Shown: in pieces, positions 1 to 46,505 of the stretch
Position numbering within the stretch: position 1 is the stretch's first letter
How the letters are laid out: the number at the start of each line of letters is the position of its first letter
Virus record (IMG/VR): IMGVR_UViG_2563366802_000006
Source: a virus
Taxonomy: Duplodnaviria; Heunggongvirae; Uroviricota; Caudoviricetes
Length of the DNA stretch: 46,505 bases
Reading direction: 5' to 3' (one strand)
The notes under the pieces: model-generated
Told to the model about the DNA's origin: nothing
The model's database searches: none
Seen by the model: only the letters and a program-made list of their open reading frames with translations
Made by a program: the position numbers and the translations under genes

Positions 1-1019
1 TTACGCCTTCTTTATATCCTCCATAATTCCAGAGTGGGACATATTTGGGACATTATCACCAAAAATGTCGTCTATTTTCCTCGCATGCTCTGTCAAATGA
101 TTAGGCGCAAGGTGAGCATACCTACGAACCATTTCTATGGACTCCCATCCGCCCATTTCCTGAAGCACTGATAATGGGACGCCTGACTGAATCAGCCAGC
201 TTGCCCAGGTGTGTCTGAGGTCATGGAAACGGAAATCTTCAATTCCTGCACGACGACAAGCTGATAGCCATGATGTCTTGCTGTCGATGCGCATCTTCCT
301 GACCGCAGGCGTTGATGTTCCATCTGCTCGCTTAGCCGCCTTGGTATGTACAAACACCCATTTGTGATGCTTGCCTATTTGATCACGCAACACTTTACAG
401 GCGGTATCGTTCAGCGCCACACCAATGGCGCGGTTTGATTTGCTCTCTTCTGGATTCACCCAGGCAACTCGTCGCTGCATGTCGATTTGTTGCCATTCCA
501 GATTTATGATGTTCGACTTTCTCAGACCAGTTGCCAGCGCAAACTTGACGACAGATTTCAGTGGTTCGGGGCACTCATCAATAAGGCGTTTTGCTTCCTC
601 CTTTTCCAGCCATCTGACTCGCTTGTTTCTGACCGCTGGTATCTTGATGACAGGCGCTTTTTCCAGCCACTTCCAGTCGCGTTCTGCAGCACGGAGAATG
701 GCCTTTATCATGGCAAGATGCTTTGCCTTTGTCTGAGTTGATACTGGCTTTGGTTCATAAACAGGCGGTTCTTTACCTTTCCTGATGGCGGCCTGAACTT
801 TCTGTTTCCATATTTCTTTCGTCTTTCTGTTATGCATTCTGCTTACAGCAGAGTAAATCTTTGCCTCCGAGATATCTTTAAGCCTTATACCCTCAAAATG
901 TTCAAGCCAGAACTCAATCCGGCTTTTATCTGAATCGAGAGATTTTTTATCAGCTTTTTCCTCAAGCCATCTTAGGCAGGCCTCTTCAAAAGTGACATCA
1001 GGTAAATCCCCTAGCTTTT

Positions 1020-3600
<2,581 letters not shown>

Positions 3601-3647
3601 TTTTACACCTCAGTTGGACGATGTTGAAATTTGCTGCTTTGAGGCCA

Positions 3648-3866
3648 TCACAGTCCCCATTGTTTGTTCTTAAGTTCGATCTCCTCCTGGCAACTTGCAC
3701 AAGTCCGACAACCCTGAACGACCAGGCGTCTTCGTTCATCTATTGGATCGCCACACTCACAACAATGAGTGGCAGATACAGTCTGGTAGTTCAGACGACG
3801 CATTTTTATTGCTGTGTTGCGCTGTAATTCTTCAATTTCTGATGCTGAATCAATGATGTCTGCCAT
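3648..3866 (-). CDS. TraR/DksA-family C4 zinc-finger protein
   Basis: 72-aa ORF with CxxC...17 aa...CxxC (CCECGDPIDERRRLVVQGCRTCASC), the pattern of phage TraR-like proteins. Confidence 0.7.
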   Translation of the reverse strand: MADIIDSASEIEELQRNTAIKMRRLNYQTVSATHCCECGDPIDERRRLVVQGCRTCASCQEEIELKNKQWGL

Positions 3867-3964
3867 CTTCCATTAATCCCTGAATTGTTGGTTAATACGC
3901 TTGAGGGTGAATGCGAATAATAAAAAAGGAGCCTGTAGCTCCCTGATGATTTTGCTTTTCATGT

Positions 3965-4180
3965 TCATCGTTCCTTAAAGACGCCGTTTAACATGCCGAT
4001 TGCCAGGCTTAAATGAGTCGGTGTGAATCCCATCAGCGTTACCGTTTCGCGGTGCTTCTTCAGTACGCTACGGCAAATGTCATCGACGTTTTTATCCGGA
4101 AACTGCTGTCTGGCTTTTTTGATTTCAGAATTAGCCTGACGGGCAATGCTGCGAAGGGCGTTTTCCTGCTGAGGTGTCAT
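3965..4180 (-). CDS. Small early-region protein (lambda orf61-like)
   Basis: Likely start at MTPQQENALRSIARQ... (ATG at 4180); position and size match the lambda exo-proximal small orfs. Confidence 0.55.
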   Translation of the reverse strand: MTPQQENALRSIARQANSEIKKARQQFPDKNVDDICRSVLKKHRETVTLMGFTPTHLSLAIGMLNGVFKER

Positions 4181-4256
4181 TGAACAAGTCCCATGTCGGC
4201 AAGCATAAGCACACAGAATATGAAGCCCGCTGCCAGAAAAATGCATTCCGTGGTTG

Positions 4257-4448
4257 TCATACCTGGTCTCTCTCATCTGCTTCTGCTTTCGCCACCATCA
4301 TTTCCAGCTTTTGTGAAAGGGATGCGGCTAACGTATGAAATTCTTCGTCTGTTTCTACTGGTATTGGCACAAACCTGACTCCAATTTGAGCGAGGCTATG
4401 TGCCATCTCGATACTCGTTCTTAACTCAACGGGAGATGCTTTGTGCAT
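4257..4448 (-). CDS. Small early-region protein (lambda orf63-like)
   Basis: 63-aa ORF immediately beyond orf60a; synteny with lambda. Confidence 0.55.
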   Translation of the reverse strand: MHKASPVELRTSIEMAHSLAQIGVRFVPIPVETDEEFHTLAASLSQKLEMMVAKAEADERDQV

Positions 4449-4609
4449 ACAGCTCCCCGTTTATTATTTATCTCCTCAGCCAGCCGCTGTGCTTTCAGTG
4501 GATTTCTGATAACAGAAAGGCCGGGAAATACCCAGCCTCGCTTTGTAATGGAGTAGACGAAAGTGATCGCGCCTACCCGGATATTATCGTGAGGATGCGT
4601 CATCGCCAT
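4421..4609 (-). CDS. Lambda orf60a-like protein
   Basis: 62-aa [36 protein letters not shown]... overlapping the exo start, as lambda orf60a does. Confidence 0.7.
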
Positions 4610-5280
4610 TGCTCCCCAAATACAAAACCAATTTCAGCCAGTGCCTCGTCCATTTTTTCGATGAACTCCGGCACCATCTCGTCAAAACTCGCCATGTACT
4701 TTTCATCCCGCTCAACCACGACATAATGCAGTCCTTCACGCTTCATACGCGGGTCATAGTTGGCAAAGTACCAGGCATCTTTTCGTGTCACCCACATGCT
4801 GTACTGCACCTGGGCCATGTAAGCCGACTTTATGGCCTCGAAACCACCGAGCCGGAACTTCATGAAATCCCGGGAGGTAAACGGGCATTTCAGCTCAAGG
4901 CCATTGCCGTCACTGCATAAACCATCGGGAGAGCAGGCGGTGCGCATACTTTCGTCGCGATAGATGATCGGGGATTCAGTAACATTCACGCCGGAAGTGA
5001 ATTCAAACAGAGTTCTGGCGTCGTTCTCGTACTGTTTTCCCCATGCCAGCGCCTTAGCATTAACTTCCGGAGCCACACCGGTGCAAACCTCAGCCAGCAG
5101 GGTGTGGAAGTAGGACATTTTCATGTCAGGCCACTTCTTTCCTGAGCGGGGCTTGGCTATCACGTTGTGAGCTTCTGAAGCGGTGATGACGCCGAGCCGT
5201 AATTTGTGCCATGCATCATCCCCCTGTTCGACAGCTCTTACGTCGATCCCGGTACGCTGCAGTATAATGTCCGGTGTCAT
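4600..5280 (-). CDS. exo: Lambda exonuclease (Red-alpha)
   Basis: 226-aa ORF near-identical to lambda Exo ([36 protein letters not shown]...). Confidence 0.97.
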
Positions 5281-6062
5281 GCTGCCACCTTCTGCTCAGT
5301 GGCTTTCTGTTTCAGGAATCCAAGAGCTTTCACTGCTTCGGCCTGTGTCAGTTCTGACGATGCGCGAATGTCGCGGCGAAATATCTGGGAACAGAGCGGC
5401 AATAAGTCGTCATCCCATGTTTTATCCAGGGCGATCAGCAGAGTGTTAATCTCCTGCATGGTTTCATCGTTAACCGGAGTGATGTCGCGTTCCGGCTGAC
5501 GTTCTGCAGTGTATGCAGTATTTTCGACAATGCGCTCGGCTTCATCCTTGTCATAGATACCAGCAAATCCGAAGGCCAGACGGGCACACTGAATCATGGC
5601 TTTATGCCGTAACATCCGTTTGGGATGCGACTGCCACGGTCCGGTGATTTCTCTGCCTTCGCGGGTTTTGAATGGTTCGCGGCGGCATTCATCCATCCAC
5701 TCGGTAACGCAGATCGGATGATTACGGTCCTTGCGGTAAATCCGGCATGTACATGATTCATTGTCCTGCTCAAAGTCCATGCCATCAAACTGCTGGTTTT
5801 CATTGATGATACGGGACCAGCCATCAACGCCCACCACCGGAACGATGCCGTTCTGCTTGTCAGGGAAGGCGTAAATTTCTTTCGTCCACGGATTAAGGCC
5901 GTACTGGTTGGCGACGATCAACAATGCGATGAACTGCGCATCGCTGGCATCACCTTTAAATGCCGTCTGGCGAAGAGTGGTGATCAGTTCCTGTGGGTCG
6001 ACAGAATCCATGCCGACGCGTTCAGCCAGCTTCCCAGCCAGCGTTGCGAGTGCTGTACTCAT
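5277..6062 (-). CDS. bet: Lambda Bet single-strand annealing protein (Red-beta)
   Basis: 261-aa ORF near-identical to lambda Bet; overlaps exo start. Confidence 0.97.
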
Positions 6063-6067
6063 CCGTT

Positions 6068-6484
6068 TTATACCTCTGAATCAATATCAACCTGGTGGTG
6101 AGCAATGGTTTCAACCATGTACCGGATGTGTTCTGCCATGCGCTCCTGAAACTCAACATCGTCATCAAACGCACGGGTAATGGCTTTTTTGCTGGCCCCG
6201 TGGCGTTGTAAATGATCGATGCAGAGTGATTCAAACAGGTGCTGGGGCAGACCTTTTTCCATGTCGTCTGCCAGTTCTGCCTCTTTCTCTTCACGGGCGA
6301 TCTGCTGGTAGTGACGCGTCCAGCTCTGAGCCTCAAGACGATCCTGAATGTAATAAGCGTTCATGGCTGAACTCCTGAAATAGCTGTGAAAATATCGCCC
6401 GCGAAATGCCGGGCTGATTAGGAAAACAGGAAAGGGGGTTAGTGAATGCTTTTGCTTGATCTCAGTTTCAGTATTAATATCCAT
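6068..6484 (-). CDS. gam: Lambda Gam, RecBCD inhibitor
   Basis: 138-aa ORF matching lambda Gam (long form). Confidence 0.95.
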
Positions 6485-6582
6485 TTTTTATAAGCGTCGA
6501 CGGCCTCACGAAACATCTTTTCATCGCCAATAAAAGTGGCGATAGTGAATTTAGTCTGGATAGCCATAAGTGTTTGATCCAT
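6439..6582 (-). CDS. kil: Kil host-killing protein
   Basis: 47-aa [47 protein letters not shown] matches lambda Kil; the ORF-track N-terminal extension to 6708 is not used. Confidence 0.85.
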
Positions 6583-6715
6583 TTTTTGGGACTCCTGGCT
6601 GATTAAGTATGTCGATAAGGCGTTTCCATCCGTCACGTAATTTACGGGTGATTCGTTCAAGTAAAGATTCGGAAGGGCAGCCAGCAACAGGCCACCCTGC
6701 AATGGCATATTGCAT
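6551..6715 (-). CDS. cIII: cIII protease inhibitor
   Basis: Found by hand on the minus strand (below the 60-aa ORF-track cutoff): [54 protein letters not shown], 54 aa, matches lambda cIII. Confidence 0.85.
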   Translation of the reverse strand: MQYAIAGWPVAGCPSESLLERITRKLRDGWKRLIDILNQPGVPKNGSNTYGYPD

Positions 6716-6787
6716 GGTGTGCTCCTTATTTATACATAACGAAAAACGCCTCGAGTGAAGCGTTATTGGTATGCGGTAACGCCGCGC

Positions 6788-7165
6788 TCAGGCGGCTTTG
6801 ATAGTCATATCATCTGAATCAAATATTCCTGATGTATCGATATCGGTAATTCTTATTCCTTCGCTACCATCCATTGGAGGCCATCCTTCCTGACCATTTC
6901 CATCATTCCAGTCGAACTCACACACAACACCATATGCATTTAAGTCGCTTGAAATTGCTATAAGCAGAGCATGTTGCGCCAGCATGATTAATACAGCATT
7001 TAATACAGAGCCGTGTTTATTGAGTCGGTATTCAGAGTCTGACCAGAAATTATTAATCTGGTGAAGTTTTTCCTCTGTCATTACGTCATGGTCGATTTCA
7101 ATTTCTATTGATGCTTTCCAGTCGTAATCAATGGTAAGCGTAAACTGACCGCCGTATGTAGCCAT
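6788..7165 (-). CDS. ea10: Ea10-like protein
   Basis: 125-aa ORF in the position lambda ea10 occupies (next leftward of cIII); similar size. Confidence 0.7.
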   Translation of the reverse strand: MATYGGQFTLTIDYDWKASIEIEIDHDVMTEEKLHQINNFWSDSEYRLNKHGSVLNAVLIMLAQHALLIAISSDLNAYGVVCEFDWNDGNGQEGWPPMDGSEGIRITDIDTSGIFDSDDMTIKAA

Positions 7166-7218
7166 CAGACGAGAATTGGTAACTTAGACGCCCATCTGAT
7201 ATAGACGGACATCTAAGT

Positions 7219-7644
7219 ATGGAATTACAGGACTGGCGAAAAGAACCTCGTAAAAACTATTCGAATGAATTCAAACTTCGTATGGTGGAACTGGCATCAC
7301 AACCTGGAGCTTGTGTTGCACAGATTGCACGTGAAAATGGCGTCAATGATAATGTTATTTTCAAATGGCTCAGGCTCTGGCAGAACGAAGGGCGTGTTTC
7401 GCGGCGTCTTCCGGTAACGACCTCTTCTGACACTGGCGTTGAATTATTACCTGTAGAAATAACGCCGGATGAGCAGAAAGAACCTGTGGCGGCCATTGCG
7501 CCGTCTTTATCCACTTCCACTCAGACCAGAGTCAGTGCCAGTTCCTGCAAGGTGGAATTCCGTCACGGTAACATGACGCTGGAAAATCCATCGCCAGAGC
7601 TGCTCACAGTGTTGATCCGTGAACTGACCGGGAGGGGAAGATGA
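7219..7644 (+). CDS. IS66-family accessory protein TnpA (orf1)
   Basis: 141-aa ORF with HTH-like N-terminus; stop overlaps the next ORF. Confidence 0.8.
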   Translation: MELQDWRKEPRKNYSNEFKLRMVELASQPGACVAQIARENGVNDNVIFKWLRLWQNEGRVSRRLPVTTSSDTGVELLPVEITPDEQKEPVAAIAPSLSTSTQTRVSASSCKVEFRHGNMTLENPSPELLTVLIRELTGRGR

Positions 7645-7991
7645 TCTCACTCCCATCAGGTACCCGTATCTGGCTCGTTGCCGGCGTTACCGATATGCGT
7701 AAATCCTTCAACGGACTGGGAGAACAGGTACAACATGTGCTGAATGATAATCCCTTCTCCGGTCACCTGTTTATCTTCCGTGGCCGACGGGGTGACACCG
7801 TCAAAATTCTTTGGGCTGATGCTGATGGTCTGTGCCTGTTCACCAAACGCCTGGAGGAAGGCCAGTTTATCTGGCCTGCGGTACGTGACGGCAAGGTATC
7901 CATTACCCGCTCGCAACTGGCAATGCTCCTCGATAAGCTGGACTGGCGTCAGCCAAAAACATCCAGCCTTAACGCACTGACAATGTTGTAA
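7641..7991 (+). CDS. IS66-family TnpB (orf2)
   Basis: 116-aa ORF MISLPSGTRIWLVAGVTDMRKSFNGL... typical of IS66 orf2. Confidence 0.85.
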   Translation: MISLPSGTRIWLVAGVTDMRKSFNGLGEQVQHVLNDNPFSGHLFIFRGRRGDTVKILWADADGLCLFTKRLEEGQFIWPAVRDGKVSITRSQLAMLLDKLDWRQPKTSSLNALTML

Positions 7992-8021
7992 AAAACTCCT
8001 GACCGCATTATAAAAACGGTC

Positions 8022-9635
8022 ATGAGTCAGAAATACCTCATTCGCATCGCAGAGCTGGAAAGGTTGCTCTCTGAGCAGGCTGAAGCCCTCCGTCAGAAAG
8101 ACCAGCAACTGAGTCTGGTTGAAGAGACGGAAGCCTTCCTGCGCTCTGCACTGACACGTGCCGAAGAAAAGATCGAAGAAGATGAACGGGAAATAGAACA
8201 TCTGCGGGCTCAGATAGAAAAACTGCGCCGGATGCTGTTCGGTACCCGTTCTGAAAAACTGCGTCGTGAAGTTGAACTGGCTGAGGCTCTGCTGAAACAA
8301 CGTGAACAGGACAGCGATCGTTACAGTGGGCGGGAAGACGATCCTCAGGTTCCCCGCCAGTTGCGACAGTCGCGCCATCGTCGTCCGTTACCGGCACACC
8401 TTCCCCGTGAAATACACCGCCTGGAGCCAGAAGAAAGCTGTTGCCCGGAGTGTGGCGGTGAGCTGGATTATCTGGGGGAAGTCAGCGCTGAACAGCTGGA
8501 ACTGGTGAGCAGTGCCCTGAAAGTGATCCGCACAGAACGGGTAAAAAAAGCCTGTACAAAATGTGACTGTATTGTTGAAGCACCGGCGCCGTCCCGCCCG
8601 ATAGAGCGTGGTATCGCGGGCCCCGGATTACTTGCCCGCGTGTTAACGGGAAAATACTGCGAACATCTGCCACTGTATCGTCAGAGTGAAATCTTTGCCC
8701 GCCAGGGTGTCGAACTGAGCCGGGCCTTACTCTCCAACTGGGTTGACGCGTGCTGCCAGTTAATGACACCGGTGAATGATGCCCTGTACCGTTATGTAAT
8801 GAACACCCGCAAGATTCACACTGATGACACACCGGTAAAGGTACTGGCACCGGGTCAGAAAAAGGCGAAAACAGGGCGTATCTGGACGTATGTCCGGGAT
8901 GATCGCAATGTGGGTTCGTCATCTCCTCCAGCGGTCTGGTTCGCGTACTCGCCGAACCGGCAGGGGAAACACCCGGAGCAACACCTCCGCCCCTTCCGGG
9001 GTATCCTGCAGGCGGATGCGTTCACAGGTTACGACAGGTTGTTCAGTGCAGAACGTGAAGGTGGTGCACTGACAGAAGTTGCGTGCTGGGCCCATGCCCG
9101 GCGAAAAATCCACGATGTATACATCAGCAGCAAAAGTGCGACGGCAGAAGAAGCACTGAAGCGAATCAGTGAACTGTACGCCATCGAGGATGAAATACGG
9201 GGATTACCGGAGTCAGAGCGTCTTGCCGTCAGGCAGCAGCGAAGCAAAGTGTTACTGACGTCGCTGCATGAATGGATGGTGGAGAAGAATGGTACGCTGT
9301 CGAAAAAATCCAGACTGGGCGAAGCGTTCAGCTATGTACTGAATCAGTGGGATGCCCTCTGTTATTACAGTGATGACGGTCTGGCGGAGGCGGATAATAA
9401 TGCTGCGGAAAGAGCGCTTCGTGCAGTCTGTCTCGGAAAGAAAAACTTTATGTTCTTTGGCAGCGATCACGGCGGCGAGCGTGGAGCACTGTTGTACGGG
9501 CTGATCGGCACCTGCCGTCTGAACGGTATCGATCCGGAAGCGTATCTGCGCCATATCCTGAGCGTACTGCCGGAATGGCCTTCCAACCGAGTTGATGAAC
9601 TCCTGCCATGGAACGTAGTACTCACCAATAAATAA
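8022..9635 (+). CDS. IS66-family transposase TnpC (orf3)
   Basis: 537-aa ORF with N-terminal coiled coil, zinc-finger CPECGGEL...CTKC and a DDE-type core. Confidence 0.88.
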   Translation: MSQKYLIRIAELERLLSEQAEALRQKDQQLSLVEETEAFLRSALTRAEEKIEEDEREIEHLRAQIEKLRRMLFGTRSEKLRREVELAEALLKQREQDSDRYSGREDDPQVPRQLRQSRHRRPLPAHLPREIHRLEPEESCCPECGGELDYLGEVSAEQLELVSSALKVIRTERVKKACTKCDCIVEAPAPSRPIERGIAGPGLLARVLTGKYCEHLPLYRQSEIFARQGVELSRALLSNWVDACCQLMTPVNDALYRYVMNTRKIHTDDTPVKVLAPGQKKAKTGRIWTYVRDDRNVGSSSPPAVWFAYSPNRQGKHPEQHLRPFRGILQADAFTGYDRLFSAEREGGALTEVACWAHARRKIHDVYISSKSATAEEALKRISELYAIEDEIRGLPESERLAVRQQRSKVLLTSLHEWMVEKNGTLSKKSRLGEAFSYVLNQWDALCYYSDDGLAEADNNAAERALRAVCLGKKNFMFFGSDHGGERGALLYGLIGTCRLNGIDPEAYLRHILSVLPEWPSNRVDELLPWNVVLTNK

Positions 9636-9714
9636 GCGTCAATACGGTGCTCCGTTGACGCTTACAATCAATGATGTATTTTTTGATGTTTGACATCTAT
9701 TCATATCCTCACAG

Positions 9715-9742
9715 ATAAAAAATCGCCCTCACATTGGAGGGC
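9715..9742 (-). terminator. Rho-independent terminator candidate on the leftward (pL) transcript
   Basis: Minus-strand hairpin GCCCTCCAATGTGAGGGC followed by TTTTTT. Confidence 0.45.
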
Positions 9743-9956
9743 AAAGAAGATTTCCAATAATCAGAACAAGTCGGCTCCTGTTTAGTTACGAGCGACATTG
9801 CTCAGTGTATTCACTCGTTGGAATGAATACACAGTGCAGTGTTTATTAGTATGCCTGTCTTTTAACCACATCAGGGTCGGTGGTTCTCGTGTACCCCTAC
9901 AGCGAGAAATCGGATAAACTCTATTCACCCCTACAGAGAGCAAAAGAGAAACGCCG

Positions 9957-10538
9957 ATGAACAACTCATGGTGGCAGGAACTAATGCATTTTTTCCTGCA
10001 AGGAATGACACTTAAACAGTTGATTCATATGCTAATCATCCTAATCATATTGATTATTGTTATGCCTATAAGCGTAAAAGAATGGATAAACCTGCATAAT
10101 CCAGAAATCCTTCCTCATTACTGGATGTATTACATCCTGTTGTTTTGCGTTAGCTATGTGCTTAACGGCGTTGTTAATTCCGCTTATCACGCTGTGACTG
10201 AAAGAATTGAGATATTCGCTGCTCAGAAGCGCAAATCTAAAGAAGAGAAATACGTGCAAGATTTGTTTGATTCGTTAACTCTTGGAGAAAGAGCGTATTT
10301 GGCATTCGCTGTAGCCGCTAATAACCAGCTAAAGACAGAAAAGGGAAGCCCTGAAGCAATCTCATTGCTCGAAAAAGGGCTTCTTATTCGGGTACCTTCT
10401 GCTACTGGATATCCTGAAATCGACCGTTTTGTTATCCCGGAACGCTATAGAAATGAGTGCTACATTAGGTTTGCTGGGAAGAAAGACAGTCTTATGGATG
10501 AACTTATCGCTCAGGATAAGCATGGCAAAAACAAGTAA
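9957..10538 (+). CDS. sieB: Superinfection exclusion protein SieB
   Basis: 193-aa ORF with N-terminal transmembrane stretch; matches lambda SieB as I recall it; opposite orientation to N, as in lambda. Confidence 0.8.
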   Translation: MNNSWWQELMHFFLQGMTLKQLIHMLIILIILIIVMPISVKEWINLHNPEILPHYWMYYILLFCVSYVLNGVVNSAYHAVTERIEIFAAQKRKSKEEKYVQDLFDSLTLGERAYLAFAVAANNQLKTEKGSPEAISLLEKGLLIRVPSATGYPEIDRFVIPERYRNECYIRFAGKKDSLMDELIAQDKHGKNK

Positions 10539-10554
10539 TTAGCAAATTAATTTA

Positions 10555-10827
10555 TCATCTCGCCGTCAGTTGTTTTGATTTCCGGTAGCCTGCCGCGTAA
10601 ATGGCTACGTTTGGCAGGCAAATACTTCCACTGCATTCATCTGCCTTCTTGCAGCGAAGGCTTCCGAGTGATGCTGCTTTGTCTGCTCTGACGCAACCAG
10701 AGAGCTTTAGCGCAATTTTTCGCGCCAGTCGCTGTTCTTGCATTGCCTGCTCACGTTGAGCCTGTCTGCGTGCTCTGCGGCGATTTCTGGCGTTATCGTC
10801 AGCCAGATATGTAATGACTACTGCCAT
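10555..10827 (-). CDS. N: N-type transcription antiterminator (P22 gp24 family)
   Basis: 90-aa ORF with arginine-rich N-terminus (NARNRRRARRQAQREQ) and C-terminus ...AAGYRKSKQLTAR resembling P22 gp24; sits between nutL and sieB. Confidence 0.8.
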   Translation of the reverse strand: MAVVITYLADDNARNRRRARRQAQREQAMQEQRLARKIALKLSGCVRADKAASLGSLRCKKADECSGSICLPNVAIYAAGYRKSKQLTAR

Positions 10828-10935
10828 GTTGACCTCCGATGATTGACTTTGGCGGTGACGCGCCGGGTGCTTATCTTCCGGTTGCCGTCGTGCAGCTGCA
10901 CTTCACGTCACCCCAAAGCCAACTACTCTTTGGTT

Positions 10936-10975
10936 CCCGCATTTCGGCGGGACAATCCCATCAATGTTAAAGAGC
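10936..10975 (-). promoter_or_regulatory. nutL (boxA GCTCTTTAAC + boxB hairpin CCCGCCGAAATGCGGG)
   Basis: Minus-strand boxA-like decamer followed about 14 nt later by a stem-loop; the same pair recurs as nutR on the + strand. Confidence 0.65.
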
Positions 10976-11021
10976 CTGCCAATCTGTTCCGTTTGGCTAC
11001 CAGCGTCCTGCCGATGACTTA

Positions 11022-11100
11022 AATTTAAGATTTCTTTAACTATTGGTCAAGAGCGTTTTTGAAGAAAACTTAAATTTTGTTGCGAAGCTTAAGTTTTGCT
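11022..11100 (-). promoter_or_regulatory. pL/oL region: -35 TTGACC, 17-nt spacer, -10 TAAATT (minus strand), with operator-like repeats built on TTAAG/CTTAA half-sites
   Basis: Promoter hexamers read from the sequence; operator repeats (ATTTAAGATTTCTTTAAC, CTTAAATTTTG, CTTAAGTTTTG) resemble P22-type operators. Confidence 0.55.
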
Positions 11101-11116
11101 TTGATTTTTAAAGGAA

Positions 11117-11139
11117 AGAAAAAAAGGGGCGAATGCCCC
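11117..11139 (-). terminator. Rho-independent terminator directly after the repressor gene
   Basis: Minus-strand hairpin GGGGCATTCGCCCC followed by TTTTTTT, abutting the c2 stop. Confidence 0.6.
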
Positions 11140-11790
11140 TTATGGAAGGTTTGCTATTTTTGCATCGACAACTACACCGATGATTTTGCAGTTCCCGTTG
11201 ATCTCAATCATCGGATATTGTGGGTTAAGTGGTTTTAGAAACCTTCTGCCAGCATCAATAACTAACTTCTTGAAAGTTGCCTCGTTTTCTCCTTCGAGCT
11301 TTGCCACTACCAGCTTCCCATTACGAGGTTCTACTTCAGGATCGACTAGTATTATCATCCCTTCCGGGATGCTAAGACCGGCTGGAGCCGTCATCGAATC
11401 ACCCTTTACGTCCAGCCAAAACGAATCTTCTGAACAATCTACGGTTGTATCGTACCAGTTATCTATTGCACGCTTATGATATGGCTCTACAGCTTCCATC
11501 CAACATCCTGCGCTTACCCAACTAATTAGAGGATACGAACCTCTTGGATCATGCCTGCTGTGATAGGCAATGTTTGAAAGACTATCTTCTCCTTTCAACA
11601 AGTAATCAGGGGAGCACTGTAAAGCCTTGGCTAAAGCCAATAGGTTTTCGCCATTGGGCTCAGTTTCAGAACGCTCCCATTGGGAAATAGCAACATTAGA
11701 CACGCCAACCATCTTGCCAAGGGCAGCCTGCCTAATCTTAAGTTCTTTTCTGCGAGCGCGAATACGCTCACCCATCAGTTGTGTATTCAT
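11140..11790 (-). CDS. c2: Prophage repressor, P22 C2 type (HTH + LexA-like S24 domain)
   Basis: 216-aa ORF near-identical to P22 C2 (MNTQLMGERIRARRK.LKIRQAALGKMVGVSNVAISQWERSETEPNGENLLAL...). Confidence 0.95.
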   Translation of the reverse strand: MNTQLMGERIRARRKELKIRQAALGKMVGVSNVAISQWERSETEPNGENLLALAKALQCSPDYLLKGEDSLSNIAYHSRHDPRGSYPLISWVSAGCWMEAVEPYHKRAIDNWYDTTVDCSEDSFWLDVKGDSMTAPAGLSIPEGMIILVDPEVEPRNGKLVVAKLEGENEATFKKLVIDAGRRFLKPLNPQYPMIEINGNCKIIGVVVDAKIANLP

Positions 11791-11860
11791 AGTTAAGACA
11801 TCTTAAATAAACTTGACTTAAGATTCCTTTGATAGATAATTTAAGTGTTCTTTAATTTCG
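11791..11860. promoter_or_regulatory. oR/pR/pRM region: operators AGTTAAGACATCTTAAAT and AATTTAAGTGTTCTTTAAT; pR -35 TTGACT and -10 GATAAT (+ strand)
   Basis: Near-palindromic 18-19-bp sites with TTAAG...CTTAA half-sites between divergent c2 and cro; sigma-70-like hexamers overlap them. Confidence 0.65.
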
Positions 11861-11870
11861 GGGCGAGTCT

Positions 11871-12056
11871 ATGTACAAGAAAGATGTTATCGACCACTTC
11901 GGAACCCAGCGTGCGGTAGCTAAAGCGTTAGGCATTAGCGATGCAGCAGTCTCTCAGTGGAAGGAAGTCATCCCAGAGAAAGACGCCTATCGACTGGAAG
12001 TCGTTACAGCTGGCGCCCTGAAGTATCAAGAAAGTGCTTATCGCAAAGCGGCATAA
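11871..12056 (+). CDS. cro: Cro repressor (P22 type)
   Basis: 61-aa ORF MYKKDVIDHFGTQRAVAKALGISDAAVSQWKEVIPEKDAYRLE... matches P22 Cro. Confidence 0.93.
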   Translation: MYKKDVIDHFGTQRAVAKALGISDAAVSQWKEVIPEKDAYRLEVVTAGALKYQESAYRKAA

Positions 12057-12062
12057 GCAAAT

Positions 12063-12106
12063 TGCTCTTTAACAGTCATGGTCCTTATTCCCGCCGAAAT
12101 GCGGGA
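12063..12106 (+). promoter_or_regulatory. nutR (boxA GCTCTTTAAC + boxB CCCGCCGAAATGCGGG)
   Basis: Same boxA and boxB as nutL, here on the + strand just after cro. Confidence 0.65.
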
Positions 12107-12164
12107 ATACAACGCGCATCAGTTGGTGCGTATAACTTCTTATTTGTTAAGGAAATACTTACAT

Positions 12165-12443
12165 ATGCAACTTACAAGTACTCGCAAGAAAGCGAATGCA
12201 ATCACAAGCAACATCCTGAATCGAATTGCTGTACGTGGTCAGCGAAAGGTTGCTGATGCATTAGGGATTAATGAATCGCAAATTTCGCGATGGAAAGACA
12301 GCTTTATCCCAAAGATGGCCATGCTTCTGGCTGTGCTGGAGTGGGGTGTTGAAGACGAGGAATTAGCAAAGCTAGCAAAGAAAGTAGCCATGGTGCTGAC
12401 AAAAGAAAAGCCTCAAGACTGCTGCAACAGTTTTGAGGCCTGA
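12165..12443 (+). CDS. cII: CII-family lysogeny-establishment activator (P22 c1-like)
   Basis: Start chosen at ATG 12165 (MQLTSTRKK...) after an AGGAAA ribosome-binding site; conserved core SQISRWK...IPK.AMLLAVLEWGV as in lambda CII. The ORF-track extension from 12078 spans nutR and is not used. Confidence 0.85.
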   Translation: MQLTSTRKKANAITSNILNRIAVRGQRKVADALGINESQISRWKDSFIPKMAMLLAVLEWGVEDEELAKLAKKVAMVLTKEKPQDCCNSFEA

Positions 12444-12477
12444 TGTAGAAAGACTGGATCAATCCACAGGAGTCATT

Positions 12478-13377
12478 ATGACAAATACAGCAAAAATACT
12501 CAACTTCGGCAGAGGTAACTTTACCGGACAGGAGCGTAATGTGGCAGATCTCGATGATGGTTACGCCAGACTATCAAATATGCTGCTTGAGGCTTATTCA
12601 GGCGCAGATCTGACCAAGCGACAGTTTAAAGTGCTGCTTGCCATTCTGCGTAAAACCTATGGGTGGAATAAACCAATGGACAGAATCACCGATTCTCAAC
12701 TTAGCGAGATTACAAAGTTACCTGTCAAACGGTGCAATGAAGCCAAGTTAGAACTCGTCAGAATGAATATTATCAAGCAGCAAGGCGGCATGTTTGGACC
12801 AAATAAAAACATCTCAGAATGGTGTATCCCTCAAAACGAGGGAAAATCCCCTAAAACGAGGGATAAAACATCCCTCAAATTGGGGGATTGCTATCCCTCA
12901 AAACAGGGGGACACAAAAGACACTATTACAAAAGAAAAAAGAAAAGATTATTCGTCCGAGAATTCTGGCGAATCCTCTGACCAGCCAGAAAACGATCTTT
13001 CTGTGGTTAAACCGGATGCTGCAATTCAGAGCGGCAGTAAGTGGGGAACAGCAGAAGACCTGACCGCCGCAGAGTGGATGTTTGACATGGTGAAGACCAT
13101 CGCGCCATCAGCCAGAAAACCGAATTTTGCTGGGTGGGCTAACGATATCCGCCTGATGCGTGAACGTGACGGACGTAACCACCGCGATATGTGTGTGCTT
13201 TTCCGCTGGGCCTGCCAGGACAACTTCTGGTCCGGTAACGTGCTGAGTCCGGCCAAACTCCGCGACAAGTGGACCCAGCTCGAAATCAACCGTAACAAGC
13301 AACAGGCTGGCGTGACAGCCGGAAAACCAAAACTCGACCTGACAAACACTGACTGGATTTACGGGGTGGATCTATGA
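12478..13377 (+). CDS. O: Lambda O replication initiator
   Basis: Start at ATG 12478 (MTNTAKILNFGRGNF...); near-identical to lambda O. Confidence 0.95.
   Translation: MTNTAKILNFGRGNFTGQERNVADLDDGYARLSNMLLEAYSGADLTKRQFKVLLAILRKTYGWNKPMDRITDSQLSEITKLPVKRCNEAKLELVRMNIIKQQGGMFGPNKNISEWCIPQNEGKSPKTRDKTSLKLGDCYPSKQGDTKDTITKEKRKDYSSENSGESSDQPENDLSVVKPDAAIQSGSKWGTAEDLTAAEWMFDMVKTIAPSARKPNFAGWANDIRLMRERDGRNHRDMCVLFRWACQDNFWSGNVLSPAKLRDKWTQLEINRNKQQAGVTAGKPKLDLTNTDWIYGVDL
12826..12960. repeat. ori-lambda: four iterons (ATCCCTCAAAACGAGGGA-like) followed by an AT-rich stretch, inside O
   Basis: Four direct repeats (ATCCCTCAAAACGAGGGA, ATCCCCTAAAACGAGGGA, ATCCCTCAAATTGGGGGA, ATCCCTCAAAACAGGGGG) then ACAAAAGACACTATTACAAAAGAAAAAAGAAAAG. 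Confidence 0.9.
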
Positions 13378-14075
13378 AAAACATCGCCGCACAGATGGTT
13401 AACTTTGACCGTGAGCAGATGCGTCGGATCGCCAACAACATGCCGGAACAGTACGACGAAAAGCCACAGGTACAGCAGGTAGCGCAGATCATCAACGGTG
13501 TGTTCAGCCAGTTACTGGCAACTTTCCCGGCGAGTCTGGCTAACCGTGACCAGAACGAACTGAACGAAATCCGCCGCCAGTGGGTTCTGGCTTTCCGGGA
13601 AAACGGGATCACCACAATGGAACAGGTTAACGCAGGAATGCGCGTAGCCCGTCGGCAGAATCGACCATTTCTGCCATCACCCGGGCAGTTTGTTGCATGG
13701 TGCCGGGAAGAAGCATCCGTTATCGCCGGACTGCCAAACGTCAGCGAGCTGGTTGATATGGTTTACGAGTATTGCCGGAAGCGAGGCCTGTATCCGGATG
13801 CGGAGTCTTATCCGTGGAAATCAAACGCGCACTACTGGCTGGTTACCAACCTGTATCAGAACATGCGGGCCAATGCGCTTACTGATGCGGAATTACGGCG
13901 CAAGGCTGCCGATGAACTGACCTGTATGACAGCGCGAATTAACCGTGGTGAGACGATACCTGAACCAGTAAAACAACTTCCTGTTATGGGCGGTAGACCT
14001 CTAAATCGTGCACAGGCTCTGGCGAAGATCGCAGAAATTAAAGCTAAGTTCGGACTGAAAGGAGCAAGTGTATGA
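13374..14075 (+). CDS. P: Lambda P, DnaB helicase loader
   Basis: 233-aa ORF near-identical to lambda P. Confidence 0.95.
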   Translation: MKNIAAQMVNFDREQMRRIANNMPEQYDEKPQVQQVAQIINGVFSQLLATFPASLANRDQNELNEIRRQWVLAFRENGITTMEQVNAGMRVARRQNRPFLPSPGQFVAWCREEASVIAGLPNVSELVDMVYEYCRKRGLYPDAESYPWKSNAHYWLVTNLYQNMRANALTDAELRRKAADELTCMTARINRGETIPEPVKQLPVMGGRPLNRAQALAKIAEIKAKFGLKGASV

Positions 14076-14362
14076 CGGGCAAAGAGGCAATTATTCATTA
14101 CCTGGGGACGCATAATAGCTTCTGTGCGCCGGACGTTGCCGCGCTAACAGGCGCAACAGTAACCAGCATAAATCAGGCCGCGGCTAAAATGGCACGGGCA
14201 GGTCTTCTGGTTATCGAAGGTAAGGTCTGGCGAACGGTGTATTACCGGTTTGCTACCAGGGAAGAACGGGAAGGAAAGATGAGCACGAACCTGATTTTTA
14301 AGGAGTGTCGCCAGAGTGCCGCGATGAAACGGGTATTGGCGGTATATGGAGTTAAAAGATGA
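14072..14362 (+). CDS. ren: Ren (Rex-exclusion resistance)
   Basis: 96-aa ORF matching lambda Ren; overlaps the P stop. Confidence 0.9.
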   Translation: MTGKEAIIHYLGTHNSFCAPDVAALTGATVTSINQAAAKMARAGLLVIEGKVWRTVYYRFATREEREGKMSTNLIFKECRQSAAMKRVLAVYGVKR

Positions 14363-14386
14363 CCATCTACATTACTGAGCTAATAA

Positions 14387-14420
14387 CAGGCCTGCTGGTA
14401 ATCGCAGGCCTTTTTATTTG
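14387..14420 (+). terminator. tR2-like rho-independent terminator
   Basis: Hairpin AGGCCTGCTGGTAATCGCAGGCCT followed by TTTTTATTT between ren and ninB. Confidence 0.75.
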
Positions 14421-14435
14421 GGGGAGAGGGAAGTC

Positions 14436-14876
14436 ATGAAAAAACTAACCTTTGAAATTCGATCTCCAGCACATCAGCAAAACGCTATTCACGCAGTACA
14501 GCAAATCCTTCCAGACCCAACCAAACCAATCGTAGTAACCATTCAGGAACGCAACCGCAGCTTAGACCAGAATCGAAAGCTTTGGGCTTGCCTTGGTGAC
14601 GTCTCTCGTCAGGTTGAATGGCATGGTCGCTGGCTGGATGCAGAAAGCTGGAAGTGTGTGTTTACCGCAGCATTAAAGCAGCAGGATGTTGTTCCTAACC
14701 TTGCCGGGAATGGCTTTGTGGTAATAGGCCAGTCAACCAGCAGGATGCGTGTAAACGAATTTGCGGAGCTATTAGAGCTTATACAGGCATTCGGTACAGA
14801 GCGTGGCGTTAAGTGGTCAGACGAAGCGCGACTGGCTCTCGAATGGAAAGCGCGATGGGGAGATCGGGCTGCATGA
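14436..14876 (+). CDS. ninB: NinB recombination protein
   Basis: Start at ATG 14436 (MKKLTFEIRSPAHQQ...); matches lambda NinB. Confidence 0.92.
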   Translation: MKKLTFEIRSPAHQQNAIHAVQQILPDPTKPIVVTIQERNRSLDQNRKLWACLGDVSRQVEWHGRWLDAESWKCVFTAALKQQDVVPNLAGNGFVVIGQSTSRMRVNEFAELLELIQAFGTERGVKWSDEARLALEWKARWGDRAA

Positions 14877-15400
14877 CTATCAAATCAAATACGCCAGCAC
14901 ACGACAAGGACTGCTGGCAAACGCCGCTTTGGCTTTTTGATGCACTGGATATTGAGTTTGGATTCTGGCTGGATTCGGCAGCGAGCGACAAAAATGCTCT
15001 GTGCGCTCACTGGTTAACTGAGGCCGACGACGCGCTAAATTCTGAGTGGATAAGCCACGGTGCAATCTGGAATAACCCACCGTACAGCAATATCAGGCCG
15101 TGGGTGGAAAAAGCCGCCGAGCAGTGCATACAACAGCGACAGACGGTAGTTATGCTTGTGCCAGAGGATATGTCAGTCGGATGGTTCAGCAAGGCTCTGG
15201 AGAGTGTCGACGAAGTTCGCATTATCACTGATGGACGGATTAATTTTATCGAACCATCGACAGGGCTGGAGAAGAAGGGAAACAGCAAAGGCTCCATGCT
15301 GCTGATTTGGCGACCGTTCATCAGTCCTCGACGGATGTTTACTACCGTATCCAAAGCGGCATTGATGGCGATCGGGCAGGGCGTCAGGAGGGCGGCATGA
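14873..15400 (+). CDS. Phage DNA N6-adenine methyltransferase (Dam-like)
   Basis: Start at ATG 14873 overlapping the ninB stop (ATGA); NPPY-type catalytic motif (IWNNPPYS); about 175 aa. Confidence 0.8.
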
Positions 15401-15573
15401 GGCGACAGCGACGAAGTTTCACCGACATCATCTGCGAAAACTGCAAATACCTTCCAACGAAACGCTCCAGAAATAAACGCAAGCCAATCCCAAAAGAATC
15501 TGACGTAAAAACCTTCAATTACACAGCTCACCTGTGGGATATCCGGTGGCTAAGATATCGTGCGAGGAAATGA
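15397..15573 (+). CDS. ninE: NinE
   Basis: [52 protein letters not shown]...; ATG overlaps the methyltransferase stop. Confidence 0.85.
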
Positions 15574-15917
15574 CAATGGATTATTCACAGTTAAGTGATT
15601 TTGAAATTAACAGAATGGTAGGAGACATAATTTTTAAAGGCCTTTGGGCAAGTAAACCGGAAACATCAGGGAATAACACCAACAAATGGTATTACGGAAA
15701 TGCTGATACAACTTTTGAGCCATTAAATCATTTGCCTGACTACTGCAATGATCCGAGCGCTTCATGGCCGATTATTGAGAAATACAGGATTTCTATCTTA
15801 GACCAGTTAACTGAATGGTGTGTGGATGCAAAAGGCGTAAGCCCAATATTTGATACCAGACCTCTCCGCGCCGCCATGATTGTCTTTCTCCTGATGCAGG
15901 AGGCCAATAATGCTTAG
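15570..15917 (+). CDS. Hypothetical nin-region protein (about 115 aa, AT-rich codon usage)
   Basis: ORF coupled to the ninE stop; no family confidently recognised. Confidence 0.5.
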
Positions 15918-16104
15918 CCCATCTCAATCCCTTCAATACCTGAAAGGAAGCATAGAGCGGGCTTCAATGTGCACAGAGTGGATTCTATCTAGGTTTAGCG
16001 CATACAGAAGATTGCCGGTAAAGGGCATGCCAAGCAAGTCGATGCTGCATATGCAAAAGAATGCGCGCTGGAAGGTATGGCGAGAACACAGGTTATCTGG
16101 CTGA
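15910..16104 (+). CDS. NinF-like small protein with divergent C-terminal half
   Basis: N-terminus [10 protein letters not shown] resembles lambda NinF, but the remainder lacks the cysteine-rich NinF motif; not explained by a simple frameshift. Confidence 0.45.
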
Positions 16105-16123
16105 AAGAGGGGGTTATTAAGGC

Positions 16124-16486
16124 GTGAATACCTACAGCATCACATTACCCTGGCCTCCGAGCAATAATCGCTATTACCGCCATAATCGCGGGCGCACGCA
16201 CGTCAGCGCAGAGGGGCAGGCATACCGCGATAACGTCGCCCGAATCATTAAAAACGCAATGCTGGATATCGGCCTGGCTATGCCTGTGAAAATCCGCATT
16301 GAGTGCCACATGCCGGATCGCCGTCGCCGTGACCTGGATAATCTGCAAAAAGCCGCTTTTGACGCACTCACTAAAGCAGGTTTCTGGCTGGATGATGCTC
16401 AGGTCGTTGATTACCGCGTTGTGAAGATGCCTGTTACCAAAGGTGGGAGGCTGGAACTGACCATCACCGAAATGGGGAATGAATGA
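16124..16486 (+). CDS. rusA: RusA Holliday-junction resolvase
   Basis: 120-aa ORF matching DLP12 RusA ([23 protein letters not shown]...). Confidence 0.95.
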
Positions 16487-16623
16487 TGTTTGAGTTTAAT
16501 ATGGCAGAACTTCTTCGCCACCGCTGGGGGCGTCTGCGCTTATATCGTTTCCCCGGCTCTGTTTTGACCGATTACCGAATACTGAAGAATTACGCCAAAA
16601 CACTGACAGGAGCAGGAGTATGA
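16483..16623 (+). CDS. ylcG: YlcG-like small protein
   Basis: 46-aa ORF found by hand ([46 protein letters not shown]), overlapping the rusA stop; DLP12 synteny. Confidence 0.75.
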
Positions 16624-16708
16624 AGTCAGAGATAACAATCAACTAATACTGTTTTGTTGATTTTTGCTTGTAATTGGCGTTCTGGTCTGAGTTTTGTGGA
16701 GTAAGTTG

Positions 16709-17092
16709 ATGCGTGATATTCAGATGGTTCTTGAGCGTTGGGGAGCGTGGGCGGCTAATAATCATGAAGATGTGACCTGGTCGTCCATTGCCGCCGGTTT
16801 TAAGGGATTAATTCCTTCAAAAGTAAAATCTCGCCCGCAATGTTGTGACGATGACGCGATGATCATTTGCGGGTGCATGGCCCGTCTGAAAAAGAACAAC
16901 AGCGATTTGCACGATTTATTAGTAGATTATTATGTAGTCGGTATGACATTCATGTCACTGGCAGGTAAGCATTGCTGCTCTGATGGTTATATCGGGAAAA
17001 GGTTACAAAAGGCTGAGGGCATAATTGAAGGGATGTTAATGGCATTAGATATCCGGTTAGAGATGGATATCGTTGTTAATAACTCTAATTAA
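16709..17092 (+). CDS. quuD: Late-gene antiterminator Q (phage 21/82-type, QuuD-like)
   Basis: Start at ATG 16709 ([22 protein letters not shown]...); matches DLP12 QuuD as I recall it. Confidence 0.9.
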
Positions 17093-17111
17093 TATGCCAA
17101 TTGTTTACTAA

Positions 17112-17281
17112 AAATTATTAAAAATGGGGCGTTGAGACGCCCCCAAAAATAAAGGGTAATATATAACAGAAGGTTTATATAGTTAGAAGCAAGGTTGTGC
17201 TTCTAAAGGAAGTGGCTTGAGGGAGCCACTTATATGTTGGGGAGGCAACGCCTCCCGCAACATATCTTTTTCGTAATCAGA
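17112..17281 (-). ncRNA. ipeX: Candidate IpeX-like small RNA: multi-hairpin 3' region of the porin gene ending in a terminator
   Basis: Four consecutive minus-strand stem-loops downstream of the nmpC stop, the last (GGGGGCGTCTCAACGCCCC) followed by a T-run; the DLP12 sRNA IpeX is, to my recollection, derived from this nmpC-quuD interval. Confidence 0.4.
17232..17277 (+). terminator. tR'-like rho-independent terminator downstream of Q
   Basis: Long perfect stem ATATGTTGGGGAGGC-AACG-CCTCCCGCAACATAT followed by CTTTTTCG. Confidence 0.75.
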
Positions 17282-18364
17282 TTAGAACTGGTAAACCAGA
17301 CCTACAGCAACGATGTCATCAGTATCAATACCAGCTGTTTTGGTAAACTTACTATCGTCAATTAAGTTGATTTTGTAATCAACAAAAGTGGACATGTTTT
17401 TATTAAAGTAGTAAGTAGCACCGACATCGACATACTTGACTAAGTCTCGGTCACCATGAACACCAAGGTCTTTACCTTTTGACTGAAGGTAAGCAACAGA
17501 TGGGCGCAGACCGAAGTCAAACTGATATTGTGCTACTGCTTCAAAGTTTTGTGCTTTGTTTGCAATATGGTTATTACCAAAAACGGTCATATTCTGAGTT
17601 TCAGAATATGTGGTAGCCAGATAGATATTGTTCGCATCATATTTCAGGCCTGCAGCCCATACTTCCGCATTTTTGCCGGAGGCATTGAATTTGCTCTTAC
17701 CATAGGCGACCTGACCGTCAGTGCGATCTGATTTAGCATAGGTTGCACCCACGCCGAATCCTTCATACTCATAAGTAGTGGAGAAACCGAAACCATCACC
17801 ATTGGCTTCAGTTACGTCAGTGCGGTCATTTTTACCCTGATACTGAGCAGCAAAGTTCAGGCCATCGACCAGACCAAAGAAGTCGTTGTTACGATAAGTT
17901 GCAACACCAGTAGTGCGACCAGTCATGAACACATCTGTTTGGGTCCAGGTATCACCACCGAATTCTGGCAGGACGTCAGTCCACGCACCGATGTCGTATG
18001 CTACACCGTAGTTACGGCCGTAATCGATTGAGCCGTAATCACCAAATTTCAGGCCTGCAAATGCAAGACGGGTTTTGTCTTTGGAAGAACCTTGAGATTC
18101 AGCGCGGTTGCCTTTGAATTCATATTCCCACTGACCGAAACCAGTCAGTTGATCGTTGATTTGGGTTTCACCTTTGAAGCCAAGACGGGCATAAGTAGTA
18201 TCACCATCATCTGCATCATTAGAGGAGAAGTAGTGCTTAGCATTAACTTTCCCGTACAGATCCAGCTTGTTACTGTCTTTATTATAAATTTCAGCTGCCT
18301 GAGCAGACATCGCCATCAGTACTGATGCAGCTACAGCAGAAATTGCCACTGTTAATTTTTTCAT
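17282..18364 (-). CDS. nmpC: Outer-membrane porin, OmpC/OmpF/PhoE family (NmpC-like), apparently intact
   Basis: 360-aa ORF with signal peptide [23 protein letters not shown] and C-terminal ...VAVGLVYQF; located between Q and the holin as in DLP12. Confidence 0.93.
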
Positions 18365-18792
18365 CGTGAGCCCTTTTTTTTGAACTATTATTAAAAAATG
18401 ATGTCACTGCGCGATAAATATTCATCTAATCAATGTGATTATTTCAAGATGTAAGTTTTGGTTTCTCGTTTAATTTGTGAAGTAGATCTCTATTTTTATC
18501 TGAACTTTTTTCTATCGAATCCTATTCATGGCTCTTGGCTGAATAAAAATAAATCTATTAGCCAATTTATATTAATGGCTGTTATTTATAAGTGCTCTAT
18601 AATTTGAAGGTTCAATTTAAATTGGCTAAAAATAACGCTGGAAATTATTTGTTGGTTATTTGTTGAGATTTGCTTATGTATTTGTAGTGGTGTTTTCAAT
18701 ACTCGGTAGCATTCTCGCAAATATCATTTAGTGGTTTACGTACGTAAAAAATTGGTTATGCTGTTAAGAGTGGTTACTTCGTCACACAGCTT

Positions 18793-18826
18793 AAACCCGC
18801 CGTCGAGCGGGTTTTTCCATTTTTTG
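18793..18826 (+). terminator. Rho-independent terminator candidate about 110 bp upstream of the holin gene
   Basis: Hairpin AAACCCGCCGTCGAGCGGGTTT followed by TTCCATTTTTT on the + strand. Confidence 0.5.
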
Positions 18827-18937
18827 AGTCTCGATATTAGCTGATAACCCAATACCTGAGTTATTCACTGACTCCGAGTCTGTTACGTTTCGTAGTATTC
18901 CCTCAATTTACACCCGCTTTGTCTGCGAGGTGGGGTT

Positions 18938-19153
18938 ATGCAATCCATGGATAAGTTAACAACGGGTGTCGCCTATGGCACCTCAGCAGGTAGTGCCGGG
19001 TACTGGTTTTTACAGCTGCTAGATAAAGTCACGCCCTCACAGTGGGCGGCAATTGGAGTGCTGGGTAGCCTGGTATTTGGCCTGCTGACGTACCTGACAA
19101 ACCTTTATTTCAAGATTAAAGAAGACAAGCGTAAGGCTGCACGGGGAGAGTAA
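18938..19153 (+). CDS. essD: Pinholin (phage 21 S21 family) with dual-start motif
   Basis: 71-aa [74 protein letters not shown]; Met1 and Met4 give the antiholin/holin pair. Confidence 0.92.
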
Positions 19154-19157
19154 TTCA

Positions 19158-19502
19158 ATGACTCAAAACTATGAACTGATTGTGAAAGGGATCCGCAATT
19201 TTGAGAATAAAGTTACGGTAACTTTAGCGTTACGGGACAAAAAACGCTTTGACGGTGAAATTTTTGACCTGGACATCTCGCTGGACCGTGTTGAAGGTGC
19301 CGCGCTGGAGTTTTATGAGGCAGCAGCCAGAAGGAGCATCAGACAGGTCTTCCTGGATGTTGCTGCCGGGTTATGTGAAGGGGATGAGCTGTCGCCGGAA
19401 AAGCGCCCCATAATTTTAGAGGCGCAGAATGTGTGGATAACCTACAAAGGAAAGCTACCGGGAAGAATTACTGGTTCTCTGAAGACTCCGCCGAAATGGT
19501 AA
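19158..19502 (+). CDS. Hypothetical protein between holin and endolysin (position of Qin ydfR, DUF1327)
   Basis: 114-aa ORF starting 5 nt after the holin stop; assignment to the YdfR family is by position only. Confidence 0.5.
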   Translation: MTQNYELIVKGIRNFENKVTVTLALRDKKRFDGEIFDLDISLDRVEGAALEFYEAAARRSIRQVFLDVAAGLCEGDELSPEKRPIILEAQNVWITYKGKLPGRITGSLKTPPKW

Positions 19503-19746
19503 TTTCACCAGCATATTTTTCTTCCAGTAATACCGCCAGCCACTTGAAAGAATTTTGTTGTTGCTGGGACCATTTGGGGTTGAGTGATTCAAGCTGGAGC
19601 GATGCCAGTGTTGGTTGCATTTGTTCCTTGGGAATTGAGAATGCCAGATATGAAAATGCGACAGTAAGGGCATTTACATCATCCCGAAGCCTGGAAATGC
19701 AGTCGAGCAACTCCTGTAGAGAAATGGTGCTATTGTCCATAAACAA
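19468..19746 (-). CDS. Hypothetical small protein (92 aa), convergent with the preceding ORF
   Basis: ORF only; fills the gap before the endolysin; no family recognised. Confidence 0.3.
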   Translation of the reverse strand: MFMDNSTISLQELLDCISRLRDDVNALTVAFSYLAFSIPKEQMQPTLASLQLESLNPKWSQQQQNSFKWLAVLLEEKYAGEITISAESSENQ

Positions 19747-19845
19747 TCCTCTCTATTGTATTTAACTATTCCTTGCCTGATTCAACAGGCCGGGACAGAT
19801 AAACATATCCAGGGTTCAGAAACCGATAAATCCTGATAAATATCC

Positions 19846-20379
19846 ATGAACGCAAAAATCAGATACGGCCTGTCGGCTGCCGTTCTGGCACTGATTGCCG
19901 TCGGTGCGCCTGCGCCTGATATTCTCGACCAGTTTCTGGATGAAAAAGAAGGTAACCACACAACGGCATACCGCGATGGTTCCGGCATCTGGACCATCTG
20001 TCGGGGTGCCACGGTGGTGGATGGAAAACCCGTTTTTCCCGGTATGAAACTGTCGAAGGAAAAATGCGACCAGGTTAACGCCATTGAACGGGATAAGGCG
20101 CTGGCATGGGTGGAGCGCAATATTAAAGTGCCACTGACCGAACCACAGAAAGCGGGTATCGCGTCATTTTGTCCCTATAACATTGGCCCCGGTAAGTGTT
20201 TCCCGTCGACGTTTTATAAGCGGCTGAATGCCGGTGATCGTAAAGGTGCATGCGAGGCGATTCGCTGGTGGATAAAAGATGGTGGGCGCGATTGCCGCAT
20301 ACGTTCAAATAACTGCTATGGACAGGTTATTCGTCGTGACCAGGAAAGCGCATTAGCCTGTTGGGGGATAGATCAGTGA
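19846..20379 (+). CDS. SAR endolysin (T4-lysozyme fold, GH24)
   Basis: N-terminal Gly/Ala-rich signal-anchor-release segment ([17 protein letters not shown]) and catalytic E-8-D-5-T triad ([16 protein letters not shown]); the expected partner of a pinholin. Confidence 0.9.
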
Positions 20380-20834
20380 GCAGAGTCGCCGCGATTATTT
20401 ATGCTCTGGTTATCTGCATCATCGTCTGCCTGTCATGGGCTGTTAATCATTACCGTGATAACGCAATCGCCTACAAAGAGCAGCGCGATAACAAGGCCAG
20501 TGAACTGGAGAAGGCGAACGCCACCATCGCTGACATGCGGAAGCGTCAACGTGATGTAGCAGAACTCGACGCAAGATACACAAAGGAGCTTGCTGATGCT
20601 AACGCGACTATCGAAAGTCTCCGTGCTGATGTTTCTGCTGGGCGTAAGCGCCTGCAAGTCGCCGCCACCTGTGCAAAGTCAACGACCGGAGCCAGCGGCA
20701 TGGGCGATGGAGAAAGCCCAAGACTTACAGCAGATGCTGAACTCAATTATTACCGTCTCCGAAGTGGAATCGACAAGATAACCGCGCAGGTTAACTACCT
20801 GCAGGAATACATCAGGACGCAATGCCTGAAATAA
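20376..20834 (+). CDS. Rz: Rz i-spanin
   Basis: GTG start overlapping the endolysin stop ([29 protein letters not shown]...), matching DLP12 RzpD; N-terminal transmembrane segment and coiled coil. Confidence 0.88.
20590..20781 (+). CDS. Rz1: Rz1 o-spanin lipoprotein, embedded in the +1 frame of Rz
   Basis: Signal peptide with lipobox (LLGVSAC) followed by a proline-rich segment ([13 protein letters not shown]); wholly inside Rz. Exact start uncertain. Confidence 0.7.
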
Positions 20835-20864
20835 TTTTTTTGCAAATCACAAAGTCCATTTAAT

Positions 20865-20891
20865 GAGCCTCGCGATGCGGGGCTTTTTTTA
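20865..20891 (+). terminator. Rho-independent terminator candidate after Rz
   Basis: Hairpin AGCCTCGCGATGCGGGGCT followed by TTTTTTT. Confidence 0.55.
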
Positions 20892-21039
20892 CATCTGAAT
20901 TTCACAGCGCATCTCACGCGCATATTACATCACCCGAGCCTTTCAGAAAGTTGAGCCTGAGAACTGCCGTATATGGTGGCGACCATCTCGGGGCGGCTTT
21001 TCTGTGAGACAGGCTCACTTTCTAAAAGGTAAAGACGCT

Positions 21040-21528
21040 ATGAACCAATTAGAAGAAAAGCTTCAAAGAATGATTTCCTTATACAAGGAAGATAACTGCC
21101 AAAAAGTTCCTGAAAACATCGCAGAGTTAATGGAATTGGCAAGTGAATTTTCTGGCATGCTTAAGTCGTCAGGTGTTCGGTCAGCGTTCTTTGTTGAAAT
21201 GCTGATGCACGGCGGACTTATGGCAACAATGAGACGTGTAATGGAAGACCAGAGAAAAGAACCTCCTCAGGTATACGTTTTGTCATCGAAGAAAACTGGG
21301 CTAACCAAAATTGGGTATTCATCCAACATTCCACAACGCATCAAATCGCTTGGCAACTCTGGACCAGACTGCTTGAAGCTTGAGTGCCTGATCCCTGGTG
21401 GAAGAGAAACTGAAAACATGCTTCATCGCAAATTTGCCGCAAAGAGAAAGCACGGTGAATGGTTCGCCCTGTCCAAGGATGACATTGAGGGATTGAAATC
21501 TGTAGCGATTACTTCTGATGGCTATTAA
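21040..21528 (+). CDS. T5orf172 / GIY-YIG-like domain protein (moron)
   Basis: Start chosen at ATG 21040 (MNQLEEKL...); C-terminal half has the T5orf172-type pattern VYVLSSKKTGLTKIGYSSNIPQRIKSL...HGEWFALS. Confidence 0.6.
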   Translation: MNQLEEKLQRMISLYKEDNCQKVPENIAELMELASEFSGMLKSSGVRSAFFVEMLMHGGLMATMRRVMEDQRKEPPQVYVLSSKKTGLTKIGYSSNIPQRIKSLGNSGPDCLKLECLIPGGRETENMLHRKFAAKRKHGEWFALSKDDIEGLKSVAITSDGY

Positions 21529-22206
21529 TGCTTGTTTAGAGCAATTTTCATAACAACTCTTCATTACAAAGCCCATCTACTGGTGGGCTTGATAATGAAA
21601 CCGTGATTTACATCCCCACAATCCGGGTATGTAAAAGATAGTTCAGGCGAGAACGGATTTAACTAAATCTGTGCGCCACCAGTTAACGGCAGTACCACGA
21701 AACAACCCAAGCCAGTAAGTGGGGAAATAACACCGGCAGCCACTGAAAGATGAACCTCCTGCCTTATGGCAAAAAAGATTCTTTGTGGTGGTGGACTGAT
21801 GGAAAGACATCCTAATTTCAGCCAAACATTGAAGGAGTTGTTATGTCAGCAGAAGGTTTCAATAACCCATCAAAATTCCGGGATGAGTGGGATAGCAGCG
21901 TAAAGAGTAAGTGATGCCATCACAAAAGCCATTCCCTACAGAGTGGCTTTGATAATGGCTTATACCCTACACGGGATAACTTAACTGATATCCCTTTTAA
22001 AGGATAAAGGTATTCAAGCCTGACACATCATGCGCTGTATCGTCGCCGTGTTCCCGTATTAACAGAGACCGTAGCCCGACGGGGAACTCCTTCTGCGCGA
22101 GTGTGCGGGAATAATCAAAAACGATGCACACCGGGGTTACCGGGTACACATATTTCATCATGCCAGCGAGTCCGGTTCTGGCACGGAAGAAACCGGACGT
22201 TATGAT

Positions 22207-22617
22207 TTAGTGCGGAAATATTTGTGTAGTGTTCTGAATGTTCTCAGTAAAGAGTAATGAATTATCAAAGGTATAGTAATACCTTTTGTTTTCGTGGATA
22301 TTTGTAATCCATCTGAAAACCCCTGCTGTAGCAAGATTTTTCCTGTATTCGTAAAATGATAACTCTCCTGATTTGAATCCTTTTAAGGTGGCTTCTATAA
22401 GGCATTTATTTTTTGAAAATCTTACATTTACAACCTTACCCTGTCCTTTTATTAAAACCGTATTATCGTTTTCAAGAACAAGATGAATATTCTCTGTGGC
22501 TAAATAGTAAATGTAATGTGAGACATTGTGACGTTTTAGTTCAGAATAAAACCAGTGATAGTTTAAATTATTTCGCACTTTATCGAATATTTGTTTAAAA
22601 ATGGCAACCTGAGCCAT
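22207..22617 (-). CDS. ybcV: YbcV-like protein (DUF1398), low-GC moron
   Basis: Start at [45 protein letters not shown]...; resembles DLP12 YbcV as I recall it. Confidence 0.7.
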
Positions 22618-22674
22618 TGTAGTACCTTCCATGTGATATGAGGGGGCGTAGTCTGCACGATTATCTAGATTGCT

Positions 22675-22908
22675 TCAATCTGGTCTAACCTGTTTTCTGA
22701 GCAATTCAGTAATGTCACTCTTTTCTTTGTTTGCTTCAGGCGAAACTCTTTTTTCTGAGCACAGTCTCCGGCGGCAGGCTTCAATGACCCAGGCTGAGAA
22801 ATTCCCGGACCCTTTTTGAACAAGAGCGATGTTAATTTGTTCAATCATTTGGTTAGGAAAGCGGATGTTGCGGGTTGTTGTTCTGCGGGTTCTGTTCTTC
22901 GTTGACAT
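22675..22908 (-). CDS. ylcI: YlcI-like protein (DUF3950)
   Basis: 77-aa MSTKNRTRRTTTRNIRFPNQMIEQINIALVQKGSGNFSAWVIEACRRRL...; the ORF-track extension to 23181 runs across cos and is not used. Confidence 0.7.
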   Translation of the reverse strand: MSTKNRTRRTTTRNIRFPNQMIEQINIALVQKGSGNFSAWVIEACRRRLCSEKRVSPEANKEKSDITELLRKQVRPD

Positions 22909-23039
22909 GAGGTTGTCCCGTATTCTGTGTTGCTGATTTGTATTGTCTGAAGTTTTTTTTACGTTAAGTTGATGCAGATCAATTAATACGATACCTGCGT
23001 CATAATTGATTATTTGACGTGGTTTGATGGCGTAGATGC

Positions 23040-23290
23040 ACGTTGTGACATGTAGATGATAATTATTATCATTTTGCGGGTCCTTTCCGGCGATCCGACA
23101 GGTTACGGGGCGGCGACCTCGCGGGTTTTCGCTATTTATGAAAATTTTCCGGTTTAAGGCGTTTCCGTTCTTCTTCGTCATAACTTAATGTTTTTATTTA
23201 AAATACCCTCTGAAAAGAAAGGAAACGACAGGTGCTGAAAGCGAGCTTTTTGGCCTCTGTCGTTTCCTTTCTCTGTTTTTGTCCGTGGAA
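23040..23290. promoter_or_regulatory. cos packaging site (cosQ-cosN-cosB); cosN 12-nt cohesive end GGGCGGCGACCT at 23108-23119
   Basis: Sequence from 23108 onward (GGGCGGCGACCTCGCGGGTTTTCGCTATTTATGAAAATTTTCCGG...) matches the left end of the lambda genome as I recall it. Confidence 0.92.
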
Positions 23291-23296
23291 TGAACA

Positions 23297-23816
23297 ATGG
23301 AAGTCAACAAAAAGCAGCTGGCTGACATTTTCGGCGCGAGTATCCGTACCATTCAGAACTGGCAGGAGCAGGGAATGCCCGTTCTGCGGGGTGGTGGGAA
23401 GGGTAATGAGGTGCTTTATGATTCTGCCGCCGTCATAAAATGGTATGCCGAAAGGGATGCTGAAATTGAGAACGAAAAGCTGCGCCGGGAAGTTGAAGAA
23501 CTGCGGCAGGCCAGCGAGACAGATCTCCAGCCAGGGACTATTGAGTACGAACGCCATCGACTTACGCGTGCGCAGGCCGACGCACAGGAGCTGAAAAATG
23601 CCAGAGACTCCGCTGAAGTGGTGGAAACCGCATTCTGTACTTTCGTGCTGTCGCGGATCGCAGGTGAAATTGCCAGTATTCTCGACGGGATCCCCCTGTC
23701 GGTGCAGCGGCGTTTTCCGGAACTGGAAAACCGACATGTTGATTTCCTGAAACGGGATATCATCAAAGCCATGAACAAAGCAGCCGCGCTGGATGAACTG
23801 ATACCGGGGTTGCTGA

Positions 23817-23842
<26 letters not shown>
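23297..23842 (+). CDS. nu1: Terminase small subunit Nu1
   Basis: 181-aa ORF near-identical to lambda Nu1. Confidence 0.97.
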
Positions 23843-27523
<3,681 letters not shown>

Positions 27524-27543
<20 letters not shown>

Positions 27544-28842
27544 TCTCCCGCATATTGCCAGTATGGCCTTTAATGAGCCGCTGATGCTTGAACCCGCCTA
27601 TGCGCGGGTTTTCTTTTGTGCGCTTGCAGGCCAGCTTGGGATCAGCCGCCTGACGGATGCGGTGTCCGGCGACAGCCTGACTGCCGGAGAGGCACCCGCG
27701 GCGCTGGCGTTATCCGTTGATGATGACGGACCACGACAGGCCCGCAGTTATCAGGTCATGAACGGCATCGCCGTGCTGCCGGTGTCCGGCACGCTGGTCA
27801 GCCGGACGCGGGCGCTGCAGCCGTATTCGGGGATGACCGGTTACAACGGCATTATCGCCGTCTGCAACAGGCTGCCAGCGATCCGATGGTGGACGGCATT
27901 CTGCTGGATATGGACACACCGGGCGGGATGGTGGCGGGAGCATTTGACTGTGCTGACATCATCGCCCGTGTGCGAGACATAAAACCGGTATGGGCGCTGG
28001 CCAACGACATGAACTGCAGTGCAGGTCAGCTGCTTGCCAGCGCCGCCTCCCGGCGTCTGGTCACGCAGACCGCCCGGACAGGCTCCATCGGCGTCATGAT
28101 GGCTCACAGTAATTACGGTGCTGCGCTGGAGAAACAGGGCGTGGAAATCACGCTGATTTACAGCGGCAGCCATAAGGTGGATGGCAACCCCTACAGCCAT
28201 CTACCGGATGATGTCCGGGAAACACTGCAGTCCCGGATGGATGCAACCCGCCGGATGTTTGCACAGAAGGTGTCGGCATATACCGGCCTGTCCGTGCAGG
28301 CTGTGCTGGATACCGAGGCTGCAGTGTACAGCGGTCAGGAGGCCATTGATGCCGGACTGGCTGATGAACTTGTGAACAGTACCGATGCGATCACCGTCAT
28401 GCGTGATGCACTGGATGCACGTAAATCCCGTCTCTCAGGAGGGCGAATGACCAAAGAGACTCAATCAACAACTGTTTCAGCCACTGCTTCGCAGGCTGAC
28501 GTTACTGGCGTGGTGCAAGCGACGGAGGGCGAGAACGCCAGCGCTGCGCAGCCGGACGTGAACGCGCAGATCACCGCAGCGGTTGCGGCAGAAAACAGTC
28601 GCATTATGGGGATCCTCAACTGTGAGGAGGCTCACGGACGCGAAGAACAGGCATGCGTGCTGGCCGAAACCCCCGGTATGACCGTGGAAACGGCCCGCCG
28701 TATTCTGGCCGCAGCACCACAGAGTGCACAGGCGCGCAGTGACACTGCGCTGGATCGTCTGATGCAGGGGGCACCGGCACCGCTGGCTGCAGGTAACCCG
28801 GCATCTGATGCCGTTAACGATTTGCTGAACACACCAGTGTAA
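27524..28842 (+). pseudogene. C: Head protease/scaffold C, disrupted by a 1-bp deletion in a C-run near 27857-27860
   Basis: N-terminal part reads in one frame to a stop at 27982 and the C-terminal part continues in another frame from 27886; lambda has ATCGCCCGTCTG where this sequence has ATCGCCGTCTG. Confidence 0.75.
28255..28842 (+). CDS. nu3: Scaffolding protein Nu3 (nested in the C-terminal frame of C); start approximate
   Basis: C-terminal frame of C is intact; the internal start was not determined precisely. Confidence 0.4.
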   Translation: MFAQKVSAYTGLSVQAVLDTEAAVYSGQEAIDAGLADELVNSTDAITVMRDALDARKSRLSGGRMTKETQSTTVSATASQADVTGVVQATEGENASAAQPDVNAQITAAVAAENSRIMGILNCEEAHGREEQACVLAETPGMTVETARRILAAAPQSAQARSDTALDRLMQGAPAPLAAGNPASDAVNDLLNTPV

Positions 28843-28851
28843 GGGATGTTT

Positions 28852-29184
28852 ATGACGAGCAAAGAAACCTTTACCCATTACCAGCCGCTGGGCAACAGTG
28901 ACCCGGCTCATACCGCAACCGCGCCCGGCGGGTTGAGTGCGAAAGCGCCTGCAATGACCCCGCTGATGCTGGACACCTCCACCCGTAAGCTGGTTGCGTG
29001 GGATGGCACCACCGACGGTGCTGCCGTTGGCATTCTTGCAGTTGCTGCTGACCAGACCAGCACCACACTGACGTTCTACAAGTCCGGCACGTTCCGTTAT
29101 GAGGATGTGCTCTGGCCGGAGGCTGCCAGCGACGAGACGAAAAAACGGACCGCGTTTGCCGGAACGGCAATCAGCATCGTTTAA
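28852..29184 (+). CDS. D: Capsid decoration protein D
   Basis: [27 protein letters not shown]... matches lambda gpD. Confidence 0.96.
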
Positions 29185-29204
29185 CCTGACCCTTCATCAC
29201 TAAA

Positions 29205-29227
29205 GGCCGCCTGTGCGGCTTTTTTTA
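29205..29227 (+). terminator. Stem-loop with T-run between D and E
   Basis: GCCGCCTGTGCGGC followed by TTTTTTT. Confidence 0.5.
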
Positions 29228-29239
29228 CGGGATTTTTTT

Positions 29240-30265
29240 ATGTCGATGTACACAACCGCCCAGCTGCTGGCGGCAAATGAGCAGAAATTTAAGTTTGATC
29301 CGCTGTTTCTGCGTCTCTTTTTCCGTGAGAGCTATCCCTTCACCACGGAGAAAGTCTATCTCTCACAAATTCCTGGACTGGTAAACATGGCGCTGTACGT
29401 TTCGCCAATTGTTTCCGGTGAGGTTATCCGTTCCCGTGGCGGCTCCACCTCTGAATTTACGCCGGGATATGTCAAGCCGAAGCATGAAGTGAATCCGCAG
29501 ATGACCCTGCGTCGCCTGCCGGATGAAGATCCGCAGAATCTGGCTGACCCGGCTTACCGCCGCCGTCGCATCATCATGCAGAACATGCGTGACGAAGAGC
29601 TGGCCATTGCTCAGGTCGAAGAGATGCAGGCCGTTTCTGCCGTGCTCAAGGGCAAATACACCATGACCGGTGAAGCCTTCGATCCGGTTGAAGTGGATAT
29701 GGGCCGCAGTGCGGCGAACAACATCACACAGTCCGGCGGCACGGAGTGGAGCAAGCGTGACAAGTCCACGTATGACCCGACCGACGATATCGAAGCCTAC
29801 GCGCTGAACGCCAGCGGTGTGGTGAATATCATCGTGTTCGATCCGAAAGGCTGGGCGCTGTTCCGTTCCTTCAAAGCCGTCAAGGAGAAGCTGGATACCC
29901 GTCGTGGCTCTCATTCCGAGCTGGAGACAGCGGTGAAAGACCTGGGTAAAGCGGTGTCCTATAAGGGGATGTATGGCGATGTGGCCATCGTCGTGTATTC
30001 CGGACAGTACGTGGAAAACGGCGTCAAAAAGAACTTCCTGCCGGACAACACGATGGTGCTGGGGAACACTCAGGCACGCGGTCTGCGCACCTATGGCTGC
30101 ATTCAGGATGCGGACGCACAGCGCGAAGGCATTAACGCCTCTGCCCGTTACCCGAAAAACTGGGTGACCACCGGCGATCCGGCGCGAGAGTTCACCATGA
30201 TTCAGTCAGCACCGCTGATGCTGCTGGCTGATCCTGATGAGTTCGTGTCCGTTCAACTGGCGTAA
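29240..30265 (+). CDS. E: Major capsid protein E
   Basis: Start at ATG 29240 (MSMYTTAQLLAANEQKF...); matches lambda gpE. Confidence 0.97.
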   Translation: MSMYTTAQLLAANEQKFKFDPLFLRLFFRESYPFTTEKVYLSQIPGLVNMALYVSPIVSGEVIRSRGGSTSEFTPGYVKPKHEVNPQMTLRRLPDEDPQNLADPAYRRRRIIMQNMRDEELAIAQVEEMQAVSAVLKGKYTMTGEAFDPVEVDMGRSAANNITQSGGTEWSKRDKSTYDPTDDIEAYALNASGVVNIIVFDPKGWALFRSFKAVKEKLDTRRGSHSELETAVKDLGKAVSYKGMYGDVAIVVYSGQYVENGVKKNFLPDNTMVLGNTQARGLRTYGCIQDADAQREGINASARYPKNWVTTGDPAREFTMIQSAPLMLLADPDEFVSVQLA

Positions 30266-30306
30266 TCATGGCCCTTCGGGGCCATTGTCTCTCTGAGGAG
30301 GAGTCC

Positions 30307-30702
30307 ATGACGAAAGATGAACTGATTGCCCGTCTCCGGTCGCTGGGTGAGCAACTGAACCGTGATGTCAGCCTGACGGGGACGAAAGAAGAACTGGCGC
30401 TCCGTGTGGCAGAGCTGGAAGAGGAGCTTGATGACACGGATGACGCAGCCGGTCAGGACACGTCTGTCAGCCCGGAAAATGCGCTGACCGGACATGAAAA
30501 TGAGGTGGTATCAGCACAGACGGATACCGTGACTGATACGGCTGCTCTGGTCACGGTTGTGGCACTGGTGATGCTGCATACCGATGCACTTCACGCCACG
30601 CGGGATAAACCTGTGGCATTTGTGCTGCCGGGAACGGCGTTTCGTGTCTCTGCCGGTGTGGCAGCCGAAATGACAGAGCGCGGCCTGGCCAGAATGCAAT
30701 AA
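30307..30702 (+). CDS. FI: DNA-packaging protein FI
   Basis: MTKDELIARLRSLGEQLNRDVSLTGTKEELALRVAEL...; matches lambda FI. Confidence 0.93.
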   Translation: MTKDELIARLRSLGEQLNRDVSLTGTKEELALRVAELEEELDDTDDAAGQDTSVSPENALTGHENEVVSAQTDTVTDTAALVTVVALVMLHTDALHATRDKPVAFVLPGTAFRVSAGVAAEMTERGLARMQ

Positions 30703-30713
30703 CGGGAGGCGCT

Positions 30714-31067
30714 GTGGCTGATTTCGATAACCTGTTCGATGCTGCCATTGCCCGCGCCGATGAAACGATACGCGGGTACATGGGAACGTCAGCCACCATG
30801 ACATCCGGTGAGCAGTCCGGTGCTGTGATACGTGGTGTTTTTGATGACCCTGAAAATATCAGCTATGCCGGACAGGGCGTGCGCGTTGAAGGCTCCAGCC
30901 CGTCCCTGTTTGTCCGGACTGATGATGTGCGGCAACTGCGGCGTGGAGACACGCTGACCATCGGTGAGGAAAACTTCTGGATAGATCGTGTTTCGCCGGA
31001 TGATGGCGGAAGCTGTCATCTCTGGCTTGGGCGGGGCGTACCGCCTGCCGTTAACCGTCGCCGCTGA
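30714..31067 (+). CDS. FII: Head completion protein FII
   Basis: 117-aa ORF matching lambda FII. Confidence 0.95.
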   Translation: MADFDNLFDAAIARADETIRGYMGTSATMTSGEQSGAVIRGVFDDPENISYAGQGVRVEGSSPSLFVRTDDVRQLRRGDTLTIGEENFWIDRVSPDDGGSCHLWLGRGVPPAVNRRR

Positions 31068-31078
31068 AAGGGGGATGT

Positions 31079-31657
31079 ATGGCCATAAAAGGTCTTGAGC
31101 AGGCCGTTGAAAACCTCAGCCGTATCAGCAGAACGGCGGTGCCCGGTGCCGCCGCAATGGCCATTAACCGCGTTGCTTCATCCGCGATATCGCAGTCGGT
31201 GGCACAGGTTGCCCGTGAGACAAAGGTACGCCGGAAACTGGTAAAGGAAAGGGCCAGGCTGAAAAGGGCCACGGTCAAAAATCCGCAGGCCAGAATCAGG
31301 GTTAACCGGGGGGATTTGCCCGTAATCAGGCTGGGTAACGCGCGGGTTGTCCTTTCCCGCCGCAGACGTCGTAAAAAGGGGCAGCGTTCAGCCCTGAAAG
31401 GTGGCGGCAGCGTGCTTGTGGTGGGAAACCGTCGTATTCCCGGCGCGTTTATTCAGCAACTGAAAAATGGCCGGTGGCATGTCATGCAGCGTGTGGCCGG
31501 GAAAAACCGTTACCCCATTGATGTGGTGAAAATCCCGATGGCGGTGCCGCTTACCACGGCGTTTAAACAGAATATTGAACGGATACGGCGTGAACGCCTT
31601 CCGAAAGAGCTGGGCTATGCGCTGCAGCATCAACTGAGAATGGTAATAAAGCGATGA
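31079..31657 (+). CDS. Z: Tail completion protein Z
   Basis: 192-aa ORF matching lambda gpZ. Confidence 0.95.
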   Translation: MAIKGLEQAVENLSRISRTAVPGAAAMAINRVASSAISQSVAQVARETKVRRKLVKERARLKRATVKNPQARIRVNRGDLPVIRLGNARVVLSRRRRRKKGQRSALKGGGSVLVVGNRRIPGAFIQQLKNGRWHVMQRVAGKNRYPIDVVKIPMAVPLTTAFKQNIERIRRERLPKELGYALQHQLRMVIKR

Positions 31658-32049
31658 AACATACTGAACTCCGTGCAGCCGTACTGGATGCACTGGAGAA
31701 GCATGACACCGGGGCGACGCTTTTTGATGGTCGCCCCGCTGTTTTTGATGAGGCGGATTTTCCGGCAATTGCCGTTTATCTCACCGGCGTTGAATACACG
31801 GGCGAAGAGCTGGACAGTGATACCTGGCAGGCGGAGCTGCATATTGAAGTTTTCCTGCCTGCTCAGGTGCCGGATTCAGAGCTGGATTCGTGGATGGAGT
31901 CCCGGATTTATCCGGTGATGAGCGATGTCCCGGCACTGTCAGATTTGATCACCAGTATGGTGGCCAGTGGCTATGACTACCGGCGCGACGATGATGCGGG
32001 TCTGTGGAGTTCAGCCGATCTGACTTATGTCATTACCTATGAAATGTGA
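31654..32049 (+). CDS. U: Tail terminator protein U
   Basis: 131-aa ORF matching lambda gpU. Confidence 0.95.
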
Positions 32050-32056
32050 GGACGAT

Positions 32057-32797
32057 ATGCCTGTACCAAATCCAGTAATGCCGGTGAAAGGGGCCGGGAC
32101 CACACTGTGGGTTTATAAGGGGAACGGTGACCCTTATGCGAACCCGCTTTCAGACGTTGACTGGTCGCGTCTGGCTAAAGTTAAAGACCTGACGCCCGGC
32201 GAACTGACCGCTGAGTCCTATGACGACAGCTATCTCGATGATGAAGATGCGGACTGGACTGCGACCGGGCAGGGGCAGAAATCTGCCGGAGATACCAGCT
32301 TCACGCTGGCGTGGATGCCCGGAGAGCAGGGGCAGCAGGCGCTGCTGGCGTGGTTTAATGAAGGGGATACCCGAGCCTATAAAATCCGCTTCCCGAATGG
32401 CACGGTCGATGTGTTCCGCGGCTGGGTCAGCAGTATCGGTAAGGCGGTGACGGCGAAGGAAGTGATCACCCGCACGGTGAAAGTCACCAACGTGGGACGT
32501 CCGTCGATGGCAGAAGATCGCAGCACGGTAACAGCGGCAACCGGCATGACTGTGACGCCTGCCAGCACCTCGGTGGTGAAAGGGCAGAGCACCACGCTGA
32601 CCGTGGCATTCCAGCCGGAAGGCGCAACCGACAAGAGCTTCCGTGCGGTGTCTGCGGATAAAACAAAAGCCACCGTGTCGGTCAGTGGTATGACCATCAC
32701 CGTGAAAGGTGTTGCTGCAGGCAAGGTCAACATTCCGGTCGTATCCGGTAATGGTGAACTTGCTGCGGTTGCAGAAATCACCGTCACCGCCAGTTAA
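32057..32797 (+). CDS. V: Major tail tube protein V (with C-terminal Ig-like domain)
   Basis: Start at ATG 32057 ([22 protein letters not shown]...); matches lambda gpV. Confidence 0.96.
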
Positions 32798-32812
32798 TCC
32801 GGGGAGTCAGAG

Positions 32813-33235
32813 ATGTTCCTGAAAACCGAATCATTTGAACATAACGGTGTGACCGTCACGCTTTCTGAACTGTCAGCCCTGCAGCGTATTGAGCATCTCG
32901 CCCTGATGAAACGGCAGGCAGAACAGGCGGAGTCAGACAGCAACCGGAAGTTTACTGTGGAAGACGCCATCAGAACCGGCGCGTTTCTGGTGGCGATGTC
33001 CCTGTGGCATAACCATCCGAAGAAGACAAAGCTGCCTTCCATGAATGAAGCCGTTAAACAGATTGAGCAGGAAGTGCTTACCACCTGGCCCACGGAGGCA
33101 ATTTCTCATGCTGAAAACGTGGTGTACCGGCTGTCCGGTATGTATGAGTTTGTTGTGAATGATGCCCCTGAACAGGCAGATGACGCCGGGCCAGCAGAGC
33201 CTGTTTCTGCGGGAAAGTGTTCGACGGTGAGCTGA
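32813..33235 (+). CDS. G: Tail assembly chaperone G
   Basis: 140-aa ORF matching lambda gpG. Confidence 0.95.
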   Translation: MFLKTESFEHNGVTVTLSELSALQRIEHLALMKRQAEQAESDSNRKFTVEDAIRTGAFLVAMSLWHNHPKKTKLPSMNEAVKQIEQEVLTTWPTEAISHAENVVYRLSGMYEFVVNDAPEQADDAGPAEPVSAGKCSTVS

Positions 33236-33651
33236 GTTTTGCCCTGAAACTGGCGCGTGAGATGGGGCGACCCGACTGGCGCGCCATGCTTGCCGGGATG
33301 TCATCCACGGAGTATGCCGACTGGCACCGCTTTTACAGTACCCATTATTTTCATGATGTTCTGCTGGATATGCACTTTTCCGGGCTGACGTACACCGTAC
33401 TCAGCCTGTTTTTCAGCGATCCGGATATGCATCCGCTGGATTTCAGTCTGCTGAACCGGCGCGAGGCTGACGAAGAGCCTGAAGATGATGTGCTGATGCA
33501 GAAAGCGGCAGGGCTTGCCGGAGGCGTCCGCTTTGGCCCGGACGGGAATGAAGTTATCCCCGCTTCCCCGGATGTGGCGGACATGACGGAGGATGACGTA
33601 ATGCTGATGACAGTATCAGAAGGGATCGCAGGAGGAGTCCGGTATGGCTGA
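33217..33651 (+). CDS. T: T portion of the G-T tail assembly chaperone, made by programmed -1 frameshift at G_GGA_AAG (33211-33217)
   Basis: Slippery heptamer GGGAAAG in the G frame near its 3' end; the -1 frame continues as GKVFDGELSFALKLAREMGRPDW... matching lambda gpT. Confidence 0.9.
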   Translation: MFDGELSFALKLAREMGRPDWRAMLAGMSSTEYADWHRFYSTHYFHDVLLDMHFSGLTYTVLSLFFSDPDMHPLDFSLLNRREADEEPEDDVLMQKAAGLAGGVRFGPDGNEVIPASPDVADMTEDDVMLMTVSEGIAGGVRYG

Positions 33652-36223
33652 ACCGGTAGGCGATCTGGTCGTTGATTTGAGTCTGGATGCGGCCAGATTT
33701 GACGAGCAGATGGCCAGAGTCAGGCGTCATTTTTCCGGTACGGAAAGTGATGCGAAAAAAACAGCGGCAGTCGTTGAACAGTCGATGAACCGGCAGGCGC
33801 TGGCTGCACAGAAAGCGGGAATTTCCGTCGGGCAGTATAAAGCCGCCATGCGTATGCTGCCTGCGCAGTTCACTGACGTGGCCACGCAGCTTGCAGGCGG
33901 GCAAAGTCCGTGGCTGATCCTGCTGCAACAGGGGGGTCAGGTGAAGGACTCCTTCGGCGGGATGATCCCCATGTTCCGGGGGCTTGCCGGTGCGATCACC
34001 CTGCCGATGGTGGGGGCCACCTCGCTGGCGGTGGCGACCGGAGCGCTGGCGTATGCCTGGTATCAGGGCAACTCAACCCTGTCCGATTTCAACAAAACGC
34101 TGGTCCTTTCCGGCAATCAGGCGGGACTGACGGCAGATCGTATGCTGGTCCTGTCCAGAGCCGGGCAGGCGGCAGGGCTGACGTTTAACCAGACCAGCGA
34201 GTCACTGACGGCGCTGGTGAATGCCGGTGTGCGTGGTGGTGAGCAGTTTGAGGCGATCAGCCAGAGTGTGGCGCGTTTCTCCTCTGCATCCGGCGTGGAG
34301 GTGGACAAGGTCGCTGAAGCCTTCGGGAAGCTGACCACAGACCCGACGTCGGGACTGACAGCGATGGCACGTCAGTTCCATAACGTGACGGCGGAGCAGA
34401 TTGCGTATGTTGCTCAGTTGCAGCGTTCCGGAGATGAAGCCGGGGCATTGCAGGCGGCGAACGAGGCCGCAACGAAAGGGTTTGATGACCAAACCCGCCG
34501 CCTGAAAGAGAACATGGGCACGCTGGAGACCTGGGCAGACAGGACAGCACGGGCATTCAAATCCATGTGGGATTCGGTGCTGGATATTGGTCGCCCGGAC
34601 ACTGCCCAGGGAATGCTGGAGAAAGCAGAAAAGGCTTTTGATGAGGCGGACAAAAAATGGCAGTGGTATCAGAGCCGGAGCCACCGGCGCGGTAAAACCT
34701 CAGCATTTCTTGCCAATCTCCGGGGAGCATGGGAGGACAGAGCGAATGCGCAACTTGGGCTTTCAGCCGCCACGTTGCAGGCCGATCTTGAAAAGGCCAG
34801 AGAGATGGCAGCAAAGGACTGGGCCGAGTCTGAGGCATCACGGCTGAAATATACCGAAGAGGCGCAGAAGGCTTACGAACGGCTGCAGACGCCGCTGGAG
34901 AAATATACCGCCCGTCAGGAAGAACTGAACAAGGCACTGAAAGACGGGAAAATCCTGCAGGCGGATTACAACACGCTGATGGCGGCGGCGAAAAAGGATT
35001 ATGAAGCGACGCTGAAAAAGCCGAAACAGTCCGGCGTGAAGGTGTCTGCGGGCGATCGTCAGGAAGACAGTGCTCATGCTGCCCTGCTGACGCTTCAGGC
35101 TGAACTCCGGACGCTGGAGAAGCATGCCGGAGCAAATGAGAAAATCAGCCAGCAGCGCCGGGATTTGTGGAAGGCGGAGAGCCAGTTCGCGGTACTGGAG
35201 GAGGCGGCGCATCGTCGCCAGCTGTCTGCACAGGAGAAATCCCTGCTGGCGCATAAAGATGAGACGCTGGAATACAAACGCCAGCTGGCTGCACTTGGCG
35301 ACAAGGTTACGTATCAGGAGCGCCTGAACGCGCTGGCGCAGCAGGCGGATAAATTCGCACAGCAGCAACGGGCAAAACGGGCCGCCATTGATGCGAAAAG
35401 CCGGGGGCTGACTGACCGGCAGGCAGAACGGGAAGCCACGGAACAGCGCCTGAAGGAACAGTATGGCGATAATCCGCTGGCGCTGAATAACATCATGTCA
35501 GAGCAGAAAAAGACCTGGGCGGCTGAAGACCAGCTTCGCGGGAACTGGATGGCAGGCCTGAAGTCCGGCTGGAGTGAGTGGGAAGAGAGCGCCACGGACA
35601 GTATGTCGCAGGTAAAAAGTGCAGCCACGCAGACCTTTGACGGTATTGCACAGAATATGGCGGCGATGCTGACCGGCAGTGAGCAGAACTGGCGCAGCTT
35701 CACCCGTTCCGTGCTGTCCATGATGACAGAAATTCTGCTTAAGCAGGCAATGGTGGGGATTGTCGGGAGTATCGGCAGCGCCATTGGCGGGGCTGTTGGT
35801 GGCGGCGCATCCGCGTCAGGCGGTACAGCCATTCAGGCCGCTGCGGCGAAATTCCATTTTGCAACCGGAGGATTTACGGGAACCGGCGGCAAATATGAGC
35901 CAGCGGGGATTGTTCACCGTGGTGAGTTTGTCTTCACGAAGGAGGCAACCAGCCGGATTGGCGTGGGGAATCTTTACCGGCTGATGCGCGGCTATGCCAC
36001 CGGCGGTTATGTCGGTACACCGGGCAGCATGGCAGACAGCCGGTCGCAGGCGTCCGGGACGTTTGAGCAGAATAACCATGTGGTGATTAACAACGACGGC
36101 ACGAACGGGCAGATAGGTCCGGCTGCTCTGAAGGCGGTGTATGACATGGCCCGCAAGGGTGCCCGTGATGAAATTCAGACACAGATGCGTGATGGTGGCC
36201 TGTTCTCCGGAGGTGGACGATGA
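33644..36223 (+). CDS. H: Tape measure protein H
   Basis: 859-aa ORF matching lambda gpH. Confidence 0.96.
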   Translation: MAEPVGDLVVDLSLDAARFDEQMARVRRHFSGTESDAKKTAAVVEQSMNRQALAAQKAGISVGQYKAAMRMLPAQFTDVATQLAGGQSPWLILLQQGGQVKDSFGGMIPMFRGLAGAITLPMVGATSLAVATGALAYAWYQGNSTLSDFNKTLVLSGNQAGLTADRMLVLSRAGQAAGLTFNQTSESLTALVNAGVRGGEQFEAISQSVARFSSASGVEVDKVAEAFGKLTTDPTSGLTAMARQFHNVTAEQIAYVAQLQRSGDEAGALQAANEAATKGFDDQTRRLKENMGTLETWADRTARAFKSMWDSVLDIGRPDTAQGMLEKAEKAFDEADKKWQWYQSRSHRRGKTSAFLANLRGAWEDRANAQLGLSAATLQADLEKAREMAAKDWAESEASRLKYTEEAQKAYERLQTPLEKYTARQEELNKALKDGKILQADYNTLMAAAKKDYEATLKKPKQSGVKVSAGDRQEDSAHAALLTLQAELRTLEKHAGANEKISQQRRDLWKAESQFAVLEEAAHRRQLSAQEKSLLAHKDETLEYKRQLAALGDKVTYQERLNALAQQADKFAQQQRAKRAAIDAKSRGLTDRQAEREATEQRLKEQYGDNPLALNNIMSEQKKTWAAEDQLRGNWMAGLKSGWSEWEESATDSMSQVKSAATQTFDGIAQNMAAMLTGSEQNWRSFTRSVLSMMTEILLKQAMVGIVGSIGSAIGGAVGGGASASGGTAIQAAAAKFHFATGGFTGTGGKYEPAGIVHRGEFVFTKEATSRIGVGNLYRLMRGYATGGYVGTPGSMADSRSQASGTFEQNNHVVINNDGTNGQIGPAALKAVYDMARKGARDEIQTQMRDGGLFSGGGR

Positions 36224-36549
36224 AGACCTTCCGCTGGAAAGTGAAACCCGGTATGGATGTGGCTTCGGTCCCTTCTGTAAGAAAGGTGCGCTTTGGTGAT
36301 GGCTATTCTCAGCGAGCGCCTGCCGGGCTGAATGCCAACCTGAAAACGTACAGCGTGACGCTTTCTGTCCCCCGTGAGGAGGCCACGGTACTGGAGTCGT
36401 TTCTGGAAGAGCACGGGGGCTGGAAATCCTTTCTGTGGACGCCGCCTTATGAGTGGCGGCAGATAAAGGTGACCTGCGCAAAATGGTCGTCGCGGGTCAG
36501 TATGTTGCGTGTTGAGTTCAGCGCAGAGTTTGAACAGGTGGTGAACTGA
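36220..36549 (+). CDS. M: Tail tip protein M
   Basis: 109-aa ORF matching lambda gpM. Confidence 0.95.
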   Translation: MKTFRWKVKPGMDVASVPSVRKVRFGDGYSQRAPAGLNANLKTYSVTLSVPREEATVLESFLEEHGGWKSFLWTPPYEWRQIKVTCAKWSSRVSMLRVEFSAEFEQVVN

Positions 36550-37247
36550 TGCAGGATATCCGGCAGGAAACGCTGAATGAATGCACCCGTGCGGAGCAGT
36601 CGGCCAGCGTGGTGCTCTGGGAAATCGACCTGACAGAGGTCGGTGGAGAACGTTATTTTTTCTGTAATGAGCAGAACGAAAAAGGTGAGCCGGTCACCTG
36701 GCAGGGGCGACAGTATCAGCCGTATCCCATTCAGGGGAGCGGTTTTGAACTGAATGGCAAAGGCACCAGTACGCGCCCCACGCTGACGGTTTCTAACCTG
36801 TACGGTATGGTCACCGGGATGGCGGAAGATATGCAGAGTCTGGTCGGCGGAACGGTGGTCCGGCGTAAGGTTTACGCCCGTTTTCTGGATGCGGTGAACT
36901 TCGTCAACGGAAACAGTTACGCCGATCCGGAGCAGGAGGTGATCAGCCGCTGGCGCATTGAGCAGTGCAGCGAACTGAGCGCGGTGAGTGCCTCCTTTGT
37001 ACTGTCCACGCCGACGGAAACGGATGGCGCTGTTTTTCCGGGACGTATCATGCTGGCCAACACCTGCACCTGGACCTATCGCGGTGACGAGTGCGGTTAT
37101 AGCGGTCCGGCTGTCGCGGATGAATATGACCAGCCAACGTCCGATATCACGAAGGATAAATGCAGCAAATGCCTGAGCGGTTGTAAGTTCCGCAATAACG
37201 TCGGCAACTTTGGCGGCTTCCTTTCCATTAACAAACTTTCGCAGTAA
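36549..37247 (+). CDS. L: Tail tip protein L
   Basis: 232-aa ORF matching lambda gpL. Confidence 0.95.
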   Translation: MQDIRQETLNECTRAEQSASVVLWEIDLTEVGGERYFFCNEQNEKGEPVTWQGRQYQPYPIQGSGFELNGKGTSTRPTLTVSNLYGMVTGMAEDMQSLVGGTVVRRKVYARFLDAVNFVNGNSYADPEQEVISRWRIEQCSELSAVSASFVLSTPTETDGAVFPGRIMLANTCTWTYRGDECGYSGPAVADEYDQPTSDITKDKCSKCLSGCKFRNNVGNFGGFLSINKLSQ

Positions 37248-37252
37248 ATCCC

Positions 37253-37996
37253 ATGACACAGACAGAATCAGCGATTCTGGCGCACGCCCGGCGATGTGCG
37301 CCAGCGGAGTCGTGCGGCTTCGTGGTAAGCACGCCGGAGGGGGAAAGATATTTTCCCTGCGTGAATATCTCCGGTGAGCCGGAGGCGTATTTCCGTATGT
37401 CGCCGGAAGACTGGCTGCAGGCAGAAATGCAGGGTGAGATTGTGGCGCTGGTCCACAGCCACCCCGGTGGTCTGCCCTGGCTGAGTGAGGCCGACCGGCG
37501 GCTGCAGGTGCAGAGTGATTTGCCGTGGTGGCTGGTCTGCCGGGGGACGATTCATAAGTTCCGCTGTGTGCCGCATCTCACCGGGCGGCGCTTTGAGCAC
37601 GGTGTGACGGACTGTTACACACTGTTCCGGGATGCTTATCATCTGGCGGGGATTGAGATGCCGGACTTTTATCGTGAGGATGACTGGTGGCGTAACGGCC
37701 AGAATCTCTATCTGGATAATCTGGAGGCGACGGGGCTGTATCAGGTGCCGTTGTCAGCGGCACAGCCGGGCGATGTGCTGCTGTGCTGTTTTGGTTCATC
37801 AGTGCCGAATCACGCCGCAATTTACTGCGGCGACGGCGAGCTGCTGCACCATATTCCTGAACAACTGAGCAAACGAGAGAGGTACACCGACAAATGGCAG
37901 CGACGCACACACTCCCTCTGGCGTCACCGGGCATGGCGCGCATCTGCCTTTACGGGGATTTACAACGATTTGGTCGCCGCATCGACCTTCGTGTGA
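37253..37996 (+). CDS. K: Tail tip assembly protein K
   Basis: 247-aa ORF matching lambda gpK. Confidence 0.95.
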   Translation: MTQTESAILAHARRCAPAESCGFVVSTPEGERYFPCVNISGEPEAYFRMSPEDWLQAEMQGEIVALVHSHPGGLPWLSEADRRLQVQSDLPWWLVCRGTIHKFRCVPHLTGRRFEHGVTDCYTLFRDAYHLAGIEMPDFYREDDWWRNGQNLYLDNLEATGLYQVPLSAAQPGDVLLCCFGSSVPNHAAIYCGDGELLHHIPEQLSKRERYTDKWQRRTHSLWRHRAWRASAFTGIYNDLVAASTFV

Positions 37997-38565
37997 AAAC
38001 GGGGGCTGAAGCCATCCGGGTACTGGCCACACAGCTCCCGGCGTTTCGTCAGAAACTGAGCGACGGCTGGTATCAGGTACGGATTGCCGGGCGGGACGTC
38101 AGCACGTCCGGGTTAACGGCGCAGTTACATGAGACTCTGCCTGATGGCGCTGTGATTCATATTGTTCCCAGAGTCGCCGGGGCCAAGTCAGGTGGCGTAT
38201 TCCAGATTGTCCTGGGGGCTGCCGCCATTGCCGGATCATTCTTTACCGCCGGAGCCACCCTTGCAGCATGGGGGGCAGCCATTGGGGCCGGTGGTATGAC
38301 CGGCATCCTGTTTTCTCTCGGTGCCAGTATGGTACTTGGTGGTGTGGCGCAGATGCTGGCACCGAAAGCCAGAACTCCCCGTACACAGACAACGGATAAC
38401 GGTAAGCAGAACACCTATTTCTCCTCACTGGATAACATGGTTGCCCAGGGCAATGTTCTGCCTGTTCTGTACGGGGAAATGCGCGTGGGGTCTCGCGTGG
38501 TTTCTCAGGAGATCAGCACGGCAGACGAAGGGGACGGTGGTCAGGTTGTGGTGATTGGTCGCTGA
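37894..38565 (+). CDS. I: Tail tip assembly protein I
   Basis: 223-aa ORF matching lambda gpI; overlaps the K 3' end in another frame, as in lambda. Confidence 0.95.
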   Translation: MAATHTLPLASPGMARICLYGDLQRFGRRIDLRVKTGAEAIRVLATQLPAFRQKLSDGWYQVRIAGRDVSTSGLTAQLHETLPDGAVIHIVPRVAGAKSGGVFQIVLGAAAIAGSFFTAGATLAAWGAAIGAGGMTGILFSLGASMVLGGVAQMLAPKARTPRTQTTDNGKQNTYFSSLDNMVAQGNVLPVLYGEMRVGSRVVSQEISTADEGDGGQVVVIGR

Positions 38566-38625
38566 TGCAAAATGTTTTATGTGAAACCGCCTGCGGGCGG
38601 TTTTGTCGTTTATGGAGCGTGACGA

Positions 38626-41600
38626 ATGGGTAAAGGCAGCAGTAAGGGGCATACCCCGCGCGAAGCGAAGGACAACCTGAAGTCCACGCAGCTGCTGAGT
38701 GTGATCGATGCCATCAGCGAAGGGCCGATTGAAGGTCCGGTGGATGGATTAAAAAGCGTGCTGCTGAACAGTACACCGGTGCTGGACAGTGAGGGGAATA
38801 CCAACATCTCCGGTGTCACGGTGGTGTTCCGGGCAGGTGAGCAAGAACAGACACCGCCAGAGGGATTTGAATCATCAGGTTCTGAGACGGTACTGGGTAC
38901 GGAAGTGAAATACGACACGCCGATCACCCGGACTATCACGTCTGCAAACATCGACCGTCTGCGCTTTACCTTCGGTGTGCAGGCACTGGTGGAAACCACC
39001 TCAAAGGGTGACAGGAATCCGTCGGAGGTCCGACTGCTGGTTCAGATACAGCGTAACGGTGGCTGGGTGACAGAAAAAGACATCACCATTAAGGGCAAAA
39101 CCACGTCGCAGTATCTGGCCTCGGTGGTGGTGGATAACCTGCCGCCGCGCCCGTTCAATATCCGGATGCGCAGGATGACGCCGGACAGCACCACAGACCA
39201 GCTGCAGAACAAAACGCTCTGGTCGTCATACACCGAAATTATCGATGTGAAACAGTGCTACCCGAACACGGCACTGGTCGGCGTGCAGGTGGACTCGGAG
39301 CAGTTCGGCAGCCAGCAGGTGAGCCGTAATTATCATCTGCGCGGGCGTATTCTGCAGGTGCCGTCGAATTATAACCCGCAGACGCGGCAATACAGCGGTA
39401 TCTGGGACGGAACGTTTAAACCGGCATACAGCAACAACATGGCCTGGTGTCTGTGGGATATGCTGACCCACCCGCGCTACGGCATGGGGAAACGTCTTGG
39501 TGCGGCGGATGTGGATAAATGGGCGCTGTATGTCATCGGCCAGTACTGCGACCAGTCAGTGCCGGACGGCTTTGGCGGCACGGAGCCGCGCATCACCTGT
39601 AATGCGTACCTGACCACACAGCGCAAGGCGTGGGATGTGCTCAGTGATTTCTGCTCGGCGATGCGCTGTATGCCGGTATGGAACGGGCAGACGCTGACGT
39701 TCGTGCAGGACCGACCGTCGGATAAGGTGTGGACCTATAACCGCAGTAATGTGGTGATGCCGGATGATGGCGCGCCGTTCCGCTACAGTTTCAGCGCCCT
39801 GAAGGACCGCCATAATGCCGTTGAGGTGAACTGGATTGACCCGAATAACGGCTGGGAAACGGCAACAGAGCTTGTGGAGGACACGCAGGCCATTGCCCGT
39901 TACGGTCGTAACGTCACGAAAATGGATGCCTTTGGCTGTACCAGCCGGGGGCAGGCGCACCGCGCCGGGCTGTGGCTGATTAAAACGGAACTGCTGGAAA
40001 CGCAGACCGTGGACTTCAGCGTGGGTGCAGAAGGGCTGCGCCATGTACCGGGTGATGTTATTGAAATCTGCGATGATGACTATGCGGGGATCAGCATTGG
40101 CGGGCGCGTGCTGGCGGTGAACAGCCAGACCCGGACGCTGACGCTCGACCGTGAAATCACGCTGCCATCCTCCGGCACCACGCTGATAAGCCTGGTTGAC
40201 GGGCAGGGTAATCCGGTGAGCGTGGAGGTCCAGTCCGTCACCGACGGCGTGAAGGTAAAAGTGAGCCGTGTTCCTGACGGCGTTGCCGAATACAGCGTGT
40301 GGGGGCTGAAGCTGCCGATGCTGCGTCAGCGCCTGTTCCGCTGTGTGAGTATCCGTGAGAACGACGACGGCACGTATGCCATCACCGCCGTGCAGCATGT
40401 GCCGGAAAAAGAGGCCATCGTGGATAACGGGGCGCACTTTGACGGCGACCAGAGTGGCACGGTGAATGGTGTCACGCCGCCAGCGGTGCAGCACCTGACT
40501 GCCGAAGTCACCGCAGACAGCGGGGAATATCAGGTACTGGCGCGCTGGGACACGCCGAAGGTGGTGAAGGGCGTGAGCTTTATGCTTCGCCTGACCGTGG
40601 CAGCGGATGACGGCAGTGAGCGGCTGGTCAGCACGGCCCGGACGACGGAAACCACATACCGCTTCACGCAACTGGCGTTGGGAAACTACAGGCTGACAGT
40701 CCGGGCGGCAAATGCCTGGGGGCAGCAGGGCGATCCGGCGTCGGTATCGTTCCGGATTGCCGCACCGGCAGCACCGTCGCGGATTGAGCTGACACCGGGG
40801 TATTTTCAGATAACCGCCACGCCGCATCTTGCCGTTTATGACCCGACGGTACAGTTTGAATTCTGGTTCTCGGAAAAGCGGATTGCGGATATCAGACAGG
40901 TTGAAACCACAGCGCGCTATCTTGGCACGGCGCTGTACTGGATAGCTGCCAGTATCAATATCAGGCCGGGCCATGATTATTATTTTTACATCCGCAGTGT
41001 GAACACCGTTGGCAAATCGGCATTTGTGGAGGCTGTTGGCCAGCCGAGTGATGATGCATCCGGCTATCTGGATTTTTTCAAAGGAGAGATAGGGAAAACC
41101 CATCTGGCTCAGGAGTTGTGGACGCAGATTGATAACGGTCAGCTTGCGCCTGACCTGGCTGAAATCAGGATGTCCATTACGGATGTCAGCAATGAAATCA
41201 CGCAGACCGTCAATAAGAAACTGGAAGACCAGAGTGCAGCAATTCAGCAGATACAGAAGGTTCAGGTTGATACAAATAATAACCTGAACAGCATGTGGGC
41301 TGTGAAGCTGCAGCAGATGCAGGACGGACGCCTTTATATCGCGGGTATTGGTGCCGGTATTGAGAATACCCCTGACGGTATGCAGAGTCAGGTGCTGCTG
41401 GCGGCGGACAGGATTGCGATGATTAATCCTGCGAATGGCAACACAAAGCCGATGTTTGTTGGTCAGGGCGATCAGATATTCATGAACGAAGTGTTCCTGA
41501 AATACCTGACGGCTCCCACCATTACCAGCGGCGGTAATCCTCCGGCATTTTCCCTGACACCGGACGGGCGGCTGACGGCGAAAAATGCAGATATCAGCGG

Positions 41601-42105
41601 TAACGTGAATGCGAACTCCGGGACGCTCAACAATGTCACGATTAATCAGAACTGCCGGATTCTGGGAAAACTGTCAGCCAACCAGATTGAAGGCGATATT
41701 GTTAAAACGGTGGGCAAAGCTTTCCCCCGGGACTCCCGTGCACCGGAGCGGTGGCCATCAGGAACCATTACCGTCAGGGTTTATGACGATCAGCCGTTTG
41801 ACCGGCAAATTGTTATCCCGGCGGTGGCATTCAGTGGCGCTAAACATGAGCAAGATCATACTGATATCTACTCCTCATGCCGTCTGATAGTACGAAAAAA
41901 CGGTGCTGAAATTTATAACCGAACGGCTCTGGATAATACGCTGATATATACGGGTGTTATTGATATGCCTGCAGGCAGTGGTGTCATGACACTGGAATTT
42001 TCTGTATCGGCATGGCTGGTAAATGGCTGGTATCCCACAGCAAGTATCAGCGATTTGCTGGTTGTGGTGATGAAGAAAGCCACCGCAGGCATCAGTATCA
42101 GCTGA
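38626..42105 (+). CDS. J: Central tail fibre / host-specificity protein J
   Basis: 1159-aa ORF; N-terminal roughly 900 aa match lambda gpJ closely. Confidence 0.96.
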
Positions 42106-42124
42106 ATTTTATAACCCCAATACG

Positions 42125-42150
42125 GGCGTCAGAAATGACGCCTTTTTTAT
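42125..42150 (+). terminator. Rho-independent terminator after J
   Basis: Hairpin GGCGTCAGAAATGACGCC followed by TTTTTTATT. Confidence 0.7.
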
Positions 42151-42172
42151 TGCAGAAAAGCGAGAGGTAATT

Positions 42173-42772
42173 ATGCGTAAATTATGTGCTGTTATTCTGT
42201 CCGCAGTAGTCTGGCTGGTTGCCGCTGGTACGCCAGCGAGCGCAGCAGAGCATCAGTCCACACTAAGCGCCGGGTATCTTCAGACCCATACTGATATGCC
42301 AGGCAGTGATGACCTGAAGGGCATTAACGTGAAATACCGTTATGAATTTACGGACACGCTGGGGCTGGTGACGTCATTCAGTTATGCCAATGCCAAAGAT
42401 GAGCAAAAAACGCATTACAGCGATACCCGCTGGCATGAAGATTCAGTGCGTAACCGCTGGTTCAGCATGATGGCGGGGCCATCTGTACGCGTGAATGAAT
42501 GGTTCAGTGCTTATGCGATGGCAGGTGTGGCTTACAGCCGTGTTTCGACGTTCTCCGGGGATTATCTCCGCGTAACTGACAACAAGGGGAAAACGCACGA
42601 TGTGCTGACCGGAAGTGATGACGATCGCCACAGCAACACGTCTCTGGCGTGGGGAGCTAGCGTGCAGTTTAACCCGACCGAATCCGTGGCCATTGATATT
42701 GCTTATGAAGGCTCCGGCAGTGGCGACTGGCGCACTGACGGTTTCATCGTGGGTGTCGGTTATAAATTCTGA
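42173..42772 (+). CDS. lom: Lom outer-membrane protein (Ail/Lom/PagC family)
   Basis: 199-aa ORF with signal peptide and beta-barrel signature ending ...GFIVGVGYKF; matches lambda Lom. Confidence 0.93.
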   Translation: MRKLCAVILSAVVWLVAAGTPASAAEHQSTLSAGYLQTHTDMPGSDDLKGINVKYRYEFTDTLGLVTSFSYANAKDEQKTHYSDTRWHEDSVRNRWFSMMAGPSVRVNEWFSAYAMAGVAYSRVSTFSGDYLRVTDNKGKTHDVLTGSDDDRHSNTSLAWGASVQFNPTESVAIDIAYEGSGSGDWRTDGFIVGVGYKF

Positions 42773-42798
42773 TTAGCCAGGTAACACAGTGTTATGAC

Positions 42799-42826
42799 AG
42801 CCCGCCGGTTCAGGCGGGCTTTTTTG
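42799..42826 (+). terminator. Rho-independent terminator after lom
   Basis: Hairpin AGCCCGCCGGTTCAGGCGGGCT followed by TTTTTT. Confidence 0.7.
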
Positions 42827-42830
42827 TGGA

Positions 42831-45209
42831 GTGGATATGGCAGCAGTAAAAATCTCAGGTGTGCTGAAAGATGGTGCGGGAAAACCAATACAGAACTGCA
42901 CTATTCAACTGAAGGCAAAGCGTAACAGCACCACGGTACTGGTGAACACGGTGGCCTCTGAAAATCCGGATGAAGCCGGGCGTTACAGCATGGATGTTGA
43001 GTATGGCCAGTACAGCGTCATCCTGCTGGTTGAAGGTTTTCCGCCTTCACATGCCGGGACCATTACCGTCTATGAAGGTTCCAGACCAGGTACGCTGAAT
43101 GATTTTCTTGGTGCCATGACGGAGGATGATGCCCGTCCGGAGGCACTGCGCCGTTTTGAACTGATGGTGGAAGAAGCAGCACGCAACGCTGAAGCCGCCT
43201 CTCAGAGCGCAGCGGCGGCAAAGAAATCCGAAACTGCAGCGGCATCATCGAAGAACGCGGCGAAAACCTCAGAAACGAATGCAGCTAATAGTGCACAGGC
43301 GGCAGCGACCTCACAGACTGCATCAGCAAACTCCGCGACAGCAGCCAAAAAATCAGAAACCAACGCGAAAAACAGCGAGACAGCCGCAAAGACGAGCGAA
43401 ACCAACGCAAAGTCCAGCCAGACGGCAGCGAAAACCAGCGAAACGAATGCCAAAGCCAGTGAAACTGCGGCAAAAAACAGCCAGGTTGCAGCAGCCCAAA
43501 GCGAGAGCGCGGCAGCCGGTTCTGCGACTTCAGCAGCTGGATCAGCAACTGCTGCGGCTAACAGCCAGAAAGCTGCGAAGACGAGTGAAACTAACGCAAA
43601 GTCCAGCCAGACGGCAGCGAAGACCAGCGAAACGAATGCCAAAGCCAGCGAAACTGCGGCGAAAAACAGCCAGGATGCAGCAGCCCAAAGCGAGAGTGCC
43701 GCAGCTGGTTCTGCAAGTGCGGCGGCTTCTTCTGCCACTGCATCAGCCAACAGTCAAAAAGCAGCAAAAACCAGTGAAACCAACACAAAGGCGAGCGAGA
43801 CTGCGGCGACTAACTCGGCGAAAGCATCCGCTGCAAGCCAGATGGCTGCAAAAGCAAGTGAAGACGCAGCCAGAGAGTATGCAAGCCAGGCAGCAGAGCC
43901 GTATAAATATGTCTTACAGCCACTGCCTGATGTGTGGATACCGTTTAATGACTCGATGGATATGATTACAGGATTTGGCCCGGGATATAAAAAAATAACA
44001 GTGCGCGATGATGTGGTCACTATACCATCCGACAAAATTGTCCCGTTTTCCCGCGCGAGTTCCGCGACCTATATCAATAAGTCCGGCGCTCTTACCATTG
44101 CAGAAATTAATGAGCCACGTTTTGAAAAAGAAGGGCTGTTAATTGAAGGGCAGAGAACAAATTACTTCACAAACTCAAACGCTCCGGAATTGTGGAATAA
44201 AAATCCAGGCCTGAAGATAAGCGAGACAAAAACCGATTCCAGGGGTTTTAAATATGCAACGTTTACCCCAGAAAAATATTTAGATAGTTCTGGCTCATAT
44301 GGAATTATATCAGGGGCAGCAGCAAATAAGATAGCGGTAGTCAAAAATGATGCAGTTACAATATCCTTTAGAGCAAAAGGGGATAATGTAAGATTTGCGG
44401 CTAGATTTGATAAAGGGGATTCGCCAGTTGCTGTAGCTGCCATTTTTATTGATAGCGCCACACTAGATACATTCACGTCTGGAGCAGATGCGTCTAATAT
44501 TGCTGTGAAAAATGTTGTTCGTGACGGTGAGTGGGTTGCTGTAGAGGCTGTTTATAAAGTAACAGACGACTCTACATATATTAACGGCGCCATTCTGATG
44601 TCAAACAAACTGGGTGCTAATTTTGATAAGACTAGTTTTATGGATGTAACCACCCCTCAAATAGAGCTAGGTTCTTGCTTATCATCATTTATTGTCACAC
44701 CAGGTGTTCCTGCGACAAGGGCGAGTGATATGGTTATTTTTTCAACCAGAAATAACATAAGTTCTGTCCCTTTAAGCTGTCTTGTTGAAATACATAAAAA
44801 TTGGGACTCTACGCCAAATCAGGCCCCACGAATTTTAACCACTATTGGCGTGGCGACTAATGATGAACAACTGGTATTGGCTTTCAGGACGCCTACAAGT
44901 CCGGATGTAGAACCTTTACCTTATGTTCAGTTTGGAGTGAGATCTGCATATCTTAGTCCATCTGTGAAGGCCGGGCGCAAAATGATTGCTGGTTTTGTCT
45001 GTAATAGCTCGACTGAATTTCGTTGCTGTTGTAATGGTTACCTGTCACCTGTTCAGACTTCGTCATGGAAGAATACCGGAGCTGCACATGAAATACGTAT
45101 TGGGGGAACTTCTGCTGGAGGAGAACGTCACTTGTTTGGTCACGTTCGTAACCTGAGAATATGGCATAAAGAATTAACTGATGCGCAAATGGGGGAGAGT
45201 ATTAAATGA
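42831..45209 (+). CDS. stf: Side tail fibre: lambda Stf-like N-terminus, Ala/Ser/Thr-rich repeat shaft, divergent low-GC C-terminal module
   Basis: N-terminus (AVKISGVLKDGAGKPIQNCTIQLKAKRNSTTVLVNTV...) matches lambda Stf; the C-terminal roughly 430 aa are AT-rich, unlike lambda Stf, and end in a ConA/LamG-like pattern. Confidence 0.85.
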   Translation: MDMAAVKISGVLKDGAGKPIQNCTIQLKAKRNSTTVLVNTVASENPDEAGRYSMDVEYGQYSVILLVEGFPPSHAGTITVYEGSRPGTLNDFLGAMTEDDARPEALRRFELMVEEAARNAEAASQSAAAAKKSETAAASSKNAAKTSETNAANSAQAAATSQTASANSATAAKKSETNAKNSETAAKTSETNAKSSQTAAKTSETNAKASETAAKNSQVAAAQSESAAAGSATSAAGSATAAANSQKAAKTSETNAKSSQTAAKTSETNAKASETAAKNSQDAAAQSESAAAGSASAAASSATASANSQKAAKTSETNTKASETAATNSAKASAASQMAAKASEDAAREYASQAAEPYKYVLQPLPDVWIPFNDSMDMITGFGPGYKKITVRDDVVTIPSDKIVPFSRASSATYINKSGALTIAEINEPRFEKEGLLIEGQRTNYFTNSNAPELWNKNPGLKISETKTDSRGFKYATFTPEKYLDSSGSYGIISGAAANKIAVVKNDAVTISFRAKGDNVRFAARFDKGDSPVAVAAIFIDSATLDTFTSGADASNIAVKNVVRDGEWVAVEAVYKVTDDSTYINGAILMSNKLGANFDKTSFMDVTTPQIELGSCLSSFIVTPGVPATRASDMVIFSTRNNISSVPLSCLVEIHKNWDSTPNQAPRILTTIGVATNDEQLVLAFRTPTSPDVEPLPYVQFGVRSAYLSPSVKAGRKMIAGFVCNSSTEFRCCCNGYLSPVQTSSWKNTGAAHEIRIGGTSAGGERHLFGHVRNLRIWHKELTDAQMGESIK
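43380..43755. repeat. Tandem direct repeat inside stf, unit 189 bp (63 codons), two near-identical copies
   Basis: GACGAGCGAAACCAACGCAAAGTCCAGCCAGACGGCAGCGAAAACCAGCGAAACGAATGCCAAAGCCAG... at 43391 recurs at 43580 with a few substitutions; encoded AAKTSETNAKSSQTAAKTSETNAKASETAAKNSQ repeats. Confidence 0.85.
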
Positions 45210-45487
45210 AAGATTTAACACTCAAATTTGCAGACAGGGCCGACTTTTCGGCCTTTATGGAGAGCATTGGCTATTATGATGACGAGTTGATGCAGGATGA
45301 TATTCTTATTGACGTGATAGGTAACGTGTACAAAGAAACCGGAGAACTGACTGAAGATGGCGAACCGGTATGTGTTAAGGAAGACGGATATTTTGTAAAC
45401 GTGCGCATCATTAATGATGCAAAAAAATCGTCAATATTCGATGAATACGCGGTTGTTGTTGAACATCAACTTCGTGGCTGGATGTGA
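45206..45487 (+). CDS. Hypothetical small acidic protein (93 aa), coupled to the stf stop
   Basis: ATG overlaps the stf stop (ATGA); low GC; no similarity to lambda Tfa. Confidence 0.5.
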   Translation: MKDLTLKFADRADFSAFMESIGYYDDELMQDDILIDVIGNVYKETGELTEDGEPVCVKEDGYFVNVRIINDAKKSSIFDEYAVVVEHQLRGWM

Positions 45488-45496
45488 GGGAGACAA

Positions 45497-46201
45497 ATGG
45501 CTACATCGACAGTAATTCCGGGAGACATCACCACGCTGAAGGGAGATGTCAGTAAAGCGAAGGAAGATATTTCCTCAATTAACAGTAAAGTATCAACGCT
45601 TCAGACTGATATGACCAGTGCAAAGCAGGATATCAGCTCCAGATACACAAAAACTGAAGTTGATAATAAGCTGAAAAACAAAGTGGAAGTGAACGATCTG
45701 GAAAGTGGTCGTTATGGCGGAGATTTTTATCCACTGACAGGTCGTGAAGCGTTTTATTTATGGAATTTGGCCACGACTACAGCGGCGGCAAACCTTTATC
45801 TTAATCCTGACCCTGCAATTTCGTCTGTACTGCGGTCAACATCGTCTATCCGCTATAAGCATTCAGTAGAGACGATAGATTCAGAGCACGCCGATCTCAT
45901 TTTCAGGATGCGCCCTGTATGGTACAGGTCACAATGCGAAAATGACAGGCGTGACTGGGGATTCTACGGATTGATTGCCGAGGAAGTAGGAGAAATTGCC
46001 CCTCAGTTTGTACACTGGCGATCAGCTAACGAAGATGATGCACGGGAAGCTATTTCCAGCAATGGCCTTGTTGCCGAAGGTGTAATGTACGAACGTCTGG
46101 TTGTTCCACTGATTCACCATATCCAGAAACTGACCGAAAGAGTTGATGAACTTGAGTCAGAATTGAAGTTGTTATCAACTTCCCGAAGCGATATCGGATA
46201 A
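45497..46201 (+). CDS. Hypothetical protein with C-terminal Peptidase_S74-like intramolecular chaperone domain and N-terminal coiled coil
   Basis: C-terminal pattern SSIRYKHSVETI...WGFYGLIAEEVGEIAPQFV...YERLVVPLIHHIQKLTERVDELESEL fits the endosialidase/tail-fibre chaperone domain consensus; N-terminal heptad-like region. Confidence 0.55.
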   Translation: MATSTVIPGDITTLKGDVSKAKEDISSINSKVSTLQTDMTSAKQDISSRYTKTEVDNKLKNKVEVNDLESGRYGGDFYPLTGREAFYLWNLATTTAAANLYLNPDPAISSVLRSTSSIRYKHSVETIDSEHADLIFRMRPVWYRSQCENDRRDWGFYGLIAEEVGEIAPQFVHWRSANEDDAREAISSNGLVAEGVMYERLVVPLIHHIQKLTERVDELESELKLLSTSRSDIG

Positions 46202-46211
46202 AGGAGGAGTA

Positions 46212-46505
46212 ATGGATATAACACCTTTTCTTCATGCGCTTTGTGCTGTGGCTGCGCAGGTACTGATTGGTCTTTTTACCGGAAACTGGGTTTACGGGGC
46301 GATAGCCGGTTGTACGTTCTTCATTGCGCGTGAACACACCCAGGCAGAATATCGCTGGATTGAAATGTTCGGGCATGGCAAGCGAATGAATATGCCGTGG
46401 TGGGGCGGTTTTGATCCGCGCGCATGGGATGTGGCAAGCCTGATGGATTTTGCTGTGCCGGTGGTGGCGTGTCTGCTGGTCTGGCTGTTGGTTAATCGTG
46501 GGTGA
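46212..46505 (+). CDS. Hypothetical small membrane protein (97 aa, 2-3 predicted transmembrane segments)
   Basis: Hydrophobic stretches LHALCAVAAQVLIGLFTGNWVYGAIAGCTFFIA and LMDFAVPVVACLLVWLLV; ribosome-binding site AGGAGG upstream; stop at 46503-46505. Confidence 0.5.
   Translation: MDITPFLHALCAVAAQVLIGLFTGNWVYGAIAGCTFFIAREHTQAEYRWIEMFGHGKRMNMPWWGGFDPRAWDVASLMDFAVPVVACLLVWLLVNRG

What the first reader, a model, noticed from the sequence alone, without database searches (positions are those of the whole stretch)
21529..22206. Roughly 680-bp structured non-coding interval with a duplicated hairpin motif and two possible micro-ORFs
No convincing long ORF. Two similar elements (AAAGCCCATCTACTGGTGGGCTTGATAATG near 21565 and AAAGCCATTCCCTACAGAGTGGCTTTGATAATG near 21925) each form a stem-loop followed by GATAATG. 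Between them lie an SD-preceded 23-codon ORF (21842-21913, MSAEGFNNPSKFRDEWDSSVKSK) and an overlapping 34-codon frame, and a strong hairpin sits near 22170-22198. This may encode small RNAs or peptides.
Basis: seen in the sequence. Interest (0 to 1): 0.4.

Follow-up and report, generated by a model that had tools for sequence, protein, structure and literature searches.

The report
Prophage spacer: conserved hairpins, hidden microgene
This "empty" 680-base stretch of an E. coli lambda-like prophage is a patchwork of recombined pieces that holds a real but unannotated 23-amino-acid gene and two copies of a conserved RNA hairpin that usually sits at the ends of accessory genes in many related phages; neither is in the standard family libraries, but both are ordinary kinds of feature.

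Summary
Both hairpins, the motif repeat and the SD-preceded 23-codon ORF exist, and there is no long ORF. The interval lies between the lysis cassette and the packaging genes of an E. coli lambdoid prophage and is a recombination mosaic.

Two parts look functional.

1. The 23-codon ORF (21843-21914) belongs to a micro-protein family of 23-30 aa. It occurs in phages and prophages of Escherichia, Salmonella, Enterobacter, Proteus, Morganella, Trabulsiella and Atlantibacter. The stop position is conserved, dN/dS is 0.15-0.21, and the start has an SD or is coupled. It was annotated in no record inspected and matches no Pfam, PHROG or NCBIfam family above threshold.

2. The two hairpins are copies of one element: an invariant AUUA/UAAU lower stem, a CA/GA internal loop and a free, covarying upper stem. 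It is always on the late-operon sense strand and usually starts within 8 nt after a stop codon. It recurs in Proteus, Enterobacter and Trabulsiella prophages. Rfam has no match.

The 34-codon frame is not coding, and the 22170-22198 hairpin is weak. The rest is an orphaned DUF2560 leader, a 21-nt rha 3' remnant and the bor/iss-upstream block shared with lambda. Nothing supports an sRNA gene. How the hairpin works (mRNA 3'-end processing or stability) is inferred, not shown.

The parts
21529..21559 (+). 3' flank that travels with the upstream T5orf172/MUG113 (GIY-YIG-like) gene 21004-21528
   Evidence: Identical in phage Chlobot and in viral contigs that carry the same gene. Pfam assignment of the gene.
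21560..21599 (+). Hairpin 1, a copy of the conserved ATTACA...GATAAT stem-loop element
   Evidence: -22.2 kcal/mol, z -7.4. Model R1 scores 49.3 bits on the + strand. In relatives the same element abuts about ten different upstream sequences, with the boundary at the base of the stem.
21605..21672 (+). Optional insert with two small hairpins (21607-21635, 21653-21672)
   Evidence: Present in L002-type loci. Absent in Chlobot and phage L, where a short stretch (GAATTTATTCTGGG or similar) takes its place. Fold z -3.4.
21673..21686 (+). Relic resembling the last codons and stop of an rha gene (GCGCCACCAGTTAA)
   Evidence: Compared with the intact rha ends ...CTCACCAATTAA of L004 and P22.
21687..21811 (+). 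E1: conserved non-coding block that follows rha in P22-like and lambdoid phages. Function unknown.
   Evidence: At least 120 IMG/VR contigs carry it. The central 100 nt are nearly invariant. P22 has +2 nt, and the A-run is 6 or 7 long, so it is not coding. No Rfam family; the only hit is a 19.8-bit partial match to RF03044.
21766..21903 (+).
   Evidence: Start is AAG in 6 and GTG in 2 of 108 E1 variants. The A6/A7 length polymorphism shifts the frame. The C-terminal part differs with each cassette. In phage L-type loci the frame carries stops in at least 6 loci.
21817..21914 (+). Micro-ORF cassette: leader, SD AAGGAG (21832-21837) and the 23-codon gene
   Evidence: Occupies the slot where relatives carry Phage_gp49_66, DUF551, a 56-aa ORF or nothing. 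Found in 129 complete E. coli genomes and annotated in none of the rows shown.
21843..21914 (+). 23-codon gene MSAEGFNNPSKFRDEWDSSVKSK (stop included)
   Evidence: Homologues of 23-30 aa with the same stop position occur in phages and prophages of seven genera. dN/dS is 0.15-0.21, all 20 third positions vary, and within-allele polymorphisms are all synonymous.
21916..21959 (+). Hairpin 2, second copy of the element, starting 2 nt after the micro-ORF stop
   Evidence: -21.1 kcal/mol, z -5.1. R1 scores 62.1 bits on + against 22.9 on -. It is the cassette-linked allele. The allele found without a cassette shows an A-U / G.U / G-C series at one pair.
21960..22002 (+). Orphaned leader that precedes the DUF2560 (P22 orf80) gene in relatives; contains a small hairpin
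   Evidence: In L002, L004 and L130 the same sequence runs into the SD and ATG of DUF2560. Here it is cut at GGATAAA.
22003..22023 (+). Last 21 nt of an rha gene (...FDKGIQA stop): a deletion or fusion scar
   Evidence: Identical to the end of the annotated Rha CDS in L003.
22031..22138 (.). Widespread non-coding block that lies upstream of bor/iss in lambda, Stx phages and DLP12; here it has no bor gene
   Evidence: More than 3,500 E. coli genomes match some part of the interval, and most of the partial matches listed cover only this block. Positions in lambda, the Stx phage and BL21. Three 1-nt indels against lambda across D, two of them in this block.
22170..22198 (.). Third hairpin, 7 nt beyond the stop of the DUF1398 gene (22207-22632, - strand)
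   Evidence: 8-bp stem, z -2.1 on + and -1.5 on -. Shorter stem in lambda. No U-tract on the - strand.

Best explanation
The interval is the accessory-gene slot between the lysis cassette and the packaging genes of a lambdoid prophage. Recombination has assembled it from modules that circulate among P22-like and lambda-like phages.

Shown:
(a) The order of modules is: flank of the T5orf172 gene; hairpin 1; an optional insert; the rha-downstream block E1; a cassette with a 23-codon gene; hairpin 2; an orphaned DUF2560 leader; a 21-nt rha remnant; and the bor/iss-upstream block plus the 3' flank of the DUF1398 gene.
(b) The 23-codon ORF is a protein-coding gene under purifying selection, and it was annotated in no record inspected.
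(c) Hairpins 1 and 2 are two copies of one conserved element. Its lower stem and internal loop are invariant and its upper stem covaries. Pairing is selected on the + strand, which is the sense strand of the late operon. The element usually starts within 8 nt after the stop codon of an accessory gene.

Inferred:
The hairpins act in the late mRNA as intercistronic 3'-end elements. They could be a processing site (for example for RNase III, as in T7 intercistronic sites or lambda sib), a barrier to 3' exonucleases, or both, setting the stability of the upstream accessory message. As roughly 40-bp islands of identity they also serve as crossover points for homologous exchange of cassettes.
The micro-protein acts as a peptide in its own right, made late in infection. 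Its function is unknown.
E1 and the right-hand third of the interval have no demonstrated function here.
For: Mosaic structure. Comparisons with L002, L003, L004, phage L, Chlobot, lambda, an Stx phage, P22 and BL21 place each module. Four cassette types, or none, sit at the same point after GGAAAGACATC.

Micro-gene.
- tblastn finds full-length 23-aa matches in Escherichia, Salmonella, Proteus, Enterobacter and Providencia phages.
- 318 IMG/VR contigs and 20 loci in GTDB species genomes encode relatives.
- Peptides are 23-30 aa and all stop at the same position, with an SD or a TGATG overlap upstream.
- They are syntenic between the lysis and terminase genes.
- dN/dS is 0.15-0.21. Variable sites by codon position are 13/10/20. 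All five within-allele polymorphisms are synonymous.

Hairpin element.
- Across 31 variants, 95.4% of cells pair, against 32-49% when the partner is slid.
- The covariance model finds copies that were not in the training set, in Proteus, Enterobacter, Trabulsiella and another Enterobacteriaceae genome, all on the + strand.
- In that 17-sequence alignment 9 of 16 pairs show compensatory change, 96.7% of cells pair, and the covariation score is 0.574 against 0.268 in shuffles (0 of 500 reach it).
- A sequence-only model scores the same independent copies 14-25 bits lower.
- G.U cells outnumber A.C cells 48 to 3.
- The stop codon of a real upstream ORF ends -1 to 8 nt before the stem in most copies.
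- There are two copies in the window and one in the whole P22 genome, all in the same region.

Crossovers at the hairpin. About ten different left flanks meet the base of the stem. One chimeric hairpin has its junction in the loop (L109).
Against: There are no transcript, cleavage or translation data. The RNA-level mechanism is inferred only from the strand asymmetry, position and shape of the element.

The helix is 16 bp plus a 2x2 internal loop, which is short for a classical RNase III site.

Alignment A5 was fitted to the model, so its pair counts lean towards the structure. The sequences fall into a few clades, so the shuffle control overstates significance.

G.T pairs would also favour one strand of single-stranded DNA, so a DNA-level role is not excluded.

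In loci without a cassette, hairpin 2 follows non-coding E1 rather than a stop codon. In this window hairpin 1 begins 31 nt after the stop of the upstream gene.

The micro-protein is too short for family or structure searches, so nothing is known of what it does. In P22-like phages its stop lies 6 nt before the small-terminase ATG, which fits a coupling or leader role.
Confidence: 0.7

Rival explanations
1. The hairpins matter mainly at the DNA level. They would be recombination linkers or structure-specific sites, working like PeSL cassettes of T4-type phages or like integron attC sites, through which accessory-gene cassettes are captured and exchanged. Any RNA role would be secondary.
For: - Each cassette type carries the hairpin at its 3' end.
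- About ten different upstream sequences abut hairpin 1 at the base of its stem.
- One chimeric hairpin has its junction in the loop.
- A half-copy is fused to another terminator at 20847-20868.
- The architecture (conserved outer boxes, internal loop, variable covarying stem) resembles attC.
- PeSL-mediated shuffling is a documented precedent (PMC2839356).
Against: - The left junction of the cassettes lies at the end of E1, not at a hairpin.
- The boxes are ATTACA/GATAAT; the attC core sequences (recalled from memory, not checked here) do not resemble them.
- No dedicated recombinase gene is a constant neighbour.
- Any conserved island between variable flanks will collect homologous crossovers, so the boundaries need no special mechanism.
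- Ordinary homologous recombination does not need a stem, yet the stem is kept by compensatory change.
Confidence: 0.15
2. The hairpins are weak intrinsic terminators or insulators. They would stop transcription that has not been modified by Q, so that accessory genes are not read through in the lysogen, while Q-modified polymerase ignores them.
For: - Stable stem-loops sit at gene ends inside the late operon.
- Intra-operon terminators of unknown role are described for phage L (PMC8022706).
- The phage L record annotates predicted terminators nearby.
- A canonical terminator occupies a comparable position after Rz in this window.
Against: - No U-tract follows the stem in any of 17 diverged copies; the 3' flank is the invariant GAUAAU.
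- The terminator scan lists neither hairpin.
- The DUF551 and 56-aa cassettes place a canonical GC-stem plus T-run terminator immediately before hairpin 2, which would make the hairpin redundant as a terminator.
Confidence: 0.1
3. The interval encodes one or more small regulatory RNAs, for example E1 with hairpin 2 as its 3' end.
For: - E1 is a 125-nt non-coding block with a nearly invariant centre in at least 120 viral contigs.
- The interval folds better than shuffles.
- Prophage late regions are known to carry sRNAs (PMC4104026; bioRxiv 10.64898/2026.05.13.724894).
Against: - No Rfam family matches in the window or in 20 related loci.
- The prophage sRNA families AgvB, AsxR, STnc100 and Esr41, which have Rfam accessions (cited in bioRxiv 10.64898/2026.05.13.724894), gave no match.
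- There is no promoter-like site upstream of E1 or of the hairpins.
- The hairpins lack U-tracts.
- E1 varies too little to test covariation. Its conservation (92-97% identity among the phage hits) may reflect recent spread rather than selection.
Confidence: 0.08
4. The 23-codon ORF is only a translated leader (uORF) that delivers ribosomes to the next gene, or it is a decaying remnant, and the peptide has no function of its own.
For: In P22-like phages the ORF ends 6 nt before the small-terminase ATG, and its last codons supply that gene's SD-like GAAGGGA. In Trabulsiella its ATG overlaps the rha stop.
Against: - The amino-acid sequence is conserved (dN/dS 0.15-0.21) while all third positions vary.
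- The same peptide is kept upstream of unrelated genes (terminase, Gp49, others). In this window no + strand ORF of 60 aa or more follows within 1.3 kb, and only micro-frames lie downstream.
- Length and stop position are fixed across genera.
Confidence: 0.1

Closest known systems
Intercistronic stem-loops and intra-operon terminators of lambdoid and P22-like late operons (for example the annotated stem-loop after P22 gene 5, and the predicted intra-operon terminators of phage L)
   Same: A stable stem-loop on the sense strand inside the Q-dependent late operon, placed just after a gene. The role of such elements is openly described as unknown in PMC8022706.
   Different: This element is a defined family with invariant ATTACA/GATAAT boxes, an internal loop and a conserved G.U pair. 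It occurs once or twice per phage, only between the lysis and packaging genes, and has no U-tract.
RNase III processing and retroregulation hairpins (T7 intercistronic R sites; lambda sib). Recalled from general knowledge, not tested here.
   Same: Two helical segments separated by an internal loop, located 3' of a coding region in a phage polycistronic mRNA. Sequence is conserved around the internal loop while the distal stem is free to vary.
   Different: Only 16 bp plus a 2x2 loop. There are no cleavage data and no sequence similarity was tested. This is a resemblance in shape and position only.
PeSL (promoter-early stem-loop) cassettes of T4-type phages (PMC2839356)
   Same: Short conserved stem-loop modules flank small non-essential genes in a hyperplastic region, and mosaic junctions fall at them.
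   Different: A PeSL combines a strong sigma-70 promoter with an effective terminator. Here no promoter is found and no U-tract is present. The phage group and the sequence are also different.
Morons of lambdoid phages (bor of lambda and similar; PMC3594210)
   Same: Extra genes are inserted between conserved late-operon genes, and different phages carry different genes at the same point.
   Different: The micro-ORF cassette has no detectable promoter or terminator of its own, so it is probably expressed as part of the late operon rather than independently.
Pfam DUF2740 (PF10872)
   Same: A weak, repeated match of the peptide core GF(D/N)NPSKFR(D/E)EWD to profile positions 19-32.
   Different: Scores are 13-14 bits against a cut-off of 27, and the profile is 43 residues against 23-30 aa here. 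Membership is not established.

Membership tests
Protein-coding gene (the 23-codon ORF) | Start codon with a ribosome-binding site | tested here: met
   AAGGAG lies 5 nt before the ATG. Homologues have GGAG, GAGG or AAGGG, or a TGATG overlap with the upstream gene.
Protein-coding gene (the 23-codon ORF) | Reading frame and stop position kept in diverged relatives | tested here: met
   22 distinct nucleotide versions from seven genera encode 23-30 aa and all end at the same aligned position.
Protein-coding gene (the 23-codon ORF) | Purifying selection on the amino-acid sequence | tested here: met
   dN/dS is 0.21 for the whole ORF and 0.15 for the core. Variable sites by codon position are 13/10/20.
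Protein-coding gene (the 23-codon ORF) | Evidence of translation | not testable with these tools
   No ribosome-profiling or proteomic data are available here.
Pfam DUF2740 (PF10872) | Score at or above the curated cut-off of 27 bits | tested here: not met
   12.9-14.2 bits.
Any Rfam 15 RNA family | Match at the family's gathering score | tested here: not met
   Nothing in the interval. At E up to 10 the only hits are mir-458 (22 bits, cut-off 59) and Proteo-phage-1 (19.8 bits, cut-off 42). Nothing in 20 related loci.
Conserved structured RNA element (the hairpin family) | Base pairs kept through compensatory changes in independent sequences | tested here: met
   9 of 16 pairs have changes on both sides, 96.7% of cells pair, and slid controls pair at 33-51%. 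The structure adds 14-25 bits over a sequence-only model for copies outside the training set.
Conserved structured RNA element (the hairpin family) | Strand specificity | tested here: met
   G.U cells outnumber A.C cells 48 to 3. Scores are 62.1 bits on + against 22.9 on -. All copies lie in the sense orientation of the late operon.
Intrinsic (Rho-independent) terminator | G+C-rich stem-loop | tested here: met
Intrinsic (Rho-independent) terminator | U-tract immediately 3' of the stem | tested here: not met
   The 3' flank is GAUAAU(G/U/A) in all 17 copies. The terminator scan lists neither hairpin.
Small regulatory RNA gene | Own promoter and own terminator delimiting a short transcript | tested here: not met
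   No promoter-like site lies upstream of E1 or the hairpins on either strand, and there is no U-tract terminator. Consensus scans are weak evidence.
Small regulatory RNA gene | A discrete transcript is detected | not testable with these tools
   No expression data.
RNase III processing site | Two helical segments with an internal loop, about two helical turns in all | tested here: inconclusive
   The lower stem is 5-7 bp, followed by a 2x2 CA/GA loop and an upper stem of 9-10 bp. This is shorter than classical substrates.
RNase III processing site | Cleavage by RNase III | not testable with these tools
   Needs in vitro cleavage, or end mapping in an rnc mutant against wild type.
Integron attC-like cassette site | Imperfect hairpin at the 3' end of each cassette | tested here: met
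Integron attC-like cassette site | attC-type core boxes and a neighbouring integron integrase | tested here: not met
   The boxes are ATTACA/GATAAT. No integrase gene lies next to the slot in any annotated relative.
Integron attC-like cassette site | Both cassette junctions lie inside the hairpin core | tested here: not met
   The left junction is at the end of E1 (GGAAAGACATC), which is not a hairpin.
PeSL-type regulatory cassette | A strong sigma-70 promoter joined to a terminating stem-loop | tested here: not met
   No promoter-like match at or next to the hairpins, and no U-tract.
Moron | Gene(s) present at a point where related phages have other genes or none | tested here: met
   Four cassette types, or none, after the same base.
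Moron | Independent promoter and terminator | tested here: not met
   None for the micro-ORF cassette. The DUF551 and 56-aa cassettes do carry a canonical terminator.

The most novel reading that the evidence does not exclude
The ATTACA...GATAAT hairpin could be the recognition structure of a hairpin-directed cassette-exchange system in temperate phages of Enterobacterales. It would be functionally analogous to integron attC sites: a folded single strand at the 3' end of each small accessory gene, with conserved outer boxes and a free stem. Such a system would explain why four unrelated cassettes sit at one point and why about ten different genes abut the base of the stem.
Probability: 0.05. 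Interest if true: 0.8.

Novelty: new member of a known kind. Interest (0 to 1): 0.45.

Why it matters
Two features of a very well-studied phage group have escaped annotation.

The first is a 23-30 aa protein family conserved from Escherichia to Proteus and Morganella. It sits in the late operon next to the packaging genes. Standard gene callers cannot find it, and it is absent from a 15-billion-protein collection.

The second is a sense-strand RNA hairpin family with invariant boxes and a conserved G.U pair that punctuates accessory genes in the same region.

Both are easy to test by deletion, tagging, end mapping and rnc mutants, using phages such as HK544 and APC_JM3.2 that carry them. The work also gives covariance-model and peptide patterns that could be used to annotate thousands of prophages. 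The hairpin offers a concrete case for asking how conserved intergenic islands channel mosaic exchange in lambdoid phages.

If neither has a phenotype, the interval is simply a well-documented example of recombination scars in the lysis-to-cos region.

Tried and rejected
- Known prophage sRNAs (AgvB, AsxR, STnc100, Esr41 and the Pas RNAs). The Rfam scans gave no match. The Pas paper places those genes upstream of the holin/lysozyme operon, not here.
- Proteo-phage-1 (RF03044). Only the single-stranded tail AACACCGGCAGCC matches and both hairpins of the model are missing (19.8 bits against 42). No relative has a full copy. A search of the paper library for the name found nothing.
- GATAAT as a -10 hexamer. 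No usable -35 lies at 16-18 nt in either copy (my reading of the sequence), and the promoter scan lists nothing there.
- The hairpin region as the C-terminal coding end of a gene (KPIYWWA** / KPFPTEWL**). Rejected because the sequence upstream of the stem base differs completely between loci, and the upstream ORFs end before the stem.
- The annotated ORFs of other records that overlap these modules: P22 orf25, the 38-codon extension of phage L orf118, Emek orf53, and Chlobot CDS0086 and CDS0087. None is conserved in frame. Relatives show stops, lost starts and indels.
- The 54-aa minus-strand ORF 21997-22161. Two of the three 1-nt indels against lambda fall inside it and break its frame.
- The search for homologous proteins could not be used because the query minimum is 40 aa. 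The exact-sequence look-up found none of five family peptides.
- I could not retrieve the 1995 paper on rha, which I half remember as describing an antisense RNA. I do not use that recollection.
- A pattern scan of the public collections for the bare ATTACA-N-GATAAT motif was not run. With 12-13 specified bases, chance matches would swamp it.
Full report
**Setting**

The window is an E. coli lambdoid prophage. It contains the lambda cIII thermoregulator, and near-identical prophages occur in complete E. coli genomes.

RefSeq annotation of an identical copy gives this order: holin, YdfR, lysozyme, Rz-type lysis protein, a 'GIY-YIG nuclease family' gene, then about 680 unannotated bases. After those come a DUF1398 gene and a YlcI/YnfO gene on the other strand, then nohD, the large terminase and the portal gene. 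Pfam assigns the 'GIY-YIG' gene to T5orf172/MUG113.

The finding therefore sits in the late operon, between the lysis and packaging genes. In lambda this region holds bor and lambdap78.

**Checking the observation**

- The motif AAGCC...GGCTT(T)GATAATG occurs exactly twice in 46.5 kb, both times in the interval and on the + strand. No shuffle contained it.
- Both copies fold into two-part stem-loops of -22.2 and -21.1 kcal/mol, with z -7.4 and -5.1.
AAGGAG lies 5 nt upstream of the ATG.
- The 34-codon frame is the internal ATG at 21799 of the ORF 21766-21903.
- The hairpin at 22170-22198 is real but unremarkable, with z -2.1.
- No ORF exceeds 60 aa.
- The interval as a whole folds better than shuffles: z -5.9 from 20 shuffles.

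**The interval is a mosaic**

Only 65 of 5,426 E. coli genomes carry at least 80% of the interval in one place, while about 3,500 carry pieces of it. Reading the pieces in their other contexts gives this map.

1. 21529-21559 travels with the T5orf172 gene.
2. Hairpin 1 (21560-21599) is followed by an optional 70-nt insert with two small hairpins. Chlobot and phage L lack the insert.
3. A relic of an rha stop region comes next, followed by E1 (21687-21811). E1 is a block of about 125 nt that follows rha in P22, phage L, Sf6-type and many E. coli prophages.
4. A cassette carries the SD and the 23-codon ORF (21817-21914).
5. Hairpin 2 (21916-21959) is followed by the leader that runs into the DUF2560 gene (P22 orf80) in relatives. 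Here the leader is cut at GGATAAA.
6. At that cut it is joined to the last 21 nt of an rha gene (22003-22023).
7. The 3' flank of the DUF1398 gene follows. It includes a 108-nt block (22031-22138) that lies upstream of bor/iss in lambda, Stx phages and DLP12. There is no bor gene here. Three 1-nt indels against lambda show that this stretch is non-coding.

Across about 120 viral contigs, the point just after E1 (GGAAAGACATC) carries one of five things: nothing, the micro-ORF cassette, a Phage_gp49_66 gene, a DUF551 gene or a 56-aa ORF. In every case a hairpin-2 allele follows.

**The 23-codon ORF is a gene**

- tblastn with the peptide finds full-length matches of the same length in phages of Escherichia, Salmonella, Enterobacter, Proteus and Providencia.
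- In Proteus phage Brookers the ORF MAVEGSDNPVKFREELDKSIPKK lies between a terminator and a Gp49-family gene.
- In the P22-like phage APC_JM3.2, MATQGFDNPSKFRDEWDKQAEGK lies between DUF2560 and the small terminase gene.
- Degenerate-pattern scans found 318 viral contigs. They also found 20 loci in species-representative genomes: Enterobacter, Proteus, Morganella, Trabulsiella, Atlantibacter and E. coli.
- All versions are 23-30 aa, end at the same aligned residue and have an SD or an overlapping stop-start. All sit between the lysis and terminase genes.
- Over 20 distinct nucleotide versions, all 20 third codon positions vary, against 13 first and 10 second positions. dN/dS is 0.21, or 0.15 for the core. 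The five polymorphisms within the two common alleles are all synonymous.
- No PHROG or NCBIfam family matches. Pfam DUF2740 reaches only 13-14 bits against a cut-off of 27.
- The peptides are absent from the 15-billion-protein collection.
- Where records annotate something at this spot, it is another frame.
- The peptide is kept upstream of unrelated genes. In this window no + strand ORF of 60 aa or more follows within 1.3 kb. I therefore favour a function of the peptide itself over a pure leader role. What it does is unknown.

**The 34- and 45-codon frame is not a gene**

Its first 15 codons lie in E1 and are conserved only as DNA. In relatives the start is AAG or GTG. An A6/A7 run polymorphism shifts the frame. 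The rest of the frame changes with the cassette. In phage-L-type loci, where it was annotated as an N-terminal extension of DUF2560, at least six loci carry stops.

**The two hairpins are one conserved element**

Hairpin 1, the cassette-linked hairpin 2 and the hairpin-2 allele found without a cassette all align to a common pattern:
- a lower stem built on A-U-U-A / U-A-A-U;
- a 2x2 internal loop, CA/GA;
- an upper stem of 9-10 bp whose sequence differs between alleles but stays paired.

On 31 variants, 95.4% of cells pair, against 32-49% when partners are slid, and five pairs change on both sides. One of them shows an A-U / G.U / G-C series, which includes P22.

A covariance model built from these variants finds only the two copies in the window and one in the whole P22 genome. 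It also finds copies that were not used to build it, in Proteus phage Brookers, Proteus genomes, five Enterobacter loci, Trabulsiella and another Enterobacteriaceae genome. All are on the strand of the late operon.

In the resulting 17-sequence alignment, 9 of 16 pairs show compensatory change and 96.7% of cells pair. The covariation score is 0.574 against 0.268 in shuffles. The boxes ATTACA and GATAAT are essentially invariant.

That alignment was fitted to the model, so I added two checks.
- A sequence-only model from the same alignment scores the independent copies 14-25 bits lower, for example 47.6 against 22.4 and 28.4 against 6.5.
- G.U cells outnumber A.C cells 48 to 3, so the pairing is selected on the + strand.

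In most copies the stop codon of a real upstream ORF ends -1 to 8 nt before the stem. These ORFs include Rha, DUF2560, Gp49 and the micro-ORF.

No copy is followed by a U-tract. Two cassette types place a canonical terminator directly in front of the hairpin. The element is therefore not a classical terminator. Rfam has nothing like it.

**How it most likely works**

Shown: the element is a sense-strand structure under selection, usually sited at the 3' end of accessory genes within the late transcript.

Inferred: it is an intercistronic 3'-end element. It could be a processing site, a 3'-exonuclease barrier, or both, tuning the stability of the upstream accessory message. The combination of an invariant lower stem and internal loop with a free upper stem recalls T7 RNase III sites and lambda sib. 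That comparison comes from general knowledge and is not tested here. I put this mechanism at roughly one in three.

The same 40-bp islands clearly serve as crossover points:
- about ten unrelated sequences abut the base of hairpin 1;
- one locus has a chimeric hairpin with its junction in the loop;
- a half-copy fused to another terminator lies just after Rz in this window.

This parallels PeSL-mediated shuffling in T4-type phages (PMC2839356), although no promoter or terminator function is evident here. A dedicated attC-like mechanism is not excluded but lacks support. The left junctions of the cassettes are not at a hairpin, and no recombinase gene is a constant neighbour.

**What is not supported**

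Nothing indicates an sRNA gene. There is no family match and no promoter-like site, and no terminator delimits a short transcript. E1 is highly conserved, but it varies too little for a covariation test and could simply be young.

The right-hand third of the interval (22003-22206) is best read as recombination scars plus the conserved flank of the DUF1398 gene.

**Verdict**

Both real features are new members of known kinds rather than new kinds of system. Interest is moderate.

Noticed in passing
window 20847-20885: Just after the Rz-type gene lies a degenerate half-copy of the hairpin element (ATCACAAAGTCCATTTAATGAG: 5' arm and loop only). It runs straight into a canonical intrinsic terminator (GAGCCTCGCGATGCGGGGCTTTTTTT). 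This looks like a crossover inside the hairpin loop.
   Followed up: partly
window 21706-21741: Weak partial match to Rfam Proteo-phage-1 (RF03044; 19.8 bits, cut-off 42). Only the single-stranded tail AACACCGGCAGCC matches and both hairpins of the model are missing. No relative has a full copy.
   Followed up: partly
window 21004-21528: The gene in the slot where many relatives carry rha is a T5orf172/MUG113 protein (annotated as GIY-YIG family). The same gene occupies this slot in phage Chlobot.
   Followed up: partly
window 7134-8477: An IS66-family element (the tnpA/tnpB/transposase part) lies here on the opposite strand. In the otherwise near-identical prophage of strain 3359 a copy sits just upstream of the holin gene instead.
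   Followed up: no
window 6670-6728 (- strand): Full-length match to the lambda cIII thermoregulator (RF01804, 88.5 bits).
   Followed up: no
window 22178-22206 (+ strand): A promoter-like site (CTGGCA-17-TATGAT, 9 of 12) lies inside the third hairpin, pointing antisense into the DUF1398 gene. The number of such sites in the region equals the chance expectation.
   Followed up: no
L026, L085, L089 and related loci, just upstream of hairpin 1: The gene that often precedes hairpin 1 ends in a variable number of GCAAAA hexamers (...AKAKAKVK stop). This is an in-frame repeat-number polymorphism.
   Followed up: no
L016, inside E1: In this viral contig the E1 sequence breaks off and a 108-aa ORF that looks like an insertion-sequence transposase OrfA follows. 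E1 would then tolerate disruption in at least one prophage. The ORF was not scanned against any family library.
   Followed up: no
L211 and L212: Contigs binned as a Cellvibrionaceae MAG and a Candidatus Nanosynbacter MAG carry the micro-ORF cassette and hairpin 2, with a 100% identical peptide. They are probably mis-binned enterobacterial phage contigs.
   Followed up: no
L196 1501-1569: A recombinant micro-ORF (MSAEGFNNPSKFRDEWDKQTEGK) joins the N-terminal half of this window's allele to a C-terminal half like that of the P22-like allele. The crossover lies inside the 69-nt gene.
   Followed up: no
L231 830-907 (P22 orf25); L005 1647-2003 (phage L orf118): These published annotations start inside or run through the hairpin-2 element and E1. 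Comparison with relatives suggests the stretches are non-coding.
   Followed up: partly

What the first reader, a model, noticed from the sequence alone, without database searches (positions are those of the whole stretch)
27524..28842. Head protease/scaffold gene C carries a 1-bp deletion in a homopolymer
C is otherwise near-lambda, but ATCGCCCGTCTG is ATCGCCGTCTG here (around 27857-27860), shifting the frame after GYNGIIA and separating the N-terminal part from the C-terminal/Nu3 part. If real, capsid maturation should fail and the prophage is defective; it could equally be a sequencing or assembly error in a C-run.
Basis: seen in the sequence. Interest (0 to 1): 0.5.

Follow-up and report, generated by a model that had tools for sequence, protein, structure and literature searches.

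The report
Real frameshift in prophage head protease
The lambda-type head protease gene C of this E. coli prophage really has lost one C, a mutation seen in over a hundred independent assemblies of the same decaying prophage and already flagged "frameshifted" in RefSeq, so it is ordinary prophage decay.

Summary
At window 27858-27859 the run CCC found in relatives is CC. The C reading frame (GTG 27524) shifts after Ala112 and stops at 27982. The rest of C, with the S49 catalytic Ser166 and Lys218 and the nested scaffold gene Nu3, stays open in the old frame to 28842.

It is not a sequencing error. The exact 152-aa frameshift product occurs on 121 contigs (243 index blocks) from NCBI, ENA gut metagenomes and Logan read-set assemblies. 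Five fetched contigs and the complete genome of E. coli 3359 carry the same 2-C allele, and they differ from the window by SNPs and IS positions.

The allele is confined to one prophage lineage, at the tRNA-Arg (DLP12-type) site:
- 1 of 3042 complete E. coli records has it
- 0 of 77 phage records have it
- 0 IMG/VR contigs have it

PGAP already labels the 3359 gene "S49 family peptidase, frameshifted". No slippery heptamer or long homopolymer is present, so recoding is unlikely.

The prophage has other damage: IS100 truncating an excisionase-like gene, and an ISEc23 insertion. A sister copy (strain ET210) has lost the whole late module.

Verdict: a real, inherited pseudogenising mutation. Interest is low.

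The parts
27524..27982 (+). 5' fragment of head protease gene C. It starts at GTG, overlapping the end of portal gene B, and has 112 native codons followed by 40 out-of-frame codons and TAA. The product is 152 aa.
   Evidence: ORF list. Alignment to lambda C and to the intact allele. The exact 152-aa product is protein P0016, present in public collections. It has no Pfam hit.
27858..27859 (+). Site of the mutation: a CC run where homologues have CCC (GCC CGT becomes GCC GT), after codon Ala112.
   Evidence: The allele is unique among 3042 complete E. coli records and absent from 77 phage records.
27886..28842 (+). 3' part of C in the original frame: 318 codons from Met122. It holds the Peptidase_S49 domain, the Ser166 codon (28018-28020, AGT) and the Lys218 codon (28174-28176, AAG). 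It lacks its normal start; gene callers start it at Met122 or Met136.
   Evidence: Pfam PF01343 E=4e-44 on this ORF. The alignment to B. subtilis SppA (3RST) covers residues 81-298 of the intact protein. Residue numbering. A 304-aa call is seen in other contigs.
28237..28842 (+). Nested scaffold gene Nu3, in frame with the 3' end of C and intact. The coordinates correspond to nu3 as annotated in NC_001416 (5132-5737). A second candidate start is ATG 28448, preceded by GGAGGG.
   Evidence: Lambda annotation, coordinate transfer from the alignment, and the sequence itself.
25942..27543 (+). Portal gene B, intact; it overlaps the start of C by 20 nt.
28852..30265 (+). Head decoration gene D (28852-29184) and major capsid gene E (29240-30265), both intact.
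1297..3256 (+). IS100 (IS21 family) insertion between int and the early-left genes. The ends are approximate.
   Evidence: istA/istB annotation in the 100%-identical stretch of strain 3359. Left inverted repeat found at 1297.
3249..3350 (-). 34-codon remnant of an excisionase-type HTH gene, cut off by IS100.
   Evidence: PGAP: 'helix-turn-helix domain-containing protein, incomplete, missing C-terminus'. Pfam HTH_17, E=5e-8, covering profile positions 2-27 of 51.
7134..9665 (+). ISEc23 (IS66 family) insertion with an 8-bp target duplication AATCAATG, in the 5' end of the DUF2528 gene of the early-left operon. It is absent at this site in strain 3359.

Best explanation
This is a genuine, vertically inherited 1-bp deletion (CCC to CC) in gene C, the lambda-type S49 head-maturation protease. 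The gene belongs to a lambdoid prophage that, in the nearly identical copy in strain 3359, sits next to tRNA-Arg at the DLP12-type site. Translation from the normal GTG start gives a 152-aa product. That product ends 32 residues into the SppA-like catalytic fold and lacks Ser166 and Lys218, so no active protease is made from the normal start. This loss of activity is inferred. Nu3, D, E and every other head and tail gene checked remain intact. Without gpC, procapsids should not mature (inferred from lambda genetics). The prophage was probably already immobile, because its excisionase-like gene is truncated by IS100. The frameshift is therefore one step in the ordinary decay of a resident prophage, not a regulatory device and not an artefact.
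For: The deletion is seen directly and is the only difference from an intact allele.

The window is not the strain 3359 record. Across about 33 kb of aligned early-right and late sequence it differs by 7 SNPs, and by the positions of ISEc23 and IS1 and an IS5 truncation. Both share the deletion.

The exact frameshift product P0016 is on 121 contigs / 243 blocks, with sources NCBI (for example EOW17982.1, E. coli KTE103), ENA and Logan. L004-L008 all contain the 2-C allele and differ from the window at 4 to 53 sites. One further metagenome contig has it.

The allele is absent elsewhere: 1 of 3042 complete E. coli records, 0 of 77 phage records, 0 IMG/VR contigs against at least 120 with the intact spacing.

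PGAP marks the 3359 copy as a 'frameshifted' pseudogene.

The break lies inside the catalytic fold. The SppA alignment spans residues 81-298, the catalytic residues are Ser166 and Lys218, and the break follows residue 112.

The 256-nt overlap of the two frames has no X XXY YYZ heptamer and no run of 5 or more identical bases. The real G/GT slippery site GGGAAAG is present at 33211.

Other lesions are the IS100 insertion with the xis-like remnant and the ISEc23 insertion with its target duplication. Strain ET210 carries the same prophage with the same IS100 lesion, but the whole stretch from lysozyme to tail fibre is deleted beside an IS3.

C is essential in lambda (PMC10695390 Table 1; PMC3224144 for the roles of C, Nu3 and B).
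Against: No reads were inspected, and no induction or particle data exist. Apart from C, the 18 head and tail genes checked have no internal stops. The late module therefore looks unusually well preserved for a dead prophage, which could mean the mutation is recent or that some selection acts on the module. A C-terminal fragment starting at Met122 or Met136 would retain Ser166 and Lys218, so residual activity is not formally excluded. Which came first, the IS100 insertion or the frameshift, is not resolved, because ET210 lacks the C region.
Confidence: 0.92

Rival explanations
1. Sequencing or assembly error in a short C run: the true genome has CCC and an intact C gene.
For: The site is a (very short) homopolymer. 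Only one complete RefSeq genome shows the allele.
Against: The same allele appears in assemblies from unrelated projects and methods: NCBI isolate genomes including KTE103, ENA metagenome assemblies from different samples, a Logan assembly of run ERR9385492, and the complete genome of strain 3359. Together these are 121 contigs / 243 blocks, and they differ from each other at other sites. More than 3000 other assemblies read CCC at this site, so the context is not error-prone.
Confidence: 0.01
2. The gene is still functional. Either a -1 ribosomal slip at ATC GCC G restores full-length gpC at a low level, or the N- and C-terminal fragments work as a split protease.
For: Re-reading one base after GCC would give CGT CTG, exactly the wild-type sequence (read from the sequence). 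By my own recollection, not checked here, only a few gpC copies per procapsid are needed. The C-terminal ORF keeps the S49 domain, Ser166 and Lys218.
Against: The frame overlap has no slippery heptamer and no homopolymer of 5 or more bases. The arrangement is not conserved: 0 of 77 phages and 1 of 3042 complete genomes. The break removes the first strand and helix region of the SppA-like fold, which spans residues 81-298. No Shine-Dalgarno-like sequence is evident before ATG 27886.
Confidence: 0.03
3. The inactivation is selected, that is, domestication. Knocking out head maturation stops virion production while the host keeps lysis, tail or other prophage functions.
For: The allele persists in many samples while the rest of the late module stays free of stops. 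Tails assemble independently of heads in lambda (PMC3224144, Figure 5 legend).
Against: Divergence among carriers is tiny: 4 to 11 differences per 15-20 kb in three contigs, and patchy clusters in the other two. Intactness is therefore explained by the mutation being young. Sister copies lose parts freely: an IS5 truncation in 3359 and deletion of the whole late module in ET210. There are no functional data.
Confidence: 0.04

Closest known systems
Bacteriophage lambda gene C / Nu3 (head maturation protease, Peptidase S49, with nested scaffold)
   Same: Same position (B-C/Nu3-D-E) and the same GTG start overlapping B. Nucleotide identity is about 97%, and the repaired protein differs from lambda gpC at 11 residues. 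The S49 domain, Ser166, Lys218 and the nested Nu3 frame are all present.
   Different: One C is missing after codon 112, so the 439-codon frame is broken.
M5T33_RS07135 of E. coli strain 3359 (NZ_CP103739.1), annotated 'S49 family peptidase, frameshifted' (pseudogene)
   Same: The 1319-nt sequence is 100% identical, including the deletion. It is the same prophage, and in 3359 it lies next to tRNA-Arg.
   Different: The host isolate or assembly is different. Strain 3359 has IS1 in the porin gene, ISEc23 next to essD instead of in the early-left operon, and an IS5 truncating the right end. There are also 7 SNPs.
Defective lambdoid prophages of E. coli (DLP12-type cryptic prophages)
   Same: By my own recollection of K-12, not tested here, DLP12 occupies the same tRNA-Arg site between fimZ and appY/ompT. 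The PGAP gene names in the 3359 copy are DLP12-style (intD, quuD, essD, nohD). The prophage is decaying by IS insertions, point frameshifts and deletions.
   Different: This copy still has a complete-looking head and tail module. By my own recollection, K-12 DLP12 has lost that module.
Programmed -1 frameshift of tail chaperone genes G/GT
   Same: Two overlapping frames within one phage morphogenesis gene.
   Different: G/GT has the slippery heptamer GGGAAAG, which is present here at 33211. The C site has no slippery sequence, and its frame arrangement is not conserved among homologues.

Membership tests
Lambda gpC-type head protease (Peptidase S49 / SppA-like) | Peptidase_S49 domain | tested here: met
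   PF01343 scores E=7e-44 on the intact allele and E=4e-44 on the window's 3' ORF. SppA structures 3RST and 4KWB match at E about 1e-21.
Lambda gpC-type head protease (Peptidase S49 / SppA-like) | Catalytic Ser and Lys codons in place | tested here: met
   Ser166 (CSAG, 28018-28020) and Lys218 (GSHK, 28174-28176) are present in the 3' frame. The motifs CSAG and GSHK align with the SppA segments AASGG and SGAHA. That these are the catalytic residues rests on my own knowledge of S49 peptidases.
Lambda gpC-type head protease (Peptidase S49 / SppA-like) | One uninterrupted frame of about 439 codons from the start overlapping B | tested here: not met
   The frame shifts after codon 112 and stops at 27982. 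The locus is therefore a pseudogene of this family, not a functional member.
Lambda gpC-type head protease (Peptidase S49 / SppA-like) | Synteny portal - C/Nu3 - D - E with a nested in-frame scaffold gene | tested here: met
Programmed ribosomal frameshift / recoding site | Slippery heptamer or long homopolymer in the overlap of the two frames | tested here: not met
   None found in 27727-27982.
Programmed ribosomal frameshift / recoding site | Two-frame arrangement conserved among homologues | tested here: not met
   1 of 3042 complete E. coli records, 0 of 77 phages and 0 IMG/VR contigs have it.
Programmed ribosomal frameshift / recoding site | Downstream stimulatory RNA structure | not tested
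   No folding was done, because the first two criteria failed.
Sequencing artefact | Allele confined to a single assembly or technology | tested here: not met
   121 contigs / 243 blocks from NCBI, ENA and Logan. Six fetched sequences carrying the allele differ from one another at other sites.
Defective (cryptic) prophage | Inactivating lesions in functions needed for excision or virion production | tested here: met
   The C frameshift, the xis-like remnant next to IS100 and the ISEc23 insertion with target duplication.
Defective (cryptic) prophage | No infectious particles on induction | not testable with these tools
   This needs induction, plaque assays and electron microscopy.

The most novel reading that the evidence does not exclude
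The protease-dead allele is kept because it benefits the host. The lineage would keep an otherwise stop-free 25-kb lysis, head and tail module that can no longer make infectious heads, but could still make lambda-type tails (an F-type tailocin-like product) or immature procapsids. Alternatively, rare -1 slippage at GCC-G might supply the few gpC copies a procapsid needs.
Probability: 0.04. Interest if true: 0.45.

Novelty: already known. Interest (0 to 1): 0.08.

Why it matters
It matters little beyond annotation. The result settles that this is a real pseudogene and not an assembly error. The prophage should therefore be scored as defective, and it carries several lesions, not just this one. 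The 2-C allele is a convenient clonal marker for one E. coli prophage lineage that turns up in human blood isolates and in ENA metagenome assemblies. Together with strains 3359 and ET210, it gives a small worked example of stepwise prophage decay: an IS insertion, then a point frameshift, then loss of a whole module.

Tried and rejected
- I first assumed the window was the strain 3359 record. A direct comparison showed 9283 mismatches at a fixed offset. BLAST then showed the same prophage with different IS positions, which turned 3359 into independent evidence.
P0020 has the same frameshift tail on a more lambda-like N-terminus. Because its shifted tail is identical to the window's, I read it as a recombinant or chimeric assembly upstream of the deletion, not a recurrence. 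This was not verified.
I replaced it with a pattern allowing 0 or 1 extra base.
- Medina et al. 2010 (gpC is the viral protease, PMID 20620152) is not held. It is cited only through PMC3224144 and PMC10695390.
- I tried to link strain 3359 to a publication and sequencing method. No link was found, so I make no claim about its technology.
- I did not attempt dN/dS on the carriers. There are too few scattered SNPs, and the clusters in L/K look like recombination or metagenome chimeras.
- I did not determine the sequence type of the carrier strains.

Full report
**Observation**

The window reads ...GGCATTATCGCCGTCTGCAAC... at 27848-27868. Lambda (NC_001416, C = 4418-5737) and the closest intact E. 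coli allele (NZ_CP062908) read ...ATCGCCCGTCTG... there. The missing base is alignment column 335 of the gene.

Against NZ_CP062908 this is the only difference in 1320 nt. Against lambda there are 37 substitutions plus the deletion.

The ORF list shows the consequence. The frame that starts at GTG 27524, overlapping the end of portal gene B as in lambda, runs through 112 native codons (...GYNGIIA). It then reads 40 foreign codons and stops at 27982. The original frame is open from 27727, with a first ATG at 27886 (Met122), and continues to the normal stop at 28842.

**What the gene is**

The intact allele is a 439-aa Peptidase_S49 protein (PF01343, E=7e-44, residues 150-297). It aligns with the solved SppA structures 3RST and 4KWB over residues 81-298. 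The motifs CSAG (Ser166) and GSHK (Lys218) align with the SppA segments AASGG and SGAHA. That these are the catalytic residues rests on my own knowledge of S49 peptidases.

The break after residue 112 is therefore inside the catalytic fold, 32 residues from its beginning. The 152-aa product lacks both catalytic residues and has no Pfam hit.

Nu3 is the scaffold gene nested in frame in the 3' part of C. It is annotated at 5132-5737 in lambda, which corresponds to window 28237-28842. It lies downstream of the break and is intact.

In lambda, the C protease, the Nu3 scaffold and the B portal form the initiator of head assembly (PMC3224144). C scores as essential there, with EOP <2e-7 on CRISPRi knock-down (PMC10695390, Table 1).

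**Error or mutation**

The window is not identical to any complete RefSeq E. coli genome. Its nearest relative is strain 3359 (NZ_CP103739.1, a blood isolate from Houston). That strain carries the same prophage with:
- a 100% identical C region, including the deletion
- ISEc23 at a different place
- an extra IS1 in the porin gene
- an IS5 truncating the right end
- 7 SNPs across about 33 kb of aligned early-right and late sequence

The two are therefore independent sequences that share the allele.

The exact 152-aa frameshift product (P0016) is present in the 15-billion-protein collection on 121 contigs. Its sources are NCBI, ENA and Logan, and its accessions include EOW17982.1 from E. coli KTE103. 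The position index lists it in 243 blocks.

Five fetched contigs all contain the 2-C allele in the same gene context. Four are ENA assemblies (three named METAG scaffolds plus ERZ27264788), all from different samples, and one is the Logan assembly of run ERR9385492. They differ from the window at 4 to 53 sites. One more metagenome contig carries the allele.

More than 3000 other E. coli assemblies carry the longer, intact-spacing version of this same 80-nt context, so the context is not error-prone. The error hypothesis can be set aside, although no reads were inspected.

**Distribution**

An 80-nt probe finds the 2-C form in 1 of 3042 complete E. coli records. It finds it in 0 of 77 phage records. 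IMG/VR has 0 contigs with the 2-C form and at least 120 with the intact spacing.

Over the 24-kb late region, strain 3359 is about 100% identical to the window and the next complete genome is 97.5%. The allele therefore marks one closely related prophage lineage.

Strain 3359 has only one C homologue detectable by megablast, so no second copy is available to complement it.

**Recoding?**

The 256-nt stretch where both frames are open (27727-27982) has no X XXY YYZ heptamer and no run of five or more identical bases. The genuine programmed frameshift of this phage type, GGGAAAG in G/GT, is present at 33211.

The two-frame arrangement in C is not conserved in any phage. A programmed frameshift is therefore very unlikely.

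A C-terminal fragment started at Met122 or Met136 would keep Ser166 and Lys218. It would lack the first strand and helix region of the fold. I see no Shine-Dalgarno-like sequence before 27886. I infer that the fragment is inactive, but this is untested.

**Context: a decaying prophage**

In strain 3359 the prophage lies next to tRNA-Arg, between fimZ and appY/ompT. PGAP gives it DLP12-style gene names (intD, quuD, essD, nohD).

In the window and in 3359, an IS100 sits just beyond int. It cuts an HTH_17 (excisionase-type) gene down to 34 codons.

The window also has ISEc23, with an 8-bp target duplication (AATCAATG), in the 5' end of the DUF2528 gene of the early-left operon.

Strain ET210 has the same prophage, with the same IS100 lesion and many of the same protein accessions. 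There, everything from the lysozyme gene to the tail fibre is replaced by an IS3.

By contrast, nu1, A, W, B, D, E, FI, FII, Z, U, V, G, H, M, L, K, I and J have no internal stops in the window. All but J are identical to their 3359 counterparts.

The simplest reading is a resident prophage that could probably no longer excise and is accumulating lesions, with the C frameshift as one of them. Divergence between the window and 3359 is about 2e-4 per site. Using typical E. coli clock rates from my own knowledge, this suggests an age on the order of a century. That is a rough inference only.

**Comparison with what is known, and novelty**

The gene is a pseudogene of lambda C. PGAP already annotates the identical sequence in strain 3359 as 'S49 family peptidase, frameshifted'. 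The KTE103 record lists the truncated ORF as 'minor capsid protein C'. Frameshifts of this kind in resident prophages are commonplace, and nothing here is mechanistically new.

**Verdict**

The frameshift and the probable loss of head maturation stand. The idea that it could equally be a sequencing error does not. The prophage is also defective for more reasons than this one. Interest is low (0.08).

A small residual possibility, about 4%, is that the protease-dead state is maintained by selection or bypassed by rare slippage. Either would be moderately interesting, and no evidence here supports it.

Noticed in passing
window 7134-9665; L001 6819-7585 and 8689-11220: ISEc23 (IS66 family) sits in different places in the window (early-left operon, target duplication AATCAATG) and in strain 3359 (between the porin gene and essD). 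Strain 3359 also has an IS1 in the porin gene, which is intact in the window (17282-18364, minus strand). This shows recent IS movement within one prophage lineage.
   Followed up: partly
L131 (E. coli ET210, NZ_CP100987.1) 26690-29945: ET210 carries the same prophage with the same IS100/xis lesion. The whole stretch from the lysozyme gene to the tail fibre is missing next to an IS3 element, a later stage of decay of the same element.
   Followed up: partly
protein P0020 (Logan, one 1323-bp contig): It has the same 40-residue frameshift tail as the window, joined to a more lambda-like N-terminal segment (SLTAQEALATLALSGDDD). It is probably a recombinant or an assembly chimera.
   Followed up: no
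window 43371-43809 (inside ORF 42831-45209): The tail-fibre N-terminal gene contains diverged direct repeats (about 84% identity, 189-nt offset) encoding alanine/serine-rich ...TSETNAK... units.
   Followed up: no
window 21040-21528: A T5orf172/MUG113 (GIY-YIG-like nuclease family) gene lies between the lysis genes and nu1. It may be a mobile nuclease cargo gene.
   Followed up: no
window 45384-46505 versus L001 37861 onwards: The window keeps a right-end segment: a 234-aa protein with a Peptidase_S74 chaperone domain and a 97-aa ORF (PGAP: hypothetical protein in ET210; my reading of the sequence: hydrophobic). In strain 3359 an IS5 has cut this segment off at window position 45383. ET210 retains the segment.
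   Followed up: partly
L008 position corresponding to window 19942; L004/L005 corresponding to window 37085-37835: One metagenome contig has an extra A in the lysozyme gene rrrQ. Two contigs have dense SNP clusters in tail genes L and K. These could be recombination with other lambdoid prophages or metagenome assembly chimeras.
   Followed up: no
L003 2856-3833 (strain 3359, outside the window): The fimH-like adhesin gene of the sfm operon, next to the prophage, is annotated with an internal stop in strain 3359.
   Followed up: no

What the first reader, a model, noticed from the sequence alone, without database searches (positions are those of the whole stretch)
33211..33217. Conserved G-T programmed -1 frameshift site
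The slippery heptamer G_GGA_AAG lies at the 3' end of G, with T open in the -1 frame immediately after, so the G and G-T chaperone pair should be produced as in lambda.
Basis: partly seen in the sequence, partly recalled or inferred. Interest (0 to 1): 0.2.

Follow-up and report, generated by a model that had tools for sequence, protein, structure and literature searches.

The report
Lambda G-T tail chaperone frameshift site
This is the well-known "slippery" sequence of phage lambda, present unchanged in a lambda-like prophage of E. coli, where a few percent of ribosomes slip back one base so that one gene yields two tail-assembly helper proteins; it is real but ordinary.

Summary
GGGAAAG lies at 33211-33217 on the + strand, phased G_GGA_AAG in gene G (32813-33235) and ending 15 nt before the G stop. 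The T frame is -1 and is open from 33184 to 33651. G and T sit between the major tail gene V and the tape-measure gene H.

G is 96% and T 100% identical to phage lambda's proteins. The heptamer and its flanks match the lambda site, where -1 frameshifting (about 4%) making gpG and gpGT was shown experimentally.

The heptamer alone is not rarer than chance (8 in the window, 6 expected). Its context is.
- In 81 distinct related loci, T is -1 in 81/81.
- An in-phase N_NNA_AAR motif lies in the short overlap in 81/81 (16 expected).
- The motif itself turns over between GGGAAAG, GGAAAAG, AAAAAAG and others.
- Only 9/81 loci have an early start codon in the T frame, and none of those has a Shine-Dalgarno core.

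A downstream RNA fold starting 7 nt after the heptamer is modestly supported in lambda-like phages but is not conserved across the family.

The parts
33211..33217 (+). Slippery heptamer G_GGA_AAG, the -1 programmed ribosomal frameshift site
   Evidence: Read directly and phase computed. It is identical to lambda's site, invariant in 57/57 close relatives, and an equivalent slippery motif sits at this position in 81/81 distinct loci.
32813..33235 (+). Gene G, the tail assembly chaperone gpG (140 aa), the 0-frame product
   Evidence: Pfam PF06894 Phage_TAC_2 at E=1.6e-59. NCBIfam equivalog TIGR01674 at 213 bits against a cut-off of 74. 134/140 identical to lambda gpG.
33217..33651 (+). T segment in the -1 frame; it becomes the C-terminal domain of the gpGT fusion, join(32813..33217,33217..33651), 279 aa
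   Evidence: Pfam PF06223 Phage_tail_T. NCBIfam TIGR01715 at 186 bits, with profile position 1 at fusion residue 140, five residues after the slip. 144/144 identical to lambda T. phrog_32165 spans G and T as a single protein.
33184..33235 (+). The 52-nt stretch where both the G frame and the T frame are open, the only place a -1 shift can join G to T
   Evidence: It contains a single in-phase slippery heptamer. It is shorter than lambda's 64 nt because a TGA at 33181-33183 closes the -1 frame.
33225..33295 (+). Predicted downstream RNA fold, with an outer helix 33225-33232/33288-33295 enclosing a GC-rich hairpin 33252-33285. It is a possible modest stimulator but is unproven.
   Evidence: MFE z = -2.05 against dinucleotide shuffles and z = -1.86 against synonymous recoding. 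85% of cells pair in 17 lambda/N15/phi80-type sequences. In 65 diverse sequences pairing falls to 69% and no family-wide consensus fold is found.
32057..32797 (+). Context: gene V, the major tail tube protein, which is the binding partner of the T domain in lambda
   Evidence: Pfam PF16461 plus Big_2. The start is taken from the RefSeq annotation of the identical E. coli strain 3359 locus.
33644..36223 (+). Context: gene H, the tape-measure protein, which is the binding partner of the G domain in lambda. Its start overlaps the T stop by 8 nt.
   Evidence: Pfam PF06791 plus PF09718; ORF listed.

Best explanation
This is the programmed -1 ribosomal frameshift site of the lambda-type tail assembly chaperone genes G and T, in a lambda-like prophage of E. 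coli. Most ribosomes translating G read G_GGA_AAG in frame, go on for five codons and stop, making gpG (140 aa). A small fraction, about 4% in lambda, slips back one base while tRNA-Gly and tRNA-Lys occupy GGA and AAG. The tRNAs re-pair with GGG and AAA, decoding resumes at GTG (33217) in the T frame, and the 279-aa fusion gpGT results. In lambda the G part of both proteins coats the tape-measure protein H, and the T part of the rare fusion recruits the major tail protein V. The fixed slip rate therefore sets the roughly 30:1 gpG:gpGT ratio needed for tail assembly. Shown here: the sequence anatomy, near-identity to lambda, family membership, and conservation of the arrangement. Taken from the literature: the slip itself, its rate, and the protein functions. 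Inferred: that this copy behaves the same way.
For: The heptamer is in the correct phase at the 3' end of G, and T is open in the -1 frame. The gene order V-G-T-H has the expected family hits. T is 100% and G 96% identical to lambda, and the DNA around the site is unchanged. Across 81 distinct loci, with T identity down to about 32-40% in Proteus, Providencia, Pantoea, Edwardsiella and a Vibrio phage, T is -1 in 81/81. The two-frame overlap is short (median 43 nt). An in-phase N_NNA_AAR motif lies 0, 3 or 15 nt before the G stop in 81/81, against 16.3 expected. The motif changes identity (GGAAAAG 54, GGGAAAG 13, AAAAAAG 4, five rarer forms) while staying slippery and in place. Only 9/81 loci have any ATG/GTG/TTG early enough in the T frame to encode a whole T domain, and none of those has an SD core. 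Literature: the lambda gpG/gpGT frameshift at G_GGA_AAG, with the 0 frame kept about 96% of the time, a ratio near 30:1, and sensitivity to tRNA-Lys mnm5s2U34 modification (PMC3296357; PMC5009743; PMC7618472). G_GGA_AAG is among the most frameshift-prone heptamers in E. coli reporters, and the gpG cluster is listed as a true case (PMC4066793).
Against: No protein or ribosome data exist for this copy, so expression of the prophage is assumed. The heptamer string alone occurs at chance frequency. The bare heptamer gave only 0.28% frameshifting in a reporter without stimulators (PMC4066793), so the heptamer alone may not explain about 4%, and the source of the extra efficiency is unresolved. The 81 loci are related to one another, so the joint probability computed overstates independence.
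Confidence: 0.94

Rival explanations
1. The frameshift is real but is not driven by the heptamer alone. A downstream RNA fold beginning 7 nt after the heptamer (33225-33295) pauses ribosomes and raises slippage from the bare-heptamer level to lambda's level of about 4%. This refines the mechanism and does not contradict the main explanation.
For: The fold starts at a typical stimulator spacing. It is more stable than dinucleotide shuffles (z = -2.05) and than synonymous recodings in all 12 loci tested (z from -0.8 to -2.6). In 17 lambda/N15/phi80-type sequences 85% of cells pair, against 26-45% when the partners are slid, and pair 16-84 occurs as G-C, A-U and C-G. Reporter data show 0.28% for the bare heptamer and 3.8% with moderate stimulators (PMC4066793). 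The same paper flagged a hairpin with a 7-nt spacer in 51% of its gpG cluster.
Against: In 65 diverse sequences pairing drops to 69%. Measures that count independent pair types are at shuffle level (14 vs 13.7; 45 vs 44.8). RNAalifold finds no family-wide fold. Fels-1, mEp460 and the Vibrio phage fold differently. The region encodes the most conserved part of T (LAREMGRPDWRAML), so nucleotide conservation is confounded with protein constraint. Sharma et al. found the hairpin no more stable than its local background (ddG 0.020 +/- 0.095). The structure was derived from one of the sequences on which it was then tested.
Confidence: 0.25
2. T is a separate gene translated from its own start, either the GTG at 33217 or the ATG at 33262, as many database records annotate it, and no fusion protein is made.
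For: Lambda NC_001416 and RefSeq E. coli strain 3359 annotate T as a stand-alone CDS from the GTG. phiSTEC1575-Stx2k, VT1-Sakai and PhiR12_1 annotate it from an internal ATG.
Against: No SD core lies at a usable distance before either candidate start. The ATG at 33262 would remove about 11 positions of the T family profile, which begins 5 residues after the slip site. Across the family only 9/81 loci have any start codon early enough and none has an SD, and the first ATG wanders between codons 5 and 23. The literature describes only gpG and gpGT as products. One PHROG models G and T as a single protein.
Confidence: 0.03
3. The fusion arises from transcriptional slippage, in which RNA polymerase adds or drops a base, rather than from ribosomal slippage.
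For: Both routes would give the same fusion protein. Some relatives carry an A6 run (AAAAAAG).
Against: The window has a run of only three A and three G. From my own knowledge, not tested here, efficient transcriptional slippage in bacteria needs homopolymer runs of about 7-9 or more. The lambda frameshift rate responds to the tRNA-Lys modification state, which is a ribosomal property (PMC3296357).
Confidence: 0.01
4. The site is a silent relic because the prophage is defective or never expressed, so the motif has no current function in this genome.
For: Many lambdoid prophages in E. coli are cryptic. One relative, L146 from Shigella flexneri, has a degraded G-T locus.
Against: V, G, T and H are all intact and almost identical to functional phages. 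The window carries a full lambda-like gene order from integrase to tail fibres.
Confidence: 0.03

Closest known systems
Phage lambda G / G-T programmed -1 frameshift (Levin, Hendrix & Casjens 1993; Xu, Hendrix & Duda 2004, 2013, 2014)
   Same: The same heptamer G_GGA_AAG in the same phase, 15 nt before the G stop. The DNA is identical from about 28 nt upstream to over 60 nt downstream. T is 144/144 and G 134/140 identical, and the V-G-T-H order is the same.
   Different: G has six amino-acid substitutions, none at the site. A TGA at 33181-33183 closes the -1 frame earlier, so the two-frame overlap is 52 nt rather than 64 nt. One synonymous C/T difference at 33282 turns a G-U pair of the predicted hairpin into G-C.
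N15 gp14/15, phi80 G/G-T and LLS tail chaperones, with annotated slippery sequence G_GAA_AAG
   Same: Homologous G and T, T in the -1 frame, and a slip site at the same aligned position 15 nt before the G stop. This is the majority form of the family, 54 of 81 loci.
   Different: The heptamer is imperfect, since the P-site codon GAA would re-pair with GGA. It was described as less slippery than G_GGA_AAG in vitro (PMC6924986). T is shorter and lacks the second copy of the C-terminal GGVR[FY]G motif.
Stx-prophage tail chaperones (VT1-Sakai G/T, ECs1801 cluster A_AAA_AAG_25 of Sharma et al. 2014)
   Same: Homologous genes, the same position and phase, and the same downstream sequence block.
   Different: The heptamer is A_AAA_AAG, and G is only distantly similar.
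E. coli dnaX and IS911/IS3 -1 frameshift signals
   Same: The slip occurs on a lysine A_AAG A-site codon read by the single E. coli tRNA-Lys (mnm5s2UUU), in an X_XXY_YYZ heptamer.
   Different: Those signals use strong, defined stimulators (an upstream SD and a downstream stem-loop or pseudoknot) and reach far higher efficiency. Here there is no upstream SD core and only a weakly supported downstream fold, and the efficiency in lambda is a few percent.

Membership tests
Lambda-type tail assembly chaperone G/GT with conserved -1 frameshift (Xu et al. 2004) | Two overlapping ORFs located between the major tail protein gene and the tape-measure gene | tested here: met
   V (PF16461) ends at 32797, G is 32813-33235, T is 33217-33651, and H (PF06791/PF09718) starts at 33644.
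Lambda-type tail assembly chaperone G/GT with conserved -1 frameshift (Xu et al. 2004) | The downstream ORF lies in the -1 frame relative to the upstream ORF | tested here: met
   for the window; 81/81 distinct related loci.
Lambda-type tail assembly chaperone G/GT with conserved -1 frameshift (Xu et al. 2004) | A slippery heptamer, in 0-frame phase X_XXY_YYZ, lies inside the overlap near the end of the upstream ORF | tested here: met
   G_GGA_AAG at 33211-33217, 15 nt before the G stop. It is the only such motif in the 52-nt overlap.
Lambda-type tail assembly chaperone G/GT with conserved -1 frameshift (Xu et al. 2004) | The upstream ORF is homologous to gpG | tested here: met
   PF06894 at E=1.6e-59. 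TIGR01674 equivalog at 213 bits against a cut-off of 74. 96% identity to lambda gpG.
Lambda-type tail assembly chaperone G/GT with conserved -1 frameshift (Xu et al. 2004) | The downstream ORF is homologous to gpT and has no translation start of its own | tested here: met
   PF06223. TIGR01715 at 186 bits, starting 5 residues after the slip. 100% identity to lambda T. No SD-preceded start in the window or in any of the 81 loci.
Lambda-type tail assembly chaperone G/GT with conserved -1 frameshift (Xu et al. 2004) | A G-T fusion protein is actually made at a low, fixed fraction of gpG | not testable with these tools
   Known for lambda from the literature and inferred here from the identical site.
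Lambda-type tail assembly chaperone G/GT with conserved -1 frameshift (Xu et al. 2004) | Both products are required for tail assembly and are absent from mature virions | not testable with these tools
   Literature on lambda only (PMC5009743).
Stimulated bacterial -1 PRF signals (dnaX / IS911 / IS3 type) | A conserved RNA stem-loop or pseudoknot 5-9 nt downstream of the heptamer | tested here: inconclusive
   A fold with a 7-nt spacer has z about -2 and is supported in 17 close sequences, but not family-wide in 65 sequences. Sharma et al. found it no more stable than background.
Stimulated bacterial -1 PRF signals (dnaX / IS911 / IS3 type) | An SD-like element 6-17 nt upstream of the heptamer | tested here: not met
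   The window's upstream 25 nt, CCGGGCCAGCAGAGCCTGTTTCTGC, has no AGGA/GGAG/GAGG core. Sharma et al. score the gpG cluster 'N' for SD.
Transcriptional slippage sites | A long homopolymeric A or T run | tested here: not met
   The runs here are only A3 and G3. The length requirement is from my own knowledge.

The most novel reading that the evidence does not exclude
In the lambda/N15/phi80 subgroup, the 71 nt starting 7 nt after the heptamer (33225-33295) form a branched RNA fold embedded in the most conserved part of the T coding sequence. This fold would tune slippage to the few-percent level that sets the gpG:gpGT ratio. If so, the textbook 'heptamer-only' lambda site has an unrecognised stimulator, and the unusually high nucleotide conservation of the T N-terminus would be partly RNA-level selection.
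Probability: 0.2. Interest if true: 0.3.

Novelty: already known. Interest (0 to 1): 0.07.

Why it matters
It matters mainly for correct annotation. G and T should be annotated as gpG plus a ribosomal-slippage join giving gpGT, join(32813..33217,33217..33651). Many public records instead list T as an independent gene, often from a wrong internal start. The site is present in about two thirds of complete E. coli genomes (3,684 of 5,426), so the error is widespread. Biologically the finding adds nothing new to the lambda paradigm. The comparative tally made here is a tidy confirmation that selection acts on slipperiness and position rather than on a particular sequence: 81/81 loci keep a -1 arrangement and an in-phase A_AAR slip site while the heptamer itself turns over.

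Tried and rejected
1. Heptamer rarity. The bare string occurs at chance frequency, so this was rejected as evidence.

2. Other frameshift-like sites in the window. The only look-alike, CCCAAAC on the minus strand at 5624, lies in a spurious ORF nested inside bet.

3. Rfam. No RNA family covers the site. The only hit in the window is the cIII thermoregulator.

4. Family-wide downstream structure. It looked promising in 17 close sequences but was not upheld in 65 diverse ones.

5. Upstream SD stimulator. Absent from the window.

6. Independent initiation of T. Rejected on start-codon and SD statistics and on where the T family profile begins.

7. Solved structures. None detectable by sequence for G, T or the fusion.

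8. A first scan of viral contigs with the T protein alone returned only 99%-identical copies, which served for invariance but not for covariation.

9. Primary papers. Levin 1993 and Xu 2013/2014 are not in the held library, so I could not check what they report about downstream sequence requirements.

Full report
**The observation**

The string GGGAAAG is at window 33211-33217 on the + strand. The ORF that contains it runs 32813-33235 (140 aa). Position 33211 is the third base of a codon, so the 0-frame reading is GC-G GGA AAG, the X_XXY_YYZ phase needed for tandem tRNA slippage. The heptamer ends 15 nt before the ORF's TGA. The -1 frame is open from 33184 to a stop at 33649-33651. A ribosome that slips back one base on the heptamer would next read GTG at 33217 and go on to make a 279-aa fusion protein.

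**Is it more than chance?**

The string alone is not. There are 8 copies in the window on both strands, against 6.0 +/- 2.2 in dinucleotide-preserving shuffles.

The configuration is. I listed all 93 in-phase X_XXY_YYZ heptamers in stop-to-stop ORFs of at least 300 nt on both strands. Only the one at 33211 combines three things: it is close to the stop of a genuine gene, it opens a long -1 frame, and that frame hits a protein family. The one superficially similar case, CCCAAAC on the minus strand at 5624, lies in a spurious 77-aa ORF nested inside the bet recombinase gene (5277-6062, minus strand), and its '-1 frame' is simply bet.

**What the genes are**

- The upstream ORF matches Pfam PF06894 (lambda tail assembly chaperone G, E=1.6e-59) and the NCBIfam equivalog TIGR01674 (213 bits against a cut-off of 74).
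- The -1 frame matches PF06223 and TIGR01715 (phage tail assembly protein T, 186 bits against a cut-off of 77).
- In the conceptual fusion, the T profile begins at residue 140, only five residues after the slip site and ahead of the first in-frame ATG at 33262.
- One PHROG (phrog_32165, 290 positions) aligns to G over positions 1-142 and to T over positions 140-285, so it models the fused protein.
- The pair sits between the major tail tube gene V (PF16461 plus an Ig-like domain) and the tape-measure gene H (PF06791, PF09718).

**Identity with lambda**

The G-T region is 98.2% identical in DNA to phage lambda (NC_001416, 9711-10549). The heptamer and its flanks, about 28 nt upstream and over 60 nt downstream, are unchanged. 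T is 144/144 identical and G 134/140 identical to lambda's proteins.

The window as a whole is a mosaic lambda-like prophage in integrated gene order, from integrase to tail fibres. It carries the lambda cIII thermoregulator RNA. A 361-nt stretch around the site matches the chromosome of E. coli strain 3359 at 100%. The same stretch is found in 3,684 of 5,426 complete E. coli genomes.

**What is known about this site**

Held papers citing Levin, Hendrix and Casjens (1993) and Xu, Hendrix and Duda (2004, 2013, 2014) state the following.

- Lambda makes gpG by standard translation and gpGT by a low-level -1 frameshift.
- The two products are needed at a molar ratio of about 30:1, and neither is in the virion.
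- The G part binds the tape-measure protein, and the T part binds the major tail protein (PMC5009743).
- The 0 frame is maintained about 96% of the time at GGGAAAG, and hypomodification of tRNA-Lys (mnm5s2U34) raises slippage and lowers phage yield (PMC3296357; PMC7618472).
- In E. coli reporter constructs G_GGA_AAG gave 0.277% frameshifting with no stimulator, 3.80% with the moderate IS911 stimulators and 43.0% with the IS3 pseudoknot. The gpG gene cluster is listed there as a true case (PMC4066793).

**Comparative test made here**

I assembled G-T loci from annotated phages and from species-representative bacterial genomes, using an alignment of T domains as the query. This gave 81 distinct loci, with T identity to the window going down to about 32-40% (Proteus, Providencia, Pantoea, Edwardsiella, a Vibrio phage). 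Results are unless stated.

| Property | Result |
|---|---|
| T frame relative to the upstream ORF | -1 in 81/81 |
| Length of the two-frame overlap | 16-163 nt, median 43 |
| In-phase N_NNA_AAR motif inside the overlap | 81/81 |
| Loci expected to have such a motif by chance | 16.3 of 81 |
| Distance from heptamer end to the G stop | 0 nt (12 loci), 3 nt (19), 15 nt (50) |

The chance expectation uses the frequency of such motifs elsewhere in the same G genes, 147 in 9,685 codon positions. The loci are related, so the formal joint probability overstates independence.

The motif itself turns over:

| Heptamer | Loci |
|---|---|
| GGAAAAG | 54 |
| GGGAAAG | 13 |
| AAAAAAG | 4 |
| AGAAAAG | 3 |
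| GGTAAAG | 3 |
| GGCAAAA | 2 |
| CCCAAAA | 1 |
| GGGAAAA | 1 |

This is the pattern expected if slipperiness at a fixed place is what is selected. Among 57 near-identical IMG/VR copies (38 distinct sequences) the heptamer is invariant, and it sits in a 31-nt invariant block.

**Rival: independent initiation of T**

Databases often annotate T as a separate gene. Some records start it at the GTG that is the last base of the heptamer plus two (lambda, RefSeq strain 3359). Others start it at an internal ATG (phiSTEC1575-Stx2k, VT1-Sakai, PhiR12_1). Only a few records annotate the join (LLS, phi80).

In the window neither candidate start has an SD core at a usable distance. Across the 81 loci only 9 have any ATG/GTG/TTG early enough to encode the whole T domain, and none of those has an SD core. 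The first ATG falls at codon 5, 9, 10, 15 or 23 after the slip site, inside the conserved domain. Independent initiation is therefore not the family's mechanism.

**Rival: transcriptional slippage**

This is unlikely because the runs here are only A3 and G3 (the run-length requirement is from my own knowledge). In addition, the rate in lambda responds to tRNA modification, which is a ribosomal property.

**Is there a stimulatory element?**

The gap between the reporter value for the bare heptamer (0.28%) and lambda's native rate (about 4%) made this worth testing.

Upstream, the window has no SD-like core, in agreement with Sharma et al..

Downstream, ViennaRNA predicts a branched fold starting 7 nt after the heptamer. 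An outer helix (33225-33232 with 33288-33295) encloses a GC-rich hairpin (33252-33285).

Evidence in favour:
- The fold has z = -2.05 against dinucleotide shuffles.
- Against a null that keeps the T protein and recodes synonymously, the window gives z = -1.86.
- All 12 loci tested fold more stably than their recodings, with z from -0.8 to -2.6.
- In 17 lambda, Stx-prophage, N15 and phi80-type sequences, 85% of cells pair, against 26-45% when partners are slid. Pair 16-84 appears as G-C, A-U and C-G.

Evidence against:
- In 65 diverse sequences pairing falls to 69%.
- The measures that count independent pair types are at shuffle level (14 vs 13.7; 45 vs 44.8).
- RNAalifold finds no shared fold.
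- The distant members fold differently.
- The region encodes the most conserved peptide of T (LAREMGRPDWRAML), which confounds nucleotide conservation with protein constraint.
- Sharma et al. found a hairpin with a 7-nt spacer in 51% of their gpG cluster, but it was no more stable than its surroundings.

I conclude that a modest stimulator specific to this subgroup is possible (about 0.2-0.25) but unproven, and that it is not a defining part of the signal. The primary papers that might settle this for lambda are not in the held library.

**Comparison with known systems and membership**

The site meets every sequence-level criterion of the conserved G/GT tail chaperone frameshift: position between the tail tube and tape-measure genes, the -1 relationship, an in-phase slippery heptamer in the overlap, homology of both parts, and no start for T. 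At the site itself it is the lambda allele. Production of the fusion and its role in assembly cannot be tested here and are inferred from lambda.

It works like other bacterial -1 signals that slip on a lysine A_AAG codon (dnaX, IS911). It lacks their upstream SD, and it lacks convincing evidence for their strong downstream structure.

**Verdict**

Interest is low (0.07). The practical consequence is annotation: gpGT should be join(32813..33217,33217..33651).

Noticed in passing
window 6670-6728 (-): Rfam RF01804 Lambda_thermo, the cIII thermoregulator element, at 88.5 bits against a gathering score of 50. It is the only Rfam hit in the window, and no tRNA genes were found.
   Followed up: no
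window 33630-33651 (+): The H start codon (ATG 33644) overlaps the T stop in ATGGCTGA, and a strong SD, AGGAGGAG (33630-33637), lies inside the T coding sequence. Only the few percent of ribosomes that frameshift traverse T, so H must rely on its own initiation there rather than on coupling.
   Followed up: no
window 33217-33648 (+), T residues about 93-107 and 128-143: The C-terminal motif LM..A.G[IL].GGVR[FY]G occurs twice in the T domain of the window, lambda and PhiR12_1. It occurs only once in N15, phi80-type, Fels-1, mEp460 and Vibrio phage T domains, which suggests a terminal duplication in the lambda lineage.
   Followed up: no
L001, L002, L006, L007, L099 (public records): Annotation of T is inconsistent. 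It is a stand-alone CDS from the GTG at the heptamer in lambda NC_001416 and in RefSeq E. coli strain 3359. It starts from an internal ATG, losing about 15 conserved residues, in phiSTEC1575-Stx2k, VT1-Sakai and PhiR12_1. A proper slippage join appears only in LLS and phi80.
   Followed up: partly
L101-L115, L128, L134, L157 (genome contigs): Lambda-like G-T sequence (98-100% T identity) turns up in representative assemblies of unrelated taxa, including Neobacillus, Oceanobacillus, Kitasatospora, Pseudomonas, Shewanella, Chromatium, Enterococcus and Marinifilum. It is often on contigs of about 48.4 kb or very short contigs with about 1x coverage. This looks like lambda control-DNA contamination of those assemblies.
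   Followed up: no
L004, L005, L008, L009, L094-L097 and most of L117-L177: The majority heptamer of the family is G_GAA_AAG (54 of 81 loci), which is not a perfect X_XXY_YYZ and was called less slippery than G_GGA_AAG in vitro (PMC6924986). GGTAAAG, AGAAAAG and GGCAAAA also occur, so the constant element is the A-site A_AAR tetramer.
   Followed up: partly
window 33181-33183 (+): A TGA in the -1 frame, from a G-to-T difference relative to lambda, shortens the stretch where both frames are open to 52 nt, against 64 nt in lambda. No effect on the site is expected.
   Followed up: yes
window 5594-5827 (-), heptamer at about 5624: An in-phase CCCAAAC 21 nt before the stop of a 77-aa ORF, with 113 codons open in the -1 frame, mimics a frameshift site. 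The ORF is spurious and nested inside bet (5277-6062, minus strand), so this is a chance artefact.
   Followed up: yes
L146 (Shigella flexneri CP182557.1): The T-like frame is truncated and no G-like ORF overlaps it, so this is probably a decayed prophage copy.
   Followed up: no
window 33251-33300 (+) and aligned columns 40-90 of A3/A5: The nucleotide sequence encoding the T N-terminus (CTGGCGCG.GAG...GACTGGCG.GCCATGCT) is unusually conserved, including several third-codon positions, even in phages whose G genes have diverged strongly. Protein constraint explains most of this, and whether RNA-level selection contributes is unresolved.
   Followed up: partly

What the first reader, a model, noticed from the sequence alone, without database searches (positions are those of the whole stretch)
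45206..46505. Low-GC three-gene cassette downstream of the side tail fibre, including a free-standing S74 chaperone-domain protein and a small membrane protein
Where lambda has tfa, this prophage has three AT-rich ORFs with no resemblance to Tfa: a 93-aa acidic protein coupled to the stf stop, a 234-aa protein made of a short coiled coil plus a Peptidase_S74-like intramolecular chaperone domain, and a 97-aa multi-pass membrane protein. S74 domains normally sit at the C-terminus of the fibre they fold and are cleaved off, so a separate small ORF carrying one is unusual. It could be a trans-acting fibre chaperone, a remnant of a swapped fibre gene, or part of an uncharacterised host-range or exclusion module, with the membrane protein as a possible superinfection-exclusion factor. 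The cassette may continue beyond the window.
Basis: partly seen in the sequence, partly recalled or inferred. Interest (0 to 1): 0.68.

Follow-up and report, generated by a model that had tools for sequence, protein, structure and literature searches.

The report
Two-part tail fibre plus membrane gene
The three small genes after this prophage's side tail fibre are two units: the accessory genes of a common two-part tail fibre also used by virulent coliphages, and a separate, uncharacterised small membrane protein that follows receptor-binding genes in many prophages and lambda-like or P22-like phages.

Summary
The three ORFs exist exactly as described (45206-45487, 45497-46201, 46212-46505). 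They are tightly packed behind stf and under purifying selection. They are not one low-GC cassette. The low-GC block is the Stf C-terminal domain plus ORF1 and ORF2 (GC 0.41-0.45); ORF3 has GC 0.53.

Stf C-terminus, ORF1 and ORF2 form a mobile two-part lateral-fibre module. The same layout occurs in T5-like IrisVonRoten (Gp22-Gp23-Gp24), T1-like phages and a Nonagvirus.

ORF2 is not a free-standing chaperone or a gene remnant. It is the shortest allele of the distal-fibre slot: a conserved 15-residue N-terminal motif, a five-heptad coiled coil, a ~50-residue tip, and its own S74 chaperone with invariant Ser116/Lys121.

ORF1 (93 aa, acidic) always follows this fibre type. Its role as chaperone or connector is unknown.

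ORF3 belongs to an unannotated family of ~97-aa, three-helix membrane proteins (453 clusters). It sits directly downstream of tail fibres or tailspikes in lambda-like, P22-like and P2-like phages and prophages. It is absent from the three virulent carriers of the fibre module that I inspected. Its function is unknown; a prophage-specific envelope or exclusion role is the best guess.

The fibre module is an ordinary member of a known kind. ORF3 is the only potentially novel part.

The parts
42831..45209 (+). stf, 792 aa: the proximal subunit of the side/lateral tail fibre. It has a lambda-type N-terminal tail-attachment domain, an Ala/Ser/Thr/Lys-rich repeat shaft, and a ~430-aa C-terminal domain (GTA_spike_fiber-like plus concanavalin/Laminin_G_3-like).
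   Evidence: Pfam phage_tail_N 2.4e-67 and Laminin_G_3 3.4e-7. NCBIfam GTA_spike_fiber at residues 437-631. Residues 5-97 match PDB 9e7m chain Ta, 'Tail fiber protein', at 1.2e-49. The C-terminal 430 aa are 40-42% identical to IrisVonRoten Gp22 and the KarlJaspers lateral fibre.
43896..45209 (+). The low-GC, mobile C-terminal domain of Stf (aa 356-792). It starts at the conserved PYKYVLQPLPDVWIPFNDS junction. Residues 437-732 are the hypervariable, presumably receptor-binding, segment.
   Evidence: GC falls from 0.55 to 0.42 here. Segment identities to relatives are 0.90-0.99 for aa 1-355 (phage 21 only 0.61 for aa 101-355) but 0.16-0.50 for aa 437-732.
45206..45487 (+). ORF1, 93 aa, acidic (pI 4.2): the constant small partner of this fibre type. 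It is a candidate fibre chaperone or proximal-distal connector; its function is unknown.
   Evidence: ATGA overlap with the stf stop. phrog_1361, function unknown, 2.1e-46. Homologues in 181 phage records; under nearly all listed hits a tail or tail-fibre gene is annotated alongside, and in each inspected locus ORF1 directly follows it. No Pfam, NCBIfam or PDB match. The AF2 model failed at pLDDT 46.
45497..46201 (+). ORF2, 234 aa: the minimal allele of the distal-fibre slot, with its own C-terminal S74 intramolecular chaperone.
   Evidence: Pfam S74. Alignments with distal fibres. PDB 8hqz_d ('L-shaped tail fiber assembly') chaperone region at 1.4e-6. Full-length ~231-aa homologues in T1-like phages.
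45497..45541 (+). ORF2 N-terminal motif, aa 1-15 (M-x-T-x-T-x-I-P-x-D-I-x-x-L-K). It is shared by otherwise different distal fibres and is the presumed docking peptide.
   Evidence: M1, T3, T5, I7, P8, D10, I11, L14 and K15 are invariant across window ORF2, KarlJaspers, HannyBb, ESCO3 and IrisVonRoten Gp24.
45527..45634 (+). ORF2 coiled coil, aa 11-46: five uninterrupted heptads with a/d positions I11, L14, V18, A21, I25, I28, V32, L35, M39, A42, I46.
   Evidence: Heptad register analysis. Weak matches to the LPP leucine zipper and to the trimeric P22 tail needle gp26, 4lin.
45692..45841 (+). ORF2 tip segment, aa ~66-115. It is homologous to the segment that immediately precedes the same chaperone in longer (350-405 aa) fibres.
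   Evidence: Alignment A8: the TTTxxANLYxxP...VLRSTS block is conserved in P0033-P0044 and other longer fibres.
45842..46198 (+). ORF2 S74 intramolecular chaperone domain, aa 116-234. The catalytic Ser116 (45842-45844) and Lys121 (45857-45859) sit in the motif S-S-I-R-Y-K. The predicted mature protein is aa 1-115.
   Evidence: S116 and K121 are invariant in 28 homologues down to 26% identity. The motif aligns with TSGIEYK of 8hqz_d. Cleavage itself is inferred from what is known of S74 domains.
45486..45492 (+). Shine-Dalgarno GAGGGAG for ORF2. It overlaps the ORF1 stop and lies 4 nt before the ATG.
   Evidence: Read directly from the sequence.
46202..46207 (+). Shine-Dalgarno AGGAGG for ORF3, 4 nt before the ATG. 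DNA homology with the ORF3 copies of phage 21 and lambda-like phages starts at 46200.
   Evidence: Sequence. The megablast pieces begin at query position 1101, which is window 46200.
46212..46505 (+). ORF3, 97 aa: a three-helix membrane protein of an unannotated family that trails receptor-binding genes in prophages and in lambda-like and P22-like phages. It is not part of the fibre module.
   Evidence: AF2 pLDDT 94.9 with helices at 4-23, 26-53 and 74-96. GC 0.531. phrog_1443, function unknown. 575 homologues with no name and no Pfam domain. 453 clusters at 50% identity; the 150 listed are all 58-146 aa. Contexts.
46326..46361 (+). ORF3 conserved polar motif A-R-E-H-T-Q-A-E-Y-R-W-I (aa 39-50) on the extension of helix 2. 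It is followed by N-M-P-W-W-G-G-F-D-P-R-x-W (aa 60-72).
   Evidence: R40, E41, Q44, A45, E46, Y47, R48, W49, R58, P62, G65, G66 and W72 are invariant in 73 sequences down to 56% identity.

Best explanation
The region holds two independent units.

Unit 1 is the Stf C-terminal domain plus ORF1 and ORF2, a two-part lateral tail fibre. Stf is the proximal subunit. Its lambda-type N-terminus fixes it to the tail tip, and its variable lectin-like C-terminal domain probably binds a surface glycan. ORF2 is the distal subunit in its shortest form. Three chains would be brought into register and folded by ORF2's own C-terminal S74 chaperone. The chaperone then cuts itself off at Ser116, leaving a ~115-residue trimer made of the docking peptide, a five-heptad coiled coil and a small tip. 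That trimer would dock on the proximal fibre through the conserved N-terminal peptide. ORF1 is translationally coupled to stf and always accompanies this Stf C-terminus, with or without a distal fibre. It most likely acts on the Stf C-terminal end as an assembly chaperone or as the connector or cap of the joint.

Unit 2 is ORF3, a three-helix inner-membrane protein of separate origin. It is placed as the last gene after the receptor-binding genes and is co-transcribed with them. Virulent phages use the same fibre module without it, and it follows unrelated tailspikes and fibres in prophages and in lambda-like and P22-like phages. It therefore most likely serves a function specific to temperate phages at the cell envelope, such as superinfection exclusion or surface or envelope modification, rather than fibre assembly.

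Shown: gene structure, homologies, module layout, conserved motifs and catalytic dyad, distribution, selection, and the ORF3 fold. Inferred: trimerisation, autocleavage, docking, the roles of ORF1 and ORF3, and ORF3 topology.
For: Module layout. Proximal fibre, then a 92-93-aa gene overlapping its stop, then a ~9-nt gap, then a distal fibre with an S74 domain. This is seen in the window, PhiR49_1, HannyBb and ESCO3, KarlJaspers and IrisVonRoten Gp22/23/24. The BASEL-2 paper (PMC11990801) treats Gp22 as the proximal fibre with a protruding galectin-like domain and Gp24 as the attached distal fibre.

Homology. The Stf C-terminal 430 aa are 40-42% identical to Gp22 and the KarlJaspers fibre. ORF2's N-terminal motif is invariant among distal fibres. 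The S116/K121 dyad is invariant. The chaperone region matches solved chain 8hqz_d. The heptad register is perfect over aa 11-46.

Not a remnant. dN/dS is 0.14-0.21. Homologues of ~231 aa occur in more than 40 T1-like genomes.

ORF1. It occurs in 181 phage records, with a tail or tail-fibre gene annotated under nearly all listed hits, and directly follows that gene in each inspected locus. It is kept in phage 21 without ORF2. It diverges together with the Stf C-terminus while ORF2 stays at 94% in PhiR55_1.

ORF3. Its GC is 0.53 against 0.41-0.45 for the module. It is 95-98% identical where its neighbours differ. It overlaps the tailspike stop in P22-like JEP4. It follows gpJ, P2-type fibres, and pectate-lyase and GDSL tailspikes in Comamonas, Leclercia, Aeromonas, Salmonella, Citrobacter and E. 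coli prophages. It is absent from the virulent loci inspected, and the full-length matches among listed phage records are all lambda-like or P22-like Escherichia phages apart from one Aeromonas phage. There is no promoter- or terminator-like site on the + strand between stf and the window end.
Against: No experiment or complex model shows ORF2 bound to Stf. The BASEL authors modelled the proximal and distal fibres separately and never modelled the ORF1 homologue.

The mature ORF2 would be very small for a receptor-binding fibre. It may be only a cap.

The ORF1 structure prediction failed. Its correlation with the last 60 Stf residues (rho 0.81, n = 8) could be simple physical linkage.

For ORF3, tight coupling to late genes and the lack of any conserved upstream promoter argue against expression in lysogens. 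One homologue is chromosomal with no phage context. There was no match in PADLOC, Pfam or the fold libraries. The lifestyles of the two Aeromonas phages that carry it are unknown.
Confidence: 0.6

Rival explanations
1. ORF2 is a trans-acting chaperone. Its S74 domain would help the Stf C-terminal domain, which has no chaperone of its own, to trimerise, and ORF2 would not end up in the virion. This is the first reader's first option and the BASEL annotation 'putative lateral tail fiber chaperone'.
For: The homologues in KarlJaspers and PeterMerian are annotated that way. The part of ORF2 outside the S74 domain is short, at 115 aa. Stf lacks an S74 domain and a Tfa.
Against: Phage 21 and many lambda-like phages have the same Stf C-terminus and ORF1 but no ORF2. 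The slot is filled by 343-574-aa fibres with the same N-terminal motif. PhiR55_1 combines a 94%-identical ORF2 with a strongly diverged Stf C-terminus. From established knowledge, S74 chaperones act in cis on the polypeptide that carries them. ORF2 has its own coiled coil and tip.
Confidence: 0.12
2. ORF2 is the decayed 3' remnant of a longer fibre gene, left behind by a module swap, and has no function.
For: ORF2 matches positions 1147-1384 of a 1385-column PHROG profile. Longer fibres end in the same tip plus chaperone. A tfa fragment lies just beyond the window in a near-identical genome, showing that past recombination left debris here.
Against: ORF2 has its own SD and ATG and a conserved N-terminal motif. 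Its dN/dS is 0.14-0.21. The same full-length architecture is kept at 55-59% identity in compact virulent genomes. At least 80% of a query spanning all three ORFs is covered in 720 genomes.
Confidence: 0.03
3. ORF3 is a late morphogenetic or infection-cycle factor for receptor-binding proteins, not a prophage-benefit gene. For example, it could be a membrane-anchored helper for tailspike or fibre maturation, or a factor that alters the envelope of the dying cell so that progeny are not trapped.
For: It is always on the same strand and often overlaps or abuts the stop of the fibre or tailspike gene. It sits inside tail gene clusters in P2-like and Salmonella prophages, not only at operon ends. 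There is no upstream promoter-like site, and no conserved sequence beyond 12 nt upstream.
Against: The same Stf/ORF1/ORF2 module works in virulent T1-like, T5-like and Nonagvirus phages without it. It is near-identical behind unrelated receptor-binding proteins. A chromosomal copy exists outside any prophage.
Confidence: 0.2
4. All three ORFs form one functional host-range or exclusion cassette that works together, as the finding's title implies.
For: The genes are tightly packed with no internal terminators. The trio is conserved in 720 genomes.
Against: The three assort independently. ORF1 with ORF3 but no ORF2 occurs in phage 21. ORF1 with ORF2 but no ORF3 occurs in T1-like, T5-like and Nonagvirus phages. 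ORF3 alone follows tailspikes. ORF3 differs in composition.
Confidence: 0.05

Closest known systems
Two-subunit lateral tail fibre of the T5-like phage IrisVonRoten (Bas32): Gp22 proximal fibre, Gp23, Gp24 distal 'T-shaped' fibre with an intramolecular chaperone (Humolli et al. 2025, PMC11990801)
   Same: Same gene order and spacing. The proximal fibres are 792 and 796 aa, with 40% identity over the C-terminal domain. The 92-93-aa middle gene is homologous and overlaps the fibre stop. The distal protein has the same N-terminal motif and a C-terminal S74 chaperone.
   Different: Gp24 is 574 aa with two receptor-binding domains, while ORF2 is 234 aa with none recognisable. The host here is a temperate lambdoid prophage. 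The N-terminal tail anchor is lambda Stf-type, not T5 Ltf-type. ORF3 is absent from IrisVonRoten.
Lateral fibre locus of T1-like Drexlerviridae, e.g. KarlJaspers bas06_0037/0036/0035 ('lateral tail fiber protein', hypothetical protein, 'putative lateral tail fiber chaperone')
   Same: The closest full-length relatives of ORF2 (55-59% identity, ~231 aa). ORF1 homologues are 48-53% identical, and the fibre C-terminal domain is 42% identical.
   Different: These are virulent phages with no ORF3 and a different N-terminal fibre anchor. The function was never tested and the annotation is a guess.
Branched L-shaped tail fibres LtfA/LtfB of T5-like phage DT57C (Golomidova 2016, PMC4728585; Ayala 2023, PMC10713586; PDB 8hqz)
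   Same: The principle of one fibre protein attached to the virion through another. ORF2's chaperone region matches chain 8hqz_d ('L-shaped tail fiber assembly', 1076 aa), which I take to be DT57C LtfA, at E 1.4e-6, including the catalytic motif.
   Different: Sequence similarity is restricted to the chaperone and a fibre repeat. The LtfB attachment site on LtfA is unresolved. I did not check whether DT57C has an ORF1-like gene.
Endosialidase-type C-terminal intramolecular chaperone domains (Pfam PF13884, Peptidase_S74)
   Same: The domain is at the C-terminus, the Ser/Lys dyad is present, and a fibrous trimeric segment lies upstream.
   Different: The passenger is unusually short, at 115 residues, mostly coiled coil.
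Lambda Tfa and Mu/P2-type tail fibre assembly proteins (compared with ORF1)
   Same: Position: a small gene immediately downstream of, and coupled to, the fibre gene.
   Different: There is no sequence similarity to any Tfa family. ORF1 is smaller and acidic. Membership was tested and not met.
Cor (phi80/N15/T1) and Llp (T5) receptor-blocking lipoproteins, and HK97 gp15- or T4 Imm-type inner-membrane exclusion proteins (compared with ORF3)
   Same: A small envelope protein encoded next to the receptor-binding genes of a phage. The inner-membrane helical architecture resembles Imm or gp15. These resemblances are from my own knowledge of those proteins.
   Different: ORF3 has no lipobox or signal peptide features of Cor or Llp. 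It matched nothing in Pfam, PHROGs categories or PADLOC. It is not tied to one receptor specificity. No exclusion phenotype is known.

Membership tests
Fibre proteins with a C-terminal Peptidase_S74 intramolecular chaperone (ORF2) | Significant match to the S74 domain model | tested here: met
   PF13884: 27.5 bits against a gathering cut-off of 22, E 3.9e-6, profile positions 1-57 of 58. Matches the chaperone region of 8hqz_d at E 1.4e-6.
Fibre proteins with a C-terminal Peptidase_S74 intramolecular chaperone (ORF2) | Catalytic Ser and Lys (S-x-x-x-x-K) at the start of the domain | tested here: met
   S116 and K121 (S-S-I-R-Y-K) are invariant in 28 homologues down to 26% identity.
Fibre proteins with a C-terminal Peptidase_S74 intramolecular chaperone (ORF2) | The domain is C-terminal to a fibrous, trimer-forming passenger in the same polypeptide | tested here: met
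   Uninterrupted heptads over aa 11-46 and a tip at 66-115 lie upstream of the domain. Trimer formation itself is inferred.
Fibre proteins with a C-terminal Peptidase_S74 intramolecular chaperone (ORF2) | Autoproteolytic release of the chaperone after folding | not testable with these tools
   Needs protein expression, or virion mass spectrometry.
Two-part (proximal plus distal) lateral tail fibre modules of the IrisVonRoten/T1-like type | A proximal fibre with the homologous C-terminal domain | tested here: met
   40% identity over 747 aligned positions to Gp22 (3e-135) and 42% over 559 to the KarlJaspers fibre.
Two-part (proximal plus distal) lateral tail fibre modules of the IrisVonRoten/T1-like type | A small ORF1-family gene overlapping the proximal fibre's stop | tested here: met
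   ATGA overlap in the window. Homologues occupy the same position in L001-L004, L006, L012, L013 and L014.
Two-part (proximal plus distal) lateral tail fibre modules of the IrisVonRoten/T1-like type | A distal fibre gene next in line that carries the shared N-terminal motif | tested here: met
   Nine positions in the first 15 residues are invariant across five different distal proteins.
Two-part (proximal plus distal) lateral tail fibre modules of the IrisVonRoten/T1-like type | Physical attachment of the distal protein to the proximal fibre in the virion | not testable with these tools
   Only monomer prediction is available here. The published models were made for each protein separately.
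Tfa / Caudo_TAP tail fibre assembly chaperones (ORF1) | Sequence membership in a Tfa family | tested here: not met
   No family in Pfam at E<=1, none in NCBIfam, and only unknown-function PHROGs. No PDB relative by profile.
Tfa / Caudo_TAP tail fibre assembly chaperones (ORF1) | Encoded immediately downstream of the fibre gene it serves | tested here: met
   This is position only and does not establish function.
Cor/Llp-type receptor-blocking lipoproteins (ORF3) | A lipoprotein signal peptide with a lipobox cysteine | tested here: not met
   The N-terminus MDITPFLHALCAV has no basic n-region, and H-A-L-C is a poor lipobox (read from the sequence). The model shows residues 4-23 as the first of three packed helices.
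Known anti-phage defence or exclusion proteins (ORF3, ORF1, ORF2) | Match to a PADLOC-DB model | tested here: not met
   Zero families at E<=1 for all three.
O-antigen conversion proteins (GtrA-type flippase, acetyltransferases) (ORF3) | Match to the corresponding Pfam families | tested here: not met
   The only Pfam hit is a sub-threshold PhoR transmembrane match, E 0.093.
Holins (ORF3) | Membership of a holin family, or location in the lysis cassette | tested here: not met
   No lysis-category PHROG or holin Pfam match. In one E. coli prophage ORF3 lies upstream of two recognised holins rather than replacing them.

The most novel reading that the evidence does not exclude
ORF3 may define a new class of small inner-membrane proteins that phages and prophages of at least three tail types (lambda-like, P22-like, P2-like), across Enterobacteriaceae, Aeromonas and Comamonas, place directly behind their glycan-targeting fibres and tailspikes. 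Its invariant cluster (H8, R40, E41, E46, Y47, R48, W49, plus the tryptophan-rich loop) would act on a conserved envelope process, for example surface-polysaccharide assembly or phage DNA entry. That would give lysogens or induced cells receptor-independent protection or surface conversion. A second, smaller possibility is that the ORF1 family is the missing connector of two-part lateral fibres.
Probability: 0.3. Interest if true: 0.7.

Novelty: new member of a known kind. Interest (0 to 1): 0.4.

Why it matters
For the fibre module the value is mainly corrective. A gene annotated as 'chaperone of endosialidase' or 'lateral tail fiber chaperone' in dozens of coliphages, and in about one in eight complete E. 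coli genomes, is better read as the shortest allele of a swappable distal-fibre slot. In lambdoid prophages the variable, probably specificity-determining, part is Stf residues 437-732. That helps host-range prediction and fibre engineering. It also points to a conserved docking peptide and a small partner protein (ORF1) as the unexplored joint of two-part fibres.

ORF3 is one of the most widespread unannotated prophage genes in E. coli. Matches that include it occur in 1,904 of 5,426 genomes, up to 8 places per genome. It has a confident fold, an invariant polar motif and a strict position after receptor-binding genes. It is present in the classical lab phage 21, so the question is directly testable.

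Tried and rejected
1. Structure prediction of ORF1 from 25 close homologues failed (pLDDT 46), so I ran no fold search on it. The homologue search returned only sequences at least 84% identical among the 120 listed.
2. The afdb50 fold library was not available.
4. An exhaustive profile search for ORF3 fusions to known domains found none; all 150 listed proteins are 58-146 aa.
5. PADLOC, Pfam and NCBIfam gave nothing for ORF1 and ORF3.
6. Literature searches for the RefSeq accessions and for the phage 21 fibre region returned nothing relevant. The Hf4s seroconversion preprint concerns a Gtr cluster, not ORF3.
7. The PHROG hit placing ORF2 at the end of a 1,385-column profile suggested a fusion or remnant. 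No hit longer than 409 aa was found, so I treat the profile length as an artefact of family clustering.
8. The weak PhoR match of ORF3 (E 0.093) I judged to be transmembrane-segment noise.
9. The Stf-C versus ORF1 correlation is only weak support, because adjacent sequences share recombination history.
10. One row (stfC against L001) used guessed coordinates and I did not use it.

Full report
**Observation**

The window ends with four same-strand genes:
- stf, 42831-45209, 792 aa;
- ORF1, 45206-45487, 93 aa;
- ORF2, 45497-46201, 234 aa;
- ORF3, 46212-46505, 97 aa. Its stop codon is the last base of the window.

The ORF1 start overlaps the stf stop as ATGA. ORF2 and ORF3 each have a Shine-Dalgarno sequence 4 nt upstream of the ATG. 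There is no promoter-like or terminator-like site on the + strand between the terminator after lom (42799-42820) and the window end. The four genes therefore look like one transcription unit.

ORF1 is acidic, with pI 4.19. ORF2 carries a Pfam Peptidase_S74 match above the gathering threshold at residues 116-172. ORF3 is hydrophobic at residues 1-39 and 71-97. None of the three matches a Tfa family.

Against close relatives, dN/dS is 0.14-0.21 for ORF2, 0.16-0.29 for ORF3 and 0.23-0.74 for ORF1. These are real, constrained genes.

The description 'low-GC three-gene cassette' is not right. GC is 0.55 for the stf N-terminal part, 0.419 for the stf C-terminal part, 0.408 for ORF1 and 0.448 for ORF2. 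It is 0.531 for ORF3, against a window mean of 0.513. The compositional block therefore starts inside stf near 43,900 and stops before ORF3.

**How common it is**

A 1,406-bp query covering the three ORFs is matched over at least 80% of its length in 720 of 5,426 complete E. coli genomes. Parts of it are matched in 1,904 genomes, with a median of 2 and up to 8 places per genome.

The complete cassette is present in the isolated phages PhiR49_1 and IdasGreatGrand, with a more diverged ORF1 in PhiR55_1.

In a 99.9%-identical chromosome (strain 118UI), ORF3 is followed only by a 111-bp tfa pseudogene fragment and then appY, ompT, envY, ybcH and nfrA. The cassette does not continue beyond the window.

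**The three genes assort independently**
- Phage 21 has stf, a 92-aa ORF1 homologue (53% identity) and ORF3 (95% identity), with no middle gene.
- HannyBb has ORF1 (90%), a different 343-aa 'tail fiber protein', and ORF3 (98%).
- The virulent Nonagvirus ESCO3 has a fibre, ORF1 (91%) and a 351-aa 'endosialidase chaperone', with no ORF3.
- T1-like KarlJaspers has a lateral fibre, an ORF1 homologue and a 225-aa ORF2 homologue annotated 'putative lateral tail fiber chaperone', with no ORF3.
- P22-like JEP4 has a tailspike whose stop is overlapped by an ORF3 homologue (78% identity), followed by the integrase gene. It has no ORF1 or ORF2.

**ORF2 is the distal subunit of a two-part fibre**

The T5-like phage IrisVonRoten has the same layout as the window:
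- Gp22, a 796-aa 'lateral tail fiber protein';
- bas32_0023, a 92-aa ORF1 homologue overlapping its stop;
- a 9-nt gap;
- Gp24, 574 aa.

The BASEL-2 paper (PMC11990801) describes Gp22 as the proximal fibre whose C-terminus carries a protruding galectin-like domain. It describes Gp24 as a distal fibre with two receptor-binding domains and a C-terminal intramolecular chaperone, attached to the proximal fibre.

The window's Stf aligns with Gp22 at 40% identity (3e-135) and with the KarlJaspers fibre at 42% (5e-127). Both alignments run through the whole C-terminal ~430 residues.

ORF2 shares the motif M-x-T-x-T-x-I-P-x-D-I-x-x-L-K with Gp24, with the 343- and 351-aa alleles, and with the T1-like homologue. 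Nine positions are invariant. After the motif the proteins diverge completely until the chaperone domain.

Within ORF2 the parts are:
- Residues 11-46 form five uninterrupted heptads: I11, L14, V18, A21, I25, I28, V32, L35, M39, A42, I46.
- Residues ~50-115 are homologous to the segment that precedes the same chaperone in longer fibres of 350-405 aa.
- Ser116 and Lys121 are invariant in 28 homologues down to 26% identity. They align with the corresponding motif of chain 8hqz_d, 'L-shaped tail fiber assembly' (1076 aa), which I take to be DT57C LtfA (E 1.4e-6).

ORF2 therefore has everything an S74-type fibre protein has, in miniature. From established knowledge of S74 domains, the chaperone acts in cis and cleaves itself off. 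That would leave a ~115-residue trimer.

Full-length ~231-aa homologues at 55-59% identity occur in more than 40 virulent T1-like genomes, always next to an ORF1 homologue. This excludes the 'remnant' reading.

The 'trans-chaperone' reading is made unlikely by three observations:
- Loci exist that have the same Stf C-terminus without ORF2.
- PhiR55_1 has ORF2 at 94% identity while its Stf C-terminus and ORF1 are strongly diverged; ORF1 is 31% identical.
- Large real fibres occupy the same slot.

**Where specificity probably lies**

Relatives share 84-97% identical ORF1 and ORF2 and 90-99% identical Stf residues 1-355. Against those same relatives, Stf residues 437-732 are only 16-50% identical. 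So in lambdoid prophages the exchangeable part is the lectin-like C-terminal domain of the proximal fibre. The short ORF2 allele is a conserved accessory.

**ORF1**

Homologues occur in 181 phage records: lambdoid, Drexlerviridae, Dhillonvirus, Nonagvirus, T5-like and rV5-like. Under nearly all listed hits a tail or tail-fibre gene is annotated alongside. In every locus I inspected, ORF1 directly follows the fibre gene.

It has no Pfam, NCBIfam or PDB relative, and the structure prediction failed at pLDDT 46. Its identity across eight loci tracks the last 60 residues of Stf (rho 0.81) but not the ORF2 slot (rho 0.02). Because the sequences are adjacent, that could be linkage.

The BASEL authors modelled Gp22 and Gp24 separately and never modelled Gp23. 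So the joint and the role of this family are open. I infer that ORF1 is a chaperone, connector or cap acting at the Stf C-terminus, from position and co-occurrence only.

**ORF3**

This is a different unit. The word-indexed search found 575 homologues, none named and none with a Pfam domain. The exhaustive profile search found 453 clusters at 50% identity; the 150 listed are all 58-146 aa with no fusions.

Seventy-three sequences down to 56% identity keep D2, H8, Q16, G29, R40, E41, Q44-W49, R58, P62, G65, G66 and W72 invariant. AlphaFold gives pLDDT 94.9 and pTM 0.79, with helices at 4-23, 26-53 and 74-96. The 40-73 segment carries all five basic residues outside helix 3. It is therefore probably cytoplasmic; this is an inference.

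Fold searches returned only generic helical matches. PADLOC returned nothing.

The sampled contexts are:
- after stf/ORF1(/ORF2) in lambdoids;
- overlapping a tailspike stop in P22-like JEP4;
- after gpJ plus a 72-aa ORF in Comamonas;
- abutting or overlapping P2-type fibres in Leclercia and A. salmonicida;
- between two tailspikes in Salmonella;
- after a pectate-lyase tailspike in Citrobacter;
- after a GDSL tailspike and before the holins in a divergent E. coli prophage;
- one gene away from a convergent tailspike in Aeromonas phage 62AhydR11PP;
- unclear in Aeromonas phage 4_4512;
- uninformative in one metagenome contig;
- no phage context in A. rivipollensis.

About 10 of 14 contexts are directly downstream of a receptor-binding gene. 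Among listed phage records, the full-length matches are lambda-like and P22-like Escherichia phages, apart from one Aeromonas phage. The virulent carriers of the same fibre module that I inspected lack it.

From this I infer that ORF3 is not needed for fibre assembly and serves something specific to temperate phages at the envelope. Against a classical lysogenic-conversion role, it has no promoter of its own that I can see. Sequence conservation also starts only 12 nt upstream of its ATG.

**Verdict**

The finding's observation is largely right in its details but wrong in treating the three ORFs as one low-GC unit. It is also wrong in calling ORF2 a free-standing chaperone.

The fibre part is an ordinary, very common member of a known kind of two-part lateral fibre. 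The only potentially new biology is the ORF3 family and, to a lesser degree, ORF1. No function could be established for either with these tools.

Noticed in passing
L007:8426-8536 (strain 118UI, immediately after the position where the window ends): A 111-bp tail-fibre-assembly (tfa) pseudogene fragment, lacking its N-terminus, lies 20 nt after the ORF3 stop, followed by appY, ompT, envY, ybcH and nfrA. It looks like the scar of a swap that replaced an older stf-tfa end. It also places this prophage next to the appY-ompT region, where I recall K-12 carries DLP12. PhiR49_1 also carries small Tfa fragments further downstream.
   Followed up: partly
window 43100-43850: The Stf shaft is built of Ala/Ser/Thr/Lys-rich repeats (KTSETNAK.SETAAKNSQ...). 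This gives an extreme AT skew (0.44-0.66) and several long spurious ORFs in other frames and on the minus strand, e.g. 43202-43750 (-), 182 aa, and 43279-43965 (+), 228 aa.
   Followed up: no
window 42124-42143 and 42799-42820: Terminator-like hairpins flank lom (42173-42772; Ail/Lom, 1.5e-126). One follows J and one follows lom, the layout of an independently transcribed insert inside the late operon.
   Followed up: no
L013 (PhiR55_1) 862-4481: This phage combines a 94%-identical ORF2 and ORF3 with an ORF1 only 31% identical and a strongly diverged Stf C-terminal domain. Recombination therefore occurs between ORF1 and ORF2 as well as inside stf.
   Followed up: partly
L008:6970-7521 and L019:2499-2996: A protein of the unknown-function family phrog_3108 lies two genes from the ORF3 homologue in both the Comamonas prophage and Aeromonas phage 62AhydR11PP. 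This may be a second conserved neighbour of the ORF3 family outside Escherichia.
   Followed up: no
L009:6001-6309 (Aeromonas rivipollensis chromosome): An ORF3-family gene (58% identity) stands alone among housekeeping genes (pirin, RIO1 kinase). Two lipid A acyltransferase paralogues sit on the opposite strand within 2.5 kb, and there are no phage genes in 12 kb.
   Followed up: no
L007:1184-4680 versus window 38626-42105: The tail-tip gene J is intact in the window (1,159 aa) but annotated as frameshifted in the otherwise near-identical prophage of strain 118UI.
   Followed up: no
(E. coli genome search): 58 of the 4,047 matching places are on plasmids rather than chromosomes. These may be phage-plasmids carrying ORF3 or the fibre module.
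   Followed up: no
L003:5399-8848 (phage 21): In phage 21 the gene after ORF3, on the opposite strand, begins a complete sitABCD iron/manganese transporter cargo. So ORF3 marks the end of the late operon at the boundary with accessory cargo.
   Followed up: no

What the first reader, a model, noticed from the sequence alone, without database searches (positions are those of the whole stretch)
43380..43755. Near-perfect 189-bp tandem duplication inside the side tail fibre shaft
Two adjacent 63-codon units are almost identical at the nucleotide level, within a longer Ala/Ser/Thr-rich repetitive shaft. This is a substrate for recombinational expansion or contraction of fibre length and a likely hotspot for assembly collapse.
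Basis: seen in the sequence. Interest (0 to 1): 0.4.

Follow-up and report, generated by a model that had tools for sequence, protein, structure and literature searches.

The report
Nine-heptad duplication in tail-fibre rod
A lambda-like prophage's side tail fibre gene carries an old, 86%-identical tandem duplication of a 63-amino-acid stretch of its helical rod; related phages have one, two or three copies, so this is ordinary length variation of a fibre protein by recombination between repeats.

Summary
The 189-bp tandem duplication is real. In-frame units lie at 43371-43559 and 43560-43748, inside stf (42837-45209), downstream of J and lom. It is not near-perfect: 162/189 nt (85.7%) and 56/63 aa match. 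Only a 102-nt core is 96% identical; the ends are 68-82%.

The unit is exactly nine heptads of an uninterrupted 34-heptad Ser/Ala-rich array (x-S-[E/Q/A]-T-A-A-[K/A]). This array is homologous to the proximal coiled-coil rod of Ur-lambda Stf, and AlphaFold2 predicts it as helix.

The two-copy form is the modal allele. It occurs in about 1,000 of 5,426 complete E. coli genomes and is joined to at least 12 different distal modules.

Rare relatives have one copy (phage IdasGreatGrand) or three copies (one IMG/VR contig, three metagenome contigs). Their extra or remaining unit is a clean unit-1/unit-2 hybrid that switches within the core, as unequal homologous recombination predicts. Other variants lose 1, 2, 7 or 15 heptads, always keeping the heptad register.

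Assembly collapse is not: the longest exact match between copies is 29 nt. This is an ordinary finding of low novelty.

The parts
42837..45209 (+). stf, side tail fibre gene (790 aa from the ATG; an in-frame GTG lies at 42831)
   Evidence: ORF. It lies downstream of J (38626-42105) and lom (42173-42772). Pfam PF08400 E = 2.4e-67. phrog_1419 matches full length. RefSeq annotates the identical gene in strain 3359 at these coordinates.
42843..43232 (+). N-terminal 'prophage tail fibre N-terminal' domain (collar / tail-attachment domain plus linker)
   Evidence: PF08400 covers aa 5-134 of the GTG-start protein. Residues 3-95 match PDB 9e7m/9mgh 'Tail fiber protein' at E = 1.2e-49. This is the gpStfN collar of Ur-lambda (PMC12617516).
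43182..43895 (+). Shaft: 34 uninterrupted heptads (aa 116-353), consensus x-S-[E/Q/A]-T-A-A-[K/A]; predicted alpha-helical coiled-coil rod
   Evidence: Heptad table: Ser at position 2 in 32/35 rows, Ala at position 6 in 30/35. 21-bp repeat families. AF2 predicts helix for aa 99-235 and 242-352. It aligns with the lambda Stf region that Yu et al. 2025 model as the proximal coiled coil, residues 102-393.
43371..43559 (+). Repeat unit 1 (63 aa = 9 heptads)
43560..43748 (+). Repeat unit 2 (63 aa = 9 heptads); 85.7% nt and 88.9% aa identical to unit 1
43749..43809 (+). Partial, more diverged third unit (about 0.3 copy) leading into the distal end of the shaft
   Evidence: TRF reports 2.3 copies. 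The repeat finder family D1 copy 43749-43809 is 77% identical to the reference copy.
43404..43505 (+). High-identity core of unit 1 (96% to 43593-43694 in unit 2); the interval where the inferred crossovers of the 1-copy and 3-copy alleles fall
   Evidence: 4/102 differences in the core against 23/87 outside it. Switch points.
43896..45209 (+). Distal module of the fibre, with a C-terminal concanavalin-A-like (Laminin_G_3) match at about 45000-45188; presumed receptor-binding part, swapped between relatives
   Evidence: PF13385 E = 3.4e-07 over aa 724-786. The alignment shows divergence starting after the shaft. The same shaft is joined to at least 12 distal clusters.

Best explanation
The feature is an old segmental duplication of nine heptads (63 aa, 189 bp) inside the alpha-helical, presumably trimeric, coiled-coil proximal rod of a lambda-type side tail fibre (Stf).

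The unit is a whole number of heptads, so the duplication lengthens the rod without breaking the coiled-coil register. The added length is about 9 nm, inferred from roughly 0.15 nm rise per residue.

The two-unit, 252-aa shaft is the prevailing allele among E. coli lambdoid prophages. It serves as a conserved scaffold onto which different distal receptor-binding modules are recombined.

The two units have diverged at their ends. A core of about 100 nt stays nearly identical at synonymous sites as well, which I attribute to gene conversion or recombination between the units (inferred). That core, together with the 21-bp-periodic repeats around it, occasionally supports unequal homologous recombination or slippage. 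The products are alleles with one or three units, or alleles lacking 1, 2, 7 or 15 heptads, always in register.

Shown here: the repeat, its register, helical propensity, homology to lambda Stf, the length variants, and their hybrid structure. Inferred: trimeric coiled-coil state, the recombination pathway, conversion of the core, and any effect of length on adsorption.
For: - Repeat and its statistics.
- Gene identity: PF08400 E = 2.4e-67 and position after J and lom; collar domain matches PDB 9e7m.
- Register: 34 unbroken heptads with Ser at position 2 and Ala at position 6, spaced 4+3.
- Helix: AF2 predicts helix across aa 99-352 with pLDDT mostly 80-95.
- Homology: 62% identity to lambda Stf over aa 3-273. 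Yu et al. 2025 model residues 102-393 of lambda Stf as a trimeric proximal coiled coil (PMC12617516).
- Age of the duplication: unit-1-specific and unit-2-specific nucleotides are shared by prophages of REL606, DETEC-S586, 30602_6#35, DG342-2 and phage PhiR46_1. 16 codons differ synonymously against 7 non-synonymously.
- Prevalence: 1,001 of 5,426 complete genomes have a match covering at least 80% of 43150-43950, and all listed full-coverage rows have the same length.
- Length variants: 1 unit in IdasGreatGrand, in L089, and probably in the 8 protein clusters whose shaft is exactly 63 aa shorter (189 aa); 3 units in L004 and L134-L136; -7 aa in F5505-C1 and L072; -14, -49 and -105 aa in L131, L088 and L055. 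All differences are multiples of 7 aa.
- Hybrid units with a single switch inside the core. Conversion mosaics in HCM-28C-2.
- Homogenised core: 3 synonymous changes in 34 core codons against 13 in 29 flank codons.
- Scaffold role: the 252-aa shaft is joined to at least 12 distal clusters, and each variant is a singleton within its cluster.
Against: - No experimental structure covers the shaft. The PDB holds only the collar domain, and the lambda rod was modelled from AlphaFold3 fitted to tomograms.
- The AF2 run used a single sequence and a monomer. It folds back on itself at aa 236-241 and has pTM 0.31.
- A Ser/Ala core is unusual for a coiled coil.
- All four 3-copy alleles switch in the same interval (unit sites 62-89). 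They may descend from one event rather than show recurrent expansion. None occurs in the 5,426 complete genomes, and all four come from draft or metagenome assemblies.
- The clean hybrid pattern of a single-copy allele is partly expected whatever the repeat phase; only the interior sites are informative.
- In MS8345 and an Esc12 plasmid, unit 1 is only 67% identical to unit 2. The history may therefore involve replacement of a diverged segment rather than one simple duplication.
Confidence: 0.85

Rival explanations
1. The two units are a recent duplication in this strain, or a sequencing or assembly artefact.
For: Tandem repeats can be created or collapsed by assemblers. Many public Stf proteins are partial because contigs end inside the gene.
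Against: - The units differ at 27 of 189 nt, including 16 synonymous-only codons.
- The same unit-specific nucleotides occur in many unrelated prophages and in an isolated phage.
- The gene is 100% identical in two independent complete genomes.
- About 1,000 complete genomes carry the same two-unit length.
Confidence: 0.02
2. The similarity is only the generic resemblance of heptad repeats, produced by composition and protein-level constraint, and not a true duplication of a 189-bp block.
For: The whole shaft is made of similar 21-bp units. Offsets that are multiples of 21 give 43-58% identity.
Against: - Offset 189 gives 85.7%, against a maximum of 59.8% at any other offset.
- Synonymous third positions are shared in the core.
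- The nine heptads recur in the same order in both units.
Confidence: 0.02
3. The repeat acts as a contingency-type device. Frequent gain and loss of units tunes fibre reach to the depth of the receptor under O-antigen or capsule, and different lengths are selected on different hosts.
For: Alleles with 1, 2 and 3 units, and with other in-register lengths, exist. A plaque-forming phage has the 1-unit shaft. The side fibres must reach beyond the central fibre (PMC12617516). The prophage carries exo, bet and gam, which could catalyse such exchanges.
Against: - The 252-aa shaft accompanies at least 12 different distal modules, and each length variant is a singleton in a cluster otherwise at 252 aa. 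Length therefore does not track receptor-binding type.
- There were no 3-unit alleles in 5,426 complete genomes.
- The units are only 86% identical with at most 29 nt of exact match, a poor substrate for high-frequency switching.
Confidence: 0.08
4. The shaft is not a coiled coil but another fibrous fold, such as a triple beta-helix or a disordered Ala/Ser-rich linker. The 7-residue period would then reflect something else.
For: Ser and Ala are atypical core residues. The AF2 monomer model has low pTM and folds back on itself. No solved structure exists.
Against: - There is strict 7-residue periodicity with conserved positions spaced 4+3 over 34 repeats.
- Every natural length variant differs by a multiple of 7 aa.
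- AF2 predicts helix with pLDDT up to 95.
- The homologous lambda segment fits rod density and is modelled as a trimeric coiled coil.
Confidence: 0.05

Closest known systems
Ur-lambda side tail fibre Stf: N-terminal collar domain plus proximal trimeric coiled-coil rod (Yu et al., Sci Adv 2025, PMC12617516; PDB 9e7m/9mgh for the collar)
   Same: Same gene position after J and lom. Same PF08400 N-terminal domain (E = 2.4e-67; residues 3-95 match the solved collar at E = 1.2e-49). The same kind of Ser/Ala-rich heptad rod follows it. Identity is 62% over aa 3-273.
   Different: - Lambda's rod heptads are more degenerate. In the pairwise alignment they show only weak internal similarity (about 50% over fewer than 100 aa) and nothing like the 89%-identical 63-aa pair; I did not run a dedicated repeat search on lambda stf.
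- The distal part here is a concanavalin-A-like module, not the gp37-like tip.
- The downstream genes are a 93-aa ORF of unknown function and an S74-chaperone-domain protein instead of Tfa.
Size variation of streptococcal M protein by homologous recombination between intragenic repeat blocks (Hollingshead, Fischetti and Scott, 1987; cited from my own knowledge, not retrieved here)
   Same: It is an alpha-helical coiled-coil fibril built of heptad-based tandem blocks. In-frame gain and loss of whole blocks by recombination between repeats yields natural length variants.
   Different: M protein is a dimeric bacterial surface protein under immune selection. Its repeats are more numerous and more alike, and its size variants arise readily. 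Here there are only two units at 86% identity, change is rare, and no selective agent is identified. This is an analogy of mechanism, not homology.
Modular (mosaic) evolution of phage tail fibre genes (Haggard-Ljungquist et al. 1992 and Sandmeier 1994, cited from my own knowledge), and engineered lambda Stf chimeras that keep the N-terminal part (Brodel et al., Nature 2024, PMC11338833)
   Same: A conserved N-terminal part plus shaft is combined with many different distal receptor-binding modules.
   Different: That literature concerns exchange of distal modules. The point here is variation in the length of the conserved shaft itself. I did not find this described in three full-text searches.

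Membership tests
Lambda-type side tail fibre (Stf; Pfam PF08400 family) | N-terminal 'prophage tail fibre N-terminal' collar domain | tested here: met
   PF08400 E = 2.4e-67, 225.5 bits against a cut-off of 26.6, covering aa 5-134. Residues 3-95 match PDB 9e7m/9mgh at E = 1.2e-49.
Lambda-type side tail fibre (Stf; Pfam PF08400 family) | Gene position in the tail module, downstream of J and lom | tested here: met
   J at 38626-42105, lom at 42173-42772 (PF06316 E = 1.5e-126), stf at 42837-45209.
Lambda-type side tail fibre (Stf; Pfam PF08400 family) | Proximal rod that is a trimeric alpha-helical coiled coil | tested here: inconclusive
   Heptad periodicity over 34 repeats, AF2 helix and homology to the lambda segment modelled as a coiled coil all agree. 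Oligomeric state and actual fold cannot be established with these tools.
Lambda-type side tail fibre (Stf; Pfam PF08400 family) | gp37-like distal tip assembled with a Tfa chaperone and binding OmpC, as in Ur-lambda itself | tested here: not met
   The distal part matches Laminin_G_3 / concanavalin-A-like. No Tfa-type gene follows; downstream lie a 93-aa ORF (phrog_1361, unknown function) and an S74-domain ORF. This is a different distal module on the same scaffold. The receptor is not testable here.
In-frame tandem-repeat length polymorphism of coiled-coil fibres by unequal recombination (mechanistic class, e.g. M protein) | Repeat unit is a whole number of heptads and lies in frame | tested here: met
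   189 bp = 63 aa = 9 heptads, in frame with stf.
In-frame tandem-repeat length polymorphism of coiled-coil fibres by unequal recombination (mechanistic class, e.g. M protein) | Natural alleles differ by whole units, and the junction units are hybrids of neighbouring units | tested here: met
   1-, 2- and 3-unit alleles exist. The hybrid units show a single switch inside the core.
In-frame tandem-repeat length polymorphism of coiled-coil fibres by unequal recombination (mechanistic class, e.g. M protein) | Length change observed to arise during growth, at a measurable rate, with a phenotypic effect | not testable with these tools
   This needs passage experiments, amplicon sequencing and adsorption assays.

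The most novel reading that the evidence does not exclude
Shaft length may be an adaptive, tunable trait. On this reading, gain or loss of 9-heptad units (about 9 nm each) and of single heptads adjusts how far the receptor-binding module reaches through O-antigen or capsule. The homogenised 100-nt core would be maintained because it keeps the rod recombinogenic, and the Gly/Ser-rich heptads that end each unit would act as flexible joints. Stf shafts would then be evolvable rulers analogous to tape-measure proteins.
Probability: 0.08. Interest if true: 0.5.

Novelty: new member of a known kind. Interest (0 to 1): 0.2.

Why it matters
- Practical: lambda Stf scaffolds are being engineered to retarget delivery particles (PMC11338833). 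Nature evidently tolerates rods of 21 to 45 heptads, always changed in whole heptads and mostly 36 heptads long. That gives a simple design rule for shortening or lengthening chimeric fibres.
- Annotation: differences in stf length between strains can be genuine alleles rather than assembly errors.
- Biology: this is a textbook case of intragenic repeat recombination in a fibrous protein. It does not open a new question.

Tried and rejected
1. I built a synthetic three-unit query to count 3-copy alleles in complete E. coli genomes. It was uninformative: the tool joined overlapping pieces, so 2-copy records scored 100% coverage (record span 578 against a 767-nt query).
2. A better query spanned the L004 hybrid unit. 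No record gave a one-piece, high-identity match. The only hit in the 95-99% identity band is a 2-piece match spanning 228 nt, and the other 1,076 records are below 95%. So 3-copy alleles of this type are absent from the 5,426 complete genomes.
3. Three literature searches found no description of this repeat polymorphism. The library lacks most subscription journals, so absence is weak evidence.
4. My first shaft-extraction script used the wrong reading frame. I corrected it; ignore the numbers.
5. The PDB sequence search found only the collar domain and weak matches of the repeats to depolymerase stalks (E about 6e-4). Nothing usable covers the rod.
6. I considered whether the antisense ORF (43202-43750, minus strand) or the +1-frame ORF (43279-43965) could be genes. 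I rejected both as by-products of the GCN/AGC-rich periodic sequence. No family search was run on them.
7. I did not use fold search: a monomeric long helix would give meaningless matches.
Full report
**Context**

The 3' end of the window is the tail-fibre region of a lambda-like prophage.
- J lies at 38626-42105 and lom at 42173-42772 (PF06316, E = 1.5e-126).
- A 790-aa gene lies at 42837-45209, with an in-frame GTG at 42831. Its N-terminus matches Pfam PF08400 'prophage tail fibre N-terminal' at E = 2.4e-67, and its C-terminus weakly matches a concanavalin-A-like domain.
- The gene is 100% identical over 2,379 nt to genes in two complete E. coli genomes, strains 3359 and ET210.
- The window is collinear and about 100% identical to the strain 3359 prophage from about 18.7 kb to 45.4 kb. 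In strain 3359 that prophage lies between intD and appY/ompT.
- Residues 3-95 match the solved collar domain of Ur-lambda Stf (PDB 9e7m/9mgh, E = 1.2e-49).

**The observation**

Tandem Repeats Finder reports a period-189 array at 43371-43809 with 2.3 copies, 84% matches and score 612. The repeat finder reports the same pair. In frame, the units are 43371-43559 and 43560-43748.
- They share 162/189 nt (85.7%) and 56/63 aa. 16 codons differ synonymously and 7 non-synonymously.
- The proper control is the 21-bp periodicity of the shaft. Other multiples of 21 give 43-58% identity, and the best of 447 other offsets gives 59.8%, against 85.7% at offset 189. The duplication is therefore real and far beyond background.
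- It is not near-perfect. The differences are uneven: 4 in the 102-nt core (unit positions 33-135) against 23 in the 87 nt of the two ends (Fisher p = 1.3e-5). The longest exact match is 29 nt.
- Synonymous differences follow the same pattern: 3 in 34 core codons against 13 in 29 end codons. The core's similarity is therefore not explained by protein constraint. I attribute it to conversion or recombination between the units (inference).

**What the repeat is made of**

Laid out in sevens, residues 116-353 form 34 uninterrupted heptads with consensus x-S-[E/Q/A]-T-A-A-[K/A].
- Ser occupies position 2 in 32 of 35 rows and Ala occupies position 6 in 30 of 35. The 4+3 spacing is that of coiled-coil a/d positions.
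- The 63-aa unit is exactly nine heptads.
- AlphaFold2 (single sequence, monomer) predicts helix for aa 99-235 and 242-352, with pLDDT mostly 80-95. It folds back at aa 236-241, the Gly/Ser-rich heptads that end unit 1.
- Yu et al. likewise report that AlphaFold3 predicts a folded-back full-length lambda Stf that disagrees with their tomograms (PMC12617516).
- The protein is 62% identical to lambda Stf over aa 3-273. Lambda's residues 102-393 are modelled as a trimeric proximal coiled-coil rod fitted to cryo-ET density.
- No solved structure covers the rod.

At about 0.15 nm per residue, one unit adds about 9 nm (inference from standard helix geometry).

**How common the two-unit form is, and how old**

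- 1,001 of 5,426 complete E. coli genomes have a match covering at least 80% of 43150-43950. All listed full-coverage hits span the same length, including REL606.
- At the 27 nucleotide sites that distinguish unit 1 from unit 2, the same unit-specific states recur in prophages of REL606, DETEC-S586, 30602_6#35 and DG342-2, and in phage PhiR46_1. The duplication therefore predates the diversification of these alleles.
- Two relatives (MS8345 and a plasmid of Esc12) have a unit 1 that is only 67% identical to unit 2. HCM-28C-2 shows mosaics between the units. The history evidently includes exchange between units and with other shafts.

**Length variants**

- Phage IdasGreatGrand, an isolated phage, lacks exactly 63 aa. 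E. coli F5505-C1 lacks exactly one heptad, AAAQSES.
- Among the 120 best protein clusters, the core motif occurs twice in 95, once in 23, never in 3, and three times in none. A single motif match does not prove a single unit, because alleles with a diverged unit 1 also match only once. Eight of these clusters have a shaft exactly 63 aa shorter than here.
- A gapped pattern scan found a three-unit allele in IMG/VR (L004; TRF 3.3 copies, 88%). It found three more in ENA metagenome contigs (L134-L136). These differ from one another at 12-16 of 567 nt.
- In a sample of 120 IMG/VR contigs plus L004, shaft lengths were 252 aa (84 contigs), 239 aa (19 contigs, a class with a different distal end), and single cases of 245, 238, 203, 189, 147 and 315 aa. 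Every difference from 252 within the same class is a multiple of 7.
- Written as heptads, the deletion end-points lie in repeated motifs such as TSETNAK/ASETAA.

**Evidence for unequal recombination**

- The single unit of IdasGreatGrand is unit-1-like at sites 6-32 and unit-2-like from site 101 onwards.
- The middle unit of all four 3-unit alleles is unit-2-like at sites 6-62 and unit-1-like from site 89 onwards.
- These are the two reciprocal products expected from a crossover within the 96%-identical core.

Caveats:
- The four 3-unit alleles share the same switch interval and may descend from one event.
- All four come from draft or metagenome assemblies.
- No 3-unit allele exists in the 5,426 complete genomes.

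**Is length variation frequent or adaptive?**

I clustered the distal parts at 85% identity. The 252-aa shaft is joined to at least 12 distinct distal clusters. Every length variant is a singleton within a cluster otherwise at 252 aa. This points to rare, sporadic events on a conserved scaffold rather than programmed or host-matched tuning. That scaffold is the same part that engineers retain when building Stf chimeras (PMC11338833). The prophage does carry exo, bet and gam, which could catalyse such exchanges, but the pathway is not established.

**Assembly collapse**

The exact matches between copies are at most 29 nt, the divergence is 14%, and the same length is recovered in about 1,000 finished genomes. 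Collapse of this repeat is therefore unlikely. Many public Stf proteins are partial. However, stf-like sequence occurs at a median of 2 and up to 14 places per genome. Paralogy between prophages is a more plausible cause of contig breaks. I did not examine reads.

**Comparison with what is known, and verdict**

The gene belongs to the PF08400 Stf family by its N-terminal domain, its position and its rod. Its distal module and downstream genes differ from lambda's gp37-like tip and Tfa.

The repeat behaves like the intragenic repeat blocks of other coiled-coil fibres, for example streptococcal M protein (cited from my own knowledge): in-frame gain and loss of whole blocks through recombination. 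Three full-text searches found no description of this particular polymorphism.

The feature is an ordinary example of a known kind. It has some practical value as a design rule: change Stf rods only in whole heptads, and natural rods of 21 to 45 heptads exist.

Noticed in passing
window 45206-45487 (+): A 93-aa ORF overlaps the stf stop codon. It has no Pfam match and falls in phrog_1361 (unknown function). The same small gene follows this type of stf in IdasGreatGrand, F5505-C1 and PhiR46_1. It sits where lambda has tfa, so it may be a fibre assembly factor.
   Followed up: partly
window 45497-46201 (+): This 234-aa ORF has a Peptidase_S74 'chaperone of endosialidase' domain at aa 116-172. 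Its first 33 aa match the 346-aa tail-fibre family (phrog_4563) found at this position in relatives, and the rest matches the C-terminal end of phrog_3299. It looks like a mosaic, shorter second fibre gene. In strain 3359, whose stf is identical, an IS5 occupies this position instead.
   Followed up: partly
window 43202-43750 (-) and 43279-43965 (+, other frame): Long ORFs lie antisense to the shaft repeats and in the +1 frame over them. The antisense one (182 aa, Ala/Leu/Phe-rich) corresponds in position to lambda's annotated 'orf206b'. They are most likely by-products of the periodic GCN-rich sequence rather than genes.
   Followed up: no
window 1-18750, compared with L133 (E. coli strain 3359, NZ_CP103739.1): The early region of the prophage is rearranged relative to the otherwise identical strain 3359 prophage. 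A 2.5-kb IS66-type block lies at window 7134-9665 in inverted orientation, and other IS elements (IS100, IS1) differ in placement. exo, bet and gam map to roughly window 4600-6364 on the minus strand.
   Followed up: partly
window 27524-28842 (+): In the 100%-identical strain 3359 sequence, RefSeq marks the S49 family head protease gene as frameshifted. The prophage may therefore be defective. I did not check this in the window itself.
   Followed up: no
window about 45120-45206 (C-terminal end of stf): The last roughly 30 residues (RHLFGHVRN[L/F]RIWHK.LTDAQ.GE) are conserved among relatives whose distal modules are otherwise very different. They could serve as a 3' recombination anchor for cassette exchange of the receptor-binding part.
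   Followed up: no
window 43542-43559 (aa 236-241) and the equivalent end of unit 2: Each unit ends with Gly/Ser-rich heptads (GSATSAA GSATAAA). The AF2 monomer model breaks and folds back exactly there. This may be a modelling artefact or a locally flexible point of the rod.
   Followed up: no
L006 (E. coli MS8345 chromosome) and L012 (Esc12 plasmid 2, annotated 'phage head spike fiber domain-containing protein'): These alleles have the same shaft length, but unit 1 is a much more diverged nine-heptad block, 67% identical to unit 2. One of them is on a 106-kb plasmid, presumably a phage-plasmid.
   Followed up: partly
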